Shown: positions 1 through 64,000 of the stretch, one piece after another | Position numbering within the stretch: the stretch's first letter is position 1 | Layout of the letters: each line of letters opens with the position of its first letter | Assembly (NCBI GenBank): GCA_044892505.1 | Contig: CM097882.1 | Span: 224,936,001 to 225,000,000 of the forward strand | Length of the DNA: 64,000 nt | Direction: 5' to 3' | Source: Schmidtea nova | Taxonomy: Eukaryota | Translations under genes and position numbers: made by a program | Notes under the pieces: generated by a model | Told to the model about the DNA's origin: nothing | The model's database searches: none | What the model saw: the letters and a program-made list of their open reading frames with translations, nothing else

Positions 1-181
1 AATATACCATCACTTGGTGAATACAATTATTGCACAAATGTGACGAACAAGATGAATTACGTGGTTCAATCGTACCACAACGGAACCACTCATTACCACC
101 AAAGTCTATCTAAAGGTGAACCACTCTCATTTGATCCATTTCATTTGAATCAATAAAGTAATGTATGTCAAGCATGACAAC

Positions 182-560
182 TGTTGAGGTTCCCAGAATC
201 TCAACTTGGTATCTTATATAAATAACTAAGATAACACTGATTCGTACTAAATTTTATTAAATAACAAAATAATAATTACCAAGATAAATCAAAATCAAAC
301 AACTTCTTTTCAATCAATGTTTGTTTGTGTGTAAATATGTAGTGAATGTAATATGTGATGCGTGAATGCTGCTCTGAAGTAGATTTACTGTATGCTCTAT
401 TTTAATTTTATAGTCGATAACAACTATAAGATTTTATTCGTAATGATTTTTGGGGTTATTCTACTGAGGATAACCTTAGCTTATGTAGTTATTTTTTGTG
501 GTCCTTGACTTCAAGTGGTAAGAATCATCAAACGTCAATAATATTGTTTTTTGCAAACAA
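182..560 (+). mobile_element. 5' part of an LTR, same family as the solo LTR at 48518-49586
   Basis: Starts TGTTGAGGTTCCCAGAATCTCAACTTGGTATCTTAT, identical to 48518 onward; homology followed for about 350 bp; 3' end not found. Confidence 0.7.
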
Positions 561-924
561 TTTTTCTATTTTTAAAAGTTCAAACAACAACTACTATTTT
601 TAGAGTCATCTTTATTTCCAACATTCCTGAGGTTAAGAAGGTATTAATTTATATCTGGTTGATACATATACATCATTTATAATATTAATTTTCTAATAAT
701 TTGTTTCTATCTATATGTTTCCTTATTATTTATTTTTTGTTTTAATTGATGAACAAAATAAGAAATTTTGTAATAATTTTAATTTAAGTTGTGTATTTAA
801 AGTTAAGTAAATTTGAAATTTTATTTTATATTTTCATCCACGAATTCTAAAAAAATGAGAACCTGTTGGTATCAGAAATATTTGCTAAATACAAATTTAT
901 GAATACCTTCTAGTATTAATTTCA

Positions 925-1199
925 CTAACAGGGTATTTACTATTTTTAAATTTTACAACATGTAAATTATTTATGTTTTATTTTCTTTAAATTATACGGT
1001 GAATTTTGTTATTACTTTTCGTTTATTCCAACAAAATAGATAATTATGATCTCAGTTATTTTTTTAATTATTAAATTGTCATTTAGATTTCCAAGAATAA
1101 ATTAATTATTCAAAACGAATGGGAATCGCTAACAGGGTATTGACTATTTAAATTTTACATGTAACTTATTTATGTTTGATTGGGAGTATTCTTTAAAAT
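925..1199. repeat. Degenerate ~204-bp tandem duplication running into the assembly gap
   Basis: CTAACAGGGTATT...AAATTTTACA...TTATTTATGTTT at 925 and again at 1129. Confidence 0.55.
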
Positions 1200-1431
1200 N
1201 NNNNNNNNNNNNNNNNNNNNNNNNNNNNNNNNNNNNNNNNNNNNNNNNNNNNNNNNNNNNNNNNNNNNNNNNNNNNNNNNNNNNNNNNNNNNNNNNNNNN
1301 NNNNNNNNNNNNNNNNNNNNNNNNNNNNNNNNNNNNNNNNNNNNNNNNNNNNNNNNNNNNNNNNNNNNNNNNNNNNNNNNNNNNNNNNNNNNNNNNNNNN
1401 NNNNNNNNNNNNNNNNNNNNNNNNNNNNNNN
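1200..1431. other. Assembly gap (232 N)
   Basis: Run of N; the three X-filled ORFs in the track are artefacts. Confidence 1.
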
Positions 1432-2143
1432 TTTAAGCGCGATCTGTCCTAAAAACACTTCAATCGTCTCTATGATTGTGTTTTTACAATGACTGACAGA
1501 ACTGTACAACAACCTTACTCTACCGCACTTGCAAAACACCAACTAAGCACGTGAGCGCCGACCAGAACAATTCCTTTATTCTGGCACTTGAAGTGCCTTT
1601 TCCTATTTTTAATGACGCCTTGCGTCTACAAATTCTTTTCTTAAAACAAAATTAATTTTTTGCTCTTAGAAGGCGATAATTAATTAATTAATATATGTTA
1701 ATATGTATGGGGGTCTTGATTCGGGATAATATTTGATGATAGCAGTGAATTTGTCGAAATATATCTTATTTTCCTTATGGAATTAGTGAGTTTATCGAAA
1801 TATATTTACTGCCCTGAACAATTGTTATTTATTAAAAATCTTTTAAAATCTTTTATTGACAATGACAAAATAAAATTATTCCCCAAGCCTCATAAAAATC
1901 ATTAAAAAAATATGACAAAACAAAACACATAAAATAAAATTATCAATTAATCATATTATTGTTATTATTGTTGTATCATCTTAAATTATAAAACCTAATA
2001 ACTATTCTGTAGTATGTGATTATTTTTATGTTGCTATGATATATATTTATTTATTTTTGTTTAATAGATAAATTAATGTGTAGTTAGAAATCGTTGAAGG
2101 GCCCAAAAGAGTCTCCCAGAACTTATTGTGGGGACAATTGGGG

Positions 2144-4843
2144 CAGTTATGAGCTGCCAAACATTTTACAACCGGTTCTATAAAACCAAAAACTAAAAAT
2201 CGTTTTATTTTAATAAAATATCATTTAATTTGAATAGATTTTTTTTAAATTTTTTTTTTTAAATTATTATAATAATTTCCAAATGATTTCATTATTTTCA
2301 TTAATATTTTTTTGGCGCATTTCGAATCCTGGTATCATCAGCTGAATTATGATTCCTCAACCAAGTTTTGACATATTCTCCAGCATTCCATTGTCAAGTG
2401 GTGGTCCAATCATATTAATACTCATTAAACTAGAAATATGTTCTACTGAAAGATTAGCTCTTCTTTTTTCACAAATAATATTCATTAATGAGAATCCTCG
2501 TTCGGCCTCTGATGAACTTATAGCAATGGTGTTAATTTTATTTTTAGCTTTTTGAATTGTTTCTATTTCAGAGATTTTTCCTTCAATTACATTTTGAACA
2601 TAATCTCTGAAATCATTAATGGGAATTTCGTATCTAATTATTTCATTTCAATTTTTCTTCTCCCAAAATCCAAGGACAAGTAATTTCTTCCAAATTCCAA
2701 TCAGCTTCAAGTAAATTAAATAATTCGGCAATGTCGTTATTTTTTTCATTTTTTGTCATTCTTATATGTCTACAATTTAACATTCGGGAATTCATTTTAT
2801 CAATTATTGTTTCAATAAGTTTTTTTCTTGGGAGACTTTCAAATTTTTTATTTTCCACAAAAGGAATATCTGCAAATGCAGGTGACGACAACATTTCTTC
2901 AATTTTTTTTTCAAATGTTCCTAAATTTTCTTTCAAATTTATCATAATATTTATAGTTCTTTTTATCAGTTTCGTTGCCTTTTGAAGGGTAACAAACCTA
3001 GCTTGTAATCCTATTGACAAATAGGACATCTCTTGAAGAATATCGATCATAAGCGCTAAATCCTTTATAAAATATTTATTCGCAAGTCGGTTTGCCATAC
3101 CAAGATATTTGGAATCATCCTTAAAAAATTTGTAAAGTGGTACATAAGCCCGCCAAACAGCCATAGCAGATCTTAAGCTGCATGCTGCCCATCATGGGTC
3201 TAAGACTCGACCTATTTTAATTATTTCCACTTCCAAATCTCGTGATATATTTTGTAAGCGCAATTGATTTTTATTTGATTGAAGAAAAATTACATAAATT
3301 TTATCGATAAATGATTTAAAATGATTCACTTGCTTTATTTCGTCTATTGCGTCATCCAAAACCAGCTGAAGACGATGGTTTAAGCAATGCCAAACTATTA
3401 CATAAGGAAATTCTTTTATTAATCTTGTAGCAACATCTGACTTTTGACCAAGCATTGTACTTGCACCATCAGAACAAAAACCAATCAGATTTTCTTTCAA
3501 AAAATCTGTGGAAAAGCCACTTGAGTTTAGTGTTTGCATTAGAATATTAAAAATATGCTCAGCGGTTTGAGATTCTAAATGAACTAAGTCCAAAAAAAAT
3601 ATTGGATTTTCTTTTTCCATTTCAAACTTCAAAAAAATGACTAGCACCGATTTGCTTGATATAGTTGAGGCTTCATCTATGATTACGCAAATTTTTGAAT
3701 TGGATGCAATTATTTTTTCAACAATTATTTCTTTCATTTGTTTTGCTATGTGTTCTGCTATTCTAATTGCACTAAACCTAGAATGAAGCGAAATTCCAAG
3801 ATCTACCCCATTTTTAACCTGAAGTTCAACTTCTGCTTCCATATCTGAAAGCGGTCTTTCTTTTTATTAAGCTGTAAACAATATTGAATATTTTATTAGT
3901 ACTAGCCATATTTTTGGCATTATTTGAATCGATGATTCTGGGTAGTTCATTTTTTTCTTTTTGTTCAAGCATTTTAAAAACCATTAAATGTGTTTTTGAT
4001 TTAAAATGTTCAGACATTTTTTTTCTTAATGAAGCCTGTTGAATAACTTTTGTTGTTCCCGATGGTTGAATTTCAAAATTTTGCCATTGTTGTGGAATGT
4101 GAATGTTTTGTTCTTTACAAATACCCAAAATATCGAACGAGGAGCATTTTAGACATCCAAGCTTTTTTTTTTTACCTCCAGGCCATCATATTTAGCTTGA
4201 AATAGCTTTAATTGGTCACCATTCCAGCAATCTGGAAAATTATTCTCTTTTTCGATATTGGCTGGTAAAATTTTAGAGCAAGATACTGTTGCTGATTCCT
4301 GGCTTACGCTTAGAGTTACAGTATTTGAAATATTTTCCTCTTCTTCTTCATAGTTTTTTTATTATTATTAAAATAATCACGAATATTAGCTTTGCGTTTC
4401 ATTAAATTTTATTTCCTAAAAGAATGGGCTTATTTAGGAAATAAAGTAGAAAATATAAATATACTCACAATATATTAATAATTGTTTATAAATAAGATAA
4501 ATGGATTCTTGTTTTTCTGTTAAAATTTTTTTTTATTTTTTGTAAAAATAGTTATTTAAGCAGCACAAAATTATCACTTCTAAACTTTAATAAAAACAAG
4601 AAAATAATGTTTGCTAATACACACATAATAACTTTTTAGTGAAAGAAATCTCAACGCCAACTTTGCAATGAAAATATTTAAATTTTAAATTTATTTGTTG
4701 TTTTTAAATATAGTGTCACCTATTAATTAGGTATCAACAAAATTAATTTGTTGATTCCTAATTAACAAACGGTTTTATAAACTACAAAAAATTTAACAAC
4801 CGGTTCTATAGAACCGGTGCGGACCAGCTACAGCTCATCACTG
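2144..4843 (-). mobile_element. Full-length hAT DNA transposon, 2700 bp
   Basis: 13-bp TIRs CAGT(T/G)ATGAGCTG; perfect 8-bp TSD AATTGGGG at 2136-2143 and 4844-4851; subterminal ACCGGTTCTATA motifs. Confidence 0.95.
2360..4200 (-). pseudogene. hAT transposase (ZNF862/KIAA1586-like) with one in-frame stop and two frameshifts
   Basis: IIDEAST, CSDGASTMLG, WHCLNHRLQL motifs; C-terminal hAT dimerisation motif SSSEAERGFSLMNII; TGA at 3192-3194 in frame with 2643-3164; frameshifts near 3835 and 2645. Confidence 0.92.
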
Positions 4844-5924
4844 AATTGGGGTGCTGGTTTTGTTTGTGGGTGTATGTATGAGAGTATGTAAGTAAACTGA
4901 TTTTATATATAGAATAAAATATTTAACAGTAACTATTAAACACAATTTTTATTATTACGATAACGAAATTTTAAAAAATGTAAATTAATCTAACTCTGAA
5001 ATTCGGTCGAAACTTTCTGGGAAGATAGGATAGTAAATTTTTAGGCTTGTATGGCTTTTTAAACTTTCTTGGATTTTTCTTATCTTCAATTTCTTTCGAC
5101 TTTGTTTTTTTAATTTTAATCTTTAAGTTTGTTTTTCTTTAACTGTTCTTGTTGGCTTGAATTCTGCTACTATATTTGTTTCTTGTTTTCCGTAGTTAAA
5201 TTAGTTTTATTTCCAATTGATTTTTTTTAATTTGTGATTTGACTTACTATAGTAATTTACTATAGCAAGCCAAATTCAAATTTATAATTTGAATTTTGAT
5301 AATTATTATGAAATAAACCAATACACAAAAAAATAAAATTAACAACAAGGGGGGAACCACTACAGGGGAAAATAAACCACACAAATCGTGAACATTACAA
5401 CTGTCATCACATAATTGTTATCAAAATTGAGTCAAATAAAATATTATCAATAAAATCAAAAGAAATTCAGTTCAATTATTTGATATTGGATTGGATTGAT
5501 GATCATTGTCATCTTGGTCTATGTATACATTCACTTTGTATTTATTTATCCCTATACTATAATATTTTAGTTTTATTATTTTTACTATCCTTCCATCCTC
5601 TAACAAAACCTTTGATAAAATAAAAATTTTAAATAAATCAATCAATATCAGAAATACGAGGAAAATGAGTCATGCATAAACAACGAGGTGAATGGGACAC
5701 CGTATGAATTAGATATTTTGTATCGGCGAATTATTTACGCCTAAGAACGAATAAATTATTTAGATTTCACAAATTTTCAATAAACAAATCAATCAAAACA
5801 AACAAAACTTTGAACGACGAAACTTTGGTCAGCCTACAACATCCACGCATAATTTTATAACTGTATAGGAGCCGTCACTAAGCTAATTCACTGTAATTAT
5901 AGATTAACTTGAATAATATAATTA

Positions 5925-6335
5925 ATGCCTTCTCAAACGAAAAGCACCGACAGCCATCTATTAACAGCTTTGGCAGCCACGATTCTAATGTTAAAGTAGG
6001 CGCTGATAGAAATAATGAACACAATCCTGTTTCTGCCGCTAACAAGGGAGATATTTTATGAATGTGGATTTCGAGTGATCTTAGAGGGAGAAAAATAGTA
6101 CCCAATTCTCGTAGAGCACTATCAATTTCAATCAAATTCAAAGATAGTCATCATAAACTGGGAACCGACTGGGCAAAAATCGACCGCAGCTGGTATCAAG
6201 ATGCAAGTCACAAGTGAAGAGAGCAGCAAGGCTAAGTTCAGATCCGACTTAATAGCGTGAAAAGACCTAACTTTGACAAATGAAGGAAAAACAATCCAAG
6301 AAAGCGAACACGTCACGATTACAAAGAAGGGATAA
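5925..6335 (+). pseudogene. Novel ORF family 3, copy 1 (three in-frame stops)
   Basis: MPSQ...ALIEIMNTILFLPLTREIFYECGFRVILEGEK*YPILVEHY...KDLTLTNEGKTI; stops at 5997, 6096 and 6258; clear similarity to 9886-10352. Confidence 0.6.
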
Positions 6336-6530
6336 CGATTATTGCGATATAAATAATTCATTTGTGAGAAATTGATGGAGCAGACGAGGCACAGACAGAA
6401 CCCGAATAAATGAGCGCCGAATCAGAATTGAATTAATTTATTTTTTGTAGTCTCAATAAATAATTTTCTTTTGATGTATTGTTTTCATTATAGCATAATG
6501 CTTATCTTGTAAATCAATAGGACTTTGTTT

Positions 6531-8099
6531 GGTTCTAGGACAAAATGGTATGGGACAATATGGTACGGATAAAATGGTATATGGACAAAATGTTATGAGA
6601 CAAAATAGTATGGACAAAATGGTACGGACAAAATGGTAGTAGGATAAAATCATATAATGGATGAAATAGTATAGATTTGAGTCTATTTACATATAACAAG
6701 TTTTATTTTTTCAGTTATAAGAACTGTAATGAGTAATTATTCTAATAAATAATTATATTAATATATAATTATATTCTAATACATAATTATATAATACATA
6801 ATATATTACCGATAAGAAAAAGTTAACAAGTAAGTAGGTTAGGTTGCCTTTATTTAACTTAAATGTCAGACGCATTCACTTTACAGTAATAAAAATTCAA
6901 TACAAAAATCTAAACTAGTAAAATTAAAATATACGAATGACAATGAATTAGTTAGTGTTATAAAAATTAATGTCAGAAATCTAAGAATAATGGTTTATTC
7001 AGTTTTAAGATTTCATATATTCTTATGAACTTGTTGTAGTTTTCGTGCTAACTTTGCAACGGATGAATGAGCAAAGCCAATGACGTTGTTTCAATAATTA
7101 TGCCAGCCTTCTATACATTGTTGCTGCGAGGCAGGTTGTCGATGACTCCACAATCGAATTGCGAAATTTGGCTGACATCTTCTTCCTCTTTTTTTGCCTG
7201 CCGATGAAGTTTCCCTCCATATAAAAGCAGATTACCTCAATTTCTAGATACGTAGGATCCACAGTTAGAGTTTCAAAAACTTCTATGATGTCATCTGGAG
7301 GAATAAGTTCAAGAGCAAGAAGACGCTTGACAACAAGTGCAAAATCCGGTTCATCTCTCTAACGTTCCGAAAAACCTATCTATTGTAGTTTCTTCCAAAC
7401 GCACTGACCGAAGTGAAACATGCATCTAGTTATTGATGCCGCCGGAAATGTATTGTGAAAGGCTCGAATTGCTGTCAATTCAAAATCAAACAAAACAGAA
7501 ACTGTATCTAAATCTGCAAGATGAGAATTTCCCGAAGGAGTTCTTGATATGATTGATCGGTTTTCTCAGATAGTAGTGAGTAGAATACAGGAAAATCCAT
7601 TTGGGACTAATCGAACAATCGAACGCGTAGCTTCTTCTTTTTCTTCGGCTCTTCTTTTTATGTTGTTACGAGCCCTTTTAACATTTATTTTCCCATGAGT
7701 TACTGTGTGATTGTGAACTCTTACTTCAAGAACATTTGCATCTGCCTGTGCATGAAGTCGTGCCTTGCACGCTCTTCTTTCACAATGTCACAGGTCCTTG
7801 CCATCACTGCCATCCGTGTTCTTGATAAACAAATAACCTTGTACTACCAGCTTTCAAGTTCCTTTTTGAGATGTAACAAATTCTAACATGGCTAAAAATT
7901 AAATAAATTCTAATAATAATAAATTTAATAGTAAATATTATTAATTGATAAACTTCAAAGTTAATAATTAATAAAATTTCGAAAGTTTCAATTGAATTAA
8001 TTATCTTAGAGAATTTAAGTTATTTTAATAAAATGTTTTTTTTCTTATGGTACCATTTTGCCTGTATACAATTTTGTCCGTACAATTTTGTCCGTCACC
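6531..8099 (-). mobile_element. Internally deleted Mutator-like element (FLYWCH-MULE)
   Basis: Inverted arrays of GGACAAAATGGTA subterminal repeats at 6531-6650 and 8049-8099; imperfect TSD CTTTGTTT/TTTTGTTT; FLYWCH-like MLEFVTSQKG..GY..W.C..R.CKAR.H...HNH from 7889; MULE core DFE.TAIRAFHNTFP..CMFHFGQCVWKKLQ at about 7380-7500. Confidence 0.88.
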
Positions 8100-8169
8100 T
8101 TTTGTTTTTTTTTTCAAAATCTCTACAATTCACTATAATTAGTACGAGGATTAATCATTTATCTTATAT

Positions 8170-8625
8170 ATGAGTACATCAAACGAAGAATTGAGAGCTT
8201 TCTTAAAAGAGACAGCCAAATCAAAAATGAAAGTGGAAAAAAGAGTGGCAAATTTAATACAACGTTTCCGAAAGACTGAAAGTACCTGATTCGATCCCAG
8301 AAAGATAACAAATGCTCAGAAGCAAATCGAAGCTTTAAAGACCTACGTGCAGTAAATGTAAAATTACGATGACAGTAATATCAACCCGATACTAACCCGA
8401 TCAAGCAACCGTACAAAATGTACTGACCAAGACAATAAGACCATTGTCTTACCCGAAACAAGAATTGTTCCCTGATAGGATGGACGTATAAACGATTAGG
8501 ATCGTAAACGAAAACACTGTTCGAAAGTTCAGGCCAGGAAAAGCCGAAAGAACAAGAAAGACGTTACGAATACAATATTTTCGAGATTTTCGAGGTTTAT
8601 TTTCTACAGTAAAGATATACAATAA
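8170..8625 (+). pseudogene. Decayed ORF2-family copy
   Basis: MSTSNEELRAFLKE...KTEST*FDPRKI (TGA at 8287 where relatives have W of WF.PE); basic tail RKRKHCSKVQARKSRKNKK; several further stops. Confidence 0.5.
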
Positions 8626-9885
8626 TGATTTTAGAATTTTATGAATTTTAAAAAGTAATAATGAAAACAGATTAAGTTAAACACATTGTCGGGCAAAAAC
8701 TAAAACTTTTTGTAATTGTTTAAATGAAAAGATAATCTTGAAAACTGAACAGAATTAGATTAAAATTCTGACACAAACGCCTAATAAATCTCTAAAATAT
8801 ATGACAATTAGTACATAATTAAAATTAAAACACGTAATTTTAAATTAAAACTAGTAACAAGTCAGTACACCAACGTGAAAGGATCTTTGGTGGAATGCCG
8901 GCGAACGATTCCCTGACCGACGGAGTAACCATGTGTTGTACAGTTCCTACGAAGCGGAATTCAGGGGCATCACTGTGAAACGACCAGGAAGATCTTTATA
9001 TCTTTTATACAAATATACAGCTATAACTTGAGAGAAACTCGCTGAGACGTTCCTTGGAAAAACTCATGAGCCGAATTAAGTAACCCAAAGATTAAGAGTG
9101 CAGCATATACCGGTGTCAAGAATGAGAATGGAAAGTAAACTGATTTTAGAGTTTAGAGCGACAATTCGAAGTTCGACTAAAAAAAGCTAACTTGCATTAT
9201 CTATATTATAAATGGTACGAACTCTGGAGCGTAGCTCGGCCAGACCCGAATCATTCACGATTTATTATACCAACCTTAGCCCCTCATTCTCGCGCAGCGT
9301 ATATAGTGTGAAAGTAAATCAGGTATCAGTTTAAGGTATGAAAATGGAATAGTAAACTTATTTATATAGATAAAACAGTAGATAGGATAAAGCCAACGAA
9401 CAGTGAATTTTAGTACGATGTCGAAATGTACAATTTCATAAAAATTATTCTGCAGTAACAATTTCACATTTAATAAATATGCTACAAATGAATCAACCAT
9501 AATGAGCATGGCCGTTGATTATCGAAAATAGGCCCCCTGTCCTCATTATTATGTCAATTATGCTGATCGGTAAATCAAATCAGCAACGTCATTTATTCAC
9601 GTATACAAAGATTAAATAAACAATAATAAATTGCTAATTTGCATGAAAACAGGGAGGCGACAAAGGATACCCAGGAGAGGAATTTATAAAAACAAGAAAT
9701 AAAAAGGGTTTCTGATTGTTTAGAATCTCTCAGTGCAAATTTCCAACGAATATTAATGGTTTCTTTATAAAATGCAGTCGGTGGACAACCACACTCCCCT
9801 AGTTTATCAAAATGAAGTATATAAAGGGACTCTAAACTCAACCAAATAGCAGTAAAAAGAAATAAACATTAATATTTCTGAGAAA

Positions 9886-10352
9886 GTTAGTCCTAACGAA
9901 ACATTCACCTGTCACTCCTTGGCGGAAGCCCTCGTAAATGTGATGAATGCAGTGATCCTAACTCCTGTCGTGAAGGCCATGTGCTTCGAACGCAATTTCC
10001 AGGTCATTCTGGAGGGAGAAGAGAAATACTCAATATCAGTTGAGCAGTACTGAATAAATGAACCTCCAAGGATATTGATTATCAAAATGGAGTCAACAGA
10101 AGTCGCGGCTCCAATTTATCATTCCAGCTTAACAACAGGAAACAAGACTATGGTACACAATCCACGAACGACACATTCAGTGATGACTGATGGAAGGAAA
10201 AAATTTTGCCAACCGAACCAAAAGTCAATGAAATAAGTCCAATAAGAAAAGGCGTCACCTTTACGTCTGAGGAAACAGAAATCAGGGCAGAAGGAACGAG
10301 AATTACAACTGTGGCGACAGAAAATAATAAAGAAAAATCAATCATGAAGTAG
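9886..10352 (+). pseudogene. Novel ORF family 3, copy 2
   Basis: ALVNVMNAVILTPVVKAMCFERNFQVILEGEEKYSISVEQY*...KGVTFTSEETEI; stop plus frameshift; TATATAAAG about 60 nt upstream. Confidence 0.6.
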
Positions 10353-10359
10353 TTCTAAG

Positions 10360-11710
10360 TAGAGCTTGGGGTCTAGACTTTTTTCGAGAATTCTCGGGAC
10401 TTTTATAATTTTAATATCTTATGTCTCGTGTTTCAATATTTTAAGTACATTCGGGTATTCCCGATTTTCAAGAATATTTATTTTTGTATCGAGAATTCTT
10501 AATATAATATAATATTTTTCTTAATTCAAACAATAATGTTTAACATTTAAAATGACAAATGAAAGTGCAACAATAATATAAATATACTATTTTTTATGTT
10601 TTCAATAAAAATTCAATTTTGTCTAATTTTTTAGTATTGTATTATTTGAGTATGGACGTGAAAATATGAGTAAGTTATTATATATAAATTTATTTTTTCA
10701 TTAAATATAATTATTTATCATTAATATAATTATTTTCAATATTTTGAAGCATAAAAAATGAGCAGTACTGAAAAAAGAAAAATATTACGAGAATGTTTGG
10801 AAGCTTTTTGTTCGTAGTATCGATATGGATATTGCAACATGTAATATATGTAACAAGATCCTCTACTACAGGTCTACATCGGAATTTGGAAAGAAAGCAT
10901 TCAATGCAAAGAACAGCACCAGAAGAAAATTTAGGAAATTTAAACGTTTTAAGCTTAGTAGTGATATAAGCTAACTAAATATTTTACCCACTCTTGAGGA
11001 AATTATTTCCAAATTATAACATTCCCATACAAAAAATAATTAATAGTGAGTTCATAAGAACTAGTCTCGAACTGCGGGAATTCGATCCACCAAAAAAAAC
11101 AACTGATGTAATGAACCTAATCTATAAATATAATGAAAATGTGAAAGAAAGCATTTGTTCAAAAGTTATTGAATTAAAGCCAGAAAATCAAAAAATTACT
11201 ACAAGTATTGATGAATGGACTAGTCTAAGAAAAAACAATATTTAAATATTCACATATATTTTGAGAATGGTGAATCTGGAAATCTCAAACTCGTAATTAT
11301 CCATGGTAGCTGTCCAGCAGATGAAATGGTTATTACATATATATAAAAGCCTTATCACTGTATGTGTCTGTAACGCTGACCACATTAGACAGTCTACTTA
11401 CTATAGTAAGTAGATTAAAATTGAAATTTATTAAAATAAATTTATTAAGTTGATTTATTATCAGCGTTACAGACACATACATACAGTGACAAGGCATTAA
11501 GTATTCAAACTATTTACCCGTGCTAGCACGGGATAAAGCCTAGTTTGGTAAATAAAAAACTAGAACCATTCCTTATTAATTTTGAAAAAGACGCTTTTGC
11601 TACGACAAGTGATGGAGCCAGCGTTATGGCTAAATTTGGTGAATTATCTAAACCAATACTGCAACTCTGTTACAACCACGCTATAAACCTGGCAGTGATT
11701 CATATTTTAA
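10360..11710 (+). mobile_element. Truncated hAT (ZBED-type) transposon with decayed transposase
   Basis: Left end TAGAGCTTGGG with CCCGA/TCGGG subterminal motifs; BED finger VWKLF..ATCNICNK from about 10790; SIDEWTSLRKN; TSDGASVM..QLCYNHAINLAV; no right TIR found. Confidence 0.85.
11335..11543 (+). mobile_element. Non-autonomous mini-Helitron (HINE/Helentron-like) inserted in the hAT transposase
   Basis: 3' hairpin CCCGTGCTAGCACGGG followed by ATAAAGCCTAG|T; 5' ...TATATAAAAGCC; ~35-bp internal inverted repeat 11349-11384 / 11461-11495; transposase reading resumes right after CTAG. Confidence 0.8.
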
Positions 11711-12099
11711 AATATTGGATTTAAAAATGTGAATTTAAATTCATGTGACCAAATTGACAATTCTTCAAAATCACTTAACAGTCGTTTTCAGAAAACTTGT
11801 AGAAACACTGGACAAATAGCCCAACTAGCTGGTTGCTCGGGCTTATTGGAAGATAATTCACTCGATGTGACGAGAACCTCATCCGAAAAGCAGAAAGAAT
11901 CATCATTCATAAATTTTACTTGTGGACTCTGGTTCTTGCTAATCTGTATTACCAGTTAATTTATTTTAAATTTTTCGATCATTCAGAGCGAATTATCGGC
12001 TTTCAACTGAACTTCAGTACCCATATACAGCTAATTACAAATCAGTTTTAAGCTTCCTCAAGTTTCTGATGATTTCTTTAGATACTTTTTTTTAAGAAG

Positions 12100-12989
12100 A
12101 TGTTTTCATAAACGCCAGAGGCTTTGGTGCCTGTAGTGGTGTTAGCATTTCCGATACAACACACGTAAAAGAATCTTACAATAGACGCGTCAGATGTAGC
12201 TATAGGTGCATCGTTATATCAAATCATCGATGGATTATGTGTTCCACTAGCAATTATTTCACAAAAACTTAATGAATGCCAAAAGAAATATTCGACGTTT
12301 GACAGAGAACTATTAGAAATCACAAAATTAATAAAATATTTCCTATATATACTAGAAGGCCTATCTTTTATTATTTATATATATATACTGACCAAAATCC
12401 CTTGACATAATTGTTAATGATGACCAAACCATCGCCCACACCACAGCGGCCACTCAGCTATATATCCTAGTTCAACTGCCAAATTAAATTTATTCAAGGT
12501 CGCAATAACATCGTTGCTGATTACTTCTCACGTGGTATTTCAGCTGCAATATCAAACATGAATTTGATAACAAAAGAGCTGTTACTATACAATTCACCTT
12601 CAAAAGAAAAATTATTCAATTTTTCTTTGGTTATAGAATGAGTAGATGACATTCCATGTCATAATTCCATTCAAATCGTCACTCGGCCAATTTTGGGAAA
12701 GAATCTTCGAAACTTGGCATTTAGTTATTTTCAGAACTTATATACCCAGGAATTATTGGAACTTATGAATATCTGAGGAATCAAGTTTTTTTCTTCCTGG
12801 AATGAGGCAAGATATCAAATATTGGTGCTATTCATGATTGCTTTGCCAATTTCCAAAGATTGTACGTTACACAAAACCAGCGATCCAACATTTTACAACT
12901 GGAAACATATTTGAAACAGTTCATTTAGATTTATTTGGTCCACTTCTATCATGTTCAGGTTATCGCTTCATTTTAAAAATTACTGACAG
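12100..12989 (+). pseudogene. Ty3/Gypsy pol fragment (RNase H-like and integrase N-terminus)
   Basis: DASDVAIGASLYQ, YSTFDRELL, IQGRNNIVADYFSR, H...C..C zinc region, VHLDLFGPL..SGYRFIL. Confidence 0.9.
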
Positions 12990-13645
12990 TGTTGGGACTA
13001 TAGCAGTATGTAATCCTATGGTAACAATATAACTATCGTTTAACCAGTTGTGACTCATCGCAAGCAACGTTGGTGATTTAACTATTGAACCTAATACTCA
13101 GAAAAGATGAACAGTGTTACCAGAATTATAAGTGATAGAGTAATTCTATGGAATCAAGAGCTATCGATAGAAGATATGTACTCATTTCGATGTTCGGTCC
13201 CCTTCTTTTATAATAACGCTTTAACTTTCTATTGTTTATTTGTAATTCTTGTTTTTGCCCGAGAAACTATAAAAATATATTTGTTACATTTTTTTTCATG
13301 AGATGTACGACTAAATGTTAATTATAATTCTTTAAATAATAATAATAAATATTCTATTTCATCATACTACATTATTATCAATCTTGATAAAACTTGGAAA
13401 TCAAAGTTCTGTACTTAGTATGAGTCGATTGTAAATTCATATTCCTACAGTAGTACTGATTACAACGAAGCTGCTCGTATGGAGACTCGTGAAACAGATT
13501 CCTTAATATAACAATAACAACTAAAACTAATATTTTTCTTGAAATAATATAATGTTAAAGTGTTCATGAAATTCAGTCTAACAATAAAGATAATGATAAA
13601 TATTCAAGTACTATTAATATTGACGGAGCTTTAAAAATGGTTGAT

Positions 13646-14134
13646 CTATAGGGATTGTAGGAATACTAAAAGCAAATCAGATTTTATTAATAGAAATTGA
13701 TCGCTAATTGATAAGTCGGTTTTTCGCAACCGGAAATCTTGACCGATGATAACAAGAGTTGAAATGAGCAAGCTCCATGACAGTCCGTATTGATTGATTT
13801 CTGGTGGTGGCGAATAATCCTTTAATCGAGATTGATTGTGATCCAATGTATTGATTTGTAGATTTTTTGAGTTAGTCATTTCAGATTTGTCTGGAAAGTA
13901 TATTAATATTGATCCAGTTGTTGACAAGCATCTTCCAGTTTGTACAGCTTCTTTACGCATTCCAGTAGGAAAACATTTCTGCAATCTACTGAACTGGCAA
14001 TTGTTCCTTCTTTGAATATCGACTACACAATCTCCACTAGAGTAGAACTGATAATTGTTGTCATTTGATGAAAATGAGTCACTGTGAATGTCTTGGGTGA
14101 ATGGGTATATCGAATCATTGTTAACAGCTTGCAT
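13646..14134 (-). pseudogene. Nuclear receptor remnant (NR2/COUP-TF-like), first zinc finger missing
   Basis: GDCVVDIQRRNNCQFSRLQKCF.TGMRKEAVQTGR (second finger and T-box, two Cys lost); LBD signature DLSISDQFLLIK; no introns over this span. Confidence 0.75.
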
Positions 14135-15802
14135 TTTGTTTTTTTTTGATCAGCATGAAAGTGAAAATATGTAAATATTAAAACAACATCTATAATTTTA
14201 CTCCATTTAATAATTAATTTATTTATAAAATTGAAAATTTAATCTAAGGCACTACAGGGATCATAGTTTTTTGATTAACAGATCAAATATGATGTGGATT
14301 TTGATCGACCTACATTGATTTCGGCTGTTCTATATTTTAACTGATAATGGAAGCACGCTTGACTGATTTATAATTTTACTAATGTTTATTTAAATATTTT
14401 ATTGATTTTTTTAGATTTTAGATAATTTGCAATCCTCTTATAGCTTCAGCTCTCCAATGGAATTTTTATTCATTTCTTGCCCTTGTCGAATTGGAGGGAA
14501 AAAATCTTTTTATGTTTTATGCTCTATAATATATGTGAGTTTTTATATGTTTGTCTTATTATTTTTTCATTATACATAAATTAAGAAAAGAATAATTATC
14601 GGATCCTCTATTTTTGAGGAACCTTTTATTTAAAGCGTAGTGATTTATATGAATTTGATTTTGACCTTTTACTTTCGGGCCTTTTACCGAAATAGAATCT
14701 TATTTTTACGCTAAAATATCAATTAATTCTTGATATTTCATAATAGACAACAATTGAAAATGTTTTCATAGTTATTACTGATATGCATATCAATATCGTA
14801 TGGTATATCTTTACACGATATTCCAATCTTTATTCGTTTTATGAAAATGAAATCGAAATTTAACTGATAATTATTTTAATGCATGAAGCTTTTCTATAAA
14901 TTATTGCTTCAACACAGATTCTGTTTGCTGTCACTCTTGAAGTACTTTCTTCGTTCACACTTTTACATTCCTATAATATCTTTGTCAACCTTGTCAAAAT
15001 AATTTCACACATATTTTGTAGCTGTGTATGTTCCTCATATTTTAATATTTACTTTGAACAACAACAAAAATAATTCTTTTAAGGAAGCAAACTTTTTATT
15101 ATGTGGACATTATGTATGATCCTGCGACCGTCCCTTTACATCTACGTAAGTATGAGGCTGGACTTCGATGTCTCGTCGACACCATGGGATTGGACAGTTT
15201 GACAGAATTCACTCTATATCTGAACCCATACTGACGTTTCTGCATTGCAACAAGCTGGAGATACTCACAACTAGTAAGCAACTCGGAAGGTCAAGAAAAT
15301 AAACAACAACAAAAAATTCATTTATACACATACAGTGATTTTGCTCCTTGACTGAGAATACATCGATCTTTGAATAAGATTTATTGAATATTGAAAAAAT
15401 GAATCAATAAAAAATATGAATAGCTGGGGCATGAGCCGGTACTGATGTTGGGCCAGACAAATCATCGATAGTCTAAAAGAAAAATAAAATCAATATAAAT
15501 GAATAATATAAAAACAATAACAATAAATAACCAAGTATCAGCAATTCAGCAATATGCAGCAGAATCTGAAATTAACGAACCATGAATTAAAAAAAAGTAA
15601 TAACAATAAAAACTCACCCATGCGGAATAACAATAACTTGAAACTCTGACAAGGCGTGGGCAGATATCACCGAGAATCTACAATAAAATAAATTATAACA
15701 AAAAGATTCACGGATGAATAAACAAAAACCTACCGAATTAGGTACACATAGAAAAACATTAAAAATGAAATGCACACAATATCTGCATGCACACTAAATT
15801 CT

Positions 15803-15984
15803 GATTGGCTTGCCGGCAACACAATTTAGTATAAATACGGCAGCCAAATTCAGTACAAGAGTCAACTTTTACCAAGAGGTCATTCTCACTAAAGAGACAT
15901 TTTTACCAAGTGTCATTCTTCAAGGGATTAGCAATTGTCAGAAAACCATTGTAAATCGAGCTATTGTGGAAATAAAAGGTACGT
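15803..15984 (+). promoter_or_regulatory. CCAAT box, TATA box and first splice donor of unit A
   Basis: GATTGG 15803, TATAAATA 15830, AATAAAAG|GTACGT donor at 15979; same order in unit B (26157, 26183, 26291). Confidence 0.65.
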
Positions 15985-16739
15985 TGGTTTGAATCTTATT
16001 ATTATTGATAAACCCTCATGATAAAAATCAAATAAGTTGTCCCGAAGGTCATCTGATCTGACGGGATCTCGGGCCTCTCAGCGCAACACTTTCTTATGTG
16101 AGGGCTGATGCGGCGAGAGAGATAAGCGACTAAACGGGGGAAGGGTGCACGTAGACATCGATAAATCCTGCGGTAACCGAATGTCATGAGGATATGCCAG
16201 AGATCGTAAGTATATAGTACCCTACATGCAGATGATTCTATCCCCGATTTTACACAGAAATGATGCGGAGTACGAGCTGCATGCACAGTGGATAGGTAAA
16301 CCCATATCGATGCCAAAGTAAAATTAGTCGTATTTCGAGCGGATGAACACTAAGGGGGGAGAGATGATAACCCATAATAAAGCGACGTTAAACAATTTTA
16401 CACATCGAAATCAGACTAAGCACATAGTTTAAACAAATCAACCTACTAAATCGATAGATGATAGTCTGAATTATGACCAAAATTGTGTAGTAAAAGTGTA
16501 GGTCGACTACATAAAAATTATTAGAACAGTAACTGGTAGCTGATCAGACATTAGAAATAATAAATTTAACTCAGTGTCAACAACCGACGATCTTAAGTAA
16601 GTTTCGATTTAATTACGTATGCATAGATATATGCTGAGTATGAGCATGAGGGATGATGAGGTGAACGTGATTGTGGATGGGATGGGATGATGGATTACCG
16701 TGGTTGAATCATGTCTTATCTACGTTGTAACTCCAGATC

Positions 16740-17303
16740 ATGCCGAAAAGAACCCAGATCAGTTACCACTGTCAGTCGAAAGTGAGGAGCATCATAGGTG
16801 CCCCAATGAAGGGAGATATTCCAGTGGCAATCAGAAATGTGGCCGAGAGACATATGCGAGCCTAGAGACGCCGGCATGTCAACATGAGAGCGTCCACCGG
16901 TGAGACCATCTATCATTATCGAATCCGATTGGAAAGCGACTCCTTCTGGCCGGATATGAGAGACAACCATGCCACGACCTCACTAATGTGGTTCATTCAG
17001 TTCGAGGACGACCGAGGGAAAGTTCGCTGGATACTAACCTTCGTCCAGATTCCTATCAATCTCTTCCAACAGCTGGGATACATCTTTCTCAGTCCACCGA
17101 GGTGCAATACAATGGGAGAATCGCGACCCTACATCGACTCTCCAGGACACCGTGACATGCACCAAGAAGTATGGAGTCCGGAAGTAACACTACGGGAAGT
17201 GTTCATATACCATGACGAACTATGTTGGATTCCATGTCCCGTTTTCTATTATCCCGACGGAACCGGCAGAGAAGATAGAACTTGCGACCAAGATTGGATA
17301 TGA
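16740..17303 (+). pseudogene. Novel ORF1, copy A (187 codons, one TAG at 16863)
   Basis: ATG 4 nt after acceptor CTCCAG; MPKRTQ...ERHMRA*RRRH...WFIQFED..RWILTF..LGYIFL.PPRC..G E.RPY..SPG..DM..W.PE..L.E.FIY...LCWIPCP; aligns end to end with 27083-27652. Confidence 0.8.
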
Positions 17304-17527
17304 GTATGACGATTGAGTGAAGTCTCGTGTAGATGAAAATAAATTAGTTAATTTTGTACCTCTTTCTGTTGAATGCATGAAAGGTGTTGAACTGAGGTCT
17401 GGGTTTGATAGATTAAAAGTGTGATTGTGATCGATGGGGGCTGGAAGTGGGAAACGAAAATAAGTTAGACGATTTTGCTACCCTGAATCTTAGAACGAAT
17501 CGAATAACCCACTCAAATCTCTTTTAG

Positions 17528-18085
17528 GTGAATCCGGCTACTAACAATTCCAGTGGGTAAGAAGTACGCTCGTTACGACAACGTATCAGGGCCTTGGAGA
17601 GCCTCGTGAAGCGGCAGGATGCAGAAATAAGTGGACTACAAACGACCTGGTTCAGTCCCGAACCGGTCAAAGAAATCCAAAAACGCCGATACCGAGCAGA
17701 GCGGGCTCTAGAGGACCAGACCCGTGAAGTCGCAGCCACCAAACTGGACCTCAGTAATTACTTAAGAGCCTCCGCGAAAGACTTCGTGACGCAACAATTG
17801 AGACCATTGATTCTAACAAGCACGTTCAATCGTTGGATCGAATCGGCTAGCGTATCGAACGGAACACAAACCAATACGGGCTCTGACTTTATAAGAGAAC
17901 TTCCAAGACAAGTTCCCCAACCGGAGGGATCGAAACGCACCAAGAGAAGGAACCACCTAGGCACTAAGAGGCGTCGAGAAAGACGAGCATACCCGGAAAG
18001 GATTGGGATCGAAGTGGATCTCTTGAGCGGGTTGACAGAAAGGCAATTGTTGGACCTAATCAATCCTGATGTATTACTGGATTAA
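17528..18085 (+). pseudogene. Novel ORF2, copy A
   Basis: Follows acceptor CTTTTAG; coiled-coil-like N-half, TTWFSPE, TQT, Arg-rich KRRNHLGTKRRRERR, Leu-rich tail; TAA at 17558; AATAAA overlaps the stop. Confidence 0.8.
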
Positions 18086-18350
18086 ATAAATGTATTATAG
18101 TTAAAGTGTAGTCTTATGAATGAATGTGGAATGAATGAGAATTTAAGTAAACGATTGATTGAGTATATACAATTCATTAAAAAGCCAAAGGAAGTAAGGA
18201 AAGTAAATCAACCCTAGAAAGAAGAACTATTAGGTAAATAAATGGGGACCGGAATAAAACAACACAAACCTTCTATCGGTAGTGGTGGACCCGTGAATAA
18301 ATAAGGGAATAGTAGCCGCAAGGTTGCTTACCTGCCTTATCATTTCAAAA

Positions 18351-18441
18351 CGTTGATACAGTTTCAACATGATGAGTAGTTAGGGATACATTATGAGTAT
18401 CAGCGGGGGAAGCGTTTTATGTTGGTGAGATTACCCTAACT
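18351..18441 (+). ncRNA. Conserved structured cis-element near LTR end, copy A
   Basis: Outer stem CGTTGATAC/GTATCAGCG, 8-nt 5' bulge AGTTTCAA, inner stem CATGAT/ATTATG, loop AGTTAGGG complementary to CCCTAACT downstream. Confidence 0.6.
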
Positions 18442-19134
18442 AATGACATCAAGCATAATCTTTGTTGTAAAATCTAACCAACAAACCAGCACCGAATAGA
18501 ATAACAGGACGAGCAAAACATCAAACTAACATACTTTGCTCGTTACAAAGTATGATACTTTGTATGAACAGAATGATGCTATCTCTTCAAAGATTTGACC
18601 AGAAATGCGCCTCCGAATATTTTTTTCTCAATTGATAAGAGGTGTTGATCTTTTGTTAACAGTATCTTTAAAATTATCAGAAAGAACCTTGATTATTGGT
18701 GAAAATTTTTACAATACACAAGACTGTTAAAAATAATGAAAATGGCATCACTATACATACATTTTCACAGCATTTAATTAAATGGATGCAGTAAAACAAA
18801 AGCTTCTAAAATGCTTTTTCTGTTGAATTATTTGAATAAATTACTTGAATTTTAATTTATTTAAGAAATATTTTATTTTTACTAAAATATATTTATATTT
18901 ATATATAACATTTAATTATTTAATTTAATAAATTTAATTTTTATCAAAATGTTCTTTTTCATAAATTTTAGCTACTTGAATTTTTTTTACGATTTACTTT
19001 TACATTTTTCATATTTGAGCTATCAAAATTAAAATAATTAATTATAAGATTCTTTTTATTTTTATATTTACCTAATTATCTAATGAATTTTTTAATAAAT
19101 CCTTATGTGTTTCTAATTACTTTTGTTTATTTGG

Positions 19135-19420
19135 TGTTCGCTTAGATTTTTAAGTATACTTCTTGGAGTACCGTTACATGTTGTCACAGATCAATGTGAA
19201 CAATTAAGATCAATTTGAATTTGAAATATTCGGGAATATATCGAATCCATATGGCTTTAAACGACTTCAAACTGTAGCATATCATTTCTAAAAGAATGGA
19301 ATTATCTAGAGGTATCATAGCACTTTAAAGAAATCGCTGAAGACACTATCAAGAAAATATGATTGGTTGAGAGAGTTAAGATTCGTACTTTTGGTATATA
19401 GAAACACATATTCCGATACA
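19135..19420 (+). pseudogene. Ty3/Gypsy integrase core fragment
   Basis: GVPLHVVTDQ..QFE..F...GFKRLQTVAYH..NGII.RYHSTLKKSL. Confidence 0.85.
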
Positions 19421-20690
19421 ATCAAAGTGGTGGGTTGTTGACCGTCAATATGACCTTGAAGTTGCTATGGCTCACACCACCAACTCAAAATTTGTCCGCG
19501 CCGGTATTTCTCGGGCCCTTCCGTCAGATCGGTCTTTAAATCACTTGATTTGCGGTGTCTACAACGAGTATTACCTTATTTGTAGTTATTAAAAACAGTT
19601 ATTTCAAGCAGGCAAAGGGTTATTGATCCCAGAAATGAATTCATACACTTGTATTCATACACAATTCATTCACTTGTATTGATACATTTTATTTTCGTTA
19701 GTATTTGCGATGGTGATATTGGTAATAACCTCAAGTATAGTTTCTTTTTGTTTACAATGTGTGATTGCTATAAATTATTCTACTTTTATTGTTAATTGCA
19801 ATAACTGTATTTTGATGTACCCCTATTGTGTGGGCGATGATTTTCTGCACTTGTATATGTTTTATTTTGTTGAGGAAAGTGATTGTGAGCTGGATTGTGG
19901 GAATAATAAATTTAAAATGGAAATTATGAAAACAAAAAAAATCAATAAATTATCGAAAAACCAATTACTATAGAAAATATTTTGGATTAAGAAATAATAA
20001 GTTTTAAGAAATTGATTAAAAAAAGAAGTTATAAAAGAAACGAACAGATATCAAAAGAAAATTGAATGGACAAAAGAAGGATTGTTTGACTATTTATCCA
20101 CTGTGAGTAATTGTTATTTTTTTCTTATATTTAATTAAATAAAAGTTGTTGTTCGTAAGCTGTTTTTGGTTCTTTTAATCATTTGTTATTTGTTTTAGTT
20201 GTTGCATCCAAACACCCAAACACATTTATATAACATTCACCCCAGCTGTCCCAAGACAGATTTTATCGGAGACTGCTGGGCTGAACAGTTTTCTCTTACA
20301 CATACATTTAATTACATAAATACAAGATTACACAATATAATCATATAATTCCACAATATACAACATCAATCTCAAGTACAATCTGGTCGCTACTCAATTC
20401 GGGAACCAATTATTCCTTTAGAAATACATATATTCGGGAATATTCAATAGCCGTTATTTTTATCTAAATGACTATTATTTTCGTAGTTTTTCCATATTAT
20501 TATGTTTTTCACCTTTAAAATTTAAGTAAACTTTATTTATATCCTAATCCTATTGTCTATCTTGCATTTTTACATTTTTATTAAAAATTTAACATTTAGA
20601 TTTTAAAATTTTGCCGAGGCCTTAGTACAGGCTTTGACTTAGTAAAACTTTCAGTAAAATTTCGGGGTTTTTATCCAACAATATAATTCT

Positions 20691-20870
20691 ATTATTATTA
20701 TCAATAATTCTCATAATGACTATAGATCAAATTTTTTTTATAAAGAATAACACAATATTTCGGCACAGCCTTTGTACACACTTGATAAAGACTGCGCCGA
20801 AATATTGTGTTATTCTTTATAAAAAAAATTTTGATCTATAGTCATTATGAGAATTATTGATAATAATAAT
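20691..20870. repeat. Fold-back (palindromic) repeat family, copy 1
   Basis: ~83-bp near-perfect inverted arms around a 13-bp spacer; followed by AAAAAGATCAAAGGTGAAA..AAGATAATTATG shared with copy 2. Confidence 0.9.
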
Positions 20871-23800
20871 AAAAAAAGATCAAAGGTGAAAAAAAGATAA
20901 TTATGATAATATAATTCTAGTTTAAAATTTCCCTGTAAATTTGAAGTGAACTTGAAAGAAAAATGTAATTCAAAAATTTAATCAAAAATATAATCAAAAT
21001 TTAATTAACCTTGTTTAAAATAACAAAAGCTTTTTTTTTGCAAATATATAAATAATCACAACCTAATTGGTTGTTTCATGTTGCAGCCACATTTTATGCT
21101 TCATACTATCAATTATCGATAGTATTTTTCGATTGGAATTCACAATGGTTAACCGTTGTTTAACTTTTCACATAGTAAATTTTGTGATTTAAATCATTTT
21201 TTTTGATGATTCGATTTAGTTAGGATTTGTATAGAAATATGGATTATTCGCGCTAGAGTATTGATTTTAGATGAACTTCAACAAATGAGTGCTTAGTGGA
21301 TAACATTGGTAAATTGTTAGCTTATGTTGGATGATGAAGGTAAGCCCATCAACACATTCCTCCTATCAGAAAATTATAGTGTGGGGTTCTTCAAATATAG
21401 AGTAAATGTTTATGCGGAACCCGTCAATACAACTATCAATCAAGGAGAAGCAAACCCCAATATCAATTATTCCTTACTATACAATCAATCCCAATACCGA
21501 TCATGACATCAATATCCATCAATTTGACATTTAGTATTCGACACTTGATATATGACTTTTGATATTTGACATTTGACATTATTATTCAATCTATTCTTAG
21601 TGTAAATATTTGATATTATTGTGATTCTTATAACAATTTATTTTAGATATTGTATGGATGTGTTTTTTATTTATTATGAATGTGATCTATTATAAAAAAT
21701 GTATATATTATTAATAATTTTTATTTTTAATAATTGAAATGTATATATTTTACTTGTTAATAAATTATTTTATTTAGACATTATAATATGAAATAAAAAA
21801 TTATTAAATAATTGCACGAATTATTGGTAATAATCAGGACAGGTGGAAACAGGAAATTAAAAAGATTATTACTAAATAATTGCATGAGTTAACAGATGGA
21901 AACAGGAAATTAAAAAATTTATAAATTATTACATGAGAAAAATTTGATATATAAAGGAACGAAAAACTTCAAAAAGTGCCCACAATTTTCTGGAATTCAA
22001 TTTCAGCCTAAAATTATCGAAATTTTTCTCAAAGGGAAATCCTGCGAGAACTTAAATTTTAAGGACAGCACAGAAACGTCCGATACAAGTTTTAGTATAA
22101 AAAAATAAAACATAATACATTTAAAGAAAATAACAAGCACACAATAAGACACGCAAAATAAAAATATTCTTAAATAAATTCCTCAAGACAATTTTTATAA
22201 TTAGAGTGTGGTTGGGTGGTTTAGATTTTAGAAATTGTCAATTGGTAAATTTTTGTTGTTACATAAAATTTTTTTAAGAACTTAATTTTTATTATATATA
22301 GTTAACACCAGTGCACGTTAAGGTCAAGAAATTACAGACCTCAACACTTAATTAAGTTTCTTGTTTCAGTTTGTAGACAATCGGTAGAAGAACTCTCCTA
22401 CCCATGGACAGACCTGTAATTTCAAGTTTTCGATGCTCTATTTTGATCGATTGTACATTTTATGTTAGAATTAATGAAATTCGTCTGCGTTGCTAGCGTT
22501 TGATACTAAATGACCTCCACGTTATGTGACTTCGGTACCAGAATTCCATGTTGACTTCACCATGTCAAAATTCATTCGACAAAGCCACGCGTGTCACCTA
22601 TCAGGATTTTATTTTCACCGAAATTAGATTTTTTATCATTGTGATGAAAATACAATATTGTGTTTTGGATTATTATATCCTGATATTCTAGCTTTTGAGC
22701 GTTTTCAAATAGATTTTTAGATATTAATTCGAATTTCTAGGACATTTCAAGCAGGTTCTATGTGTAATTTAACTAAGGTCAGATGGTCGGGTTAACTCCG
22801 GTATATTAACTTTTGTGTTAAATTTATGAGGGAGTACCATGAATGATAGAGATTTTTCTTGAACAGGTCCAACCGAAATTTTTGGCCTCGATTTCTCATA
22901 AACAGATATTCTAAGGGTAACTATATTTGAGTACAGATTATAGGTCCCTTTTTCGTAACTTGGAGAATTCGAACCTTGCATCAGCTTTTTATATATATAT
23001 GTAACTATTGGAGTACTAAAAATATCAAATTTAAGTATTAACCTTTCTGGGTAGTATGATCGATCGTATAGGCTTTTACAAATGGAATGAGAATTGAATA
23101 TAAATTTCTAGTAAATTGAATCTTATAGAATCTAAAATTTAAGTGTTCAATTTTCTTTGGGATAACAAGACAGTCTATAGGGTGTTGTTGACTAAGGCGT
23201 ATGTTACTTCTGCAAGTAAAACAATTATTTTCATGGGGTTTTATTGGGTGGAACTTAGACTTTTACAAGTAATGTGTCTGATTTTAGGGATGTTTATGCA
23301 TAGATGAATTCATTTTGGGTACATAGGATGTTATCAATTTCAAATAGAATAAGGAATGATATACGATGTTGTGATTTGCAAGGAACTCATGATATGAGGT
23401 GTTTGAAGTTGTAACGAAATTGTGTCAAGGATGTGATTTAAAATGAATTGGTGATGTGGAGTGTTGTAACTTTCAATGAATGTGTGATACGGGATGTTGT
23501 AGTTGCAAAGAGATAATTATGTATTTATTAATGAGATGGTTAATTCTCGGAGTGGTAAATTTGATTGTAAATGATGCTATTGTACGAAATGGGTAGTTTA
23601 ATGATGGATGTGAATGAGCGAATTTTTTGTATGGATTTTCTGGATGTACTATGTTGATGGATGTTAATGAGTGAAACGATGGGTATGTGTATTGGTAGAA
23701 GAATAAATTTTGTATGGTATTAGATATGGATGGTGTTAATGAATGATATGGATGTATTAATTTGCAACTATAATTATTTCGTGATATCGTGGGGGGGGTA

Positions 23801-23992
23801 TTTTACAAAATAATATATATAATAATTTTAGGATTGAAATAATAGCAATACTATTTATAATTTTTCCTACATAATTTTAAATTTAGAATTTTATAAAATT
23901 TATATAATAATAAAAATTCTGATTTAAAAATCTTTATATTTTAATATAATAATAATAAAATTTGCGATTTGTAATTTTAATATTCTAATAAT

Positions 23993-24370
23993 TCAATCTA
24001 TATGAAGAAAAACAATTAATTTGATAAAAGCCGGATAGACATAAAATATATTCAGCATTAACATCGAGGGCATCTTTGACAGTCTAGGCCGCTGATTTTT
24101 ATTGATTATAGATGCAGCATCATGACTCGTTGTTGTGCTGTTTGTTTGGTTTGATCCACTACTTGACATGCTGAAAAATGTGTGTGGCCCTACGAGATAT
24201 GAAATTGGATTGTTAGATTGATCGGTTCGAGCCAACATTTGATTAGATTGTGACGCAGCTGTTTGAGTGGTTTCTGATGGATTCGTTAGCGGCATTATGA
24301 CAATGTTTGGCGATATCATTGATTGCTGATATTGTGAAAATTGATTCATGTTGGTTGGAAGAAATTGCAT
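23993..24370 (-). CDS. Gln/Ser/Thr/Asn-rich ORF, possible exon or captured 5' gene fragment
   Basis: 125-codon open frame of higher GC and low complexity, resembling a transcription-factor N-terminus; no family motif. Confidence 0.4.
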   Translation of the reverse strand: MQFLPTNMNQFSQYQQSMISPNIVIMPLTNPSETTQTAASQSNQMLARTDQSNNPISYLVGPHTFFSMSSSGSNQTNSTTTSHDAASIINKNQRPRLSKMPSMLMLNIFYVYPAFIKLIVFLHID

Positions 24371-25479
24371 TAGTTCTCATTGGACCATGTTGAATTTATT
24401 TGAAAAAGGTGCAAAAAAAGTAAATTTATAATCTAAGGCACTACACTAAATTTTTACATAATATATTATTATAAAATAATATTTTATTTTTACAAAAATT
24501 AGATTCGATCATATGCGAATTTTTTGACAATAAAAAATATATAAAATTTCAAAACCTTTCTTTTGGAATTTTGGAATACTAAAATATTTAGATACAATTT
24601 TCAGAAGTTTTTATTAATCATGTTTGTTACTTAAAGTGAAGTTCAATTGAAAAATATCAAATATGATCTGAAAGTAAAATACAATATAGACATTTCTATT
24701 ACTCATTGAGTTGTTATTTAAAAGCTTTTAATACATTCGACTTCTTTGCGATTTATATCATAGCGAGATAAAGACAACGTTCATTGAGCGAAGGCGATTT
24801 ACGAGATAAATGCATATTTTTGATTTATTTTTATTATGTCCGAATTTTTATGTAGTTATAAGAGTTATATAATGTAATATAAATAAATATAAATACAATA
24901 CTATAAATAAAATATTCATTTGCGTCTTTGAATACGGTATCGCATTTCAAAAAAATGTAGTAGGATTCTAGAGGTTAATTATTTTGAACAGACCTTGCAC
25001 TTGGCCAAGCCACTACTTCTCATATAGCCAGGTATGAGATGAAGCGTTATTGGATGTTTGCGCTCACTTCGATGAAAATATGGAATAGAACACTGAAAGG
25101 ACTCCAGCGAACTGATGATTCACCAAAGCAACTAATGATGGTACAATGACTAGTACAATTATCAGACGCATGGAAATAGTTCTAATGAGAAAAAATATAG
25201 ACATAAATATAAATAAATAAATAAATAACAATACAATGATGTTAATTTGTGAGAAAAAGTGATCAAAGTAAAAATAAAAATTTAAATAGAAATAGAAATA
25301 TTATAATTCTTCAAAAAAATAATAAATACATATTTAACCATATAATAACATATACCAAATAAAATTGAAAATCAATCAAATACCTACGACGGGGTAACGA
25401 AGGCATGATTCGCTAGCCTGCATAATAGAAGAAATTTAAGATAATTACTCGTCTGCTTGGTTCGAACGAGGTTGGGAGT

Positions 25480-25800
25480 CAATTGGATCTTGCCCGTCTA
25501 GAATCACGAGTGCGTATCAAAACTTCTGGATTCTGTAAGTCGGAAACCAATAGATTATTTCTAGAACTTTTCGAGGGTTTCACCTTTATTGGTTTTTTCC
25601 AAATTGATTTTGTAAAAATTTTCAAAAATTTCAAAATTTTCGAGCAAATTCTGATATCTTCCATTTTGATGGCGGTATATATATAGTTGTTTCACACTGT
25701 TATTTTCGTTGATGCATTAGAACAAATTGTTCTAGAAAGAATTTTCGATTCTTTCAAAATTAATTTTAATAATTTTAAGCAAAATTGAATTATCATTTTT
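25480..25800 (-). repeat. Dispersed repeat with promoter-like core, also at 56490-56860 (+)
   Basis: Shared TATATATACCGCCATCAAAATGG..AGA.ATCAGAATTTGC and CTAGAACAATTTGTT. Confidence 0.7.
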
Positions 25801-27082
25801 GCATAAAATTTTAATCAATACAAAAAATTAAATTGAATAATAATAAAATAGCTAACAAGACATTGACAATTCATCAGTACACAGCGAAGCCTGAAATGAA
25901 TGAGCAAATGAATTAAAATGAACAATAACAATAAAAACTTACTCTTGCAGAACGCAAAGAAAAAATAGGACAATGAGTAAGCTACTTAAAACTGACAGTG
26001 AGTGGGCGGACCACTCGGACAATACACAATCTAGAATACAATGATTAAATAAAATAATGTAATGCATCAATAAACAATGAACTCACTGAGTTAACAGCAG
26101 AATGACAGACATTAAAAATGAAATAGCCGACAAAACAACATACAAACTAAATCCTGATTGGCTGACACAAACTGAAAACTGCTATATAAGCAGTAGCCAA
26201 ACTCAGAAAGTTAATGTCATTTTTCACCAAGTGTGTCACACTACTAGTATCGGAAAATCTCTGTAATAGTAATTGAATTGGAAATAAAAGGTATGAAGTA
26301 TTTCATTGTGTCTTATTTGTAAACCCTCATGATCATAAAATGCATAAGGTATCCCGAAGGTCGTCAGATCTGACGGGATTCTGGGCCTCTCAGTTCAGCG
26401 CATTTTCATGTGTTGACTGATGCGGTGAGCGGATTAAATTAACTATCGGGGGAAGGGTGCATATGGAGGCCTGTATTGAATAACATTGGTGCTGGGGAAA
26501 CAGTCGGTGAAAGGAAACATAGATACCGTAACATCACTAAATAAACAACCAAACATTAGTGAGATAATCGAACCAGGGCGATGAGACACGAAAACCTGGT
26601 AAAGGCCAACTAAGTGTCACAGCAAATGAGATCTGTACACCCATGAGAATACAGCATGAAATTTTATGAATCCGACTCCCAGAGTGATGTAGTTACGAGA
26701 AGTAGACAATCGAGAGTAAACAAATAACATCCAAATAAAACGAATGTGATCAGACATACGATCAACATAGTGGTAGCTGACACTAATCAATGAGCGAGAC
26801 TACGTGTAGATCAGTCTAGTACAATATACATACGATCTTTTGGCTATGGTAGATCTAAACATCGTAGGTTACGTAGGCCATTTATATCGTAAATAGTGAC
26901 AAATAAATTAAATAATCAGTTACAAAAACCGAGCAATCACCATTTCATCAAAGGTAAATTTAAAACTAAAGTGTTGATGGATTGATGAAGGTATGAATGA
27001 GCTTGAGTAATACAGGAAATGACTGATCAGTGTGATGATGATTTAACCAACTTTGCATTCTTATCTCTCTATCTCTCAGAAT

Positions 27083-27652
27083 ATGTCCCCGAAAATATCA
27101 CGACGCTACCGTCGTCTGACGAGGAAACCAACGATCATAACCAGCGGTTCAAATTCTGAAGTTCCGATGCGAATCAAAGCGATATCAGAAAGATACATGA
27201 GAGTATGGAGACGGGGCCATCAGGACCTCACTAGTATGACAAAGATCGCTCAATATAATCTTACGATAAGATGGGAGGGCGACCCATCATGGCCGCTATC
27301 AGAATCAAACCAGGTGCGGAATAACCCCAAATGGTTCGTACAATTTGAAGACAACAATGCAACGCCCAGATGGCTCTTAACATTCATGACCATCTCAGGG
27401 AGAGAGCTACAACAGATGGGATACATTCTCTTGGAACGCCCCAGGTGTATCCTTACAGGAGAGCTACGACCGTATTCTAACTCACCGGGGAATATGGATA
27501 TGGACCAGGACAAATGGATGCCAGAAACCAAATTATGGGAGATATTCATATACAACAATCGACTATGCTAAATCCCGTGCCCTGAGTATTTCGAGTCTGG
27601 TAAAACACGAAAACCGAACAGAGAATGTGACCAGGAATGGGTCGAATTTTGA
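27083..27652 (+). pseudogene. Novel ORF1, copy B (TAA at 27569 replaces Trp)
   Basis: ATG after a pyrimidine tract ...CTCTCAG; reading continues IPCPEYFESG...CDQEWVEF* and matches copy A. Confidence 0.8.
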
Positions 27653-27892
27653 AAATGAGTATACAAAACTCAATATCTTGTTATCGTGTCGGTAGAAAAA
27701 TAAATAAATGTGTTACTGAGAGTTTTTTGAGTATTGAACGATGAAAAATGTATGGGTGTTTGAATGAATGAGTAAGACATAAAAGTAAAATATCTGTATG
27801 GTCGAAAAGGGGGTAGAAATTTTGTCAGGAATACACGAGGAGGGGTTGCAGATTGTGACTAAAGCATGACCTAATAAGCGCTATAATTTTAG

Positions 27893-28444
27893 ATGGACGA
27901 GAATACAGATGACCACCGTGAAAATCGTCTATTGAGGAAACGCATAAAAGTCTTAGAGAGCTATATGAAGCGACAGGAGTCCGAGATAAACCTACTGAAA
28001 ACAACCTGGTTTCATCCCGAGCGGGTCAAAGAGATCCAACAACATCGATACCGGGCAGAGAGAGCTCTAGAAGACCAGACCAGAGAAACCGCCACGGTCA
28101 AATTAAAGTTAAACAATTACCTTCGAGCATCTACTAGAGAATTCGTAGAACAACAATTGAAGCCCCTGATACGTGTTAGTACGTTCAACCGATGGGTAGC
28201 GTCAGCTTGTACCAACAGTGAAACCCAAACCGAGGGAAGCTTCACTCCTATCGCGACCATTCCAATTGAAATTACTAAGCCTGAAGGGTCAGCACGAGCG
28301 AAGCGGAGGAATCGCTTAGGCGTGAAACGACGGCGAGAAAGAAGGGCATATGCCGAAAGAATTTGAATTGAGATCGATTTGCTAAGCGGTCTGACGGAGA
28401 AACAACTCCTCAATGTTATCAATCCGGATGTTTTGTTGAATTAA
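27893..28444 (+). pseudogene. Novel ORF2, copy B (TGA at 28364)
   Basis: ATG directly after TTTTAG; TTWFHPE, YRAERALEDQTRE, ETQT, KRRNRLGVKRRRERR, IDLLSGLTEKQLLNVINPDVLL. Confidence 0.8.
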
Positions 28445-28720
28445 ATAAATGTTTTGGTGTTAAAAGTGTTGTCATATGATTGAATGTAGAAAGTATGGAA
28501 AATTCGGTGAATGATGGAATAAATAGGTATATACAATTCATTTTGAAAAGGTATCGAGGAAAAATGTTAAGTAAACGAAACCCTAGGCGTAATAAAAATT
28601 TGTGATGATAAATTGGGACCGGAATAAAACCACACAGACCTTCTATCGGTAGTGGTGGACCCGTGGATAAATGAGGGAATAGTAGCCACAAGGTTGCTCA
28701 CCTGCCTTATCATTCTACAA

Positions 28721-28811
28721 CGTTGATACAGTACCAACATGATGAGTAATTAGGGACAGATCATGGGTATCAACGGGGAAAGAGTGTTTATGTTGCCGAG
28801 ATTACCCTAAT
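28721..28811 (+). ncRNA. Conserved structured cis-element, copy B
   Basis: CGTTGATAC/GTATCAACG, bulge AGTACCAA, CATGAT/ATCATG, loop ATTAGGG with CCCTAAT downstream. Confidence 0.6.
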
Positions 28812-30779
28812 ATTAACATCAAATAAAATCTCAGTTCAAAGACCATACCAACAAACCAGCAAATTCTTAATACACTACCCTATCAGAGCAAGATTAACAC
28901 AAGTGTACCTGTGTGAGCTTGTCTTTTTGGACTTTGGGAAGGTCGTTTTGTGAGCGATGAAATGGCGGTGAGCGACTTATCTGATCAACTGAGAAACCCT
29001 GTGTTGAATGGTTCCTACCGAGTTGAATTCAAGTGCAACACTACGAAACCATCGGGAAGGTCTAAACTCATTGATAGTTAAAAAAATGTTCCATGAAAAG
29101 TGTCGCTGCGCTATCTTTTTAGATTTTTTCTTGAAACGAAACAATCGGTCCGCCCTAAATTTCATCCTACATAAAGTTTCTCAGGGATTGGAATAGTTAA
29201 AAAATTGTGTTAGAACAAGTGATTTAACTCTGATACCTGAGAAAACCTTAAATTCAAAGCAGGCAATGACAAAATTAATTTTCTATCACTCTTAACACTA
29301 ACAGAATATAAATCTATACATTATATCATTTAATTGACAACACGAATCATCTGAGTCTCCTTAGCACTAAATAGAAGATGCATCCTGAAAGTCAGAGAAT
29401 ATCCAGGATATCACCATTGATTGAGTGAACTGTTAACATTATCCAATATTTTTCAAAAGAAGTCAAATAAATAATATTTTGTCACAAGTGACAATTTAAT
29501 TGCGATGACAGTGACTTATGAGCAGTACTCTCTAACAATGTTCTGTCATACTACCGCCATAGCTGACCAAAAACATTAGCAAAATTAGTAGTTGTGAATG
29601 ACGAAAGCCGCCTATAACGACCTTAAGATGTGTCACTGATCACATGAATGGGTCGAAGAGACGGTAAACAGGAACATAGGAATTACGGTGACTCACTTTT
29701 GTGGAAGCAGCATCACAACCGTCGGGAAGAAACTTTTTACAACTTATGTCTTACGTCGATACTGATATATTCCCAGGCGAGTCACCAACTAGTGAACTGA
29801 CAAAGAGCAAGTTACCAAGCAAACATTAAAGAAAAGTCAGAAAAGTGTAATAACGAAGGAGGCAGCTTAAAAATAATGCGCGTGTAATTAGACAATTGAA
29901 GCTCTAAAATAGTATCTAGTTTTAGTAATTCTATAAATATATTATTCCTCGTGCGTAAGAGTTGTAGTTTTTGTGTGCACTTAAGAAAATGTAGAACAAA
30001 AACTCCTAATGAATGAATTCTTTGACCGGGTACGTAGAGAAAAACTAAATTCAATTATAGCAAAGGAGATTTGGATTTTAGAATATTAATTTTTCATATT
30101 TTGTAAAGCATATTATATGTTGATTTTGATAAATTGAAATTAAAGTAAGATTAAAAGTTAGTTTAGTCATGTGACTTTTTATAAGATTCGATATTAGCAA
30201 TTTTGTTGAGAGAAATAGATTCAGTATGAACAGCAGTTGATAAATCGAATTGATAAACCAAATTCGGATGAATAATTTATATTTTTGATAGAATTCAAAT
30301 AACCATTTACAAAATCTTCTTATTTAAAAAAACCCAATGACAATTAACAAAACTGGATTATTAAAACAATCCAATAAAAAAGTAAAAATAAATGATATTT
30401 TTTTATATAAAGTAAATTTCTTAAACACAATTTTAATTAATTATTTTCTTTTAAATAATCAAAATTCTTTTTTTTCGTTTTATTTTGATATGATAGCAAC
30501 ACCCAAATCATGTTTTTGAGAAATATGAGAAAATTAGGGAAAGGAAACCGAGCAGACATTTATAGATATATTGCGGACAATATTACTGAATTCTCAATAT
30601 TTGTATATTAAATGCGTATTGAGAATAGATGAGCACATAGTTTTCAGTTGATAAATGATGTTGGACGACTATTAACATATTGGTTCATCGTCTTTGCATC
30701 CTGATCTCCTATCAGACACTCCGACATCCCCGCCAGACAAAATTAAACTCCAACCACGGTAAAAATGTCAAGGTAAAGG

Positions 30780-30995
30780 AACATAGAAAGATAAGAGTAC
30801 CAAAATCTTCTATCGGTGGTACCTGAGCTAAAATAAATTATTTGGGCATTAACAGTCGCGGAGATGCAGCTCCAACGTTGCTTAGCAACAGGTGCAAAGA
30901 GAAGGGAGTTTAATTTTATGTTTCTTCTAAGTGGTCGAGTGAGTTGCTAAAGGATTATATAGATCATTTAATAAACCACCTAAAAGGCTCCAACA
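30780..30995 (+). mobile_element. 3' end of another LTR (E)
   Basis: TTCTATCGG motif, stem-bulge-stem at 30865-30896, TTTATGTT, ends GGCTCCAACA; similar to 53550-53684. Confidence 0.6.
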
Positions 30996-31111
30996 ATTAT
31001 AAAACTTAAAAACTTTATTTCATTTTTTAGCTTTTGATTTTATTAAAATCAGAAGTTTGGAAAATAATTTTACAAAAACTTTCAAAGTATTTTCAAAAAG
31101 AAAAATTTCAC

Positions 31112-31360
31112 CTTCTTTTGACGAAAAGTTTTCAACCTCTCTCTCGCTGGAATTTTCAGTATTAGTAACAGAACTGATGATGTCTACATTGTTCTGTTCC
31201 AATTGATATTTTCGGAAGCAGCGGCAATTGTCCACCAAAGAAAATGAAACGAGGCACATAACTAACATTGCAAAGAGAAAGAGAAAAAATATCGATATTG
31301 GAAATCTTGGAGGAGGATAAAATTTAGAACTGGTTGAATTATAACTTGTTCCATTAATAA
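31112..31360 (-). CDS. SLC52A: Riboflavin transporter exon 4
   Basis: Acceptor TTTCAG in phase 1 with exon 3; FYPPPRFPISIFFLFLFAMLVMCLVSF matches the SLC52 'F...FF.LL..MM...LVAF' helix; donor AAG|GTGAAA is tentative. Confidence 0.8.
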
Positions 31361-32512
31361 CTGAAATTATAATTGTGAGAATGTAATTAAATAAATATAT
31401 AAATAAAAAATAATTTAAAAAATTAAATAATTAATTGAATGAATGAATGTTGCGGATTGATGTGGTATATAAATTCCTTATGCACACATTACTCTACATT
31501 GAATAAAAATCCTCGTAGAGATTTGTTTGAATATTGCAAACAAATTGTGTTTTTGAATTTAATAAATATTTTGTATTGCTTTCAATGAACGTTATTAATA
31601 CAAAAAGTATTGTATCTAACAATAATAATATATATTAATCAAATAGTTGAAAAATTTTCATTAAATAAAATTGAGCCATTTTTTGAAAGTTGGGCGAATC
31701 TATCTTTGTTGTAACAAAGTATTTAAAGTTTTACGTTTCAGTAAATATAAAAATATTGATAAACTCTAGCAGCCAACTTTTGTGTATTGCAGTTATTTAT
31801 AATGTAAATTTATTATCTAATACAGTTTATTATAAAGATGTCTGAAAAATAAAATTATTGCTTTACCAAAATAAACTTGTCCCTTTTATTTAAACAAATA
31901 GTTTAATTCTACGTTTAGCTGAATAATAGAATTTATGGATAAAATATAAAACAAACGGTATTTTTAACAAAAATGACTCTATCGTTAAACGATTAATCCG
32001 TGATACAACCGGAATCAGTTCTGAGGGTACAAAAATATTTTCATTAACTGATTAACTTTCTTTATTTAAAAATAATACTTAATAACAATAAATTAAAATA
32101 ATTATATTTTAAAATATTTTATTCTAGTGCCTCCGTCATATATATATATATATGTGTGTGTGTGTATTTATATGATAATTAAATGAATATATTATATTAT
32201 ATATTATATCATAAATTAAATTAAATTAAATATAAGTTATTTACAAATTAAAGACAGTTGTTTAAAAAAGTAAAAGCACTTGCAGAAATTCGAATTACAA
32301 AAATTACGCACATTTACAAGATGGATACAAATAAATAAATGAAATCTCCTACTGCAGAAACACAACGCAAGCTCAGAAGTTTTGGAAAATTATTTAAAGA
32401 GAAGAAACAATTTTATTCGAAAAAAAAATATTTCGATCGCGTTTTATTTGTATTTTATCTTTTACCTGATTAAGGCAAACGCTGAACGGGGTACTAAAAA
32501 CCTGAGCCCCAC

Positions 32513-32697
32513 ATCAATAATTTCCATAATGGTAAGACTAGATCAAAATTTTTTTTAACAAGTACTCAATATTTCGGCACAGCCTTTATCAAATGTATAT
32601 TTCATCAAAAATACACACTTGATAATGGTTGTGCCGAAATATTGTGTACTTGTTAAAAAATTTTTGATCTAGTCTTACCATTATGGAAATTATTGAT
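32513..32697. repeat. Fold-back repeat family, copy 2
   Basis: ~75-bp inverted arms; same right flank as copy 1. Confidence 0.9.
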
Positions 32698-33149
32698 ATA
32701 AATAAAAAGAGATCAAAGGTGAAACAAAAAGATAATTATGATAAAAAAATTTAATTTTGAAAAATTATTTTCTGTATCTATCAAAATTTCAGCCATCGAT
32801 ATATATATATTATGATAAATAAATAGAGCAATGAGAGTCCAGAATATTTATTGACATTATATTACAAAGATTTGCTTTTAAAAATCGAGTTACCGAAATA
32901 TTCCTATTTATATACTATTATACAATCATTTTATTAATTAATTTTATTATTTTAATTTTATAATTACAGTTATTAATATTTTATTTAAATAAAATATACA
33001 GATCAAAATAAATTTTAATTGGCAATGTCATATATCATATCTTAGAACTGACCATTTTCTTTGAGTAGAAGTACCATATTTTATACTTGTCATACATTTT
33101 TAATGTTTGAATATAAATTTTCTTTATTTATAATATTTAAAAGATTACA

Positions 33150-34800
33150 TTTTCATAAGTTTATTATTAAAACAAAAACAAATTATTACTAATAATAATA
33201 ACACGATTTGCTCCCTCAGATAAATAATTTTATTCCCCGAAGTCATGGTCAATTGATCAAGCTGGAAGTCGCCGCTGTCGTCGGTAATTCCTTCTACCAT
33301 ATGGTGGTTCTGAATTTTCTTGTTGATCATCATTTGCTTTTTCAGTTTCAATATTCAAAGTTCTCTGAGAATTGGTTTCATTCTGGATATCTTGTGTGCC
33401 CGGGTCCTCTTTCAATTAGTCTAGATGAGCAAGTCATATTTCCATGAATGTCTGATACTTTCAATGTTAGCTTTTAGTTTTCTTTTACATTCCCTACAAT
33501 TTCTAACGAATGAATCTACATATTCATCTATTCCAGACACCATACGTTGCGTTTCAATAATGACTTGGTGATTGACATACCAAAATGTCAACTGTGAGCA
33601 GTTGATATTGTTTTTCCCTAAGAGCCACTGGGATAATAGGTCTTGTTCCAAGGATAATAACCTGATTTTTAAAAGAAAGCGCAGCTTGATTTTTTATATT
33701 ATGTTTCTGCTGGACTACAATTATGTCAATGTTCTCTTTGTATACGCCGACAAATGCCTCTCATGAATTTATCCGCTAATGTTTCTTGAACCAGATATTT
33801 CAAACTAACACGACACTCGTCACTCCAATAGATTCCCTGACTGTTATCTTTATCCTGATCCATGAAATGTGATTTTGGATTTTCATGTGTCAATCGACTA
33901 ATCTCATCTACGGGAGGAATACCTTGACCCTTTACTTAGTGTATTTCATTATCAAATCCAATCATCGTAATTGCCGAACTCTGGATTCTTGCACTGGTGT
34001 GTTTTGGCAAAGCTGCATTCTGATCCAAAATGAATTGCAAAGCTTTATGATCAGTGCATAACGTAAAATGCCTTCCTATGAAAACCTTTTCCACTCTTTT
34101 GATAGCCCAAACAATCACCAGCGCTCCCCGCTCTATGACTTCATAATCTCGTTTATTACTTGTTAGAGTTCTTGATAAATACATTTGGATAAACTTTTTT
34201 TGACAGTATAGCTCCAATTGCATTTTCAGATGCATCACATTCCAATGTTATTGCTTTTTCTAGCAAATATGGTTTTACTATGCAATCATTTCAAAATATT
34301 TCTTTAAGTTTGCCAAAAAGCCTCTTTTTGTTCGTGATCCTACGTAAAAAGAATTCCTTTTTTTCTAAGATGATTGATTGGTGCACAAATTTCGGCAAAT
34401 CCCTTGATTTTCTAATGATTTGCTCCTTTCAATTTTGAATATATAGAATCGTTTTTGAGAAAAAGATCTTAAACGGCAACTGATTTTCTGACGCATACCA
34501 GAGAAAACGCTTATTCAGTGCCACCGCCTGGAACTTCTTAGATTAGACTCGTCTCAATCATTTTCTGTAATTTGGCATTCACTTGTTCTTGTAGCGGGAT
34601 TGGAACTTCTCTAGCACTACTGAAAAATGGTTTGACACCTGTTACTAATGACAATGATGCCGTTGAATTTCGTATACAACTTAATTTAGCCGAAAACATC
34701 CCTCCCAAGTAAACCAAATGATTTTTCGGATTCTACACCCCAAACTTGCTGAACTTCATGGCAATTTTCATATTTGATAAGCAAGAGAATTCCAATGATT
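33150..34800 (-). pseudogene. Decayed, internally deleted Ty3/Gypsy pol
   Basis: LECDASENAIG, SRTLT...YEVIERGALVIVWAIK..FIGRHFTLCTDHKAL, GIDEYVDSFVRNCREC. Confidence 0.88.
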
Positions 34801-37800
34801 TTTAGAACTGTCCCATCATACCTCTTTAAAGCGTTGACAAAAAATACAACTTTAGAAGTCCATTAAATAATAAATATTTTTGAAATATATTTTTTCAAAT
34901 AGAAATATTGAAAACAATACAGATGGAATTAACTAAATATCTTTTTTATTATTATAGAAAAATACTTCCTGGTTTGTCTCATCTTACTGATATTCCTTTA
35001 CTCGTATAAATTTCAATTTACAATGGTCAGATTTATTAATAAAAACTCACTGTAAAACATTTTATATTAAAATATTAATAAAGTATTTGATAATATAATT
35101 AAAATCTTTAATCTTCTCCATTATTGATCCTTTTATTGTTTTATTTATTTTCAATTTTTGAGAAATTAAATCAAAAATGTTTTTCTCCTATTCAACACAA
35201 ATTTCTGGCATTGATTTTTTAAAAGTATGGAAATAACACTAAAAAATCAGTGACGAATTCGGTAAATAGGGAAAAAATATTTGACAAATCTGAAAAAATG
35301 AATCAATATTTGACATAAATTTTAATTTTCTAGTTTTATTATTTTTAAAATTCTGTTTTCTATCTTATAGTAATATTTGTCCATTCTTCATTCGTAACTA
35401 AAAGCTAAATATTTGCAAAAAATATACGTTAATTATAATTTAATATCGACTCATGTGTTATCATGACTTTGCATTCTTAAAATTACTAAAACTTGTCAAA
35501 ACGTATTTACATGATGTTGATAAAGTCGCACTTTGCAATGAACAATGTGAATAAGAATTTATGAAATTATGAAGTATAAGTTTTATAATAAAATGAGTTG
35601 TTATTCTTTTATTATCAGTTCATTTTATTAAAGTTATGTAACACTTTTAAAAAATCAATAATTATTTTACTATACACTATTGTTGGTCATAATAAATTTA
35701 GTCGGTAATAACCTTTGACTCCTCGTGGTCCTTGTCCCAAAAAAAGATAAAACCCAACACAATAATTAATTGCAATTCAAAACAATTTTTCAATCGTCAT
35801 TAACGTCTTTTAAATTAGATATGTACTTTGCAACTAACAACAACACGGTAGGTAAATCTATGGGAGACTGCCAGATTATACTCTAAATTTCTTTAACTTT
35901 TAATTAACTTCTTTTCACTTCGGTTTTTGTTCACTGCTTTTCCTGATTTTTTTTTGACTAGCTGGAATTTTTGAGAAATTGTCTCTAATTTTAAAGGGTT
36001 TCCTTTCTCAAGTATTTGCAGTCTAATCATCAAAAACAATTAAAGAAACAATTAAATTAAATGGGCTAAAGAACAGGAATTCTCTCTCAGCTAAAATTCG
36101 TAAATTAGATAGGTGGAATCTCACCTGAAGAACAGGGACTCTATCCTAAAACAAAATAATTAACTTAGACAGGTGACCTTTCATCTGTAATACTCCACTA
36201 ACCCCAATTAAGCTAATTTGTTTTCCAAAGGAAAACTCAACAACTTATTTAATTATCATGTTTTTGTCATAAAAGGCGACAGCTCGGGTATTCGACTACC
36301 TAATTAAATTTATATTGTTTATGTTTAATTATTTACTAAAGAGGTTTGTATTTTCCGAAAAACTTTTTTGAGGACCCTCCCCATTGATTTTTATTATATT
36401 CTTATTTGTCTCATCATTTGAAATCTGCACATATCTGTTTCCCCTGAAAAATGTTAATTTTTTATTGGTTTTGTAAATTCCAACAAATCTCACCCTCTTA
36501 TTTATCTACACACAATGCTGTGTATTTATTTATCCTTAAAAGTCTTTATTTTTACTATTAATCTTTTCGTTTCTTTTCAAGAAATTTAATTAATTAATTA
36601 ATTAAAATTTTGCTTCTGACATTAATCAGTTCATATGGAAAAGAAAATCACTGAGCTTGTCGTCACTATGGCGACTTATTTAAAGATTTATGGTACGATT
36701 GTTGATCTGGATAACAGAATCCAAACAAATCCTGCGAACACATAGTATAAAAGCTAAGAAAAAATTACCAGTTGCAGTCAACAAGAAGAATATGTTTCAG
36801 TCTGTAATTATCGAGATTTCAAAATTAAAGATTACAAAAGTGTTTAAAACATCATTTGTCTAGAAATGAAAATTTACCTTTGCTAAAATTAGCCAAAATT
36901 TATTCGGTAAAAAAATATTTTTGAAATTTGTAAGTAACATTTTTTAGAATTTATGTATTTATGGTGGAGCAAGAAAAAAGTTTTAATTCCAACGAAATAA
37001 TTGAATAAAAATACAATTTGTCAATTATTATTTTCCTTTTAAACATAAAATATTATTGGGCAATCAAAAAATAATATGAACTAACAAAACTGAATAAACA
37101 AAAATTGTAAATAATCGATCAAAGGTAAAGAATATAAAATATGTTAATGAAAAAAAATCTAAAATATAATTAAATAAGATTATCTGTAGCAGTAGATATA
37201 TAAAAAAGTATAAAAAGTATGATCCATCATCCAGGATACTAGTTATTAAATGGCAGACTTATTTTTGAAAAAGAAACAAAATATTTACAATCAAAGTATT
37301 CTGTTCGATAAATTGGCAGAAACGACAAACATAAAATATACTACAAAAGCTGTATCGAAAAAAAAATAAAAAGTTGCTGCACATTATTTAAAATATACAA
37401 ATAACGAAACAAATATTTAGATGTCACAAAAAAGACGACTACAAACCGAAATATATTTATAGTACTGCAAACTTCACATAAATACGTAGACAATGATTGG
37501 ACAAAGGGCACAAAATAATTTCAATTTAAAATGACCTCATGTATGTATTATAAGGCTATGGCGGTCGCGTTGCAGGACACAGGTATGCTTGTGTTTTGAT
37601 AACAGCATAATAATAATATGAATTTTGGCTATTTAATTTAGCAAGAATATCAAATGCCTCAAAATAAATCATTTCAATGTCGCTTTAATAATTCATAATT
37701 ATTAGAGATTATTTTATTAATATCTTTTTGATTTTCCATTATTATAAATGATCTTCGACTTTTGTAGACAAATGATGATTACCAAGGACAACGTCTGAGT

Positions 37801-38159
37801 AATCCAATTTGAAGACCTTTTATACGGAGTGTTTAAATAATAAATTGATTTTTGATTAGAATTCTTATTGCAAAATTCACTGTAATTGATTTCACAAAAA
37901 CACCTGTTAATATAAATATGACCAAATCAATTCCAAACATGCCACCTCCGATTAATTGACAGTCGCAATGATTGGAATTTATTGGTATTTAGTAATATAA
38001 TTAATTAATTAATTTTAAAGGCTTTGTTACTGTTAATCTAAAATTTATATTAAATACTTTAATTAACAATGAATATTATTATTATTATTATTATTATTAT
38101 TAAACTATAAAATAAAATGGAAATTTATTAAAATTAATAAAACACAATTTTTTAATATA

Positions 38160-38207
38160 TTTTGGAATATATTTCGACAGTTCAGCTGTCATCTTCAGGC
38201 TATAAAC
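38160..38207 (-). ncRNA. Minimal hammerhead ribozyme, degenerate stem I
   Basis: CUGAAGA-U-GACAG(cugaa)CUGUC-GAAA-UAUA-UU in the PLE sense orientation. Confidence 0.6.
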
Positions 38208-38645
38208 AAATTCAATAAAATAAAAATTGATCTTATTTATACGCTTATTAGTGATTACATAATCACATGTGCACAATCCAATAAACTTTTATTAACCCTA
38301 GTAAAATTAATAAAAAAAACTCACAAAATCCATATAGATATTGTAAGTAGATAATGCATTTTGTATGTGTATTTTAGGACCTAAAGATTTTATCATCAAA
38401 GCCTCACAATTCACACGTTCATAATTATTTTTAAAACCCCTAGACAATATTTTGAAATTGGTATTATCTGTAATGCACTTAAACTCATGTACAGAGACGA
38501 TGGGCAGTCTCTCCAAAGTATATGGCATTACATCCATTACAAGTAAAACGATATACGAGATCAGAACATAGACCAAATGGCGTCACAGATTTATTACTGG
38601 AGAGTTCCCGAACTTTACAAGACTTAGAAAAGGTAAAAATAGGCA
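38160..38645 (-). mobile_element. Penelope-like element 3' fragment (GIY-YIG endonuclease and pseudo-LTR)
   Basis: LVYRFTCNGCNAIYFGET; SVHEFKC..NFKILSRG..NYERVNCEALMIK..P; second pLTR copy at about 43390-43560. Confidence 0.88.
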
Positions 38646-38649
38646 CACG

Positions 38650-39000
38650 ATGAGTCATCGTTTTTTTCAGAATTTTTCTAACTCCGAAAATAGTCACGTC
38701 TTGGGTCATAATGTAGATCAAAGTCATTGAACAAAAACGTATGTTACTATTTATAGACAAATATAATGTTGTGAGCTCACGATGACTCATCCTTTTTCAA
38801 AAACAATTTCTAAGACCCCATTAACAAATAATATTTCAAAATTTTTCCAAGTCAGGTTAACAAAGAACTTTTTTCGAAATTATTTTTGAGTCCCCCCTGC
38901 AACGCGAATTAAAGGTCGTATGGAAAGAATCTTGATTCTTTTGGAATCAGGAAAAACTTCTTAGACTTTAACCTCAGAATATATTTTTTCAGGGGGTCAT
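38650..39000. repeat. Dispersed repeat, inverted copy at about 42380-42690
   Basis: Shared TGTTGTGAGCTCACGATGA(C/G)TCATC, CAAAGTCATT, GAAAATAGTCACGT and TTTTCCTGATTC blocks. Confidence 0.75.
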
Positions 39001-39876
39001 TGATTTAGTCAATAATGGCCCTAAAGTCTTTGTTAGTATTGCATTTGCTTTGCATTAATTAAAACAAGATACAATAATACATTCATTTAAACTAGAAAAT
39101 AATTCAAAAAAATAATGGGAATTTAAATATTGATGATTTATTTTCAGAGTTTTGATTGAACTTTTGATTCCCATTTCTAACTTCATTCATTATTAGATCG
39201 AGCTGATATATGTATTTGTGGGATTATTGAACATAATTATTTAATTTTTCATTGTTTTTTCTTACTTTAATCAATGTAATATTCAATTTTTTATTGTAGC
39301 AAGAGCTCGTTTGAACCGTTGAATATCTTTATATAATTTCATGCGAACTAATACCAGTGTTTCATGTTATTTCAAAACTGTTTCCAAAATTATTCATTCT
39401 TTCTGATGGTCTTACTGTAAGAGCTTTCAGCCGTCTAGGTCTATCTACTATATCCAAAAGATCTAAAACCACAACTGTATTAGGGAAAATACATCTTGTT
39501 TTATTTTGCCATTGATCAAAAACAATTGTTTTGTTTCCCTTACAATATATTATCAATAATGAGCTTATTATTAAATATTTTATTAAAACTTTTGAATATA
39601 CTTATGTTTAAAATTTACTAAATATACTAATTTTTATATACTAAAATTATCACATGTACTGCACTTGTATTGCAATGTATTTGTTAAATAATCATAGTTA
39701 TGCACATTAACAACGATATCTGTATAAATACTGTTTTCTAGTAATTATTTTTATTAAATGAATCAATCTAATTTTATTGTAACTTTACTTAATTGGTTAA
39801 TGTCGAATGAAAAATAAATGACATTGTAAAAAGTTTACAAAACCCTGGTATCTTATAACAAAAGAAAATCCCATTG

Positions 39877-40661
39877 ATTATAAGCGTATTCTTAATCAAA
39901 AATCAATTTCAGAAAAGGAATACCATTTTTAAATGGTATTTTGTCCTCTTTTCGAATCACCCATGAAATGGTCAAGAATTATAGTGGCTTTTATGTATAT
40001 AAACAGGTTCTAGAGAGATCTCAATCTTTCTATATTATAAGCGTATTCTTAATCAAAAATCAATTTCAGAAAAGAAATACCATTTTTAAATGGTATTTTG
40101 TCCTCTTTTCGAATCACCCATGAAATGGTCAAGAATTATAGTGGCTTTTATGTATATAAACAGGTTCTAGAGAGATCTCAATCTTTCTATATTATAAGCG
40201 TATTCTTAATCAAAAATCAATTTCAGAAAAGAAATACCATTTTTAAATGGTATTTTGTCCTCTTTTCGAATCACCCATGAAATGGTCACGAATTATAGTG
40301 ACTTTTATGTATATAAACAGGTTCTACAGAGATCTCAATCTTTCTATATTATAAGCGTATTCTTAATCAAAAATCAATTTCAGAAAAGAAATACCATTTT
40401 TAAATGGTATTTTGTCCTCTTTTCGAATCACCCATGAAATGGTCAAGAATTATAGTGGCTTTTATGTATATAAACAGGTTCTAGAGAGATCTCAATCTTT
40501 CTATATTATAAGCGTATTCTTAATCAAAAATCAATTTCAGAAAAGAAATACCATTTTTAAATGGTATTTTGTCCTCTTTTCGAATCACCCATGAAATGGT
40601 CACGAATTATAGTGGCTTTTATGTATATAAACAGGTTCTACAGAGATCTCAATCTTTCTAT
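39877..40661. repeat. Tandem array, 5 x 157 bp
   Basis: Near-identical units; each contains the hairpin AATACCATTT-TT-AAATGGTATT; the four 60-aa ORFs are a by-product. Confidence 0.97.
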
Positions 40662-42819
40662 GATCACTTTAATAATTATATAACATTAACTATTAATTAG
40701 ACAATTCACAATGAAATATGTCCAAGGGTTGATGAAAATGGAAATTGGGAAACTTTAAAAGATCTTTGCAAGAAACATCAAGATGCTCAAAGATCAAAAA
40801 AAAAGAAAAAGATTATTAAAAATATTTTAAAGTTAACATTTTGTTATACTGGATTATTAGCAACTGTATTGAATTTTAGAAAATAAATATATTGTTTTTA
40901 TTATATATTTTTTGAATGTACTGTTTGATTAAAACACGATTATAGTAATAATATTTATTATTTAAAACACGAGTAATCTTTATCTCCACAATATAATTTT
41001 TAAATTTTTTAAATAAAAACGCTCTTATTACTGAAAACTAATAAAAAGTTTAAATTTGTCAGATATTATTTGAAAAATTTGAAATTTAATTTAATTTGTC
41101 TCATGAATAAATCTTAATTTGTTTTAATAATTAAAATTAAATCAGAATTCAGGAGAAAGAAAATATCCAGGAAGAAGAAGGAAGTCAATTGGAAAGAATT
41201 TAGTATTGGAGTGATCAGGATATTTTGAAGATCGAAATAATTCATAAATAAACATTTCGGACAAGGCTTAACACTGTTACCTTATTATTGTATTTTAATA
41301 AACCCTGCTAACGATAAAGCAATTTATATTTATATTTATAAGAAGAAGAATAAATATGATTGGACAGTCAAAGTATAAAAACAAAGATCTCACTGAAATT
41401 TGTCATAATTTCAAAATGCAGTCAACAAATAGTTTCCAACATGCTGAAATGTTCCACACCTATAAGAAGAATTATTTTGAAAAACCAATTGTATTCAATT
41501 TTCATTTTCTATCAAGTTTACCTAGACAGAATTTTCCTACCTATGATCAACAATTTCCAATGAAGATTGTTATTTAATAAATAACATATTCAGTCATCAA
41601 TGATAAAGATGCAGTATTTCCCTCGACTTTTCGCGAGATACCATTTGTAAATGATGAACATTTGTATGTATATGCAATCATTCAAGGTAAAAAACAAGAT
41701 CCAGAAAATCGATTAACTCTAACTTGGGAAATTAAGAAAGCTGTACAGACTGTAGTTTAGAAATAAATGTATTAATGTATTTTGTTTTTTTTAATAAATA
41801 ATGCATTAGACATGCAGTTCAAGTGAAACGCATGTGCATTGTGTGTGTGTGTTTAAATCTGATTGGAAGGCTTTGTTTTAAATACTGGAAGGCTTTCGAA
41901 AATATTCATAATTTTAAAATGAGTAATGAAGACACTGCAAAAACATAAAAATTATAGTATTTAAGTGATCCTTTAGAAATTCAATTGGCATGTCCAACAA
42001 AACTCATCAAAACTAAATACCTTCAATTGATGGCATTCATTCAAAATAAAGAAGGAAGCATTAAATAAAATCTATCTAAATATCCAGTTGACTCTCATAG
42101 TATTTATCGATGAACGTTATGCAGTATACTGTAATACATTCTGAGAGATAAAGTTCAAAGAAAAAGAATCATGGTATATAACCATTAGTATCCGAAAATT
42201 CAAGATTGATGCAAATAATATATATTCACCAATATGGACTATTGATCGTACAAAATTATTTCTTGATGTCAATTTGTATTAGTTAGAAATAAATGTACTA
42301 TTGTTTCTTGTTTTAATTAATGAAGGATTAGCAAAGACTTCATGGCTATTTGCGGCTAAAGCGAGGACACTATGAAAAAATATATAATCTGCGATAAAAA
42401 TCTTAGAATTTTTTCCTGATTCAAAAACACTAAAGATATTCAACCTTTGGTTCGAACTGTAAAGGATGTCTCAAAAAAATTTCGAAAAAGGTTGTTTTGT
42501 TAAACGGGCTTAGAAAAAATTTTCAATGTTATTTATTAGGGGGGTCTTTGAAATTTTTTTTTAAAAATGATGACTCATCGTGAGCTCACAACATTATAGT
42601 CTATAAATATTAACATATGTTTTTTCAAATGACTTTGATTTACATTATAACTCATCACGTGACTATTTTCAGACTTGTGACAAAACGATGTACTCACTTC
42701 TACCTACTTCTTAAAAATTATTTAAACATTAGTATTTCCAATATTTTCTAAAAAAGATTTTCTAAAATTTGCAAAACTCTCAGAAAACAGTAAAACTATA
42801 ATTATACCAATGCTATCAT

Positions 42820-43010
42820 TCAATTTATTTTTATTTATTTATCTTTTGGTTTCATTTTTAATCTCTTTTTATTTATCAATAATTTTCATAATTTATATGA
42901 CTATAGATCAATTTTTTTGTTTTGGGATTTTTGGTTGTTAAGTACACGATATTTCAGTACAGCTTTTATTAAGTGTGTATTTCAAATATACACTTGATAA
43001 AGGCTGTAAA
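42820..43010. repeat. Fold-back repeat family, copy 3 (decayed, reverse orientation)
   Basis: TCAATAATTTTCATAAT..GACTATAGATCAA, ACACTTGATAAAGGCTG; conserved flank appears on the left. Confidence 0.7.
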
Positions 43011-43495
43011 ATAAATGTTATTTATTTCATTATTATTACTATCAACACCATCATTCATTCCCGTTACAACATCACATGTTTCAACCAATTCATATTCAGT
43101 TTTAATTAAGAGCAGAATATCTAAAAACTTAGCAACCTTATATTATGAAGTTTGAATCATTAACAATACAGGTTTCATGGGTAAATTATCCTTATGTACT
43201 TTTGGAAGACCATATAATTTAGCATGTTGTGACCCTTGAAGGCCAAATGAATTGATAATATTTTTATCTATGTGGCTATTTAAAAGTAAGTCATGAAGTA
43301 AAGATATTAATATGAAATCATCTTTTAAAGATTGATTTTACATTTTAATTTGCAGAATACAATATCTTCATGCATTTTGAGAGTTTTTAATTAATTTTAT
43401 TAAGGTTAATAAAAGTTTTATTGGATTGTACACATGTTATTATGTAATCACTGATAAACGTATAAATAGGATCAATTTTAATTTTATTGAATTTG

Positions 43496-43542
43496 TTTAT
43501 GGCCTGATGATGACAGCTGAGTTGTCGAAATATATTGAAAAA
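43496..43542 (+). ncRNA. Minimal hammerhead ribozyme in an isolated PLE pseudo-LTR
   Basis: CUGAUGA-U-GACAG(cugag)UUGUC-GAAA-UAUA-UU. Confidence 0.6.
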
Positions 43543-43980
43543 ATATATTTTAAAAAATGGTGTTCTTTTATTAATTAATATCATTATTATTATTATTATT
43601 ATTATTTTATTGGTTTTCCGAGTTGGCATTTTATAAATGTTTCATAAGAACCGAAAATTCTACATTTGAATAATGCTGTTTCGAAATTGATACACCGAAA
43701 CAAATAAAATAAATTTGAAAAATAATGCAGTAAAGGATCAGTTATGAAATTATATATTCACTAATTATAATTTTAAATTCTCTTTTTTTAAACTATTTAC
43801 ATGTGACCCCTTTCGATATCGTGTTTATGATGTCTCATTTTTTTTAATTCAGTTTGATTATTTGTTTGTTCCGATTTTGTCATCAGAAATCAAATTGTAA
43901 ATTAAGATGTTTTCTTGTAAAATATTTTAATTTTAATAATAAACAATAATTTCGAAATTTTTAGTAAATAAAAAACTTAC

Positions 43981-44362
43981 AGAGAGTTTTATTCACACAG
44001 CGTGGCTCGCCTCCAACGCCTTGAATTAAACCGACAATTCCAGGAATAAAACCACTTAGACCTTCTCCAACATAGAGAGCTGTTATAAAATGTCTTGGAT
44101 AATTGATAAGATATGGTAGAAATGTCACAGATGACGTAGTATCTACAACTGACAACGACCAAATAAGAATAAAAAATGGAATGCTCGATTGACGCCATTT
44201 TCCAAGTGTAAAAATTTTTAAAGTGTGACTCCAAAATATTGATAGAAGAGCGCAACAAACACAGCCAATTGAAAATATTAAATATATCGTAAATCGTTCC
44301 ATATTTCGAAATTTTTTAATACAATGAACTCCCATATATATTAATGGGGCGATATTTCCCAT
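43981..44362 (-). CDS. SLC52A: Riboflavin transporter exon 3
   Basis: MGNIAPL...VDTTSSVTFLPYL...ALYVGEGLSGFIPGIVGLIQGVGG..C; TTCAG acceptor, GTAAGT donor. Confidence 0.95.
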
Positions 44363-44713
44363 CTGAATTCAAAAAATTGAAATTAATGGTAAATAAAAAC
44401 ATAAAAAATAGTTTTAATCATATTACGAAATTCATATTTCAAAATTTTATTGTATTCAATTAGTTGACTTAACTAAAATGCTGATATTCATTATAGGGAG
44501 GGAGGCTAAAACTTTGAACTATTTTAATTTTTCATTCCAATTTTTGATAACATTTTACAATTATTTAATATTATAAAAAATACAAAAAGTTTTCAAATAA
44601 TTACTAAATCGCAAAATAAACATTTTCTTTAAATTTTAATTATGTGATAAAAATTTGCAGCGAAAACTTTTCTTGATTTTTAATAATTATTTAACATTTA
44701 ATTTGCTCTAAAA

Positions 44714-45284
44714 CAATGTTGTCCAAACTTTTTTGAGCCACGGCACACTTGGCTGAATTAAAAATTTTCGCGGCACACCTAATTTTTTTTTTGCTTTATT
44801 TGCAATGGTTTGCTTGGGACCATGGACTCATTTGCAAGAGTACTAAAACATAGTATGCATTTTGGAATTGAATCATCCTTTTCAGATGTGATGAAACCAT
44901 ATTTAATGTAATCATCATCAAATTAGCGTTTTTTTGCTGTCTTCATAACTCTTGCGTCTTTACTTGTTTGAACTAAAATTCTCTTCATGGTTACACTAAA
45001 AAATATTATTATTTAATATTTAAGATTCTAAATAAACATAATTAAGCTGCTTACATATTTTAGATAGTCAATATTTCTAGTAAGAAATATAAATATGATT
45101 GTAAACAAATAAATTTCGCACTTAATTGACTGATTATCATTTAAATTTGAAATAACTGTTAAAATATCCACAATTCAATTTCCTTTTATTAAGTTGTTTG
45201 GAAAAACAGGGTTTTTTGACTTTTTTTTAAAAATATCACGGCACACCTGGGCACCCACCACGGCACACAGTTTGTACAACACTG
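44714..45284 (-). mobile_element. hAT Charlie/Buster deletion derivative (571 bp) in SLC52 intron 2
   Basis: TIRs CA(A/G)TGTTGT(C/A)CAAAC; TSD CTCTAAAA/CTCTAAAC; four CGGCACAC subterminal motifs; remnant DYIKYGF...PKCILCFSTLANESMVPSK. Confidence 0.9.
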
Positions 45285-45811
45285 CTCTAAACCAAGAAAC
45301 CATCGTTTTCTACTATGAATTAACTTGTACTATTTTTCTCGAAAATTTTGTAAATATTGGTAATTAATTGTGGTATTAATTAAAATATTTTAACAAAACT
45401 AACTTATAAAGTCTGAATAAATTGTGCAAAAAAACTATTTTATCTATGGTTAAAAATGAATTAAAATATTTATTAAAATATTTTAATATTTATGGATTAA
45501 AAATTTCACAGATGAAGGAGATTATTTTGAAGAATATAGTAAAAAATTTTATTATTAAATTAGTTGAATGCATATTTTTATTTACCTCAATTCCTAAAAC
45601 TTTATGATCAAAGTAGTATTTATAGTTGCTGTCATTATTACTTTACTAGTTTTGTAAAACCATCATAATACCATTATAATATAAATAATATCCCAGGAAG
45701 AAGAGAAAAAAGATGCATAAAATAAGTGTTATCAAAAATAAATAAAAAACAGAATTAGATTTTATTATAAAATAATACAAATCTCTTTTTTCAAATTTCA
45801 GTATCACTTAC

Positions 45812-45960
45812 TTGTACTATTGCGACCACATAAGTTGGCAGCTGTGGACCTTCTGGGAGATGATTTATCAGTAACGGTATTTCCACCCATAATCCATTTA
45901 AATCAATCCATGAACCGATAGCAAAAAATCCGATCAAAAAAGATAATAAAATTGATAATT
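45812..45960 (-). CDS. SLC52A: Riboflavin transporter exon 2
   Basis: FAIGSWIDLNGLWVEIPLLINHLPEG..LPTY...IVQ; GTAAGT donor in phase 0. Confidence 0.95.
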
Positions 45961-46015
45961 CTACGTTAAATAATTATTGTAATAATTAGAATAAATTGAA
46001 ATCAGAGTTATTACT

Positions 46016-46025
46016 GTCAGGCATT
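46016..46025 (-). CDS. SLC52A: Probable coding exon 1 (ATG CCT GAC A) followed by a 55-nt intron
   Basis: GT at 46015, AG at 45961; phase fits exon 2 to give MPDKLSILL. Confidence 0.6.
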
Positions 46026-46306
46026 AATCATCAAATTGACCATATTTCGATATAAAAATATTAAATAAATTTAACTTAAAAAATTATAATAATTAAGATA
46101 TCAATTTCTTATTTGACGTTTAAATACTTTCTCAAAAATCAAGGTTAAATATACTTCAGACAAACATGTGTATATGATTGTATATTAGTTGTCAAACATT
46201 ATTTTAAATAAGAAAATTCATTGCATATGAATATAACGGAACACTATATAACTGCTGAAAATAAAGTTCTAAAATGTGCTAGTAATAATTATTATATAGT
46301 ATATTA

Positions 46307-47715
46307 CAGGGTTTGTCACCATATTTTGACATTATGCATATCAATTTTGACAAAATATTAAATAATTATAAAATATCAATTTACCAAAATATTTGTCACT
46401 ACATTTTGACAATATGTCTTTCAATGTTGACTTTTATTACATCAATTTTGACAAATATATACTATTGTAAATCAATCATCATTTAATACTGTTTGAATTA
46501 CAAAATTTAGCGACCCATGACAACCAACAATCTAACAAATGCTGATAGAAGGCGTGTTATCGAAGCCTATAATCAAGGCAATACCATCGCAAACATAGCT
46601 AGTATTTTCGGAGTGAACCGAACAACCATTCACGAGATTGTACGAGTTTTCTTGAATGAGGGAAGAATTGACAGAAAGCAGAAAGGCGGTATTAGGCGCC
46701 AGTCACTTAATGATACCATTAAAAATCAGATTAAAGCATGGGTTGACGAGAATTGTGGACTGACTTTAAAAAGATTGGTTGAAATGGTTTCCGAGACATT
46801 TGGAATTACCGTCTGTCAAAAGACGATAGACAGATGTTTGCAGTCATTTTGTTATTCCTTCAAGCGTGTGACATTGCAGCCCGCACGTAGGAACGATGAA
46901 GAGTCCCTAAACGCGAGGGCGGAATACGCTAATTTATTTTTGGGTTTAATGGCTACAGTCGAAGAATCAAAGTTATTCTTTATTGATGAGGTAGGATTCA
47001 GCTTGTCGATGAGAACAAGGCGTGGCTGATCCCCAAAAGGTACCCGGGCTGTCCATGTTGTTCCGGGTCTTCGTACGAGGAATTTTTCAACGTGCTGCTG
47101 CATGTCAAAGAATGGGATTTTTAACTTTTCAACGCAAGATCTTGCGTTCAATACGGATTATTTTTATACTTTTATCGAAAATACAATTGCAAAACTAGGA
47201 GAAAGGAATCTTGAAAACGTTGTTTTGATAATGGACAACGTCCCATTTCATAAAGCCGGTAGCATCAGAAGATTGATTGAGTCTAGTGGGCACAGAATTG
47301 TATTCCTTCCGCCATATTCACCCTTTTTGAATCCAATAGAGAACATGTTCTCTCAGTGGAAGGAATATATTAGGCAAAGAAGATGTAATACGGAAAAGGT
47401 GTTAAATGAAGAGATTTTAAATGGGTCGCGAATAATTAGCATTGTTGATTGCACAAGTTATTTTATGCATATGGTTGGGTTTCTCCCCAGGTGCATAAAT
47501 AAGATTCCTATTATTGATGAATAAATTTTAAGCGTACTTTATACACTTTATGATATGTATTTTTAATTTGTCAAAATTGATGTAATAAAAGTCAACATTG
47601 AAAGACATATTGTCAAAATGTAGTGACAAATATTTTGGTAAATTGATATTTTATAATTATTTAATATTTTGTCAAAATTGATATGCATAATGTCAAAATA
47701 TGGTGACAAACCCTG
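46307..47715 (+). mobile_element. Tc1/mariner transposon, 1409 bp
   Basis: ~150-bp TIRs starting CAGGGTTTGTCACC with internal TTTTGACA direct repeats; TA on both sides. Confidence 0.97.
46517..47524 (+). pseudogene. DD34E transposase with a single premature TGA (47027-47029)
   Basis: HTH N-terminus, FIDEVGF, MDNVPFH, PYSPFLNPIE (34 residues between D and E); both track ORFs are in the same frame. Confidence 0.95.
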
Positions 47716-48159
47716 TATATACAGTACAATATATGATCGACACTGAAAAGAAAAATATATATATAAGTATATTAATATTTTGGTATTCCATGTTTAAACC
47801 ATGTGTATAAATTTTGACTTTATGCTGGCCATATTGAGAACAGAGTAAATTTCACTGCACTGAACATACTGTTACATGTATTTATATAAACTATTCATAT
47901 TTACAGTATTTATATTTTAATTATTGGAATGTAGTGGTATGTTGAAATTGAATGATTAAATTGTTTGAAATATTATTTGGGTTTAAAATAATTCTTCATG
48001 CATAAATTAAGAAAAAATACTTTGTTTATATAATACATTTATCACGACTTTAAGTTTTTTAATGAATAACACAATATACTTTTTCAATGATGTGGAGCTA
48101 TATGTGCAGTTACATGAACTGTAATTTTATAAGCAAAAAGATTTATGAAATCTTAACAT

Positions 48160-48358
48160 TGTTGGTTGTTTAGTTGATTTATTTAAAACTTGATTACTAG
48201 GTTCACAATAACTCCCACAACGGCAAGAAGATGATCGTCCTCATCACTTGTATACCCGTACTCTCTTATTGGAGATTGCATTGAAACTGTTTACAGTGGT
48301 ATGAGTTCCAGTGAGCAGATGAGCTTCGTTTCCAAAACTACTTCTTATGGTCTACTAC
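48160..48358 (-). mobile_element. 3' end of LTR F
   Basis: Ends AACAACCAACA; GCTCATCTGCTCACT shared with LTR C; stem with AGTTTCAA bulge at 48249-48295. Confidence 0.65.
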
Positions 48359-48517
48359 TGTTGGGCTGGTAGAAGTAAAATATTATTTGTTTTAGTGCAT
48401 CAAAAAAAAGTACACACAAAAAGAAGTGAATTCAAATCTCACGATAACACATAAGAGCATTAGACAAAAAAATAGCACAAAAATTATAGAATAAATAAAG
48501 CACAAATAGTAGGCATA

Positions 48518-49586
48518 TGTTGAGGTTCCCAGAATCTCAACTTGGTATCTTATGTAAATAAATAAGATAACACTGGTTAAAAGATTTTATTCAAATACAA
48601 CAAATGCAAATTACCTAAAAAAATATTACAGATTCACAGTATTGTTCCTTTAATGTGTGAATATATATGTATGCGTGAATGCCTTCTGAGCTCGATATCT
48701 TGTATGCTCGAAATTATTATTTCAATAGTCGATAACAACTATGAAATTCTTCTTACGCAAAGATTTTATGGGTGATTTGACTGAAAAATCAGTCAGTTTA
48801 TATACTAAATTTTAAGGCACTTAATCTGTCAATAATGGTTGTTATTTTGCCTCTTGAGTTGATTGAAATTGTTTTTGAAAATAGAATTATTTTCAAAACA
48901 GAATTGTTTTCAAAATTATTTTTTAACCTCGAGATATTATTTCATTTTTCTGACCTTTGTAGGTCATAAATATAATTTATTTAAACAAACAGTAATTTAT
49001 TTATTTTTGATTTATTTAAACAATATGTATTATTTATATTTTATTATTATTATAATTTATTGAATTAAAATATTAAAATATAAATGAAAATATAATCCAT
49101 TTTCCAAATAGTTAAAAAAAATTATTTTTTACATAAAATATTTTTAAAACAAAATATTTTTTCAAAATTATATAAAATTTTGTCAATCACCATAAAAATG
49201 TCAATAAATGTTCGCAATATCACAAATGATAAATTGTCAAATTATAAATTGTCATGCTGATAAATTGTCATTACAAAAATTAATTGTCAACAATATTTTA
49301 TTAACAGAAACAAAATAAAATTATCCCATAAAAATAAAAATTGCCAGATAGTCACAGCTTAATCACATAATTTTCATCATCATAAAACAAAAGTCAAATG
49401 AGATCAACAGTAAAATATCATCATATAAAATCACTAAAATCATAATGTCGTTGAAGTTGATATTTTCCATTGATTATTTAATTGTCATTGCCATCTGATC
49501 CATATGTATATTTATCCTGTACCTTCTATTTCCTACTGTATAATATTTTAATTTTAAAACCCTTATTCTACGCCCATCTTCTAACA
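48518..49586 (+). mobile_element. Solo LTR D (1069 bp)
   Basis: TGTTGAG...CTAACA; perfect TSD CATA, whose flanks rejoin into C-type LTR sequence. Confidence 0.8.
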
Positions 49587-49914
49587 CATATGAGCCGCAT
49601 TTCATAAGTCGGTCAAGGTAGAAATAAAATTATAAAAAAAGAAACATCTCAAAAGTTGGCATACAATTTGAGTGCAAGTCAAATTTACATATGAAAGAAT
49701 GCCCGAAAATTTAACGTAGAAGATCATTGGTCGTATATTAAATGCGAAAAAAAACATGATCGAATATTAATTGGCTATCAAAATAAATGTAATAACTTAT
49801 TAAAAGTTACATAAGAAATCTCCATTAAAATATCTTTAAATTAACATAAATACGGACAAAAAAAGAAAGGGTTGATTAAAAGTGAAATTTAATCACTCTC
49901 AATACCGTAACAAT

Positions 49915-50769
49915 TGTTGAGGTTCGTGTAAAGAAGTGTAACGTGAAACGAGAGGGTGCCAAAGATTGGGGACAAATCAATAAAAAGGCTGAAATATGTA
50001 AAATTTATAATTGATAAATAAGTATAAAAATTAATTAAAAATTAAGAAAAAGTAAAATTTGATATATCGTGGGGAACTCTGATATGTATGGACAGCAAAT
50101 GGAGAGACGAGTACTAATATGATAATAAAATATCCAATAAAGGGTTCCTTGAAAAATATATTCAATAAATAAAAATTAGTGAATTAATTATTAATTATGT
50201 AGAAAACCTGAGTCAGTGGGAAAACCGAGTACATGGGAAACTCGAACGAATGGAAAACTTGAACAAATCGGAAAACCCGACATAAAATCTAAATATCGAA
50301 GTTGCAGGCCGAAATAAATGAGTTGTAAGAGACAACAATCATCTCAATTATGTGAAAATCCAATTATAAAAAAGATAATTCTATTACATCTTTATTGTAG
50401 AAATTTAATTGAAATGTTGACGCAATAAAATTAGTATAAAAAGAATGACAGAGTTGCGGTAAATCGTCAGTTTGTTGGAAGTAAAAGTTTATTCTGGATT
50501 ACTACACATTTGGTAAGCTAGGAGAATGCGATTATCAGAAATTTAATATTAGCAAATCAAAAGCGTATCAGAAATAACTTTGGTAGACTTAACCCTGTCG
50601 CTGGAATAAAAAGAATGCGAGGTGTTTTGCAGAAATTTGAGATTGTGTTGATTTATCGTTTGTAAATTGTGGAATTCAATAAAAGTTGTTGGGTTGGGTT
50701 TTAGTGATTTGTGATTATAAGACCATGCTGAATCAGACAAAACACCTACTTAAAATAAAACACCCAGCA
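49915..50769 (+). mobile_element. Solo LTR I (855 bp)
   Basis: TGTTGAGG...CACCCAGCA; perfect TSD CAAT; TATAAAAA at 50435 and a downstream GGTAAG donor. Confidence 0.85.
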
Positions 50770-52549
50770 CAATGATGACTTAAAGATCAAGAACTCGCGA
50801 GATTGAAACACATTAGTAATCTGAAACTGAATGACTTATTAATATCCAATTAGAAACGATAATATAAATCAAAAACGTGATATCGACAATTTGTGTTATT
50901 ATATCCTGAGATGTTAATGGAAATGTATCATTGCGAAATAATTGTGGTTGATATATTATTCACGAATCATTCAACAAGTCATACAATCATTATTCATAAG
51001 AAATTAATTCACGTACCTAAAGGGACCTTCGTACTGTATAAAAGGACGCTACTTGAACAATAACATTATAATTTACGCAGACTAAGACTTGCCAAATCAA
51101 ACTCAACCACAAGATAATAGAATCCAACCCCGAGATTAACTTACTTTATTCAGCCCAGTTTCTACGGAGTATTTACATGAATCATTTAAGTTTTCTTAGT
51201 TTTCTATTATTTAATAGGAGTTGCCCAAATTGGTGCGAGTTCTGATGGAAGTTATCGGAGAACTGCTTCTTACTTCACACGTTTGAAAAATGTTCAACCG
51301 AATGAGGTTTTCAGATCATTAAGAAATGCGGCAGCACTTGACTGATTTCGACAGAGAAATATGTTCCAAATATGAAACCCTGCATAACAATTGTTAAACG
51401 GGAACTGAAGGAAGATTTGCTAGAAACACTGAAGAGCATTCTATCTATTACATCTTCAAAATCAAACCAAGAATGATGACAGACAAAACCTCATGAGTTC
51501 TACTTACAAATATGAATAATAAGATAACTCAACGTCAACGTCAACTTGGAAATGAGAGTGTCAACGTATCCGAAGATACAAACCCTGAACAATATTTCGT
51601 GAATCATCAGCGATACTTTATCAGTTAAAAGTCGAAAAAAGTCAGGAGTCTTGTGGACAGATGCCAAAAACAAGAGACCAAATTTTAAGTCGGTAAAAGG
51701 AGTATGAAAAACTATGGTACGTGTGACTTACCTGAGTGTGACAATATATTCGATGCGAATTTCAGAACTTTCATTTTCCAGCGTAATAGTGAAACCAAGA
51801 GATTTATGTTTTGGATATTTTTTTTATTTAGTTGAAATTTTAATTTCTTGTTATTATTTATTTGAGGTTTCTTTTGTGTTATAAAATCATATAATGCACA
51901 TGAGAACTAGTAATAAATCTCTGAATTTTGTGAAGGTTTTGTTTTGAATAGAAACATATTCAGGTGTTGTTTGAAGGATAAATGTATACTAATTGGGAGG
52001 ATGAAATTAATGTAGATGATTAGTAAATTCAAATAGTAGAAATAGATTCCATAATCGACGAATTACGTGTTGAGTTAGGTAAGGCCCAACAAAAGAAGAA
52101 AAACTCATACATTGACTCAAAACATTTGAAAACGCGTGGTTCAATCCGGAGTAGATGAAGCACTCACGTTGACAAGGGACATCGCGGAAATTAAGTTGCT
52201 AAACATTCAGCTACGGGAAGCGAAACACAAGAGAAATCAACAAACTACCACTACCAATGTCACTCAACATTCAGCTCTTAACATATCAGAAAATCTTATT
52301 GTTCCCTATCCAACTTTATCAACATAAACCAACGCCAAATGCTTTTACTTTTTTATAGAAGAAGCAAACCAGGGAGATCAGAAAAGAAAAGGAGACAATT
52401 ATGAAAATATCATGTATTATCGAGCCGTTGAAAATCTAAGCAAAGTAGAGAACATTGGCTTTTCGTAAATAAGTTGTCTTCTGAAGTTTTTTATTTTTTA
52501 TTTTTTGAGGAATTACAAGCACATGTGGAGATATTGCTAAGTAGAAAAT

Positions 52550-54150
52550 TGTTAAGGATACCTAAATAGTAAATAATATAATAAATAAATATAATAACTT
52601 GGGGAAAATCAATATAGTGATTGTGATAGCATTCTGGAACTTAGAGAAGAAACGGAAAAGCAAAAAATTGAGAAATAAGGAAGGAGTAACAAAATAAAAG
52701 AAATTAAACAAAAAAATCAGAGAAAGGTCAATTAAAATTAATAAGTGCAAAAAAGCAAAAAGGAATTCCAAAATGAAAAACAAAAAACGAAAACAAAATC
52801 GGCATCACGACAGCTGTCAGTGGTGTTGAGGATACCTAAATAGTAAATAATAATAATAATAATATAAATAATTAGAATAACTTAGGGGAAAACCGATAGG
52901 GTGATTGAGATAGCATTCTGGAATTTGGAGAAGAAAAATGAAAAGAAAAATTGAGAAATGAGGAAGGAATAACAAAACAAAAGAAATTCAACAATACAGC
53001 GGAGAAAGATCACTTATCAAAAGCAAGAAAACAAAAAGGAATTCCAAAATTGGAGAGCAAAAACGAAAAATGAAATCAAAATCTGCATTTCCACAACTGT
53101 CAGAGGTAACTTGAGAACTAGGAAAAAGTATGGGAAATGACAGAAGCAGAAATGAAAAAAACAAACTATGCGGAGTGTCGAACTGTCAGGGGTAACACGG
53201 AGTTGAAAAAAGAAAATGCCAGAGACAGTAGTGGGAAAGGCAAATAGTCATGATTGAATTATTCCTGTTTGATTATCTCAAGCTTCTCTTCATTAGAGAT
53301 TTTTTCTTTTTGCTTTGACAATTTCTTTGACTTTGTATTTGGCTTGGCAACGTTTTTTTGTTTATTTCTAATTATTATTCTATTATTGATTTTATTTTTT
53401 AAATTTCTATTTCTATTTTGTTATTATTATTTCTGCAAGTTTGCGAACTAATAATAAAAAAAACTGATAAAAATAATAGTAAAAAATAACACACACGCAT
53501 GATGATAGGCATAACAATGATTCAACCATAACACAGACATACCCCGTCATTTGGTACTGTTCCAATAGTGCTTAGCAATGGTTTTCAATAAGAGTGGAAT
53601 AATTTTATGTCACTTGTAAGTAGTCAGGTGAATTTATAAATAACTATATAGATAAATTATTAAACCACCCAAAAGGGACACACAAATGAGAAAATAAAAA
53701 TAGTGTATATCAAAGATTTTCAATGTGAGTCAGCGAGGAGAAATCAAAAGGTTTCTCGATAGAGATAATAATTTTTATCCAATTTATCCACAAAAAACAA
53801 CATGAACTAACCTTTAAAAAGCACCAACTCGTCTCAAAGACCTATAAAAATTTTAGCATAATATTATTTTATTATAATTTGTTCTACATTTTAATTTTAA
53901 TTATTATTGCGTTGAGGATACCTAAATAATAAAATTAAATATAATAATGAAATTGATTGGAAAAAATTGATAAAGTAAACGATGTGATGTTCTGAAATTC
54001 ATAGAATAAGGAATTGGTGCAAAAAATTAAGAAATGAGAAGATAATACAAAAAATTGTGGATATCAAACAATAAAATAAAAGCTCATTATTAATTATTAA
54101 GTACAAGAAGGAAAAAGGAATTCCAAAATCGAAAAGAAAATCAAGAAATT
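52550..54150 (+). mobile_element. LTR G cluster: three repeated LTR starts
   Basis: (T/C)GTT(A/G)AGGATACCTAAATA at 52550, 52825 and about 53910; E-like 3' end at 53550-53684. Confidence 0.65.
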
Positions 54151-55846
54151 CATATTTTGACATCTTTTCGAAGATAACAAGAGTTCAGAAGAAAAGACGA
54201 AACAACAATAATGAAAGATTTATATATCACTACACTGCCAGAAATAATGCAGGCGCTATGAAGAAAGTATGGAATAGGCAAAGAAAAAAATAAATGGAAA
54301 AATAAGAATAATCTCAAGTACCAGAAAATGATTAACTATAAAAGGGAGAAAACAAAGCAAACGAAATAGAGATTGGATTATAGAGAAATTAAAATTAGAG
54401 TAGAATAGAGAAATCAGAAGTCGAAATTAAATAAATTGGAAAACAAGAATTGTACTAAAGAAAATCGATAAAGGAATTAGCTGAGTCAAAATAGAATTAA
54501 ATTATCGGAAAACGTGGAATAAAAGGAAAAATTGAAAAGATTCAATTGAACCTGGTAAAACAAGAACTAATCTAGTAAGAAAGAAGCCATATCTAATTGA
54601 ACAAAATATGCAGGTCAAAGAAAGAGAAAAACTAAATCGATTTGTCACTTGTTGAATCCAAGTCATCAGTGAGTGATAGTTAAACTTTAGGTATTATAAG
54701 CTAGTGGTATTCTTCACTGAACTGAAATAAACTTGTAAACAAGCAATAGTTTTGACGTGATTATTCATTATATCAAAATGATAATTTCTAAAGACTAGTC
54801 AAGTTTATAATAGACACAAGAGTTTATCCACCTTCTCCTTATTATTTTCAACTCAGGTTGCATTAACCCTTTCACATTAAGACACATTTACCAACAGTCG
54901 AACACTGTAATTATCCAACTTCTTTATATTTAGAAGAATAACATACGTTACCATTTTATACACTAGGTATGTTTATGTGAGTTTAGACTGCATAACCGTC
55001 CAAACTCAAAATACTACAGGATTATTTTATCCAATATCACTGCAGAAGCAGCAGAATTAGAAATCGACCTAACTTGCCTTATTTTTATAGTCCTACATAT
55101 CAATGTGTCACATGTAGCTACTCATTGTTGTTTATTACTGACTTTTATGTTTAGATTAATACTGAAATAAATCGTAGTGAATCTATTAATAATAATATCA
55201 AGTTTCCACGAATTAGATAATGATTTCAATATTTGAGAATTTATGAAAATAAAAATAAATACTATTAATTATCTGAATTTAAATAAAACTCGAATTAGTA
55301 AAATAATTAAATATATATTATGTTGAAATTGAATATTAATAAAAATAGGTTTCAAAAAAATTATTAATATGTTAAAATTTCAATGTACATCCCCAAACTG
55401 TGATTGATATATGTCTAAATAAACAATCTCCTCAAAGGGATTAATATTTTAGGCTTTTATAGCTGACTTGTTAAAATATAACAAGTATATAAGCAAAAGA
55501 GCCTTTATGTTTAACATAAAACTTTAAAAAACATTTCTCGAAATACAAAAAATATTTATTTTTAATTATTTAAACAAGTTAATTATTCTTTTTTAAAAAT
55601 TTATAAGTTGATATCTGCATAATTAAAAAATAAATCAGTAAATTATATCTGAAAGATATAGGAATACACAAATTCAAAAAATTGAACATGAATTATAAAT
55701 CATGTAAGAAGTTTAAGTCTTTAATAAAATATTTTATAAATTCTAAATAATGTAATAAGTTTTAGGTGCGTTAAGGCAGTTTGTATCAAGAAATTAATAA
55801 ATAATATATTGAAAAATTTAAGAATATTAACAATTTGAAAATTTTA

Positions 55847-56266
55847 TCAAGAGGTGTATTGTCTATGGGTATTTAATCTTGAGTTGCCATGGTTATTGTA
55901 GTAATTGTACATTACTCCATCGACTCTAAAATCATTTGTGTAGATAAATGGTAAACCCTTTGGGCAAAAACTAAATCCAACAAGTTCTTGTTTAATCGCT
56001 GTGGTAACACAGTACATAGTGATCGCGCATAAAGGTAATTTTAAATTATCAATAGAAGTCACCAAGTAAGCAAATTGTTGTGGTTTATCAATGTTGGGCC
56101 AAAACTGCAAATTTTTTAAATGAGGTGGTAACACCACAAGTAGAGAGCGCGCAAGATTCTGATTTAACCAAAACATCAAGTAAAAACCCAAGTGGTTAAA
56201 AGAAACATGTCTAAAAAGATAGAATAGACAAAAGAAACACATTGAATATGCACGTGGAGAACGCAT
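55847..56266 (-). CDS. Unassigned 139-aa ORF with hydrophobic N-terminus
   Basis: Open frame in higher-GC unique sequence; the + frames I read contain stops; no motif recognised. Confidence 0.4.
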   Translation of the reverse strand: MRSPRAYSMCFFCLFYLFRHVSFNHLGFYLMFWLNQNLARSLLVVLPPHLKNLQFWPNIDKPQQFAYLVTSIDNLKLPLCAITMYCVTTAIKQELVGFSFCPKGLPFIYTNDFRVDGVMYNYYNNHGNSRLNTHRQYTS

Positions 56267-57108
56267 TCATGTTATAAAACCTCAGTTGTGGAAATTTAGC
56301 ATGTTTTTAAAAGGAAGATTGCGATTTTATCTAAAAAATTCGTAAAAATATAAAAGAAAACAATTTTGATCGAAAATATAACAAATTAAAGCAAATTAAA
56401 ATAAACTTTAATTCAAAAGTAAAATTTTGGATTGAAAATAAATTATTTATGAAAAATTAGTTTTATGAAAATTTGATGTAAAATTATTAATATAATTTTG
56501 CGGAAAATTGTTGGAATTAATTTCGAGAAAATTAGAAACTCCTTCTAGAACAATTTGTTTTAATACATCAATGAAGATAACACACGGAAGGAGGTATATA
56601 TACCGCCATCAAAATGGCAAGAATCAGAATTTGCGGAAATTTTATTTTATTTTACTAGAATTTTGCAGAATTTGTGACAGAAAATTTTTGTCAGAATTTG
56701 AAGAAAAACTGATTTTGATATTTTTCCGGAGAACTTGTGGAACCTTTCTCCTAAATTCAAGTTTGGTGACATCGAATTCGAAGATTATGCAACTTTTGCA
56801 GAATCAGTGGAGAATCAAGATATTTGGAAAAAGAAAATCCGAACTTATAAAATAACCCGTGCGATTTGATTAACTGTTTGGACTGAAATTAATGTAAGCA
56901 CCTTTTCATTGTTCGGTGCGGGGTCATTGAAAAGTCATGCCCCTTCAATTACCTCGTACCCAGTAATATTTTATTTTGTCCTTTATGAATCTTAGTGTAT
57001 TATTATTATTTCATTTTTAATATTTTATGAAAATATCAAATTTTCTATGTCATATGATTTTTTTAATTTTTTTTTTATTTATTATTCTATTAAAATTTTA
57101 CTTTACTG

Positions 57109-58457
57109 TGCTGGGTGGTATGAGTGTTGTTACAAAATTATTACCGACTCCTAGGGGTTAACACAACCCACACCGCAACATAAATGTTACTCCATCACAC
57201 ACGTGTACCCATAGTTATTCCCCAAATAACTATGTTGGCACTGTACACGGTGGCGAGAATCTAGTGAGCAGATGAGCTCTGTTGCCGAAACTACTCCTCA
57301 CTAAATTCTCTCTTTCGGGTTCTTGCTGCCGATAGAATGACTTACGCATCTGCTTTCCTTTCGGTCCTATCACAATTCATCTCAATTATTCATTACTTTC
57401 CGCTGTCAATCATCTCCCTTTTTTCGTTATCAACTAATTCACCAAAACGATGAATTCTCATTGTAATCCCCTTTTCTTCCGCCCAAATTTGGTTCAAGTA
57501 CGCCACATCGCCTAACCCTCCGAAGAGAGTCAGGACGAGAGGCCATTTATTGCCCATCAGGTCGCGAGACCTTAAGGACATGCACTTATTGATTTTTCCC
57601 CCGGCTGTTATGAGGGTTTACCCACAATTAATCATAAAATGTATGATTCGAAATATTTATTGACTACAATTTACATGACATGATTAAATACGATGTACAT
57701 TACAACTACCATGCACAAACCAAACCTACTTACCTACACGACTGGCTGGCGAAACTGAAATTAAACTTTGTTCTAACTTGCAGAACTAACTGAGTGTTTT
57801 CAACTGATTTTTGCGTCTATTTATACTAAAATAGATTGACACCCACGCATATTTTCATTCAATTGATTATATTATGACTGAAACTGAATTTATTTGTTTC
57901 AATAACCGATTATTTATTTATTTTTTTGTAAATTTTATTTTATAATTTTATTTAGTTATTTCTAAGATATTTGATTTTAATTCCGATAAATGATGTGTAT
58001 GTCCTTTGTTTTTGTACATTTATTGATTGATTAAAACAATCAATTTTAATTGAATTCTATTTTTATTCCTACTTCTGTTATTTTGCCGATATTTCAATGG
58101 GGATTTTTCCTATAATTTTTAATAAATTATTTTCTTTAATTTGATGTCAATTTTATTCTTTGACCATGCTTTGCTTTATTTTTATACCAGCAATGATCTT
58201 CCCCATTCAATTCTCGCGCGGTTCTTCATGTGTAAATGCGATCTGCACTCAAATTGTGGGCTCTCTTTTCCATCGTTTAAGCCCTATCTCGACCGACTTA
58301 TCGAATGCGGTTCGTATGATTACTATTGTAATTTACTGTTTTATTTTCTTTTGTGTTAATTTACTGCGTGATGCTTTATCGTGCGTTTTTAAACTTGTTC
58401 CTTTTAATTTTCGATGAATTCAAACAAAATCTTATTTTCGATTTCGCCAGCCTAACA
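57109..58457 (-). mobile_element. LTR C (1349 bp), probable 3' LTR of the gag-bearing element
   Basis: TGTTAGGCTGG...CCACCCAGCA; TATAAATA at 57825, GTAAGT donor at 57733; shares TAAACCCTCAT/GGCCTCTC and the terminal structure with A and B. Confidence 0.75.
57202..57249 (-). ncRNA. Conserved structured cis-element, copy C
   Basis: CGTGTAC/GTACACG, bulge AGTGCCAA, perfect 10-bp CATAGTTATT/AATAACTATG, loop TGGGG with CCCC downstream. Confidence 0.6.
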
Positions 58458-58649
58458 ACACTCCGGGGCCCGTTTAAATTGCGTCCCGCAATTTCATTAA
58501 ATATACATTTCACACATAATTCATGCATACTCATACTTACAACCTGCAGATACATGTCTATCAAGACAAGACAGAATCACATAAGGTGATCGATTCATAC
58601 CAATAAATACCGATAACAGTTACACTGATGATGTCAATGTTATTTCAGT

Positions 58650-61600
58650 TTATTGTTGGATCCTTCGACTCGATGTGGTTTTGTTTTCATATGGTGGGTT
58701 GACTTCATTGATTGCCCCTGATTCACGTCGGACTTGATTCCTGAGTTCGGATTGTGTTGATTCTGGGTTTCTCGATTGTTGATTGACTTGAATGCTTTCG
58801 AGGTTTACGTTTTCTTGGTTGGACGGATTTTGAATTGTTGATGGTTTTCCTTTTAATGTTCTTCCTTGGGATTCTTTCCAGGTGATTAAGTTGACGATTA
58901 TCAGAATACTGAGGTGATGATTATGACAATGACCCATCTTTTTTGATTGGCTTCTTGGATTTGGTAGCCCTTTTCATAGTCTTTTCGTTCTTTTTAATAA
59001 TCCTTGGATTTTCAGGATTTACAGGATTCGGGTTTGATCGTCTTTGTATGGGATCGGTCTTTCTTGGGTTTTTGTGATTGATTCGGCAAATCTCAGTTTG
59101 ATTTGTTATTGCTCATCGGGTTTTTCTTTTGAGTGGGTTGGATTCGGTGTTTTCATCATTAATTTTATATTCAGGATTGTTGGGGTAACGAGTCGATTCT
59201 CCATGATTCTGTCTATTCATATACATTGACATTGATACATATACATTGAAGCACTGTTTGTTCATTCATCATTACTGTGTTATTTACACGAGCGACTTTT
59301 CCATTATTTTACACCAATGTCCTGCACCCAGTCTTTCTCTCTGCCTTCTATTCGTTCTACCAATTTCACGTTCTTGTTTTAATTTCCCAGTTTTGTTCTT
59401 TGACGAATTTCTGTCTATTCTGATCCCATTTTCTTTTCTAAAGCTTCTTGTCAGTTCTTTCTTCTCATCGTTTTCTTTTTCCAATTTCCGTAATGTTCAC
59501 CTAGTTCTCGTAGTTTTCGTTAATTTTCTGCTCTCTTGCTGTACTTCATACTGTCTTTCTTTGTATTTTAAAATTCTATAATATGCATACCCCTGAAGGT
59601 AATAGTATGGTTATACATTTGATTTACACTATCTATATATAGTCATATCCCGACCTCTATTTCACGGGTGTTCTTTTCACTTTGTATTGTCTTGCGTTTC
59701 TTAATCTCTTCAATTTCTTCTCTTATAAAATTTTCGTTTGACTTCATTTCTTTGTGACGTGGTTCCATTTCTCGTGTTCTGGGTTTTACAGTGGACGAGT
59801 TTGATGATTTCTTGATTTTTTCTGGTTTTTGTTTTTTTGAAATACATATACATTGGATTTACATATGATTGTTTTACTACTGACATATACATTTCTTTGA
59901 TTTCTACAAATAGTAATAACATACTGATACTTATACATTGAATTTGCTATTTACCATTGATCCACTTTGTTTGTTTCTACACTTCACTCTTCACCACCTC
60001 ATCGTTTGTGGCGAGAGCTTTTACGGTTTTTACATTGTTTGCGATCTCTACGTGTTCTGATATCAATTCCTCATACTTTAGATTTTCTTTTTCTTTTAAT
60101 CGAGTTATTTCTTGTAGTGCTAATATTAATTGAGTCTGAAATCTGGATATTATTTCTCTTTGCATAATGATTTCTTGTTGATCCGTGTGAATTAACCGCT
60201 TCATTTTGATTAATTGTATCTCTTTGCTTTTATTATCCTCCATCAAGATTTTCCATATTTTCTTAAGATTGTTTACTTGGTTATCCAGTTTGACGATTTT
60301 GTCATCTTTACATTCATTCACGTTCTTCACTTGGTTTTGATTTCTTTGACTTGCGTATTTCTTGTTGTTTTGATCAATTGTCACCTGATTTATTGTTTTG
60401 GTACACTGGAACGCTAAATGCCCTCCTTTTCCGCATTGGTAACATACTTGCATATACTGACGAGGCTCTTTGATCTGTTCTCTCTTTGAATAGTTTTGAA
60501 TAATTCGATTTTCGTAATGCCTTTCCGTTTGTTGGTTATTTTTATCTTTGCATTCGAATTGTTTTATCTCTTTGGTTGTCTTTGGTATAATTTCGTTACT
60601 GATTTTGTCCAGCTAATTTTGGTTTTCTTGTTGTTTCTTGCGATTCCGGCAATTTCTTGAAATGTGCCCTTTTTTCCCACAGTTGTAACATCATTGAATA
60701 CCACAAACTTTCTTTCGATGTCCTTTCCTTCCACATTTGGTATATATTTTATTCTTGAAACAGCTGCTTTCCAAGTGTCCTTGTCTTTGGCAACATTTAC
60801 ACCATTCGTCCTTTTTGTATAAATACTCTTCTTTTATTTCTTGTTGGCCTTTCTTTTTTTCTTTTCACTTTTGTTTCCTTCTTCTGCGTTTCTGGTTTGT
60901 TCTTTTATCTTCTCGACTTCTGTCATATCGTTTATTACTGACAAGTTCATTTATCGTTATATTTTCTATTTCTTCTATTATTTCACTTTCAATTATTGCT
61001 TTTCTGTTTTGTTTTGCTCGATTGTCAATTTCCACTTTTCTTAGCATATTGATCCTTGGTTTATTCTTTTCGTGTTGTTTCCATAGTTCCTCTATCTTTT
61101 GTGCACTCTTACTCCCATTCGCCAGTTTCAACATATTTGCCTTTAGTAATTCCTCTTTTATCTTTCTCCAATGTTCCTCGTTGACACGGGCCTGCCATCC
61201 TCCCAATTTGATCCATTTGAATTCTTCCTAACGGGCTTCTCTGATTGTAAGCTTTTGTGGTTCTGGTTGGCAACCTACCATCATGTTGATTTTCCCTGCG
61301 TTTCCCGTTAATTTCATTCCATTTTCGGTTGACTTCACGATCTCGTCTTTTTTTGTTTGTAATTGTCATTTGCTTGAGCACTCTTTCAAATTGTTTTTTT
61401 CTTTCTTGAAATCTTCCTTGTGATATACGAGGTTCTTCCCCTTTTAGTTTGCTACTACGTTCTTCACCTATTCTTGCCTCTTTTAATTGCAACTCTAGCC
61501 ATTCTCGAAGTTGTTTCACTTGCGGTGTTTCCTCTGTTGATTCAGTTTCTACGGATGTCAATTTGTTTATTCTTGGCTGATTTTGACTTTTGTTTAGTTG

Positions 61601-62950
61601 CAATATCGCTTCTGTTATGGTCGCAAATGCTTTTTGTATATCTTCCACTCCCATTTGAGGTTGTTTGATTCCCGAGTTTTTGGTATTCTCTTGACAGTCT
61701 CTTTTTATTTACCCTTCTTGTTGCAGTCTTGTCCCTCTTTGTATATAACTTTGTTTGTTTTCTTGATCGCCTTGGTCGTTTTCGGTTTCTATTTTATGCA
61801 TCACGCTAATTTTCTGTTGATTTGGTTGCTGCGTTACCCTTGTTATCCCGTTGATTATCTTGTTTAGCTTTGAGATTTCTTCCATTAGTTCTATCTCTCT
61901 GTTATCCTGGTTGTTGTTCATAATGTTATTTTGATTGTAGTTGTTTATTCCGTTTCTATTGATCTGTTGGTTTCTTTGTAGATTTTCTTTGATCCAACAT
62001 TTTCGCGATACATGTCCTAGTTCACCACAACTATAGCATCCACGTACTCCACATAATTTTTTAGTGTGTCCCCACATATCGCACTTTCCGCAATATTGGT
62101 TTTTATAGCACTCACTCTTCGTATGTCCGGATTTCCCACATGTTCGGCATTGTTTGGTTTATTTCTGTCCACGTTTTGGGTGCATCGCTTCCGGCTCTCT
62201 TTTTACTATACAAGTCCAGTGCGCTATCCTTCAAGTATAGCGGGATTCGATTCACTAACGTCTCTGGACTTCATTCGCATACGTCTACAAATATTCCGAA
62301 TTCTTTTAGAAACGTATCTAACCTGCTGGCATCTCCATTGAACGGTTAGCCTTTGAAGTTTTCTCTTAAGTCTTCTTTTGATTCTCCCATTTCTTTGATT
62401 CCGCTGTTTCGAGTTATTTTACTTTCGATTTTCCTCGGCCCTGTTCCAATATTTGGATTTTTATCTGGGTTTTTTTATTTTGTCTTCTGTGTCTTCGTTG
62501 CTGTTTATTGGTTCGTTACTTGAATTTCTTGTTGTTGTTTGGTTGACTTGAGAGTTTGTTTAAATTTCCCTGTTCTCTTTGATACTTGATTCACTGTTTG
62601 TACTCTGGATGTCTTGATCGTCTATTTTTTGATAGGGTCTTTTTATTGATGCTGATCGTGTTCTTCAGATTTTGTCTGCTTCGGATTTGTCTAGAAGTCG
62701 GTTGAATTTGGAACTTGGTTTGAGTTTCTTTTTGTAATGGTTCTCAATTATTTCCAATTTTCTTTCCCGATTTGAATTCCGATTTTTGTACGGTTATTTA
62801 ATTTACTGATGACTTCCTTTCAACTTGGGTTTGTCCTCGTGAATGGTGTTTAACTCTGTAATTTTATGTACTTTTGATTTGTTGGTTGCTGTTGACCTGG
62901 ATTGGTTTCTTGGTTCGATGCTCGTTGAAATCTACAATGTAAAATACACG
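58650..62950 (-). pseudogene. Decayed Ty3/Gypsy gag-like region with seven CCHC zinc knuckles; no pol
   Basis: Capsid-like PFNGDASRLDTFLKEF..RIPLYLKDSAL; knuckle triplets at about 62140-61990 and 60780-60645; single knuckle CYQCGKGGHLAFQC at about 60445; many stops and frameshifts. Confidence 0.85.
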
Positions 62951-63399
62951 ATTAACCATTTGGGTGGCTCACTGCTCACCCAGTTCCTCCAATTAATTAT
63001 TAATGAATAACTTCTACTCCTTAATTTCTTGAATATTCATGGGTCTTTTACTGTTCGCGTATCTCTTGATTTTAGTTTATTATCCTATCTATATTTTTCT
63101 GTTAACTGTCCTTTATATCATCGTAATTCGTCTGAACCTCATTTATTCGCACTTTTCTGTGTTTTGTCGCTTCAATTATTACGGTTGTTGTGTTCCTTGT
63201 CACTTAATTCTCTAAATTGATTTATTTCTTTTTAGTTGTTCTATATTCTTGCTTCTTGCACTTTTAATGACTTTTCTTTATCATCTCTTGGATTCTCCTG
63301 GATTTACACGTCTTACTCTTTTTTGTCTTCATTATTTTCTTTAGTCAATGGTTCTTAGTTTATTTGCCTTGGATTGTATTCCACTTCACTATTATTTTG

Positions 63400-63700
63400 C
63401 TTGTTCATGCAATTATTATTTTATTTGTTCGTACAACTGTTAATTTACTTGTTCATTTAACCTTTACTTGCTCGCCCTACTATTGTTTTACTGATTCAAC
63501 TTTTACTCTGTTCTAGTTTTTATTGCTTTACACGTCATCTTTTAATCTATTCCCTCCTTTATTATTTTACTTGTTCGTCTTTTAATCTGTTCTATTCTTT
63601 AGTAATTTACCTGTTCACCTTTTAATCTGGTCTGTTCTTTTTTACTTTACTTATTCTTTCTTTAATCTGTTTTGTTTTTTGATTATTTTACTTTTACCGT
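63400..63700. repeat. Degenerate short tandem repeats upstream of gag
   Basis: Recurrent TTTACTTGTTC and TTTTAATCTGTTC at irregular spacing. Confidence 0.55.
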
Positions 63701-64000
63701 GTCTGTTGGATTTTTCAGTAAGTATCTGGCTACATACTCAGCTCATCTTTTGTATTTTTCTATTCCTGGTGCGCGCCTTAATTTCTATTCTATTTACTTT
63801 TCCTATTGTCGACGATTTAAATCTTATCGGTTCTGTCCAAACTATTTTTATCTAAGTAATTTATACTATGACTTTCTTTGAGTTGTGGTTCCTTGGTCTT
63901 TGTCAAATTATTTTATGTCTGTCTTAATACCTTTATAGCTCATTATGTTCTATTTAGCCTCTTTTAAATTATTTATGTCCCTTTTATGGCTCATCTTGTT

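What the first reader, a model, noticed from the sequence alone, without database searches (positions are those of the whole stretch)
15446..18491. Giant LTR that contains its own spliced two-gene cassette
Unit A has LTR-type ends and a near-perfect 4-bp TSD, yet holds a CCAAT/TATA promoter, two donors (15979, 16597), two acceptors (16736, 17527), two ORFs and a terminal structured element. All of these are conserved in the diverged unit B (26291, 26954, 27079, 27892). LTR C has the same promoter-proximal and terminal motifs but lacks the ~2-kb cassette. Protein genes downstream of the promoter inside an LTR are not typical of Ty3/Gypsy elements. Giant Gypsy (Burro) elements are known from Schmidtea; whether these units belong to them is untested. 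Inference: a complex-retrovirus-like accessory module that persists in solo LTRs.
Basis: partly seen in the sequence, partly recalled or inferred. Interest (0 to 1): 0.88.

Follow-up and report, generated by a model that had tools for sequence, protein, structure and literature searches.

The report
LTR-like repeat carrying two decayed genes
Two diverged 3-kb copies of an LTR-like repeat each carry the same pair of orphan protein genes with conserved splice-like signals and a conserved folded end. The genes were once under selection but are now broken in both copies, and this window cannot show whether the repeat is a true LTR.

Summary
The sequence features are largely real. Units A (15446-18491, +) and B (~25771-28861, +) are about 70% identical. 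A shorter relative, C (57109-58460, minus strand), shares the promoter-proximal GC-rich element and the terminal element but lacks the ~2-kb cassette.

- **Coding:** both ORFs evolved under purifying selection (pN/pS 0.34/0.88 and 0.25/0.76). Their GC3 (0.46-0.53) is unlike host exons (0.22-0.32).
- **Signals:** donor 1, both acceptors, the ORF2 stop and the adjacent AATAAA fall in aligned columns of A and B.
- **Terminal element:** 85-93% identical in A and B, with 18 compensatory base pairs against C.

Several claims do not hold up.
- All four ORF copies are broken.
- Donor 2 is not positionally aligned.
- The TSD is 3 of 4 bases in A, absent in C and untestable in B.
- No copy flanks gag-pol.
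- Neither protein has any detectable homologue, and the Pfam REV match is sub-threshold.

LTR status, Burro membership and a Rev-like function therefore remain plausible but untested. My best reading (confidence 0.5) is that these are decayed solo LTRs of a retrovirus-like Gypsy-type family whose R region acquired a self-contained, spliced two-gene accessory unit.

The parts
15446..18491 (+). Unit A: the whole LTR-like unit (3046 bp). It runs TG...CA with terminal hexamers TGTTGG / CCAGCA.
15804..15837 (+). A: ATTGG (CCAAT-type) motif at 15804-15808 and TATAAATA at 15830-15837. Both are conserved in B (26157-26161 and 26183-26190).
   Evidence: These are motif matches only; no transcript data.
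15860..15978 (+). A: predicted non-coding leader exon. The start is inferred as TATA+~30. It ends at donor 1 (AAG|GTACGT, GT at 15979) and contains no ATG.
   Evidence: Donor 1 aligns with B 26291.
16010..16145 (+). A: invariant AAACCCTCAT motif followed by a GC-rich two-hairpin element. The same element is in B (about 26323-26460) and C (57619 down to about 57500, minus strand).
   Evidence: 7 compensatory pairs; z = -2.1; 77% identity A/B.
16160..16736 (+). A: poorly conserved spacer or intron. It holds donor-2-like GTAAGT (GT at 16597) and ends at acceptor 1 (AG ending at 16736).
   Evidence: 38-51% identity. Acceptor 1 aligns with B 27079; donor 2 does not align.
16741..17303 (+). ORF1 of unit A. 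Broken: 1 in-frame stop, and its nearest ATG is out of frame with the conserved body.
17528..18085 (+). ORF2 of unit A, starting after acceptor 2 (AG ending at 17527). Broken: 1 in-frame stop and no start codon.
18085..18090 (+). A: AATAAA overlapping the ORF2 stop codon. It is conserved in B at 28444-28449.
   Evidence: Weak on its own, since there are 14-15 AATAAA per unit.
18238..18491 (+). A: terminal structured element and unit end.
25771..28861 (+). Unit B. Its 5' end is undefined because it abuts another repeat at 25633-25818. Its 3' end is identical to A's.
27083..27652 (+). ORF1 of unit B. The ATG lies 4 nt after acceptor 1, which is preceded by a strong polypyrimidine tract. Broken: 1 in-frame stop.
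27893..28444 (+). ORF2 of unit B. The ATG follows acceptor 2 directly. Broken: 1 in-frame stop.
28607..28861 (+). B: terminal structured element.
57109..58460 (-). Unit C (about 1.35 kb; 5' bound uncertain). It has TATAAATA at 57825-57818, a TAG|GTAAGT donor-like site at 57733, AAACCCTCAT at 57619-57610, the GC-rich element with an AATAAA between its hairpins, the terminal element, and ends CCAGCA. It has no cassette.
59980..62158 (-). Neighbour of C, lying upstream of it on the minus strand. It is a decayed A-rich region with four CCHC zinc-knuckle motifs (nucleocapsid-like) and no other domain.

Best explanation
Units A, B and C are most likely solo LTRs of one family of retrovirus-like (Gypsy-type) retroelements.

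In the short form (C), the layout reads as a conventional LTR:
- U3 is A-rich and ends in a TATA box.
- R holds a short leader with a 5' splice site, then a GC-rich double hairpin carrying an AATAAA.
- U5 holds a conserved folded element and ends in CA.

In the lineage of A and B, a ~2-kb cassette sits between the hairpins and U5. The hairpin AATAAA is gone, and a new AATAAA overlaps the stop codon of the last ORF. The LTR promoter, leader exon, two acceptors each placed just before a start codon, two ORFs and a poly(A) signal together form a self-contained transcription unit inside the LTR.

**Shown:**
- The anatomy.
- Homology of the signals between A and B.
- Purifying selection on both ORFs.
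- Non-host base composition.
- Compensatory base pairs in both non-coding elements.

**Inferred:**
- That the unit is an LTR.
- That the leader is spliced to either acceptor.
- That ORF2 is a nuclear nucleic-acid-binding regulator acting on the element's own structured RNA. ORF2 has long helices, a nearly invariant arginine/lysine-rich stretch and a conserved leucine-rich acidic tail.
- ORF1's role, which I cannot infer. It appears to be a small alpha+beta protein with four conserved cysteines.

Both copies here are dead relics.
For: - TG...CA ends and a 5/6 inverted hexamer in A; a shared sharp 3' end in all three copies.
- The terminal pattern occurs 3 times against 0 expected.
- C lacks the cassette but keeps both flanking elements.
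- pN/pS is 0.34/0.88 for ORF1 and 0.25/0.76 for ORF2. Out-of-frame controls give ratios near or above 1. Third-position differences dominate.
- GC3 is 0.46-0.53 in the ORFs against 0.22-0.32 in host exons.
- Donor 1, acceptors 1 and 2, the stop and the AATAAA are aligned between A and B. In B an ATG follows each acceptor. A's leader has no ATG.
- C has an AATAAA between the hairpins where A and B have none.
- The terminal element has 93.7% of cells paired and 18 compensatory pairs, against 0-3 when partners are slid.
- No gag/pol, PBS or PPT lies beside A or B, which fits solo copies.
- Giant Gypsy elements with roughly 3-kb LTRs are reported from planarians. [quoted passage not shown]
Against: - No copy is seen as a pair around an internal region.
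- The TSD is only 3 of 4 bases in A, none in C and untestable in B.
- The 5' ends of B and C are not defined.
- The U3-like parts of A/B and C do not align.
- An R region of about 2.2 kb, or a U5 of about 2.5 kb, would be unprecedented to my knowledge, and it requires read-through of an internal poly(A) signal.
- AATAAA is frequent here, at 14-15 per unit.
- There are no transcript data.
- No homologue of ORF2 exists among 1.84 billion representatives. No ORF1 homologue was found within the word-search length band. There are no Pfam, PDB or fold matches.
- The organism is not identified.
Confidence: 0.5

Rival explanations
1. The units are 3'-terminal fragments of a larger retrovirus-like element. 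The two ORFs would be ordinary accessory genes lying between pol/env and a much shorter 3' LTR, roughly the terminal ~300-400 bp. They would be driven by an internal promoter. On this reading the TGTTG at 15446 is coincidental, or marks a truncation point.
For: - Additional ORFs of LTR elements normally sit between pol and the 3' LTR (PMC7264820).
- Purine-rich runs (PPT-like) lie just upstream of the terminal element in all three copies.
- The 5' ends of B and C are undefined, and the TSD evidence is weak.
- C lies directly downstream of a decayed CCHC-bearing region on the same strand.
Against: - The terminal element never occurs in the window without the GC-rich element upstream of it.
- No pol or env remnant is detectable upstream of A or B.
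- A's upstream flank is not homologous to the flanks of B or C.
- The purine-rich run followed by TG is not conserved between A and B.
- The CCHC region beside C is gag-like, which is the wrong neighbour for a 3' LTR.
Confidence: 0.25
2. The cassette is a passenger. On this reading it is a host or foreign gene fragment, or another small element, that was captured or nested into an LTR. It would have no role for the retroelement.
For: - C shows that the family can exist without the cassette.
- The cassette's GC content (43-47%) exceeds that of the rest of the unit (30-40%).
- Both proteins are orphans.
Against: - The ORFs stayed under purifying selection while A and B diverged to saturation at synonymous sites. 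They were therefore kept through many rounds of copying.
- The acceptors and start codons are arranged to use the LTR's own leader donor.
- Codon composition is unlike host exons.
- No terminal repeats or TSD bound the cassette.
Confidence: 0.12
3. A and B are tandem duplicates of an ordinary, lineage-specific host gene with a non-coding first exon and two coding exons. They are not mobile DNA.
For: - The two copies lie in the same orientation 10.3 kb apart.
- They have a TATA promoter, GT-AG signals, a poly(A) signal and selected ORFs.
Against: - A third, inverted copy lies 40 kb away. It lacks the ORFs but keeps both non-coding elements and the same end.
- Homology stops exactly at CCAGCA in all three copies.
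- The non-coding ends are more conserved than the coding parts.
- GC3 is unlike host exons.
- All four ORF copies are broken.
Confidence: 0.05
4. A and B are the 5' and 3' LTRs of a single old insertion whose internal region (18492-25770) has decayed.
For: The two units share orientation, and the 7.3-kb spacing could hold an internal region.
Against: - LTRs of one insertion diverge neutrally, yet pN is far below pS in both ORFs.
- No PBS follows A.
- No gag/pol domain is found between them.
- Their 70% identity contrasts with only about one disabling stop per ORF copy.
Confidence: 0.03

Closest known systems
LTRs of giant Gypsy-like 'Burro' elements of planarians (Schmidtea, Dugesia/Girardia)
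   Same: - The genome is AT-rich and TE-dense.
[quoted passage not shown]
- That family is noted for accessory ORFs and retrovirus-like features (PMC6431247).
- CCHC knuckles lie next to unit C.
   Different: - No sequence comparison was possible because no Burro reference was at hand.
- The published accessory domains (MATH, BIR, ankyrin, BCL2-like and others) lie in the internal polyprotein or an upstream ORF, not in the LTR.
- None of those domains is found in ORF1 or ORF2.
- The source organism of the window is not established.
Protein gene inside a retroviral LTR (the superantigen ORF in the LTR of mouse mammary tumour virus; from my own knowledge)
   Same: A protein-coding ORF lies wholly within the LTR and is therefore carried by both LTRs and by solo LTRs.
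   Different: - That ORF lies in U3, upstream of the LTR promoter, and is a single gene.
- Here two ORFs lie downstream of the TATA box and have their own acceptors and poly(A) signal.
- No sequence or fold similarity was found.
Complex retroviruses with the major splice donor in R and small basic post-transcriptional regulators acting on structured LTR RNA (deltaretroviruses, spumaviruses, lentiviral Rev type; from my own knowledge)
   Same: - A donor lies shortly after the predicted transcription start inside the LTR.
- There are alternative acceptors, each just before a small ORF.
- ORF2 is helical and has a conserved arginine-rich stretch and a leucine-rich tail.
- Conserved structured RNA elements are present in the LTR.
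   Different: - In those viruses the regulator genes lie in the internal 3' region, at most overlapping U3, and not between R and U5.
- The Pfam REV match is below threshold (E = 0.09, 13.2 bits against a cut-off of 22). It does not cover the basic stretch and is absent for unit B.
- There is no structural match.
Additional ORFs (aORFs) of plant Gypsy elements (Ogre, Retand, Grande, RIRE2)
   Same: - They are orphan ORFs conserved within a retroelement family.
- Some are nuclear.
- Some are spliced (PMC7264820, PMC6431247).
   Different: Those ORFs lie in the internal region, between the 5' LTR and gag or between pol and the 3' LTR. The long Ogre LTRs (1.9-6.5 kb) are not reported there as coding.

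Membership tests
LTR of an LTR retrotransposon / endogenous retrovirus | Occurs as two direct copies flanking PBS - gag - pol - PPT in full-length elements. | not testable with these tools
   - The window holds no paired copy.
- A and B are not a neutral pair.
- No gag/pol lies beside A or B.
- No other copies were found in the accessible collections.
LTR of an LTR retrotransposon / endogenous retrovirus | 5'-TG...CA-3' termini with short inverted repeats. | tested here: met
   - A has TGTTGG...CCAGCA, a 5/6 inverted match.
- B and C end in CCAGCA.
- B's 5' end is missing or interrupted.
- C's 5' end is only presumed.
LTR of an LTR retrotransposon / endogenous retrovirus | Target-site duplication of fixed length (4-6 bp). 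| tested here: inconclusive
   - A shows CTGA against CCGA (3/4). I estimate the chance of at least 3/4 at roughly 7%.
- No exact 4-6-bp repeat lies within +-6 bp for A or C.
- B is untestable.
LTR of an LTR retrotransposon / endogenous retrovirus | U3-R-U5 organisation with a promoter and a poly(A) signal. | tested here: inconclusive
   - A TATA box is conserved in A, B and C.
- Candidate AATAAA signals sit between the hairpins in C and at the ORF2 stop in A and B.
- AATAAA is common here, and no transcript ends are known.
Burro (giant planarian Gypsy) | Sequence similarity to Burro LTRs or a physical link to the Burro polyprotein. | not testable with these tools
   - No Burro sequence was available, and Grohme et al. 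2018 is not held.
- Only the size and context argument from PMC6431247 applies.
Rev/Rex-type retroviral regulators | Sequence or structural homology to the family. | tested here: not met
   - Pfam REV gives E = 0.09, below the cut-off, for A only.
- PDB sequence search found nothing.
- BFVD fold search gave no match at E <= 0.001.
Rev/Rex-type retroviral regulators | Expression from multiply spliced mRNA, and binding to a structured cis RNA element of the same element. | not testable with these tools
   Only sequence signals and conserved structures are available. There are no RNA or binding data.
Host protein-coding gene (tandem paralogues) | Host-like composition, intact reading frames, and homology confined to the gene with no transposon-type ends. 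| tested here: not met
   - GC3 is 0.46-0.53 against 0.22-0.32 in host exons.
- All four ORF copies are broken.
- A third, inverted, ORF-less copy shares the same end.
Known structured RNA families (Rfam), including hammerhead ribozymes of retroelement repeats | A covariance-model match. | tested here: not met
   There were no matches at gathering thresholds in the window. Only chance-level hits (E > 0.6) appeared in 15200-18700.

The most novel reading that the evidence does not exclude
A flatworm retrovirus-like element has moved a complete, spliced, two-gene regulatory unit into its LTR, between R and U5. The unit has its own acceptors, start codons and poly(A) signal, and uses the LTR promoter and leader donor. 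Every LTR, including solo LTRs left after the element is lost, would then be an autonomous gene for two orphan proteins. One of these would be an arginine-rich regulator acting on the LTR's own conserved RNA structures.
Probability: 0.35. Interest if true: 0.8.

Novelty: new variant of a known kind. Interest (0 to 1): 0.55.

Why it matters
If the unit is a true LTR, it would be an unusual architecture: accessory genes downstream of the LTR promoter, duplicated at both ends of the provirus, and retained by solo LTRs. That would bear on three questions.
- How complex regulation arose outside vertebrate retroviruses.
- How an element tolerates a very long R or U5 region.
- Whether thousands of solo LTRs in a genome can act as dispersed small genes.

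It would also give two orphan protein families and two covarying RNA elements a concrete context to study. If instead the cassette lies in the internal region of a larger element, the finding becomes an ordinary case of accessory ORFs next to a 3' LTR.

Tried and rejected
- **Rfam** on the window and, permissively, on unit A found nothing. The idea of a hammerhead or retrozyme-type ribozyme in the GC-rich element was dropped.
- **tRNA genes:** none in the window. I considered by eye a PBS-like reading of a TGG-starting stretch in the terminal element. I rejected it because the stretch is not next to an LTR end and is not conserved in C.
- **Protein homology:**
  - Three word-index searches were blank. 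These see only proteins of 0.55-1.75 times the query length.
  - The one exhaustive HMMER search, with the ORF2 profile, returned 0 hits. ORF1 never had an exhaustive search, so longer relatives or fusions are not excluded for it.
  - The exact-sequence look-up of 10 window proteins found none in the collection.
  - The PDB sequence search was blank for both ORFs.
- **Structure:**
  - AlphaFold models had pLDDT 67 for ORF2 and 50 for ORF1.
  - Foldseek gave no match at E <= 0.001. Given the low model confidence, these blanks say little.
- **Pattern scans** of metagenome and IMG/VR contigs:
  - The strict pattern gave 0 hits.
  - The loose pattern gave 7 loci, L001-L007.
  - These loci show no profile similarity to the unit and are chance matches. 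I did not use them further.
- **A and B as one element's two LTRs** was rejected on selection and on the absence of PBS, gag and pol.
- **Internal short LTRs or TIRs within unit A:** none found.
- **Link of A to the RNase H fragment at 12169-12402 (+):** rejected. No other pol remnant lies between them, a nuclear-receptor exon sits on the opposite strand in between, and the composition differs.
- **Joined spliced model:** I did not search with a joined leader+ORF model. The exons were treated one by one by reference, and the leader is non-coding.


Full report
**Setting.** The window is AT-rich, mostly 23-35% GC, with one N run at 1200-1431. It holds the following host and repeat features.
- Host-type exons:
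  - Two exons of an SLC52-type riboflavin transporter on the minus strand, at 43961-44362 and 31023-31430.
  - A nuclear-receptor zinc-finger exon at 13646-14134 (minus strand).
- Repeats and remnants:
  - A Tc1/mariner remnant at 46517-47524.
  - Two isolated RT-RNase H fragments, at 12169-12402 (+) and 33939-34247 (-).
  - A BED finger at 10762-10971.

The source organism was not identified.

| Part of the unit | A/B identity |
|---|---|
| First ~550 nt | 51-67% |
| GC-rich element | 77% |
| 16160-16740 (effectively unalignable) | 38-51% |
| Coding parts | 43-75% |
| Last 250 nt | 85-93% |

A profile of the 5' part found a third copy, C, on the minus strand. Reading it and aligning it shows the following, in order:
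- a TATA box;
- a TAG|GTAAGT donor-like site;
- the invariant AAACCCTCAT motif;
- the GC-rich element;
- about 115 nt of purine-rich spacer;
- the terminal element, ending CCAGCA at 57109.

C has no cassette. A pattern of three invariant blocks of the terminal element matches the window exactly three times, against none in 100 shuffles.

**The genes.**
- The two ORFs are 48% (ORF1) and 61% (ORF2) identical in protein between A and B.
- I ran Nei-Gojobori counts on each ungapped open segment separately.
  - ORF1 gives pN 0.34 and pS 0.88; ORF2 gives pN 0.25 and pS 0.76.
  - Synonymous sites are saturated.
  - The same DNA read out of frame gives ratios of 0.6-2.0.
  - Differences by codon position are 44/35/64 and 42/29/66.
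- Both ORFs were therefore true protein genes kept by selection while the A and B lineages diverged. This also rules out A and B being the two LTRs of one insertion.
- GC3 is 0.46-0.53, against 0.22-0.32 for the host exons in the window.
- None of the four copies is intact today. I give counts only.
  - ORF1 of A has one in-frame stop, and its nearest ATG is in a different frame from the conserved body.
  - ORF2 of A has one in-frame stop and no start codon.
  - ORF1 of B has one in-frame stop.
  - ORF2 of B has one in-frame stop.

**Expression signals.**
- The ATTGG and TATA motifs are conserved in A and B.
- The following fall in aligned columns:
  - donor 1 (AAG|GTACGT in A, AAG|GTATGA in B);
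  - acceptor 1;
  - acceptor 2;
  - the ORF2 stop;
  - an AATAAA overlapping that stop.
- In B an ATG follows acceptor 1 by 4 nt and follows acceptor 2 directly. Acceptor 1 of B has a striking polypyrimidine tract in an otherwise A-rich strand.
- A's predicted leader has no ATG. B's has one, if transcription starts at TATA+25.
- Donor 2 is not in aligned columns. Both copies merely have a strong GTAA donor 139 nt (A) and 125 nt (B) before acceptor 1.
- No RNA data were available, so splicing is inferred.
- I did not search with a joined leader+ORF model. The exons were handled apart, by reference.

**Non-coding elements.**
- *Terminal element.*
  - The RNAalifold structure on A, B and C has 53 pairs, with 93.7% of cells paired and 18 pairs carrying compensatory changes.
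  - Column shuffles give 7.4 +/- 2.0 compensatory pairs.
  - Sliding the partners by 1-3 columns gives 0-3.
  - The structure was derived from the same three sequences, which inflates these figures somewhat.
  - A's single-sequence stability is unremarkable (z = -0.74).
- *GC-rich element.* It forms two hairpins with 7 compensatory pairs and z = -2.1.
- Both elements are more conserved than the proteins, which marks them as cis-acting signals.
- Rfam knows neither.

**What are the proteins?** Nothing known.
- Pfam gives no domain. The REV model scores 13.2 bits (E = 0.09, cut-off 22) on A's ORF2 only, and not over its basic stretch.
- The word-index searches were blank.
- The exhaustive profile search with ORF2 found 0 of 1.84 billion representatives.
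- The PDB search was blank.
- ORF2 is predicted all-helical (pLDDT 67; helices 2-19, 22-86, 114-144 and 149-156). It has a nearly invariant Arg/Lys-rich stretch and a conserved Leu-rich acidic tail.
- ORF1 models poorly (pLDDT 50) as a small alpha+beta protein.
- Foldseek gave no match at E <= 0.001. With such models this says little.
- ORF1 never had an exhaustive search, so longer relatives are not excluded.

**Is it an LTR?**
- *For:*
  - TG...CA ends with a short inverted repeat.
  - A shared, sharp 3' end.
  - An A-rich sense strand.
  - A promoter near the 5' end.
  - Length variants within a family.
  - Absence of PBS, PPT and gag-pol beside A and B, as expected of solo copies.
  - A literature precedent for roughly 3-kb LTRs on giant planarian Gypsy elements (PMC6431247).
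- *Against or missing:*
  - No pair around an internal region.
  - A TSD of 3/4 in A only, with nothing exact within +-6 bp for A or C.
  - B's 5' end abuts an unrelated repeat that also occurs next to C (25633-25818 and 56462-56643).
  - C's 5' end rests on a pentamer that chance would supply.
  - C lies downstream of a decayed region with four CCHC knuckles on the same strand. That is the wrong neighbour for either a 5' or a 3' LTR, so C is either a solo insertion into an older element or part of something rearranged.
- No further copies could be fetched. The accessible collections gave only chance matches.

**Proposed mechanism (confidence 0.5).**
- *How C reads.* C reads as a conventional U3-R-U5, with an AATAAA between the two R hairpins.
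- *How A and B differ.* That AATAAA is absent. A ~2-kb cassette follows the hairpins, and a conserved AATAAA overlaps the ORF2 stop. After it comes the U5-like terminal element.
- *What the cassette is.* On this reading it is a self-contained transcription unit embedded in R. The LTR promoter makes a leader that is spliced from donor 1 (or donor 2) to one of two acceptors. Each acceptor places a start codon first in the mRNA. Short transcripts end after ORF2, while genomic transcripts must read through.
- *ORF2.* It is the best candidate for a nuclear nucleic-acid-binding regulator acting on the conserved structures. This resembles how complex retroviruses work, but membership in the Rev/Rex families was tested and not met.
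- *Main rival.* At 0.25, the cassette is ordinary 3' accessory coding sequence of a larger element with a much shorter LTR.
- *Other rivals.* A passenger cassette (0.12), a host tandem gene (0.05) and one element's two LTRs (0.03) are less likely, for the reasons given in their sections.

**Comparison and novelty.**
- In plants, additional ORFs of LTR elements are described in the internal region (PMC7264820). Burro's extra domains lie in its polyprotein or in an upstream ORF (PMC6431247).
- To my knowledge a protein gene wholly inside an LTR is known for the mouse mammary tumour virus LTR, where it lies in U3.
- A spliced two-gene unit downstream of the LTR promoter would be a new variant of a known kind, if the LTR status holds.
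- The repeat itself may already be in planarian repeat libraries that I could not consult.

- While reading by eye, I worked out in my reasoning where some of the breaks lie, before restricting myself to counts.
- My first notebook entry lists the open-segment bounds that the ORF listing returned, and these implicitly bound some breaks.
- Once in my reasoning I recalled from memory a short motif of a known retroviral protein.

Noticed in passing
window 39720-40804: A tandem array with a 157-bp period and about seven copies. The central copies are 99% identical. It lies inside the large intron of the SLC52-type gene.
   Followed up: no
window 43961-44362 (-) and 31023-31430 (-): Two exons of an SLC52-type riboflavin transporter gene, matching profile positions 51-170 and 175-250. 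They are separated by about 12.5 kb of repeat-rich intron. No further exon was detected below 31 kb.
   Followed up: partly
window 13646-14134 (-): A 162-aa ORF carrying the second half of a nuclear-receptor C4 zinc-finger domain (E = 1e-7). It is probably a host exon, and it lies 1.3 kb upstream of unit A on the opposite strand.
   Followed up: no
window 46517-47524 (+): A Tc1/mariner remnant. HTH domains and a DDE_3 domain sit in two adjacent ORFs.
   Followed up: no
window 25633-25818 (+) and 56462-56643 (-): An unrelated short repeat, 78% identical between its two copies. One copy sits directly at the 5' side of unit B and the other about 450 bp beyond the 3' end of unit C. It hides B's true 5' end.
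   Followed up: partly
window 12169-12402 (+) and 33939-34247 (-): Two isolated RT-RNase H fragments of Gypsy/BEL-type pol (E about 4e-15), with AT-rich, decayed composition. No link to units A-C was found.
   Followed up: partly
window 58500-64000 (-): A long tract that is A-rich on the minus strand (AT skew down to -0.49 on the plus strand). It holds four CCHC zinc-knuckle motifs and lysine/glutamate-rich decayed ORFs. It looks like the gag/nucleocapsid part of an old retroelement and runs off the window end.
   Followed up: partly
window 182-242 and 48518-48578: A 61-nt direct repeat, 95% identical, with copies 48 kb apart. It is probably a small dispersed repeat.
   Followed up: no
window 18522-18562: A 17-nt near-perfect hairpin 30 nt downstream of unit A's end. 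It overlaps a chance-level mir-375 hit (E = 0.71).
   Followed up: no
window 10762-10971 (+): A BED-type zinc finger in a 70-aa open segment (E = 2e-5). It may be a remnant of a hAT-like or domesticated transposase.
   Followed up: no

Follow-up and report, generated by a model that had tools for sequence, protein, structure and literature searches.

Two genes inside the long terminal repeat of a Burro-like Ty3/gypsy element of Schmidtea nova, and a possible regulatory role for one of them

The solo LTR and its parent element

At 15446..18491 (+) of the window, meaning the whole AT-rich stretch of 64,000 nt of Schmidtea nova DNA that was analysed, lies a solo long terminal repeat (LTR) of 3,046 bp with TG...CA ends, as defined by alignments. 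This LTR, copy A, is bracketed by a 4-bp target-site duplication (5' half 15442..15445, 3' half 18492-18495) with one mismatch, and carries two reading frames in the same orientation, LTR ORF1 (16740..17303, +) and LTR ORF2 (17528..18085, +). Copy A itself is ordinary and dead, a non-functional solo-LTR relic: ORF1 has an in-frame stop at 16863-16865, and ORF2 has lost its start codon, with none after the splice acceptor, and has an in-frame stop at 17558-17560, its open part being 17561-18085 (174 aa). The nearest relatives fetched are truncated or solo too, at 86% DNA identity, and the two flanks checked for the older subfamilies showed no intact interior. A second LTR of the same family, copy B, occupies 25805..28861 (+) with a 5' terminus that is not recognisable, and its ORF2, at 27893, meets a stop at 28364-28366, ahead of the C-terminal tail.

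Up to four linked copies of ORF2 had originally been counted in the window. Copies A and B do belong together in a single family (287 and 278 bits against its profile), and the sequence at 8170..8352 (+) is a decayed homologue from a remote, third old family, with E 4.1e-8 to locus L156 and E 7e-19 on a family-3 profile built from 20 other loci; that profile in turn aligns to families 1 and 2 over 55 columns (HHalign 96%, E 1.6e-9). The fourth copy did not hold up as such. The DNA at 52039 matches only itself in a search of the genome (single-copy), and what is left there is a weak candidate for a family-3-like remnant at 52107..52175 (+), with an iE of 0.005 on the family-3 profile, against 2.6 for the best reversed-window control, and 0.48 on the profile of families 1 and 2. 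The family is also far larger than four, since an ORF2 DNA search of the genome (1.25 Gb in three large contigs) gave 8,920 first-look candidates, with 150 scored, and at least 151 matches at E<=0.001.

Twenty fetched copies have about 3.1 kb in common, beginning with TGTTGG and ending with CCAGCA, and share nothing beyond it. Both ends were present in 14 of the 22 stretches examined, and the 4-bp target duplications of these were perfect in 11 and had one mismatch in three, including copy A. A stand-alone 3-kb element without LTRs was considered, as there was no TGG within 0-4 nt of the 3' end and no tract of eight purines before the 5' end, but this was overturned by a primer site 6 nt away and by a purine tract that proved to be short and set back; at L073 (~6500-6527) and L190 (~5370-5397) the tract preceding the 3' LTR is ~10 nt off the LTR and near-identical in both families. 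The primer site, 18 nt long and 6 nt 3' of the LTR, corresponds to the 3' end of a genomic tRNA-Pro(TGG), and follows at least 33 of the first 100 of 512 listed LTR ends, as counted by eye with a pattern that favours the class. All six LTR pairs fetched had 4-bp duplications and 4-8 mismatches between their LTRs, and these young elements have both LTR ORFs open. The spacing was about 26 kb in five pairs and 16 kb in the sixth; the internal sequence generally measures ~23 kb and the full element ~29-29.5 kb. In solo copies, the long ORFs on the 5' side of ORF2 turned out to be unrelated neighbours (other transposons, host exons).

The interior of one such pair encodes RING, a zinc-knuckle Gag, Monjiviricetes_fusion, PR-RT-RH-IN, ankyrins and TRAF RING/MATH domains. 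The env-like fusion protein sits between gag and pol, and an ORF of L072 shows the pol order in full (RVP 531-621, RVT_1 843-1001, RNase H 1064-1193, integrase 1302-1473). There was no Pfam match at E<=0.01 to BIR or BCL2 in the 11 internal ORFs scanned of one element, a set confined to longer, unbroken frames. Judged by its domain layout, which agrees with that given in the accessible part of PMC6431247, the element is a Burro-like Ty3/gypsy.

A second, sister family has no blastn similarity to the first, yet a homologue of ORF2 (25-34% identity, E ~1e-11 to 1e-12) is encoded in its LTRs, some 500 nt short of the LTR end. It uses the same primer site, has a different ORF at the place of LTR ORF1, and its interior is Burro-like, the copy scanned giving no RT or integrase match. 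The family-2 leader at L092 (2444-2880) contains the primer site and, further downstream, two partial copies of it. A tandem tRNA-Pro array with a 308-bp period begins at G000:C1:459609706, and 1,106 pattern matches occur genome-wide; arrays of tRNA-Lys and tRNA-Arg are also present in the genome.

Several other features lie elsewhere in the window. An open frame at 13646-14149 (-) matches the nuclear-receptor C4 zinc finger (E 1e-7) and is, by this match, a host exon or a piece of a pseudogene. At 46290-47731 there is a Tc1/IS630-type transposon whose DDE_3 transposase is split and whose inverted repeats measure 167 bp (97.6%), and zinc-knuckle, Gag-like frames of another retroelement lie at 59977-62158 (-) in a region of strong strand skew. 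The broken frames at 2643-4185 (-), of which the piece scanned had no significant Pfam match, presumably belong to a transposase of hAT type, going by their look, and we take the hydrophobic open frame at 43961-44368 (-) to resemble a riboflavin-transporter exon. At 39877-40661 a 157-bp unit is repeated five times in tandem, with 98% likeness among the copies.

Genes and predicted expression signals within the LTR

Towards the left end of the LTR lies a predicted promoter (15801..15854, +), with a reverse CCAAT box at 15801, TATA at 15829 and an initiator-like TCAGT at ~15850. These motifs are conserved across 15 aligned 5' ends, ~350-410 nt from the LTR 5' end. A predicted leader splice donor follows at 15971..15983 (+; GT at 15979-15980), present in 14 of the 15 aligned copies at 115-190 nt past the CCAAT box and directly preceded in family 1 by AATAAA. 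The sister family has the same promoter-donor layout, with a GTAAGT donor at the same place but without the AATAAA, and the idea of a short R region ending at this pre-donor AATAAA is weakened by its absence there. LTR ORF1 (also seen at L071:1766-2395) specifies a Trp/Cys-rich alpha/beta protein of ~185-210 aa with a median dN/dS of 0.25 over 39 pairs, and is followed in the window by AATAAA at 17338-17343. It had no family or fold match, the atlas giving 0.92-0.93 at low recognition and the structure model (pLDDT 66) a best Z of 3.6.

ORF2 is preceded directly by a predicted splice acceptor, a pyrimidine tract plus TAG at 17510..17527 (+), and its stop codon overlaps a predicted poly(A) signal, AATAAA at 18085..18090 (+). 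Both features are conserved: in 24 copies, five of the 29 family-1 sequences being left out on account of an upstream in-frame ATG start, a YAG lies no more than 3 nt from the ORF2 start in 23 (background 0.08), and the AATAAA is at the stop in 23, compared to 2/24 in a control window (background 0.04). The earlier proposal that ORF2 is made from spliced RNA is borne out to the extent that the predicted splice signals are conserved. No spliced, retrocopied ORF2 was found among the 67 family-1 places examined, a small sample. Four sequencing runs, in the form of contigs, were probably of tagmented DNA, because one of them shows a loose end that we take to be a Tn5 adapter, and none of the 15 joints seen of the 16 in these runs was GT..AG. 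In the same four probably tagmented-DNA runs, summed depth over the 3' block of the LTR (L071 3282-3549) exceeds that over the ORFs by a factor of tens to a hundred, which could reflect conservation across subfamilies or open chromatin.

Open ORF2 frames of 183-199 aa are found in other copies. In 29 family-1 sequences, made up of copies A and B and 27 others picked because their frames are open, the median dN/dS of ORF2 was 0.18 (0.09-0.45) for the 46 unsaturated pairs of 406, and a pooled value of 0.16 was found for family 2. By this measure, ORF2 is a real gene under purifying selection inside an LTR, and its original designation as a coding gene stands beyond chance. Constraint is uneven along the protein, dN/dS being 0.04 in the basic helix, 0.06 in the tail, 0.08-0.09 in the central helices, 0.19 at the LC8-type site and 0.47 in the linker, as pooled within four groups set by eye and with copy B left out. 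Between the family-1 subgroups of alignment A3, synonymous sites have reached saturation (pS ~0.9), and the proteins are 50-70% identical, with the 3' block ~85%.

The coiled-coil-like half, WFSPE, TQT, KRRNHLGTKRRRERR and acidic Leu-rich tail that had been noticed in ORF2 are all in place. The predicted long helical (coiled-coil) region spans 17561..17840 (+), with a WFxP kink at 17648-17659. A structure model of an intact relative has helices at residues 9-41, 44-91 and 97-115, with pLDDT 83-97 in residues 11-100, followed by a low-confidence linker, a basic helix at 143-159 (pLDDT ~60) and a short tail helix; the pTM of 0.32 indicates no defined fold. ORF2 is predicted to be a coiled-coil oligomer. 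The coiled-coil region is the sole part common to all three families, and the sister family keeps it, together with the basic cluster, at the same LTR position. Searches outside this genome gave no homologue, either with a profile against 1.84 billion representatives, by sequence among proteins of near length only, or in the structure atlas (best 0.79), and fold searches gave only generic coiled-coil matches (best Z 6.6).

Structured RNA and possible roles of ORF2

Two conserved blocks in the LTR are predicted to be structured. The first, at 16010..16149 (+), lies just past the donor, a psi-like position, and is a candidate target of ORF2; its fold has a z of -2.19, with 3/200 shuffles as stable. 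The second is the highly conserved, U5-like 3' block (18245..18491, +), with a core at 18351-18443 that forms a hairpin with possible pseudoknot pairings. The core gave z -1.99 (9/200 shuffles as stable) and the whole block z -0.92. A four-helix model on 32 family-1 sequences has 95.8% of cells paired, against 31-45% when slid, although the model was drawn from these very sequences and may combine helices that are alternatives to one another. Changes on both sides of a pair occur in three cases, of which only one is well populated, and that one may be a single inherited event. Matching helices, with a changed inner-hairpin sequence, were seen in the nine family-2 sequences checked, and an Rfam search of the window gave no match. 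The paired strands of one helix (18361-18443) are TTAGGG and CCCTAA, the letters of the animal telomere repeat, and the block contains internal copies of the LTR terminal hexamers. Elsewhere in the window, a motif at 30805 resembles the start of the 3' block and 30911-30987 is 79% identical to 53600-53676; the regions 30805-30990 and 53490-53680 are possibly remnants of family-3 LTRs.

The preferred reading, a tentative one, is that ORF2 would bind RNA in the nucleus and regulate it in favour of the unspliced read-through form. A single promoter and a leader exon of ~130 nt, spliced either to ORF1 or to ORF2, both of which end in a separate poly(A) site, would yield the short RNAs from which the two proteins are made. 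Because both genes and their poly(A) sites are in the 5' LTR, genomic RNA from this promoter would have to skip the leader donor and two poly(A) sites. The ORF2 coiled-coil oligomer would enter the nucleus by means of its basic helix, bind the element's own intron-containing RNA, and favour the full-length unspliced form over short LTR-confined transcripts, making it an element-encoded candidate for an early-to-late switch. Use of the leader splice or of the ORF2 poly(A) site would leave the short mRNAs without the two conserved structured blocks, a point in favour of this reading. The logic is Rev-like, with a CRM1 export signal outside the model. It should be kept in mind that splicing, start, end and expression are all predicted in this reading. 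The LTR architecture also does not demand a switch encoded by the element, because foamy viruses, as described in the accessible part of PMC3694450, suppress 5'-LTR polyadenylation with U1 snRNP and RNA structure. A more far-reaching version, rather unlikely as a whole, would have Ty3/gypsy elements evolving a Rev/Rex-like switch independently of retroviruses, the LTR being a spliced two-gene unit whose ORF2 binds structured LTR RNA and licenses read-through, intron retention and export of the ~26-kb genomic RNA, with intact solo LTRs acting as regulators in trans.

The Arg/Lys-rich predicted helix (17930..17992, +) is a candidate for a nuclear localization signal (NLS) and for nucleic-acid binding. 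Its Arg-rich motif is near-invariant in family 1, and the helix is the most constrained part of the protein. Pfam REV matched 7/39 members at E<=1, the best at 0.0031 and 18 bits against a cut-off of 22 (profile positions 28-53), and the REV match of copy A (E 0.3) falls elsewhere, not on the basic helix. The same stretch is matched better by bZIP_1 (11/39 members; best 3.5e-4, 21.1 bits, profile 5-42), and also by the unrelated PIG-L family in 7/39, points that count against the preferred RNA-binding reading. ORF2 is, on these scores, not a member of the Rev family, though its working may be partly Rev-like. A bZIP-like, DNA-binding transactivator, dimerizing through the N-terminal coiled coil and acting on the LTR promoter in a role like that of foamy Tas, is an unlikely alternative. 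bZIP_1 is the best Pfam match of the helix, and N-x7-R with small residues, which we take to be the register of the bZIP basic region, is present in 26/29 family-1 sequences. The match is, however, below the cut-off of 27.6, its alignment needs a gap of ~3 residues, and no proper leucine zipper follows in register. Family 2 lacks the Asn and the +8 Arg, having in common with family 1 just the basic cluster and a downstream EVD, and the missing Asn also weighs against the preferred reading. So does the fact that a basic helix would suit an NLS or DNA binding just as well.

An LC8-type site, VSNGTQTN (17852..17875, +), is a further candidate feature. In family 1 the Q is invariant (29/29), TQT is found in 19/29 and D/E at +2 in 26/29; in the model the site coincides with the close of helix 97-115 and a drop in pLDDT to ~45, and the TQT-type anchor is predicted to be in a flexible region. 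Copy A is identical at six of eight positions to the phage-display optimum quoted in the accessible part of PMC6607443, and the LC8 clients described there resemble ORF2 in having a TQT anchor beside a coiled coil, D/E at +2 and a site at a linker edge; ORF2 differs from them in that its site is a candidate only and is confined to family 1, since 0/22 sister-family proteins have the anchor. LC8 is likely, going by the site, to clamp the ORF2 oligomer in family 1 only. It is quite unlikely that ORF2 is instead a modulator of the host, engaging LC8 or silencing factors to blunt piRNA silencing, or taking part in signalling with the TRAF, RING and ankyrin genes. The near-optimal site and its invariant Q are consistent with this, as are the host-like signalling domains of the element, the essential role of LC8 in piRNA-guided transcriptional silencing in Drosophila (PMC7861614, as excerpted) and the repression of Burro by SMEDWI-2 (PMC8532177, as excerpted). 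Against it, family 2 lacks the site while keeping the basic cluster, the genome has many LC8-like loci (61 matches), and a single site would suit a dimer clamp better than titration of LC8. About 20 of these matches in the expanded LC8 family (G000:C2, L160-L167 and others) are full-length and uninterrupted.

The long coiled coil with a basic tail, and the position of the conserved 3' RNA block next to the primer site, would also fit a nucleic-acid chaperone or particle component serving the very long leader and strong-stop DNA. This structural role is improbable. The best match of ORF2 among PDB sequences is indeed the coiled coil of LINE-1 ORF1p, but its E of 0.12 is no better than chance. 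A zinc-knuckle Gag is encoded by the element in any case, and a separate spliced LTR transcript would suit a regulator better.

The original prediction was of an analogue of Rev/Rex, in which the basic helix binds the RNA at 18351-18441, the Leu-rich tail recruits CRM1, and unspliced RNA is exported. In this strict form it is decidedly improbable. What survives is a selected LTR gene with predicted splice signals, a weak match to the REV profile, a structured and conserved RNA core, an LC8-type site near the published optimum, and an arginine-rich motif followed by a Leu-rich tail, an order seen in Rev-like proteins, among which coiled coils are also common (PMC5568270, accessible part). The export signal, the TQT as a general feature and the position of the RNA did not survive. 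The acidic Leu-rich tail (17993..18082, +) is constrained in family 1, and nuclear export signals (NES) are described by class patterns, of which 1c/1d spacing occurs in 28/28 tails and reverse 1c in 27/28. But 1a and 1b never occur, the copy A match to 1c/1d contains a proline, a pattern of this kind is found in only 1/22 sister-family tails, and 88% of shuffled tails match as well, in keeping with the high false-positive rate of NES patterns noted in the accessible part of PMC6488578. The tail is constrained, yet nothing in its sequence marks an export signal, and such a role is unsupported. Conservation of the motifs in a larger alignment was likewise divided, as they are kept within family 1 but the TQT and the tail pattern are lost between families. 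As to the RNA, the targets of Rex, Rec and Rem (beta- and deltaretroviral) are in or near U3 (PMC5568270, accessible part), whereas 18351-18441 is found neither in U3 nor in env: it is downstream of the predicted promoter and 3' of the ORF2 AATAAA, at the U5-like end by the primer site, 50-140 nt before the LTR end, and is unsupported as an element of Rex/Rec type. A part in priming or packaging would be at least as likely for the 3' block as that of a response element. Finally, that ORF2 is no gene at all but an open frame in repeat DNA can be dismissed, for although copies A and B are broken and no homologue was found outside this genome, dN/dS is far below 1 with saturated synonymous sites, there are homologues in three families, and the splice and poly(A) motifs are conserved.

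Relation to known systems and significance

Burro/GYPSM1, as given in the accessible part of PMC6431247, is alike in its ~29 kb, zinc-knuckle Gag, env-like fusion protein before PR-RT-RH-IN, and ankyrin, RING and TRAF/MATH domains, a likeness judged from layout. That part of the description gives internal domains and accessory ORFs but no LTR genes. Nor are LTR genes of Burro mentioned in the accessible parts of PMC6431247, PMC8532177 and PMC11410931, though the figures or supplements of the original Burro report may show such ORFs; PMC13524379 has no match for Burro, planaria or Schmidtea. Burro elements are known, and the LTR genes, as predicted here, may be new.

The Rev-like proteins Rev, Rex, Rem, Rej and Rec, as treated in the accessible part of PMC5568270, share with ORF2 a small size, a spliced mRNA (predicted for ORF2), a coiled coil, an Arg-rich helix followed by a Leu-rich stretch, and structured LTR RNA. 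ORF2 has no significant homology to them, is encoded entirely within each of the two LTRs and followed by a poly(A) signal of its own, and belongs to a Ty3/gypsy element, not a retrovirus; its candidate RNA is U5-like and an export signal is unsupported. The foamy virus LTR (PMC3694450, accessible part) is similar in having a donor and poly(A) signals inside the LTR, so that the 5' and 3' LTRs must be told apart. The foamy accessory genes Tas and Bet use an internal promoter, whereas here two genes, with predicted poly(A) sites of their own, are downstream of the LTR promoter. As a rule, an LTR codes for no protein, or for one at most, from a gene in U3. MMTV sag and HIV nef occupy U3, ahead of the promoter, and are expressed from the 3' LTR; they are alike in placing coding sequence in an LTR, but ORF1 and ORF2 are downstream of the predicted promoter, which would make a solo LTR an expression unit complete in itself.

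In the 3-kb LTR described here, two selected genes follow a predicted promoter, a predicted acceptor and poly(A) signal go with each of them, and the layout is the same in the sister family. Solo LTRs would then be potential protein-coding units, and the question is raised of how full-length RNA passes two poly(A) signals in the 5' LTR. Planarians, in which Burro RNA is easy to detect and RNAi is workable (PMC8532177, as excerpted), make the question of an ORF2 switch directly testable. If ORF2 is such a switch, then regulation in the style of complex retroviruses would have arisen separately in a Ty3/gypsy lineage.

Follow-up and report, generated by a model that had tools for sequence, protein, structure and literature searches.

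Burro-type LTRs of the window

The window, the 64,000-nt stretch analysed here, is part of a 1.25-Gb, AT-rich animal genome. A preliminary description of it had pointed to a stem-bulge-stem RNA near the 3' ends of six diverged LTRs. LTR 3' ends were set by multi-locus comparison (30 loci each for families A, C and D), which confirmed this position for all six sites; each lies 110–140 nt upstream of the 3' end of an LTR of a Burro-type giant gypsy element (Table 1). The solo LTR that holds copy A is flanked by a probable 4-bp target duplication with one change, and its last 250 nt are 85% identical to family A2. The A2 element carries a long ORF with gag, CCHC, protease and RT motifs, and that of family I a long ORF with CCHC and protease motifs. 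A full-length element of family G was found to combine 4.1-kb LTRs with a single ORF of 5,006 aa, in which Pfam matches identified gag, CCHC, MATH, PR, RT, RH, IN and ankyrin repeats, with a viral fusion glycoprotein placed between gag and pol. This order matches that published for the giant, gypsy-like Burro LTR retrotransposons of planarians, in passages that cover the proteins and do not mention LTR RNA structure, the primer-binding site (PBS) or a missing polypurine tract (PMC6431247). On this basis the host is probably a planarian. The assignment to this group is based on the single polyprotein of about 5,000 aa (family G) and on LTRs that run from TG to CA, with a target duplication and a tRNA PBS. 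The leaders are very long, with 3–5 kb and many AUGs between the PBS and the first long reading frame.

Open frames of 145–174 aa were observed within the presumed U5 of LTRs A and B, at 16866–17303, 17561–18085, 27047–27571 and 27893–28366. Those at 17561 and 27893 are homologous to each other, and none of the frames had a significant Pfam match. A second hairpin-rich region, less conserved, lies directly after AATAAA at 16013–16120 (A), 26324–26430 (B) and 57617–57500 on the minus strand (C), and in LTRs A and B a 5' splice-site-like sequence follows immediately after that AATAAA.

The window also contains a Tc1/mariner-type transposon (46290–47731) with 152–167-bp terminal inverted repeats and a transposase (HTH, DDE_3) split by a stop. 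A tandem array of a 157-bp unit (39877–40661), with copies 98–99% identical, lies between long diverged inverted repeats (38107–39088 and 42287–43596; 76–84%, about 5 kb apart) that possibly represent an old DNA transposon. Host-gene-like exons are found on the minus strand at 13646–14149 and 31020–31430, with matches to a C4 zinc finger of the nuclear receptor type and an SLC52 riboflavin transporter. Neighbouring stretches contain long frames that appeared Polinton/Maverick-like by eye (packaging ATPase-like, polymerase-like).

Table 1. LTRs, copies of the terminal RNA domain and its modules in the window.
Feature	Position	Strand	Remarks
Solo LTR with copy A, Burro-type gypsy	15446–18491	+	About 3.05 kb; TG...CA; end from 30 genomic copies
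Whole LTR-terminal RNA domain, copy A	18259–18491	+	Covariance-model match 18259–18419, 71 bits; terminal stem
Module 1, copy A	18269–18279	+	7-nt loop 18271–18277, two closing C-G pairs; near-invariant between families, outer stems family-specific
ACCC-containing single strand, conserved	18287–18293	+	Could pair with primer tRNA T-arm (positions 50–56) or module 3 GGG
Module 2, copy A	18301–18340	+	Long covarying stem; tetraloop 18318–18321 (mostly GNRA); near-invariant 1x3 internal loop beside A-U, G-C and U-G pairs
Module 3 (stem-bulge-stem), copy A	18351–18405	+	9-bp outer stem, 8-nt bulge 18360–18367, 7-bp inner stem, 1-nt 3' bulge
Predicted loop-loop pseudoknot	18379–18440	+	18379–18385 with 18434–18440; family A: 7 bp (p about 0.05)
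Module 4, terminal stem	18416–18491	+	U-rich strand 18416–18425 pairs with LTR end and, in 5' LTRs, pre-PBS spacer
Copy B of domain	28631–28861	+	Module 3 at 28721–28775; LTR end 28861; 73 bits
Copy C of domain, in 3' LTR	57109–57350	-	Module 3 at 57249–57202; 171 bits, member of model training set
Copy D, LTR end of old family, decayed	30865–30995	+	Outer stem partly deleted; no model match in window
Copy E, decayed LTR end with domain	48160–48391	-	57 bits; stems partly lost
Copy F, strongly decayed, D-like LTR end	53551–53684	+	79% identity to D over 77 nt; no model match
Possible seventh copy, very decayed, newly noted	13066–13186	-	Motif anchors; 12 bits, E 0.12
LTR C, 3' LTR of decayed element	58457–57109	-	
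Conserved hairpin and GC box	58458–58494	-	At usual polypurine-tract position before 3' LTR
Decayed gag-like frames, element ending in LTR C	59980–62158	-	CCHC knuckles; Pfam zf-CCHC matches

Fold and conservation of the LTR-terminal domain

The stem-bulge-stem is genuine. It forms one module within a larger element of ~250 nt and makes up about a quarter of it. The architecture described for all six sites, weakly for F (an outer stem, a 5' bulge of 7–8 nt, an inner hairpin and a single-nt 3' bulge), was found at A, B and C with a bulge of 8 nt, but D, E and F turned out to be decayed relatives. The minimum-energy structure is this fold for A and B; C shifts to another register, and D, E and F fold otherwise. 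As z-scores from single-sequence folding ranged only from -2.0 to +0.6, support for the structure comes from comparison and not from folding energy. Some differences of window copy A are private decay: its bulge has TC where the majority of its 30 family loci have CC.

The sequence pattern of module 1 gave 13,215 exact matches in the genome and a control pattern gave none; copy numbers here are counts of exact short patterns and hence lower bounds. A T-loop is defined as a five-base loop closed by a reverse-Hoogsteen U-A pair and followed by extruded bases (PMC4810234). Judged by its letters, module 1 appears T-loop-like in its U...A spacing and variable sixth base. Contrary points are the U at position 57, the C-G closing pair and the two closing pairs being free of covariation. 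The 1x3 internal loop of module 2 may resemble a C-loop. A long-range pairing of module 1 with an upstream AGGTC element was considered and rejected, as the element was not consistently found.

Pairing of the GGG in the module 3 loop with a downstream CCC, which had been suggested for A, B and C, was partly retained. The CCC-containing strand sits within module 4, and a partner of 5–9 bp is present in 7 of the 11 families as well as in I1 (5 bp) and in window copy B, but the pairing is absent in family G and amounts to 3–4 bp in C. Shuffling per family gave p values of 0.002–0.7, mostly non-significant, and the pairs that flank the pseudoknot change jointly between A, B, H and K. Module 4 forms a stem of 7–10 bp with matching changes in all 11 families and ends 1–2 nt before the PBS. 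As it spans the LTR end into the spacer, the full stem can form only in the 5' LTR. The alternative pairing of CAACAT with ATGTTG proposed earlier is available as 6 bp in 5 of 11 families but shrinks to 2–4 bp in the other six. In 11/11 the ATGT strand has the LTR end plus spacer as its partner instead. By definition a U5-IR is a stem in U5 that takes in the end of the LTR and goes no further than the PBS, and module 4 has this form in every one of the 11 families.

The claim that the stems covary was upheld. RNAalifold recovered the architecture from a sequence-only alignment of 12 copies, with double changes in 27 of 36 pairs. In the same alignment 89.5% of cells were paired under the hand-set structure, compared to 33–45% for slid controls; the values for 45 model-aligned copies, an alignment that leans towards the structure, were 86.6% and 35–43%. 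In 20 representatives, columns were taken ungapped from invariant anchor motifs. Fourteen of 20 proposed pairs in these columns were at least 85% paired with a double change, as opposed to 15 of 380 non-partner pairs, and five of the remaining six were invariable. The 11 families have 34 invariant columns in common, and 22 of these are unpaired. The number of G-U pairs (35) relative to A-C mismatches (14) favours a plus-strand RNA. A covariance model, which the preliminary description had named as a check, was built without A, B, D or G and still scored A at 71, B at 73, E at 57 and G at 65 bits. The same model missed window copies D and F and found 5 of 7 D-family loci tried (23–41 bits).

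The last ~250 nt are the LTR part most widely shared between families, and upstream matches connect some families only. The domain was found in 89/89 usable loci (90 picked) that were chosen by PBS alone and in none of 15 control stretches (115 kb). The LTR families are mosaic in that C, C2 and J are 73–77% alike in upstream sequence and differ in their terminal domains, which suggests that the domain may recombine as a module.

An Rfam 15 scan of the window and 10 family loci returned nothing over the domain at E<=10. Its below-threshold miRNA matches stem from long near-perfect, MITE-like palindromes at 20668–20893, 32513–32697 and 42818–43007. A three-block pattern gave 0 matches in viral contigs and one in metagenomes, on a bacterial-looking contig free of any model match, which was judged to be chance. 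A literature search yielded no description of the domain structure; the original Burro paper may describe PBS or LTR features. The domain is a real structured RNA of a known functional kind that is apparently new to description. To our knowledge, cis-acting RNA structures of LTRs come mainly from probing of single elements (HIV-1, Ty1, Ty3) and are rarely conserved between families; here a multi-module fold, rich in invariant loop bases, is kept in more than 10 LTR families that are otherwise mostly unalignable, in more than 13,000 copies. It also provides a short diagnostic signature for the annotation of Burro-type LTRs.

Primer-binding site and the opposite element end

Downstream of the 5' LTR come a spacer of 6 or 10 nt and then the 18-nt PBS, which is complementary to host tRNA-Pro at 18/18 positions and has 3,081 exact matches in the genome. 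The PBS of a retroelement is recopied from the primer in each cycle, and the perfect match therefore points to ordinary tRNA priming of the minus strand. The spacer is 6 nt long, 10 nt in family G, and its length is mirrored at the other element end; these long mirrored spacers suggest that integrase may trim beyond the usual two bases. Host tRNA-Pro genes with UGG and CGG share the PBS-binding end and differ in the anticodon. They lie in long tandem arrays (UGG, 308-bp unit, C1:459.6 Mb; CGG, 713-bp unit, C2:112.0 Mb), and there was no AGG tRNA-Pro gene among the matches listed (first 100 of 211). Every family found uses the same primer. Looking for families that combine this spacer with a different primer gave 18 matches, most of which look like altered Pro PBSs and the rest unrelated flanks.

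Contacts between the domain and the primer beyond the PBS were evaluated against shuffled tRNAs. Positions 50–56 of the tRNA have a complement of 6–8 bp in 11 of 12 representatives. However, the conserved loops match the free part of tRNA-Pro no better than they match shuffled tRNA: of 150 shuffles, 146 attain an equal 6-bp conserved run. The CCAA of the bulge has three possible pairing partners, namely the LTR start (as CCAAC), the anticodon loop of the UGG tRNA and the bases at the start of the PBS. As all three are invariant, sequence comparison does not choose among them.

At the other end of the element no polypurine tract was found. The longest purine run in the 40 nt before 30/30 3' LTRs was 4–6 nt, at junctions chosen by a conserved upstream hairpin. 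This 17-nt hairpin has 2,987 exact genomic matches and is followed by a GC box, a spacer of 6 or 10 nt and the 3' LTR; within a family this spacer is as long as the one on the PBS side. The GC box is similar to the 3' end of tRNA-Pro and can pair with the PBS. The PBS side and the 3' LTR start can form 20–25 bp (-24 to -33 kcal/mol), which 0–1 of 500 shuffles equalled; the usual LTR inverted repeat accounts for part of this pairing, and only with the family G 5' end did cognate pairs come out best. End-to-end pairing may serve to circularise the genome, or may supply a primer for the plus strand in imitation of the tRNA 3' end. As the Burro-type group lacks a polypurine tract, how it primes is a testable question.

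Candidate roles and comparison with known systems

The preliminary description had offered several roles. Of these, a priming signal is the one we prefer, with confidence that is evenly balanced; the analogy to hepadnaviral epsilon was not supported, and no known ribozyme core was found. More specifically, analysis of the domain and its surroundings suggests, with a moderate degree of confidence, a platform that would position the primer beside the tRNA-Pro PBS and control the start of reverse transcription. The positions of TATA and AATAAA would place the domain in U5, and thus within the 5' leader of genomic RNA. Through the loop-loop pairing, the bulged stem would be docked to the terminal stem, next to the annealed tRNA. 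The invariant loops (the T-loop-like heptamer, ACCC, the 1x3 loop and the CCAA bulge) might, speculatively, contact tRNA, RT or Gag, and the 20–25-bp pairing of the PBS side with the 3' LTR start would constitute an alternative, PBS-closed state. A platform is favoured by the co-occurrence of domain and PBS, the perfect PBS, the terminal stem that tracks the PBS boundary, the widely shared last ~250 nt and the invariant unpaired columns. Against it stand the tRNA contacts at chance level and the pseudoknot, which the most abundant family, G, lacks and which is weak in C. If correct, the platform would amount to a covariation-backed model for the start of reverse transcription in a giant, envelope-bearing retroelement.

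A position beside the PBS would also suit a packaging or dimer signal. The bulges and loops would then bind Gag or nucleocapsid and the loop-loop pairing would join two genomes, which we regard as possible though doubtful. Retroelement 5' leaders combine such roles, with Gag binding the Ty1 pseudoknot (PMC4974528), and the many invariant unpaired bases fit as well; such a signal could exist alongside the platform. However, the apical loop is not self-complementary and has only 3 nt in family G, the terminal stem follows the PBS boundary precisely, and a signal entirely upstream of the PBS would presumably also mark spliced RNAs. The 3–5-kb leaders with many AUGs make special control of expression plausible, and the domain could be an export response element, a poly(A) control, a splice signal or an IRES. 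This is distinctly unlikely, as the reading frame is kilobases away and, of the AATAAA candidates, those closest to TATA-like boxes lie 200 nt or more upstream of the domain. YAG occurs at the bulge in 7 of 11 families but is absent in the other four, and a 3' splice site at the bulge was rejected as 4/11 families have no AG there.

Cleavage in each LTR by an unrecognised ribozyme would give unit-length or circular RNA as in plant retrozymes, the LTRs of which contain hammerheads (PMC6765202). That precedent, the compact multi-helix fold, the 22 invariant unpaired columns and the pseudoknot speak for catalysis, which is nevertheless very unlikely. The Rfam scan showed no hammerhead, HDV, twister, pistol or hatchet over the domain at E<=10, the hammerhead core as generally known occurs in 0/11 families, and a cut in U5 would be expected to separate R from the PBS in an autonomous element. 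An HDV-like topology built on the earlier alternative pairing was discarded since its second helix is not conserved, and scans with commonly known motifs for group I, group II D5 and the K-turn gave 1, 3 and 1 of 11 families for group I, the K-turn and group II D5, respectively. Extremely improbable is protein priming of the epsilon kind, in which RT would copy the bulge into a short oligo that is moved to an LTR end. As there is no polypurine tract (no purine run above 6 nt before 30/30 3' LTRs), such priming is conceivable for the plus strand, and the coarse shape is the same. The earlier claim that CAACA is complementary to the LTR start TGTTG holds for CCAAC and LTR nt 2–6 but fails for the following base (G 9, A 6, T 4 and C 1 in 20 representatives); as this base varies, CAACA is not conserved, and the base that would template the first T is found in only 6/20. 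The LTR of family G ends in CCACCA with the bulge unchanged. The perfect tRNA PBS and a 5,006-aa polyprotein with no terminal-protein domain in Pfam also contradict protein priming.

Hepadnaviral epsilon requires a terminal-protein domain and a bulge-templated oligo (PMC8903280). What remains of the resemblance is the bipartite stem-loop of lower stem, central bulge and upper stem; the Burro element differs in being tRNA-primed and in carrying an integrase, and it has neither a terminal-protein domain nor a conserved base to template the first one, so that the terminal protein, tRNA-free priming and templated oligo are all lacking. T-box stem I and other binders of the tRNA elbow (PMC4810234) share a T-loop-like motif and a bulge that shows a Pro codon followed by A, but the Burro domain has only one T-loop candidate, places its modules on separate helices and has no Rfam T-box match. 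A T-box riboswitch, which is marked by a specifier codon that covaries with the tRNA, an interdigitated double T-loop and an antiterminator, was rejected on the ground of the single T-loop candidate and the missing Rfam match and because no family with another primer was found. A bolder form of the platform, in which a tertiary-folded RNA device would grip the tRNA as a T-box does (T-loop at the elbow, CCAA on the UGG anticodon loop) and switch the PBS between two states, one open and local, the other closed and circularised 5'-3', with the plus strand primed without a polypurine tract, would be the first in an animal retroelement; we consider it unlikely.

Returning to the platform as such, the closest parallels are other leaders structured around the PBS. 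Retroviruses and Tf1 have a U5-IR stem, a structured U5 ending at the PBS. The same likeness extends to the HIV-1 U5/PBS domain, where PAS and the A-rich loop contact the primer (PMC13191261); the corresponding Burro candidates are a 7-nt T-arm complement and a 4-nt anticodon-loop complement. The Burro domain is larger and more conserved between families than the HIV-1 one, but its candidate tRNA contacts are not above chance. Ty3 has a bipartite PBS (PMC5371799, PMC11381356), and further context is given in PMC8532177 and PMC4558846. In Ty1 a pseudoknot beside the PBS is needed for efficient initiation, and a packaging role was not demonstrable according to the passages concerned (PMC4974528, PMC3592414). 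Common to Ty1 and the Burro domain are the pseudoknot beside the PBS, pairing of the 5' and 3' ends (CYC5/CYC3 in Ty1) and the role in initiation that is proposed here. In Ty1 these elements are located around the PBS and downstream of it, with R taking part, whereas the Burro domain lies wholly upstream, occurs in more than 10 diverged families and carries several invariant loop motifs.
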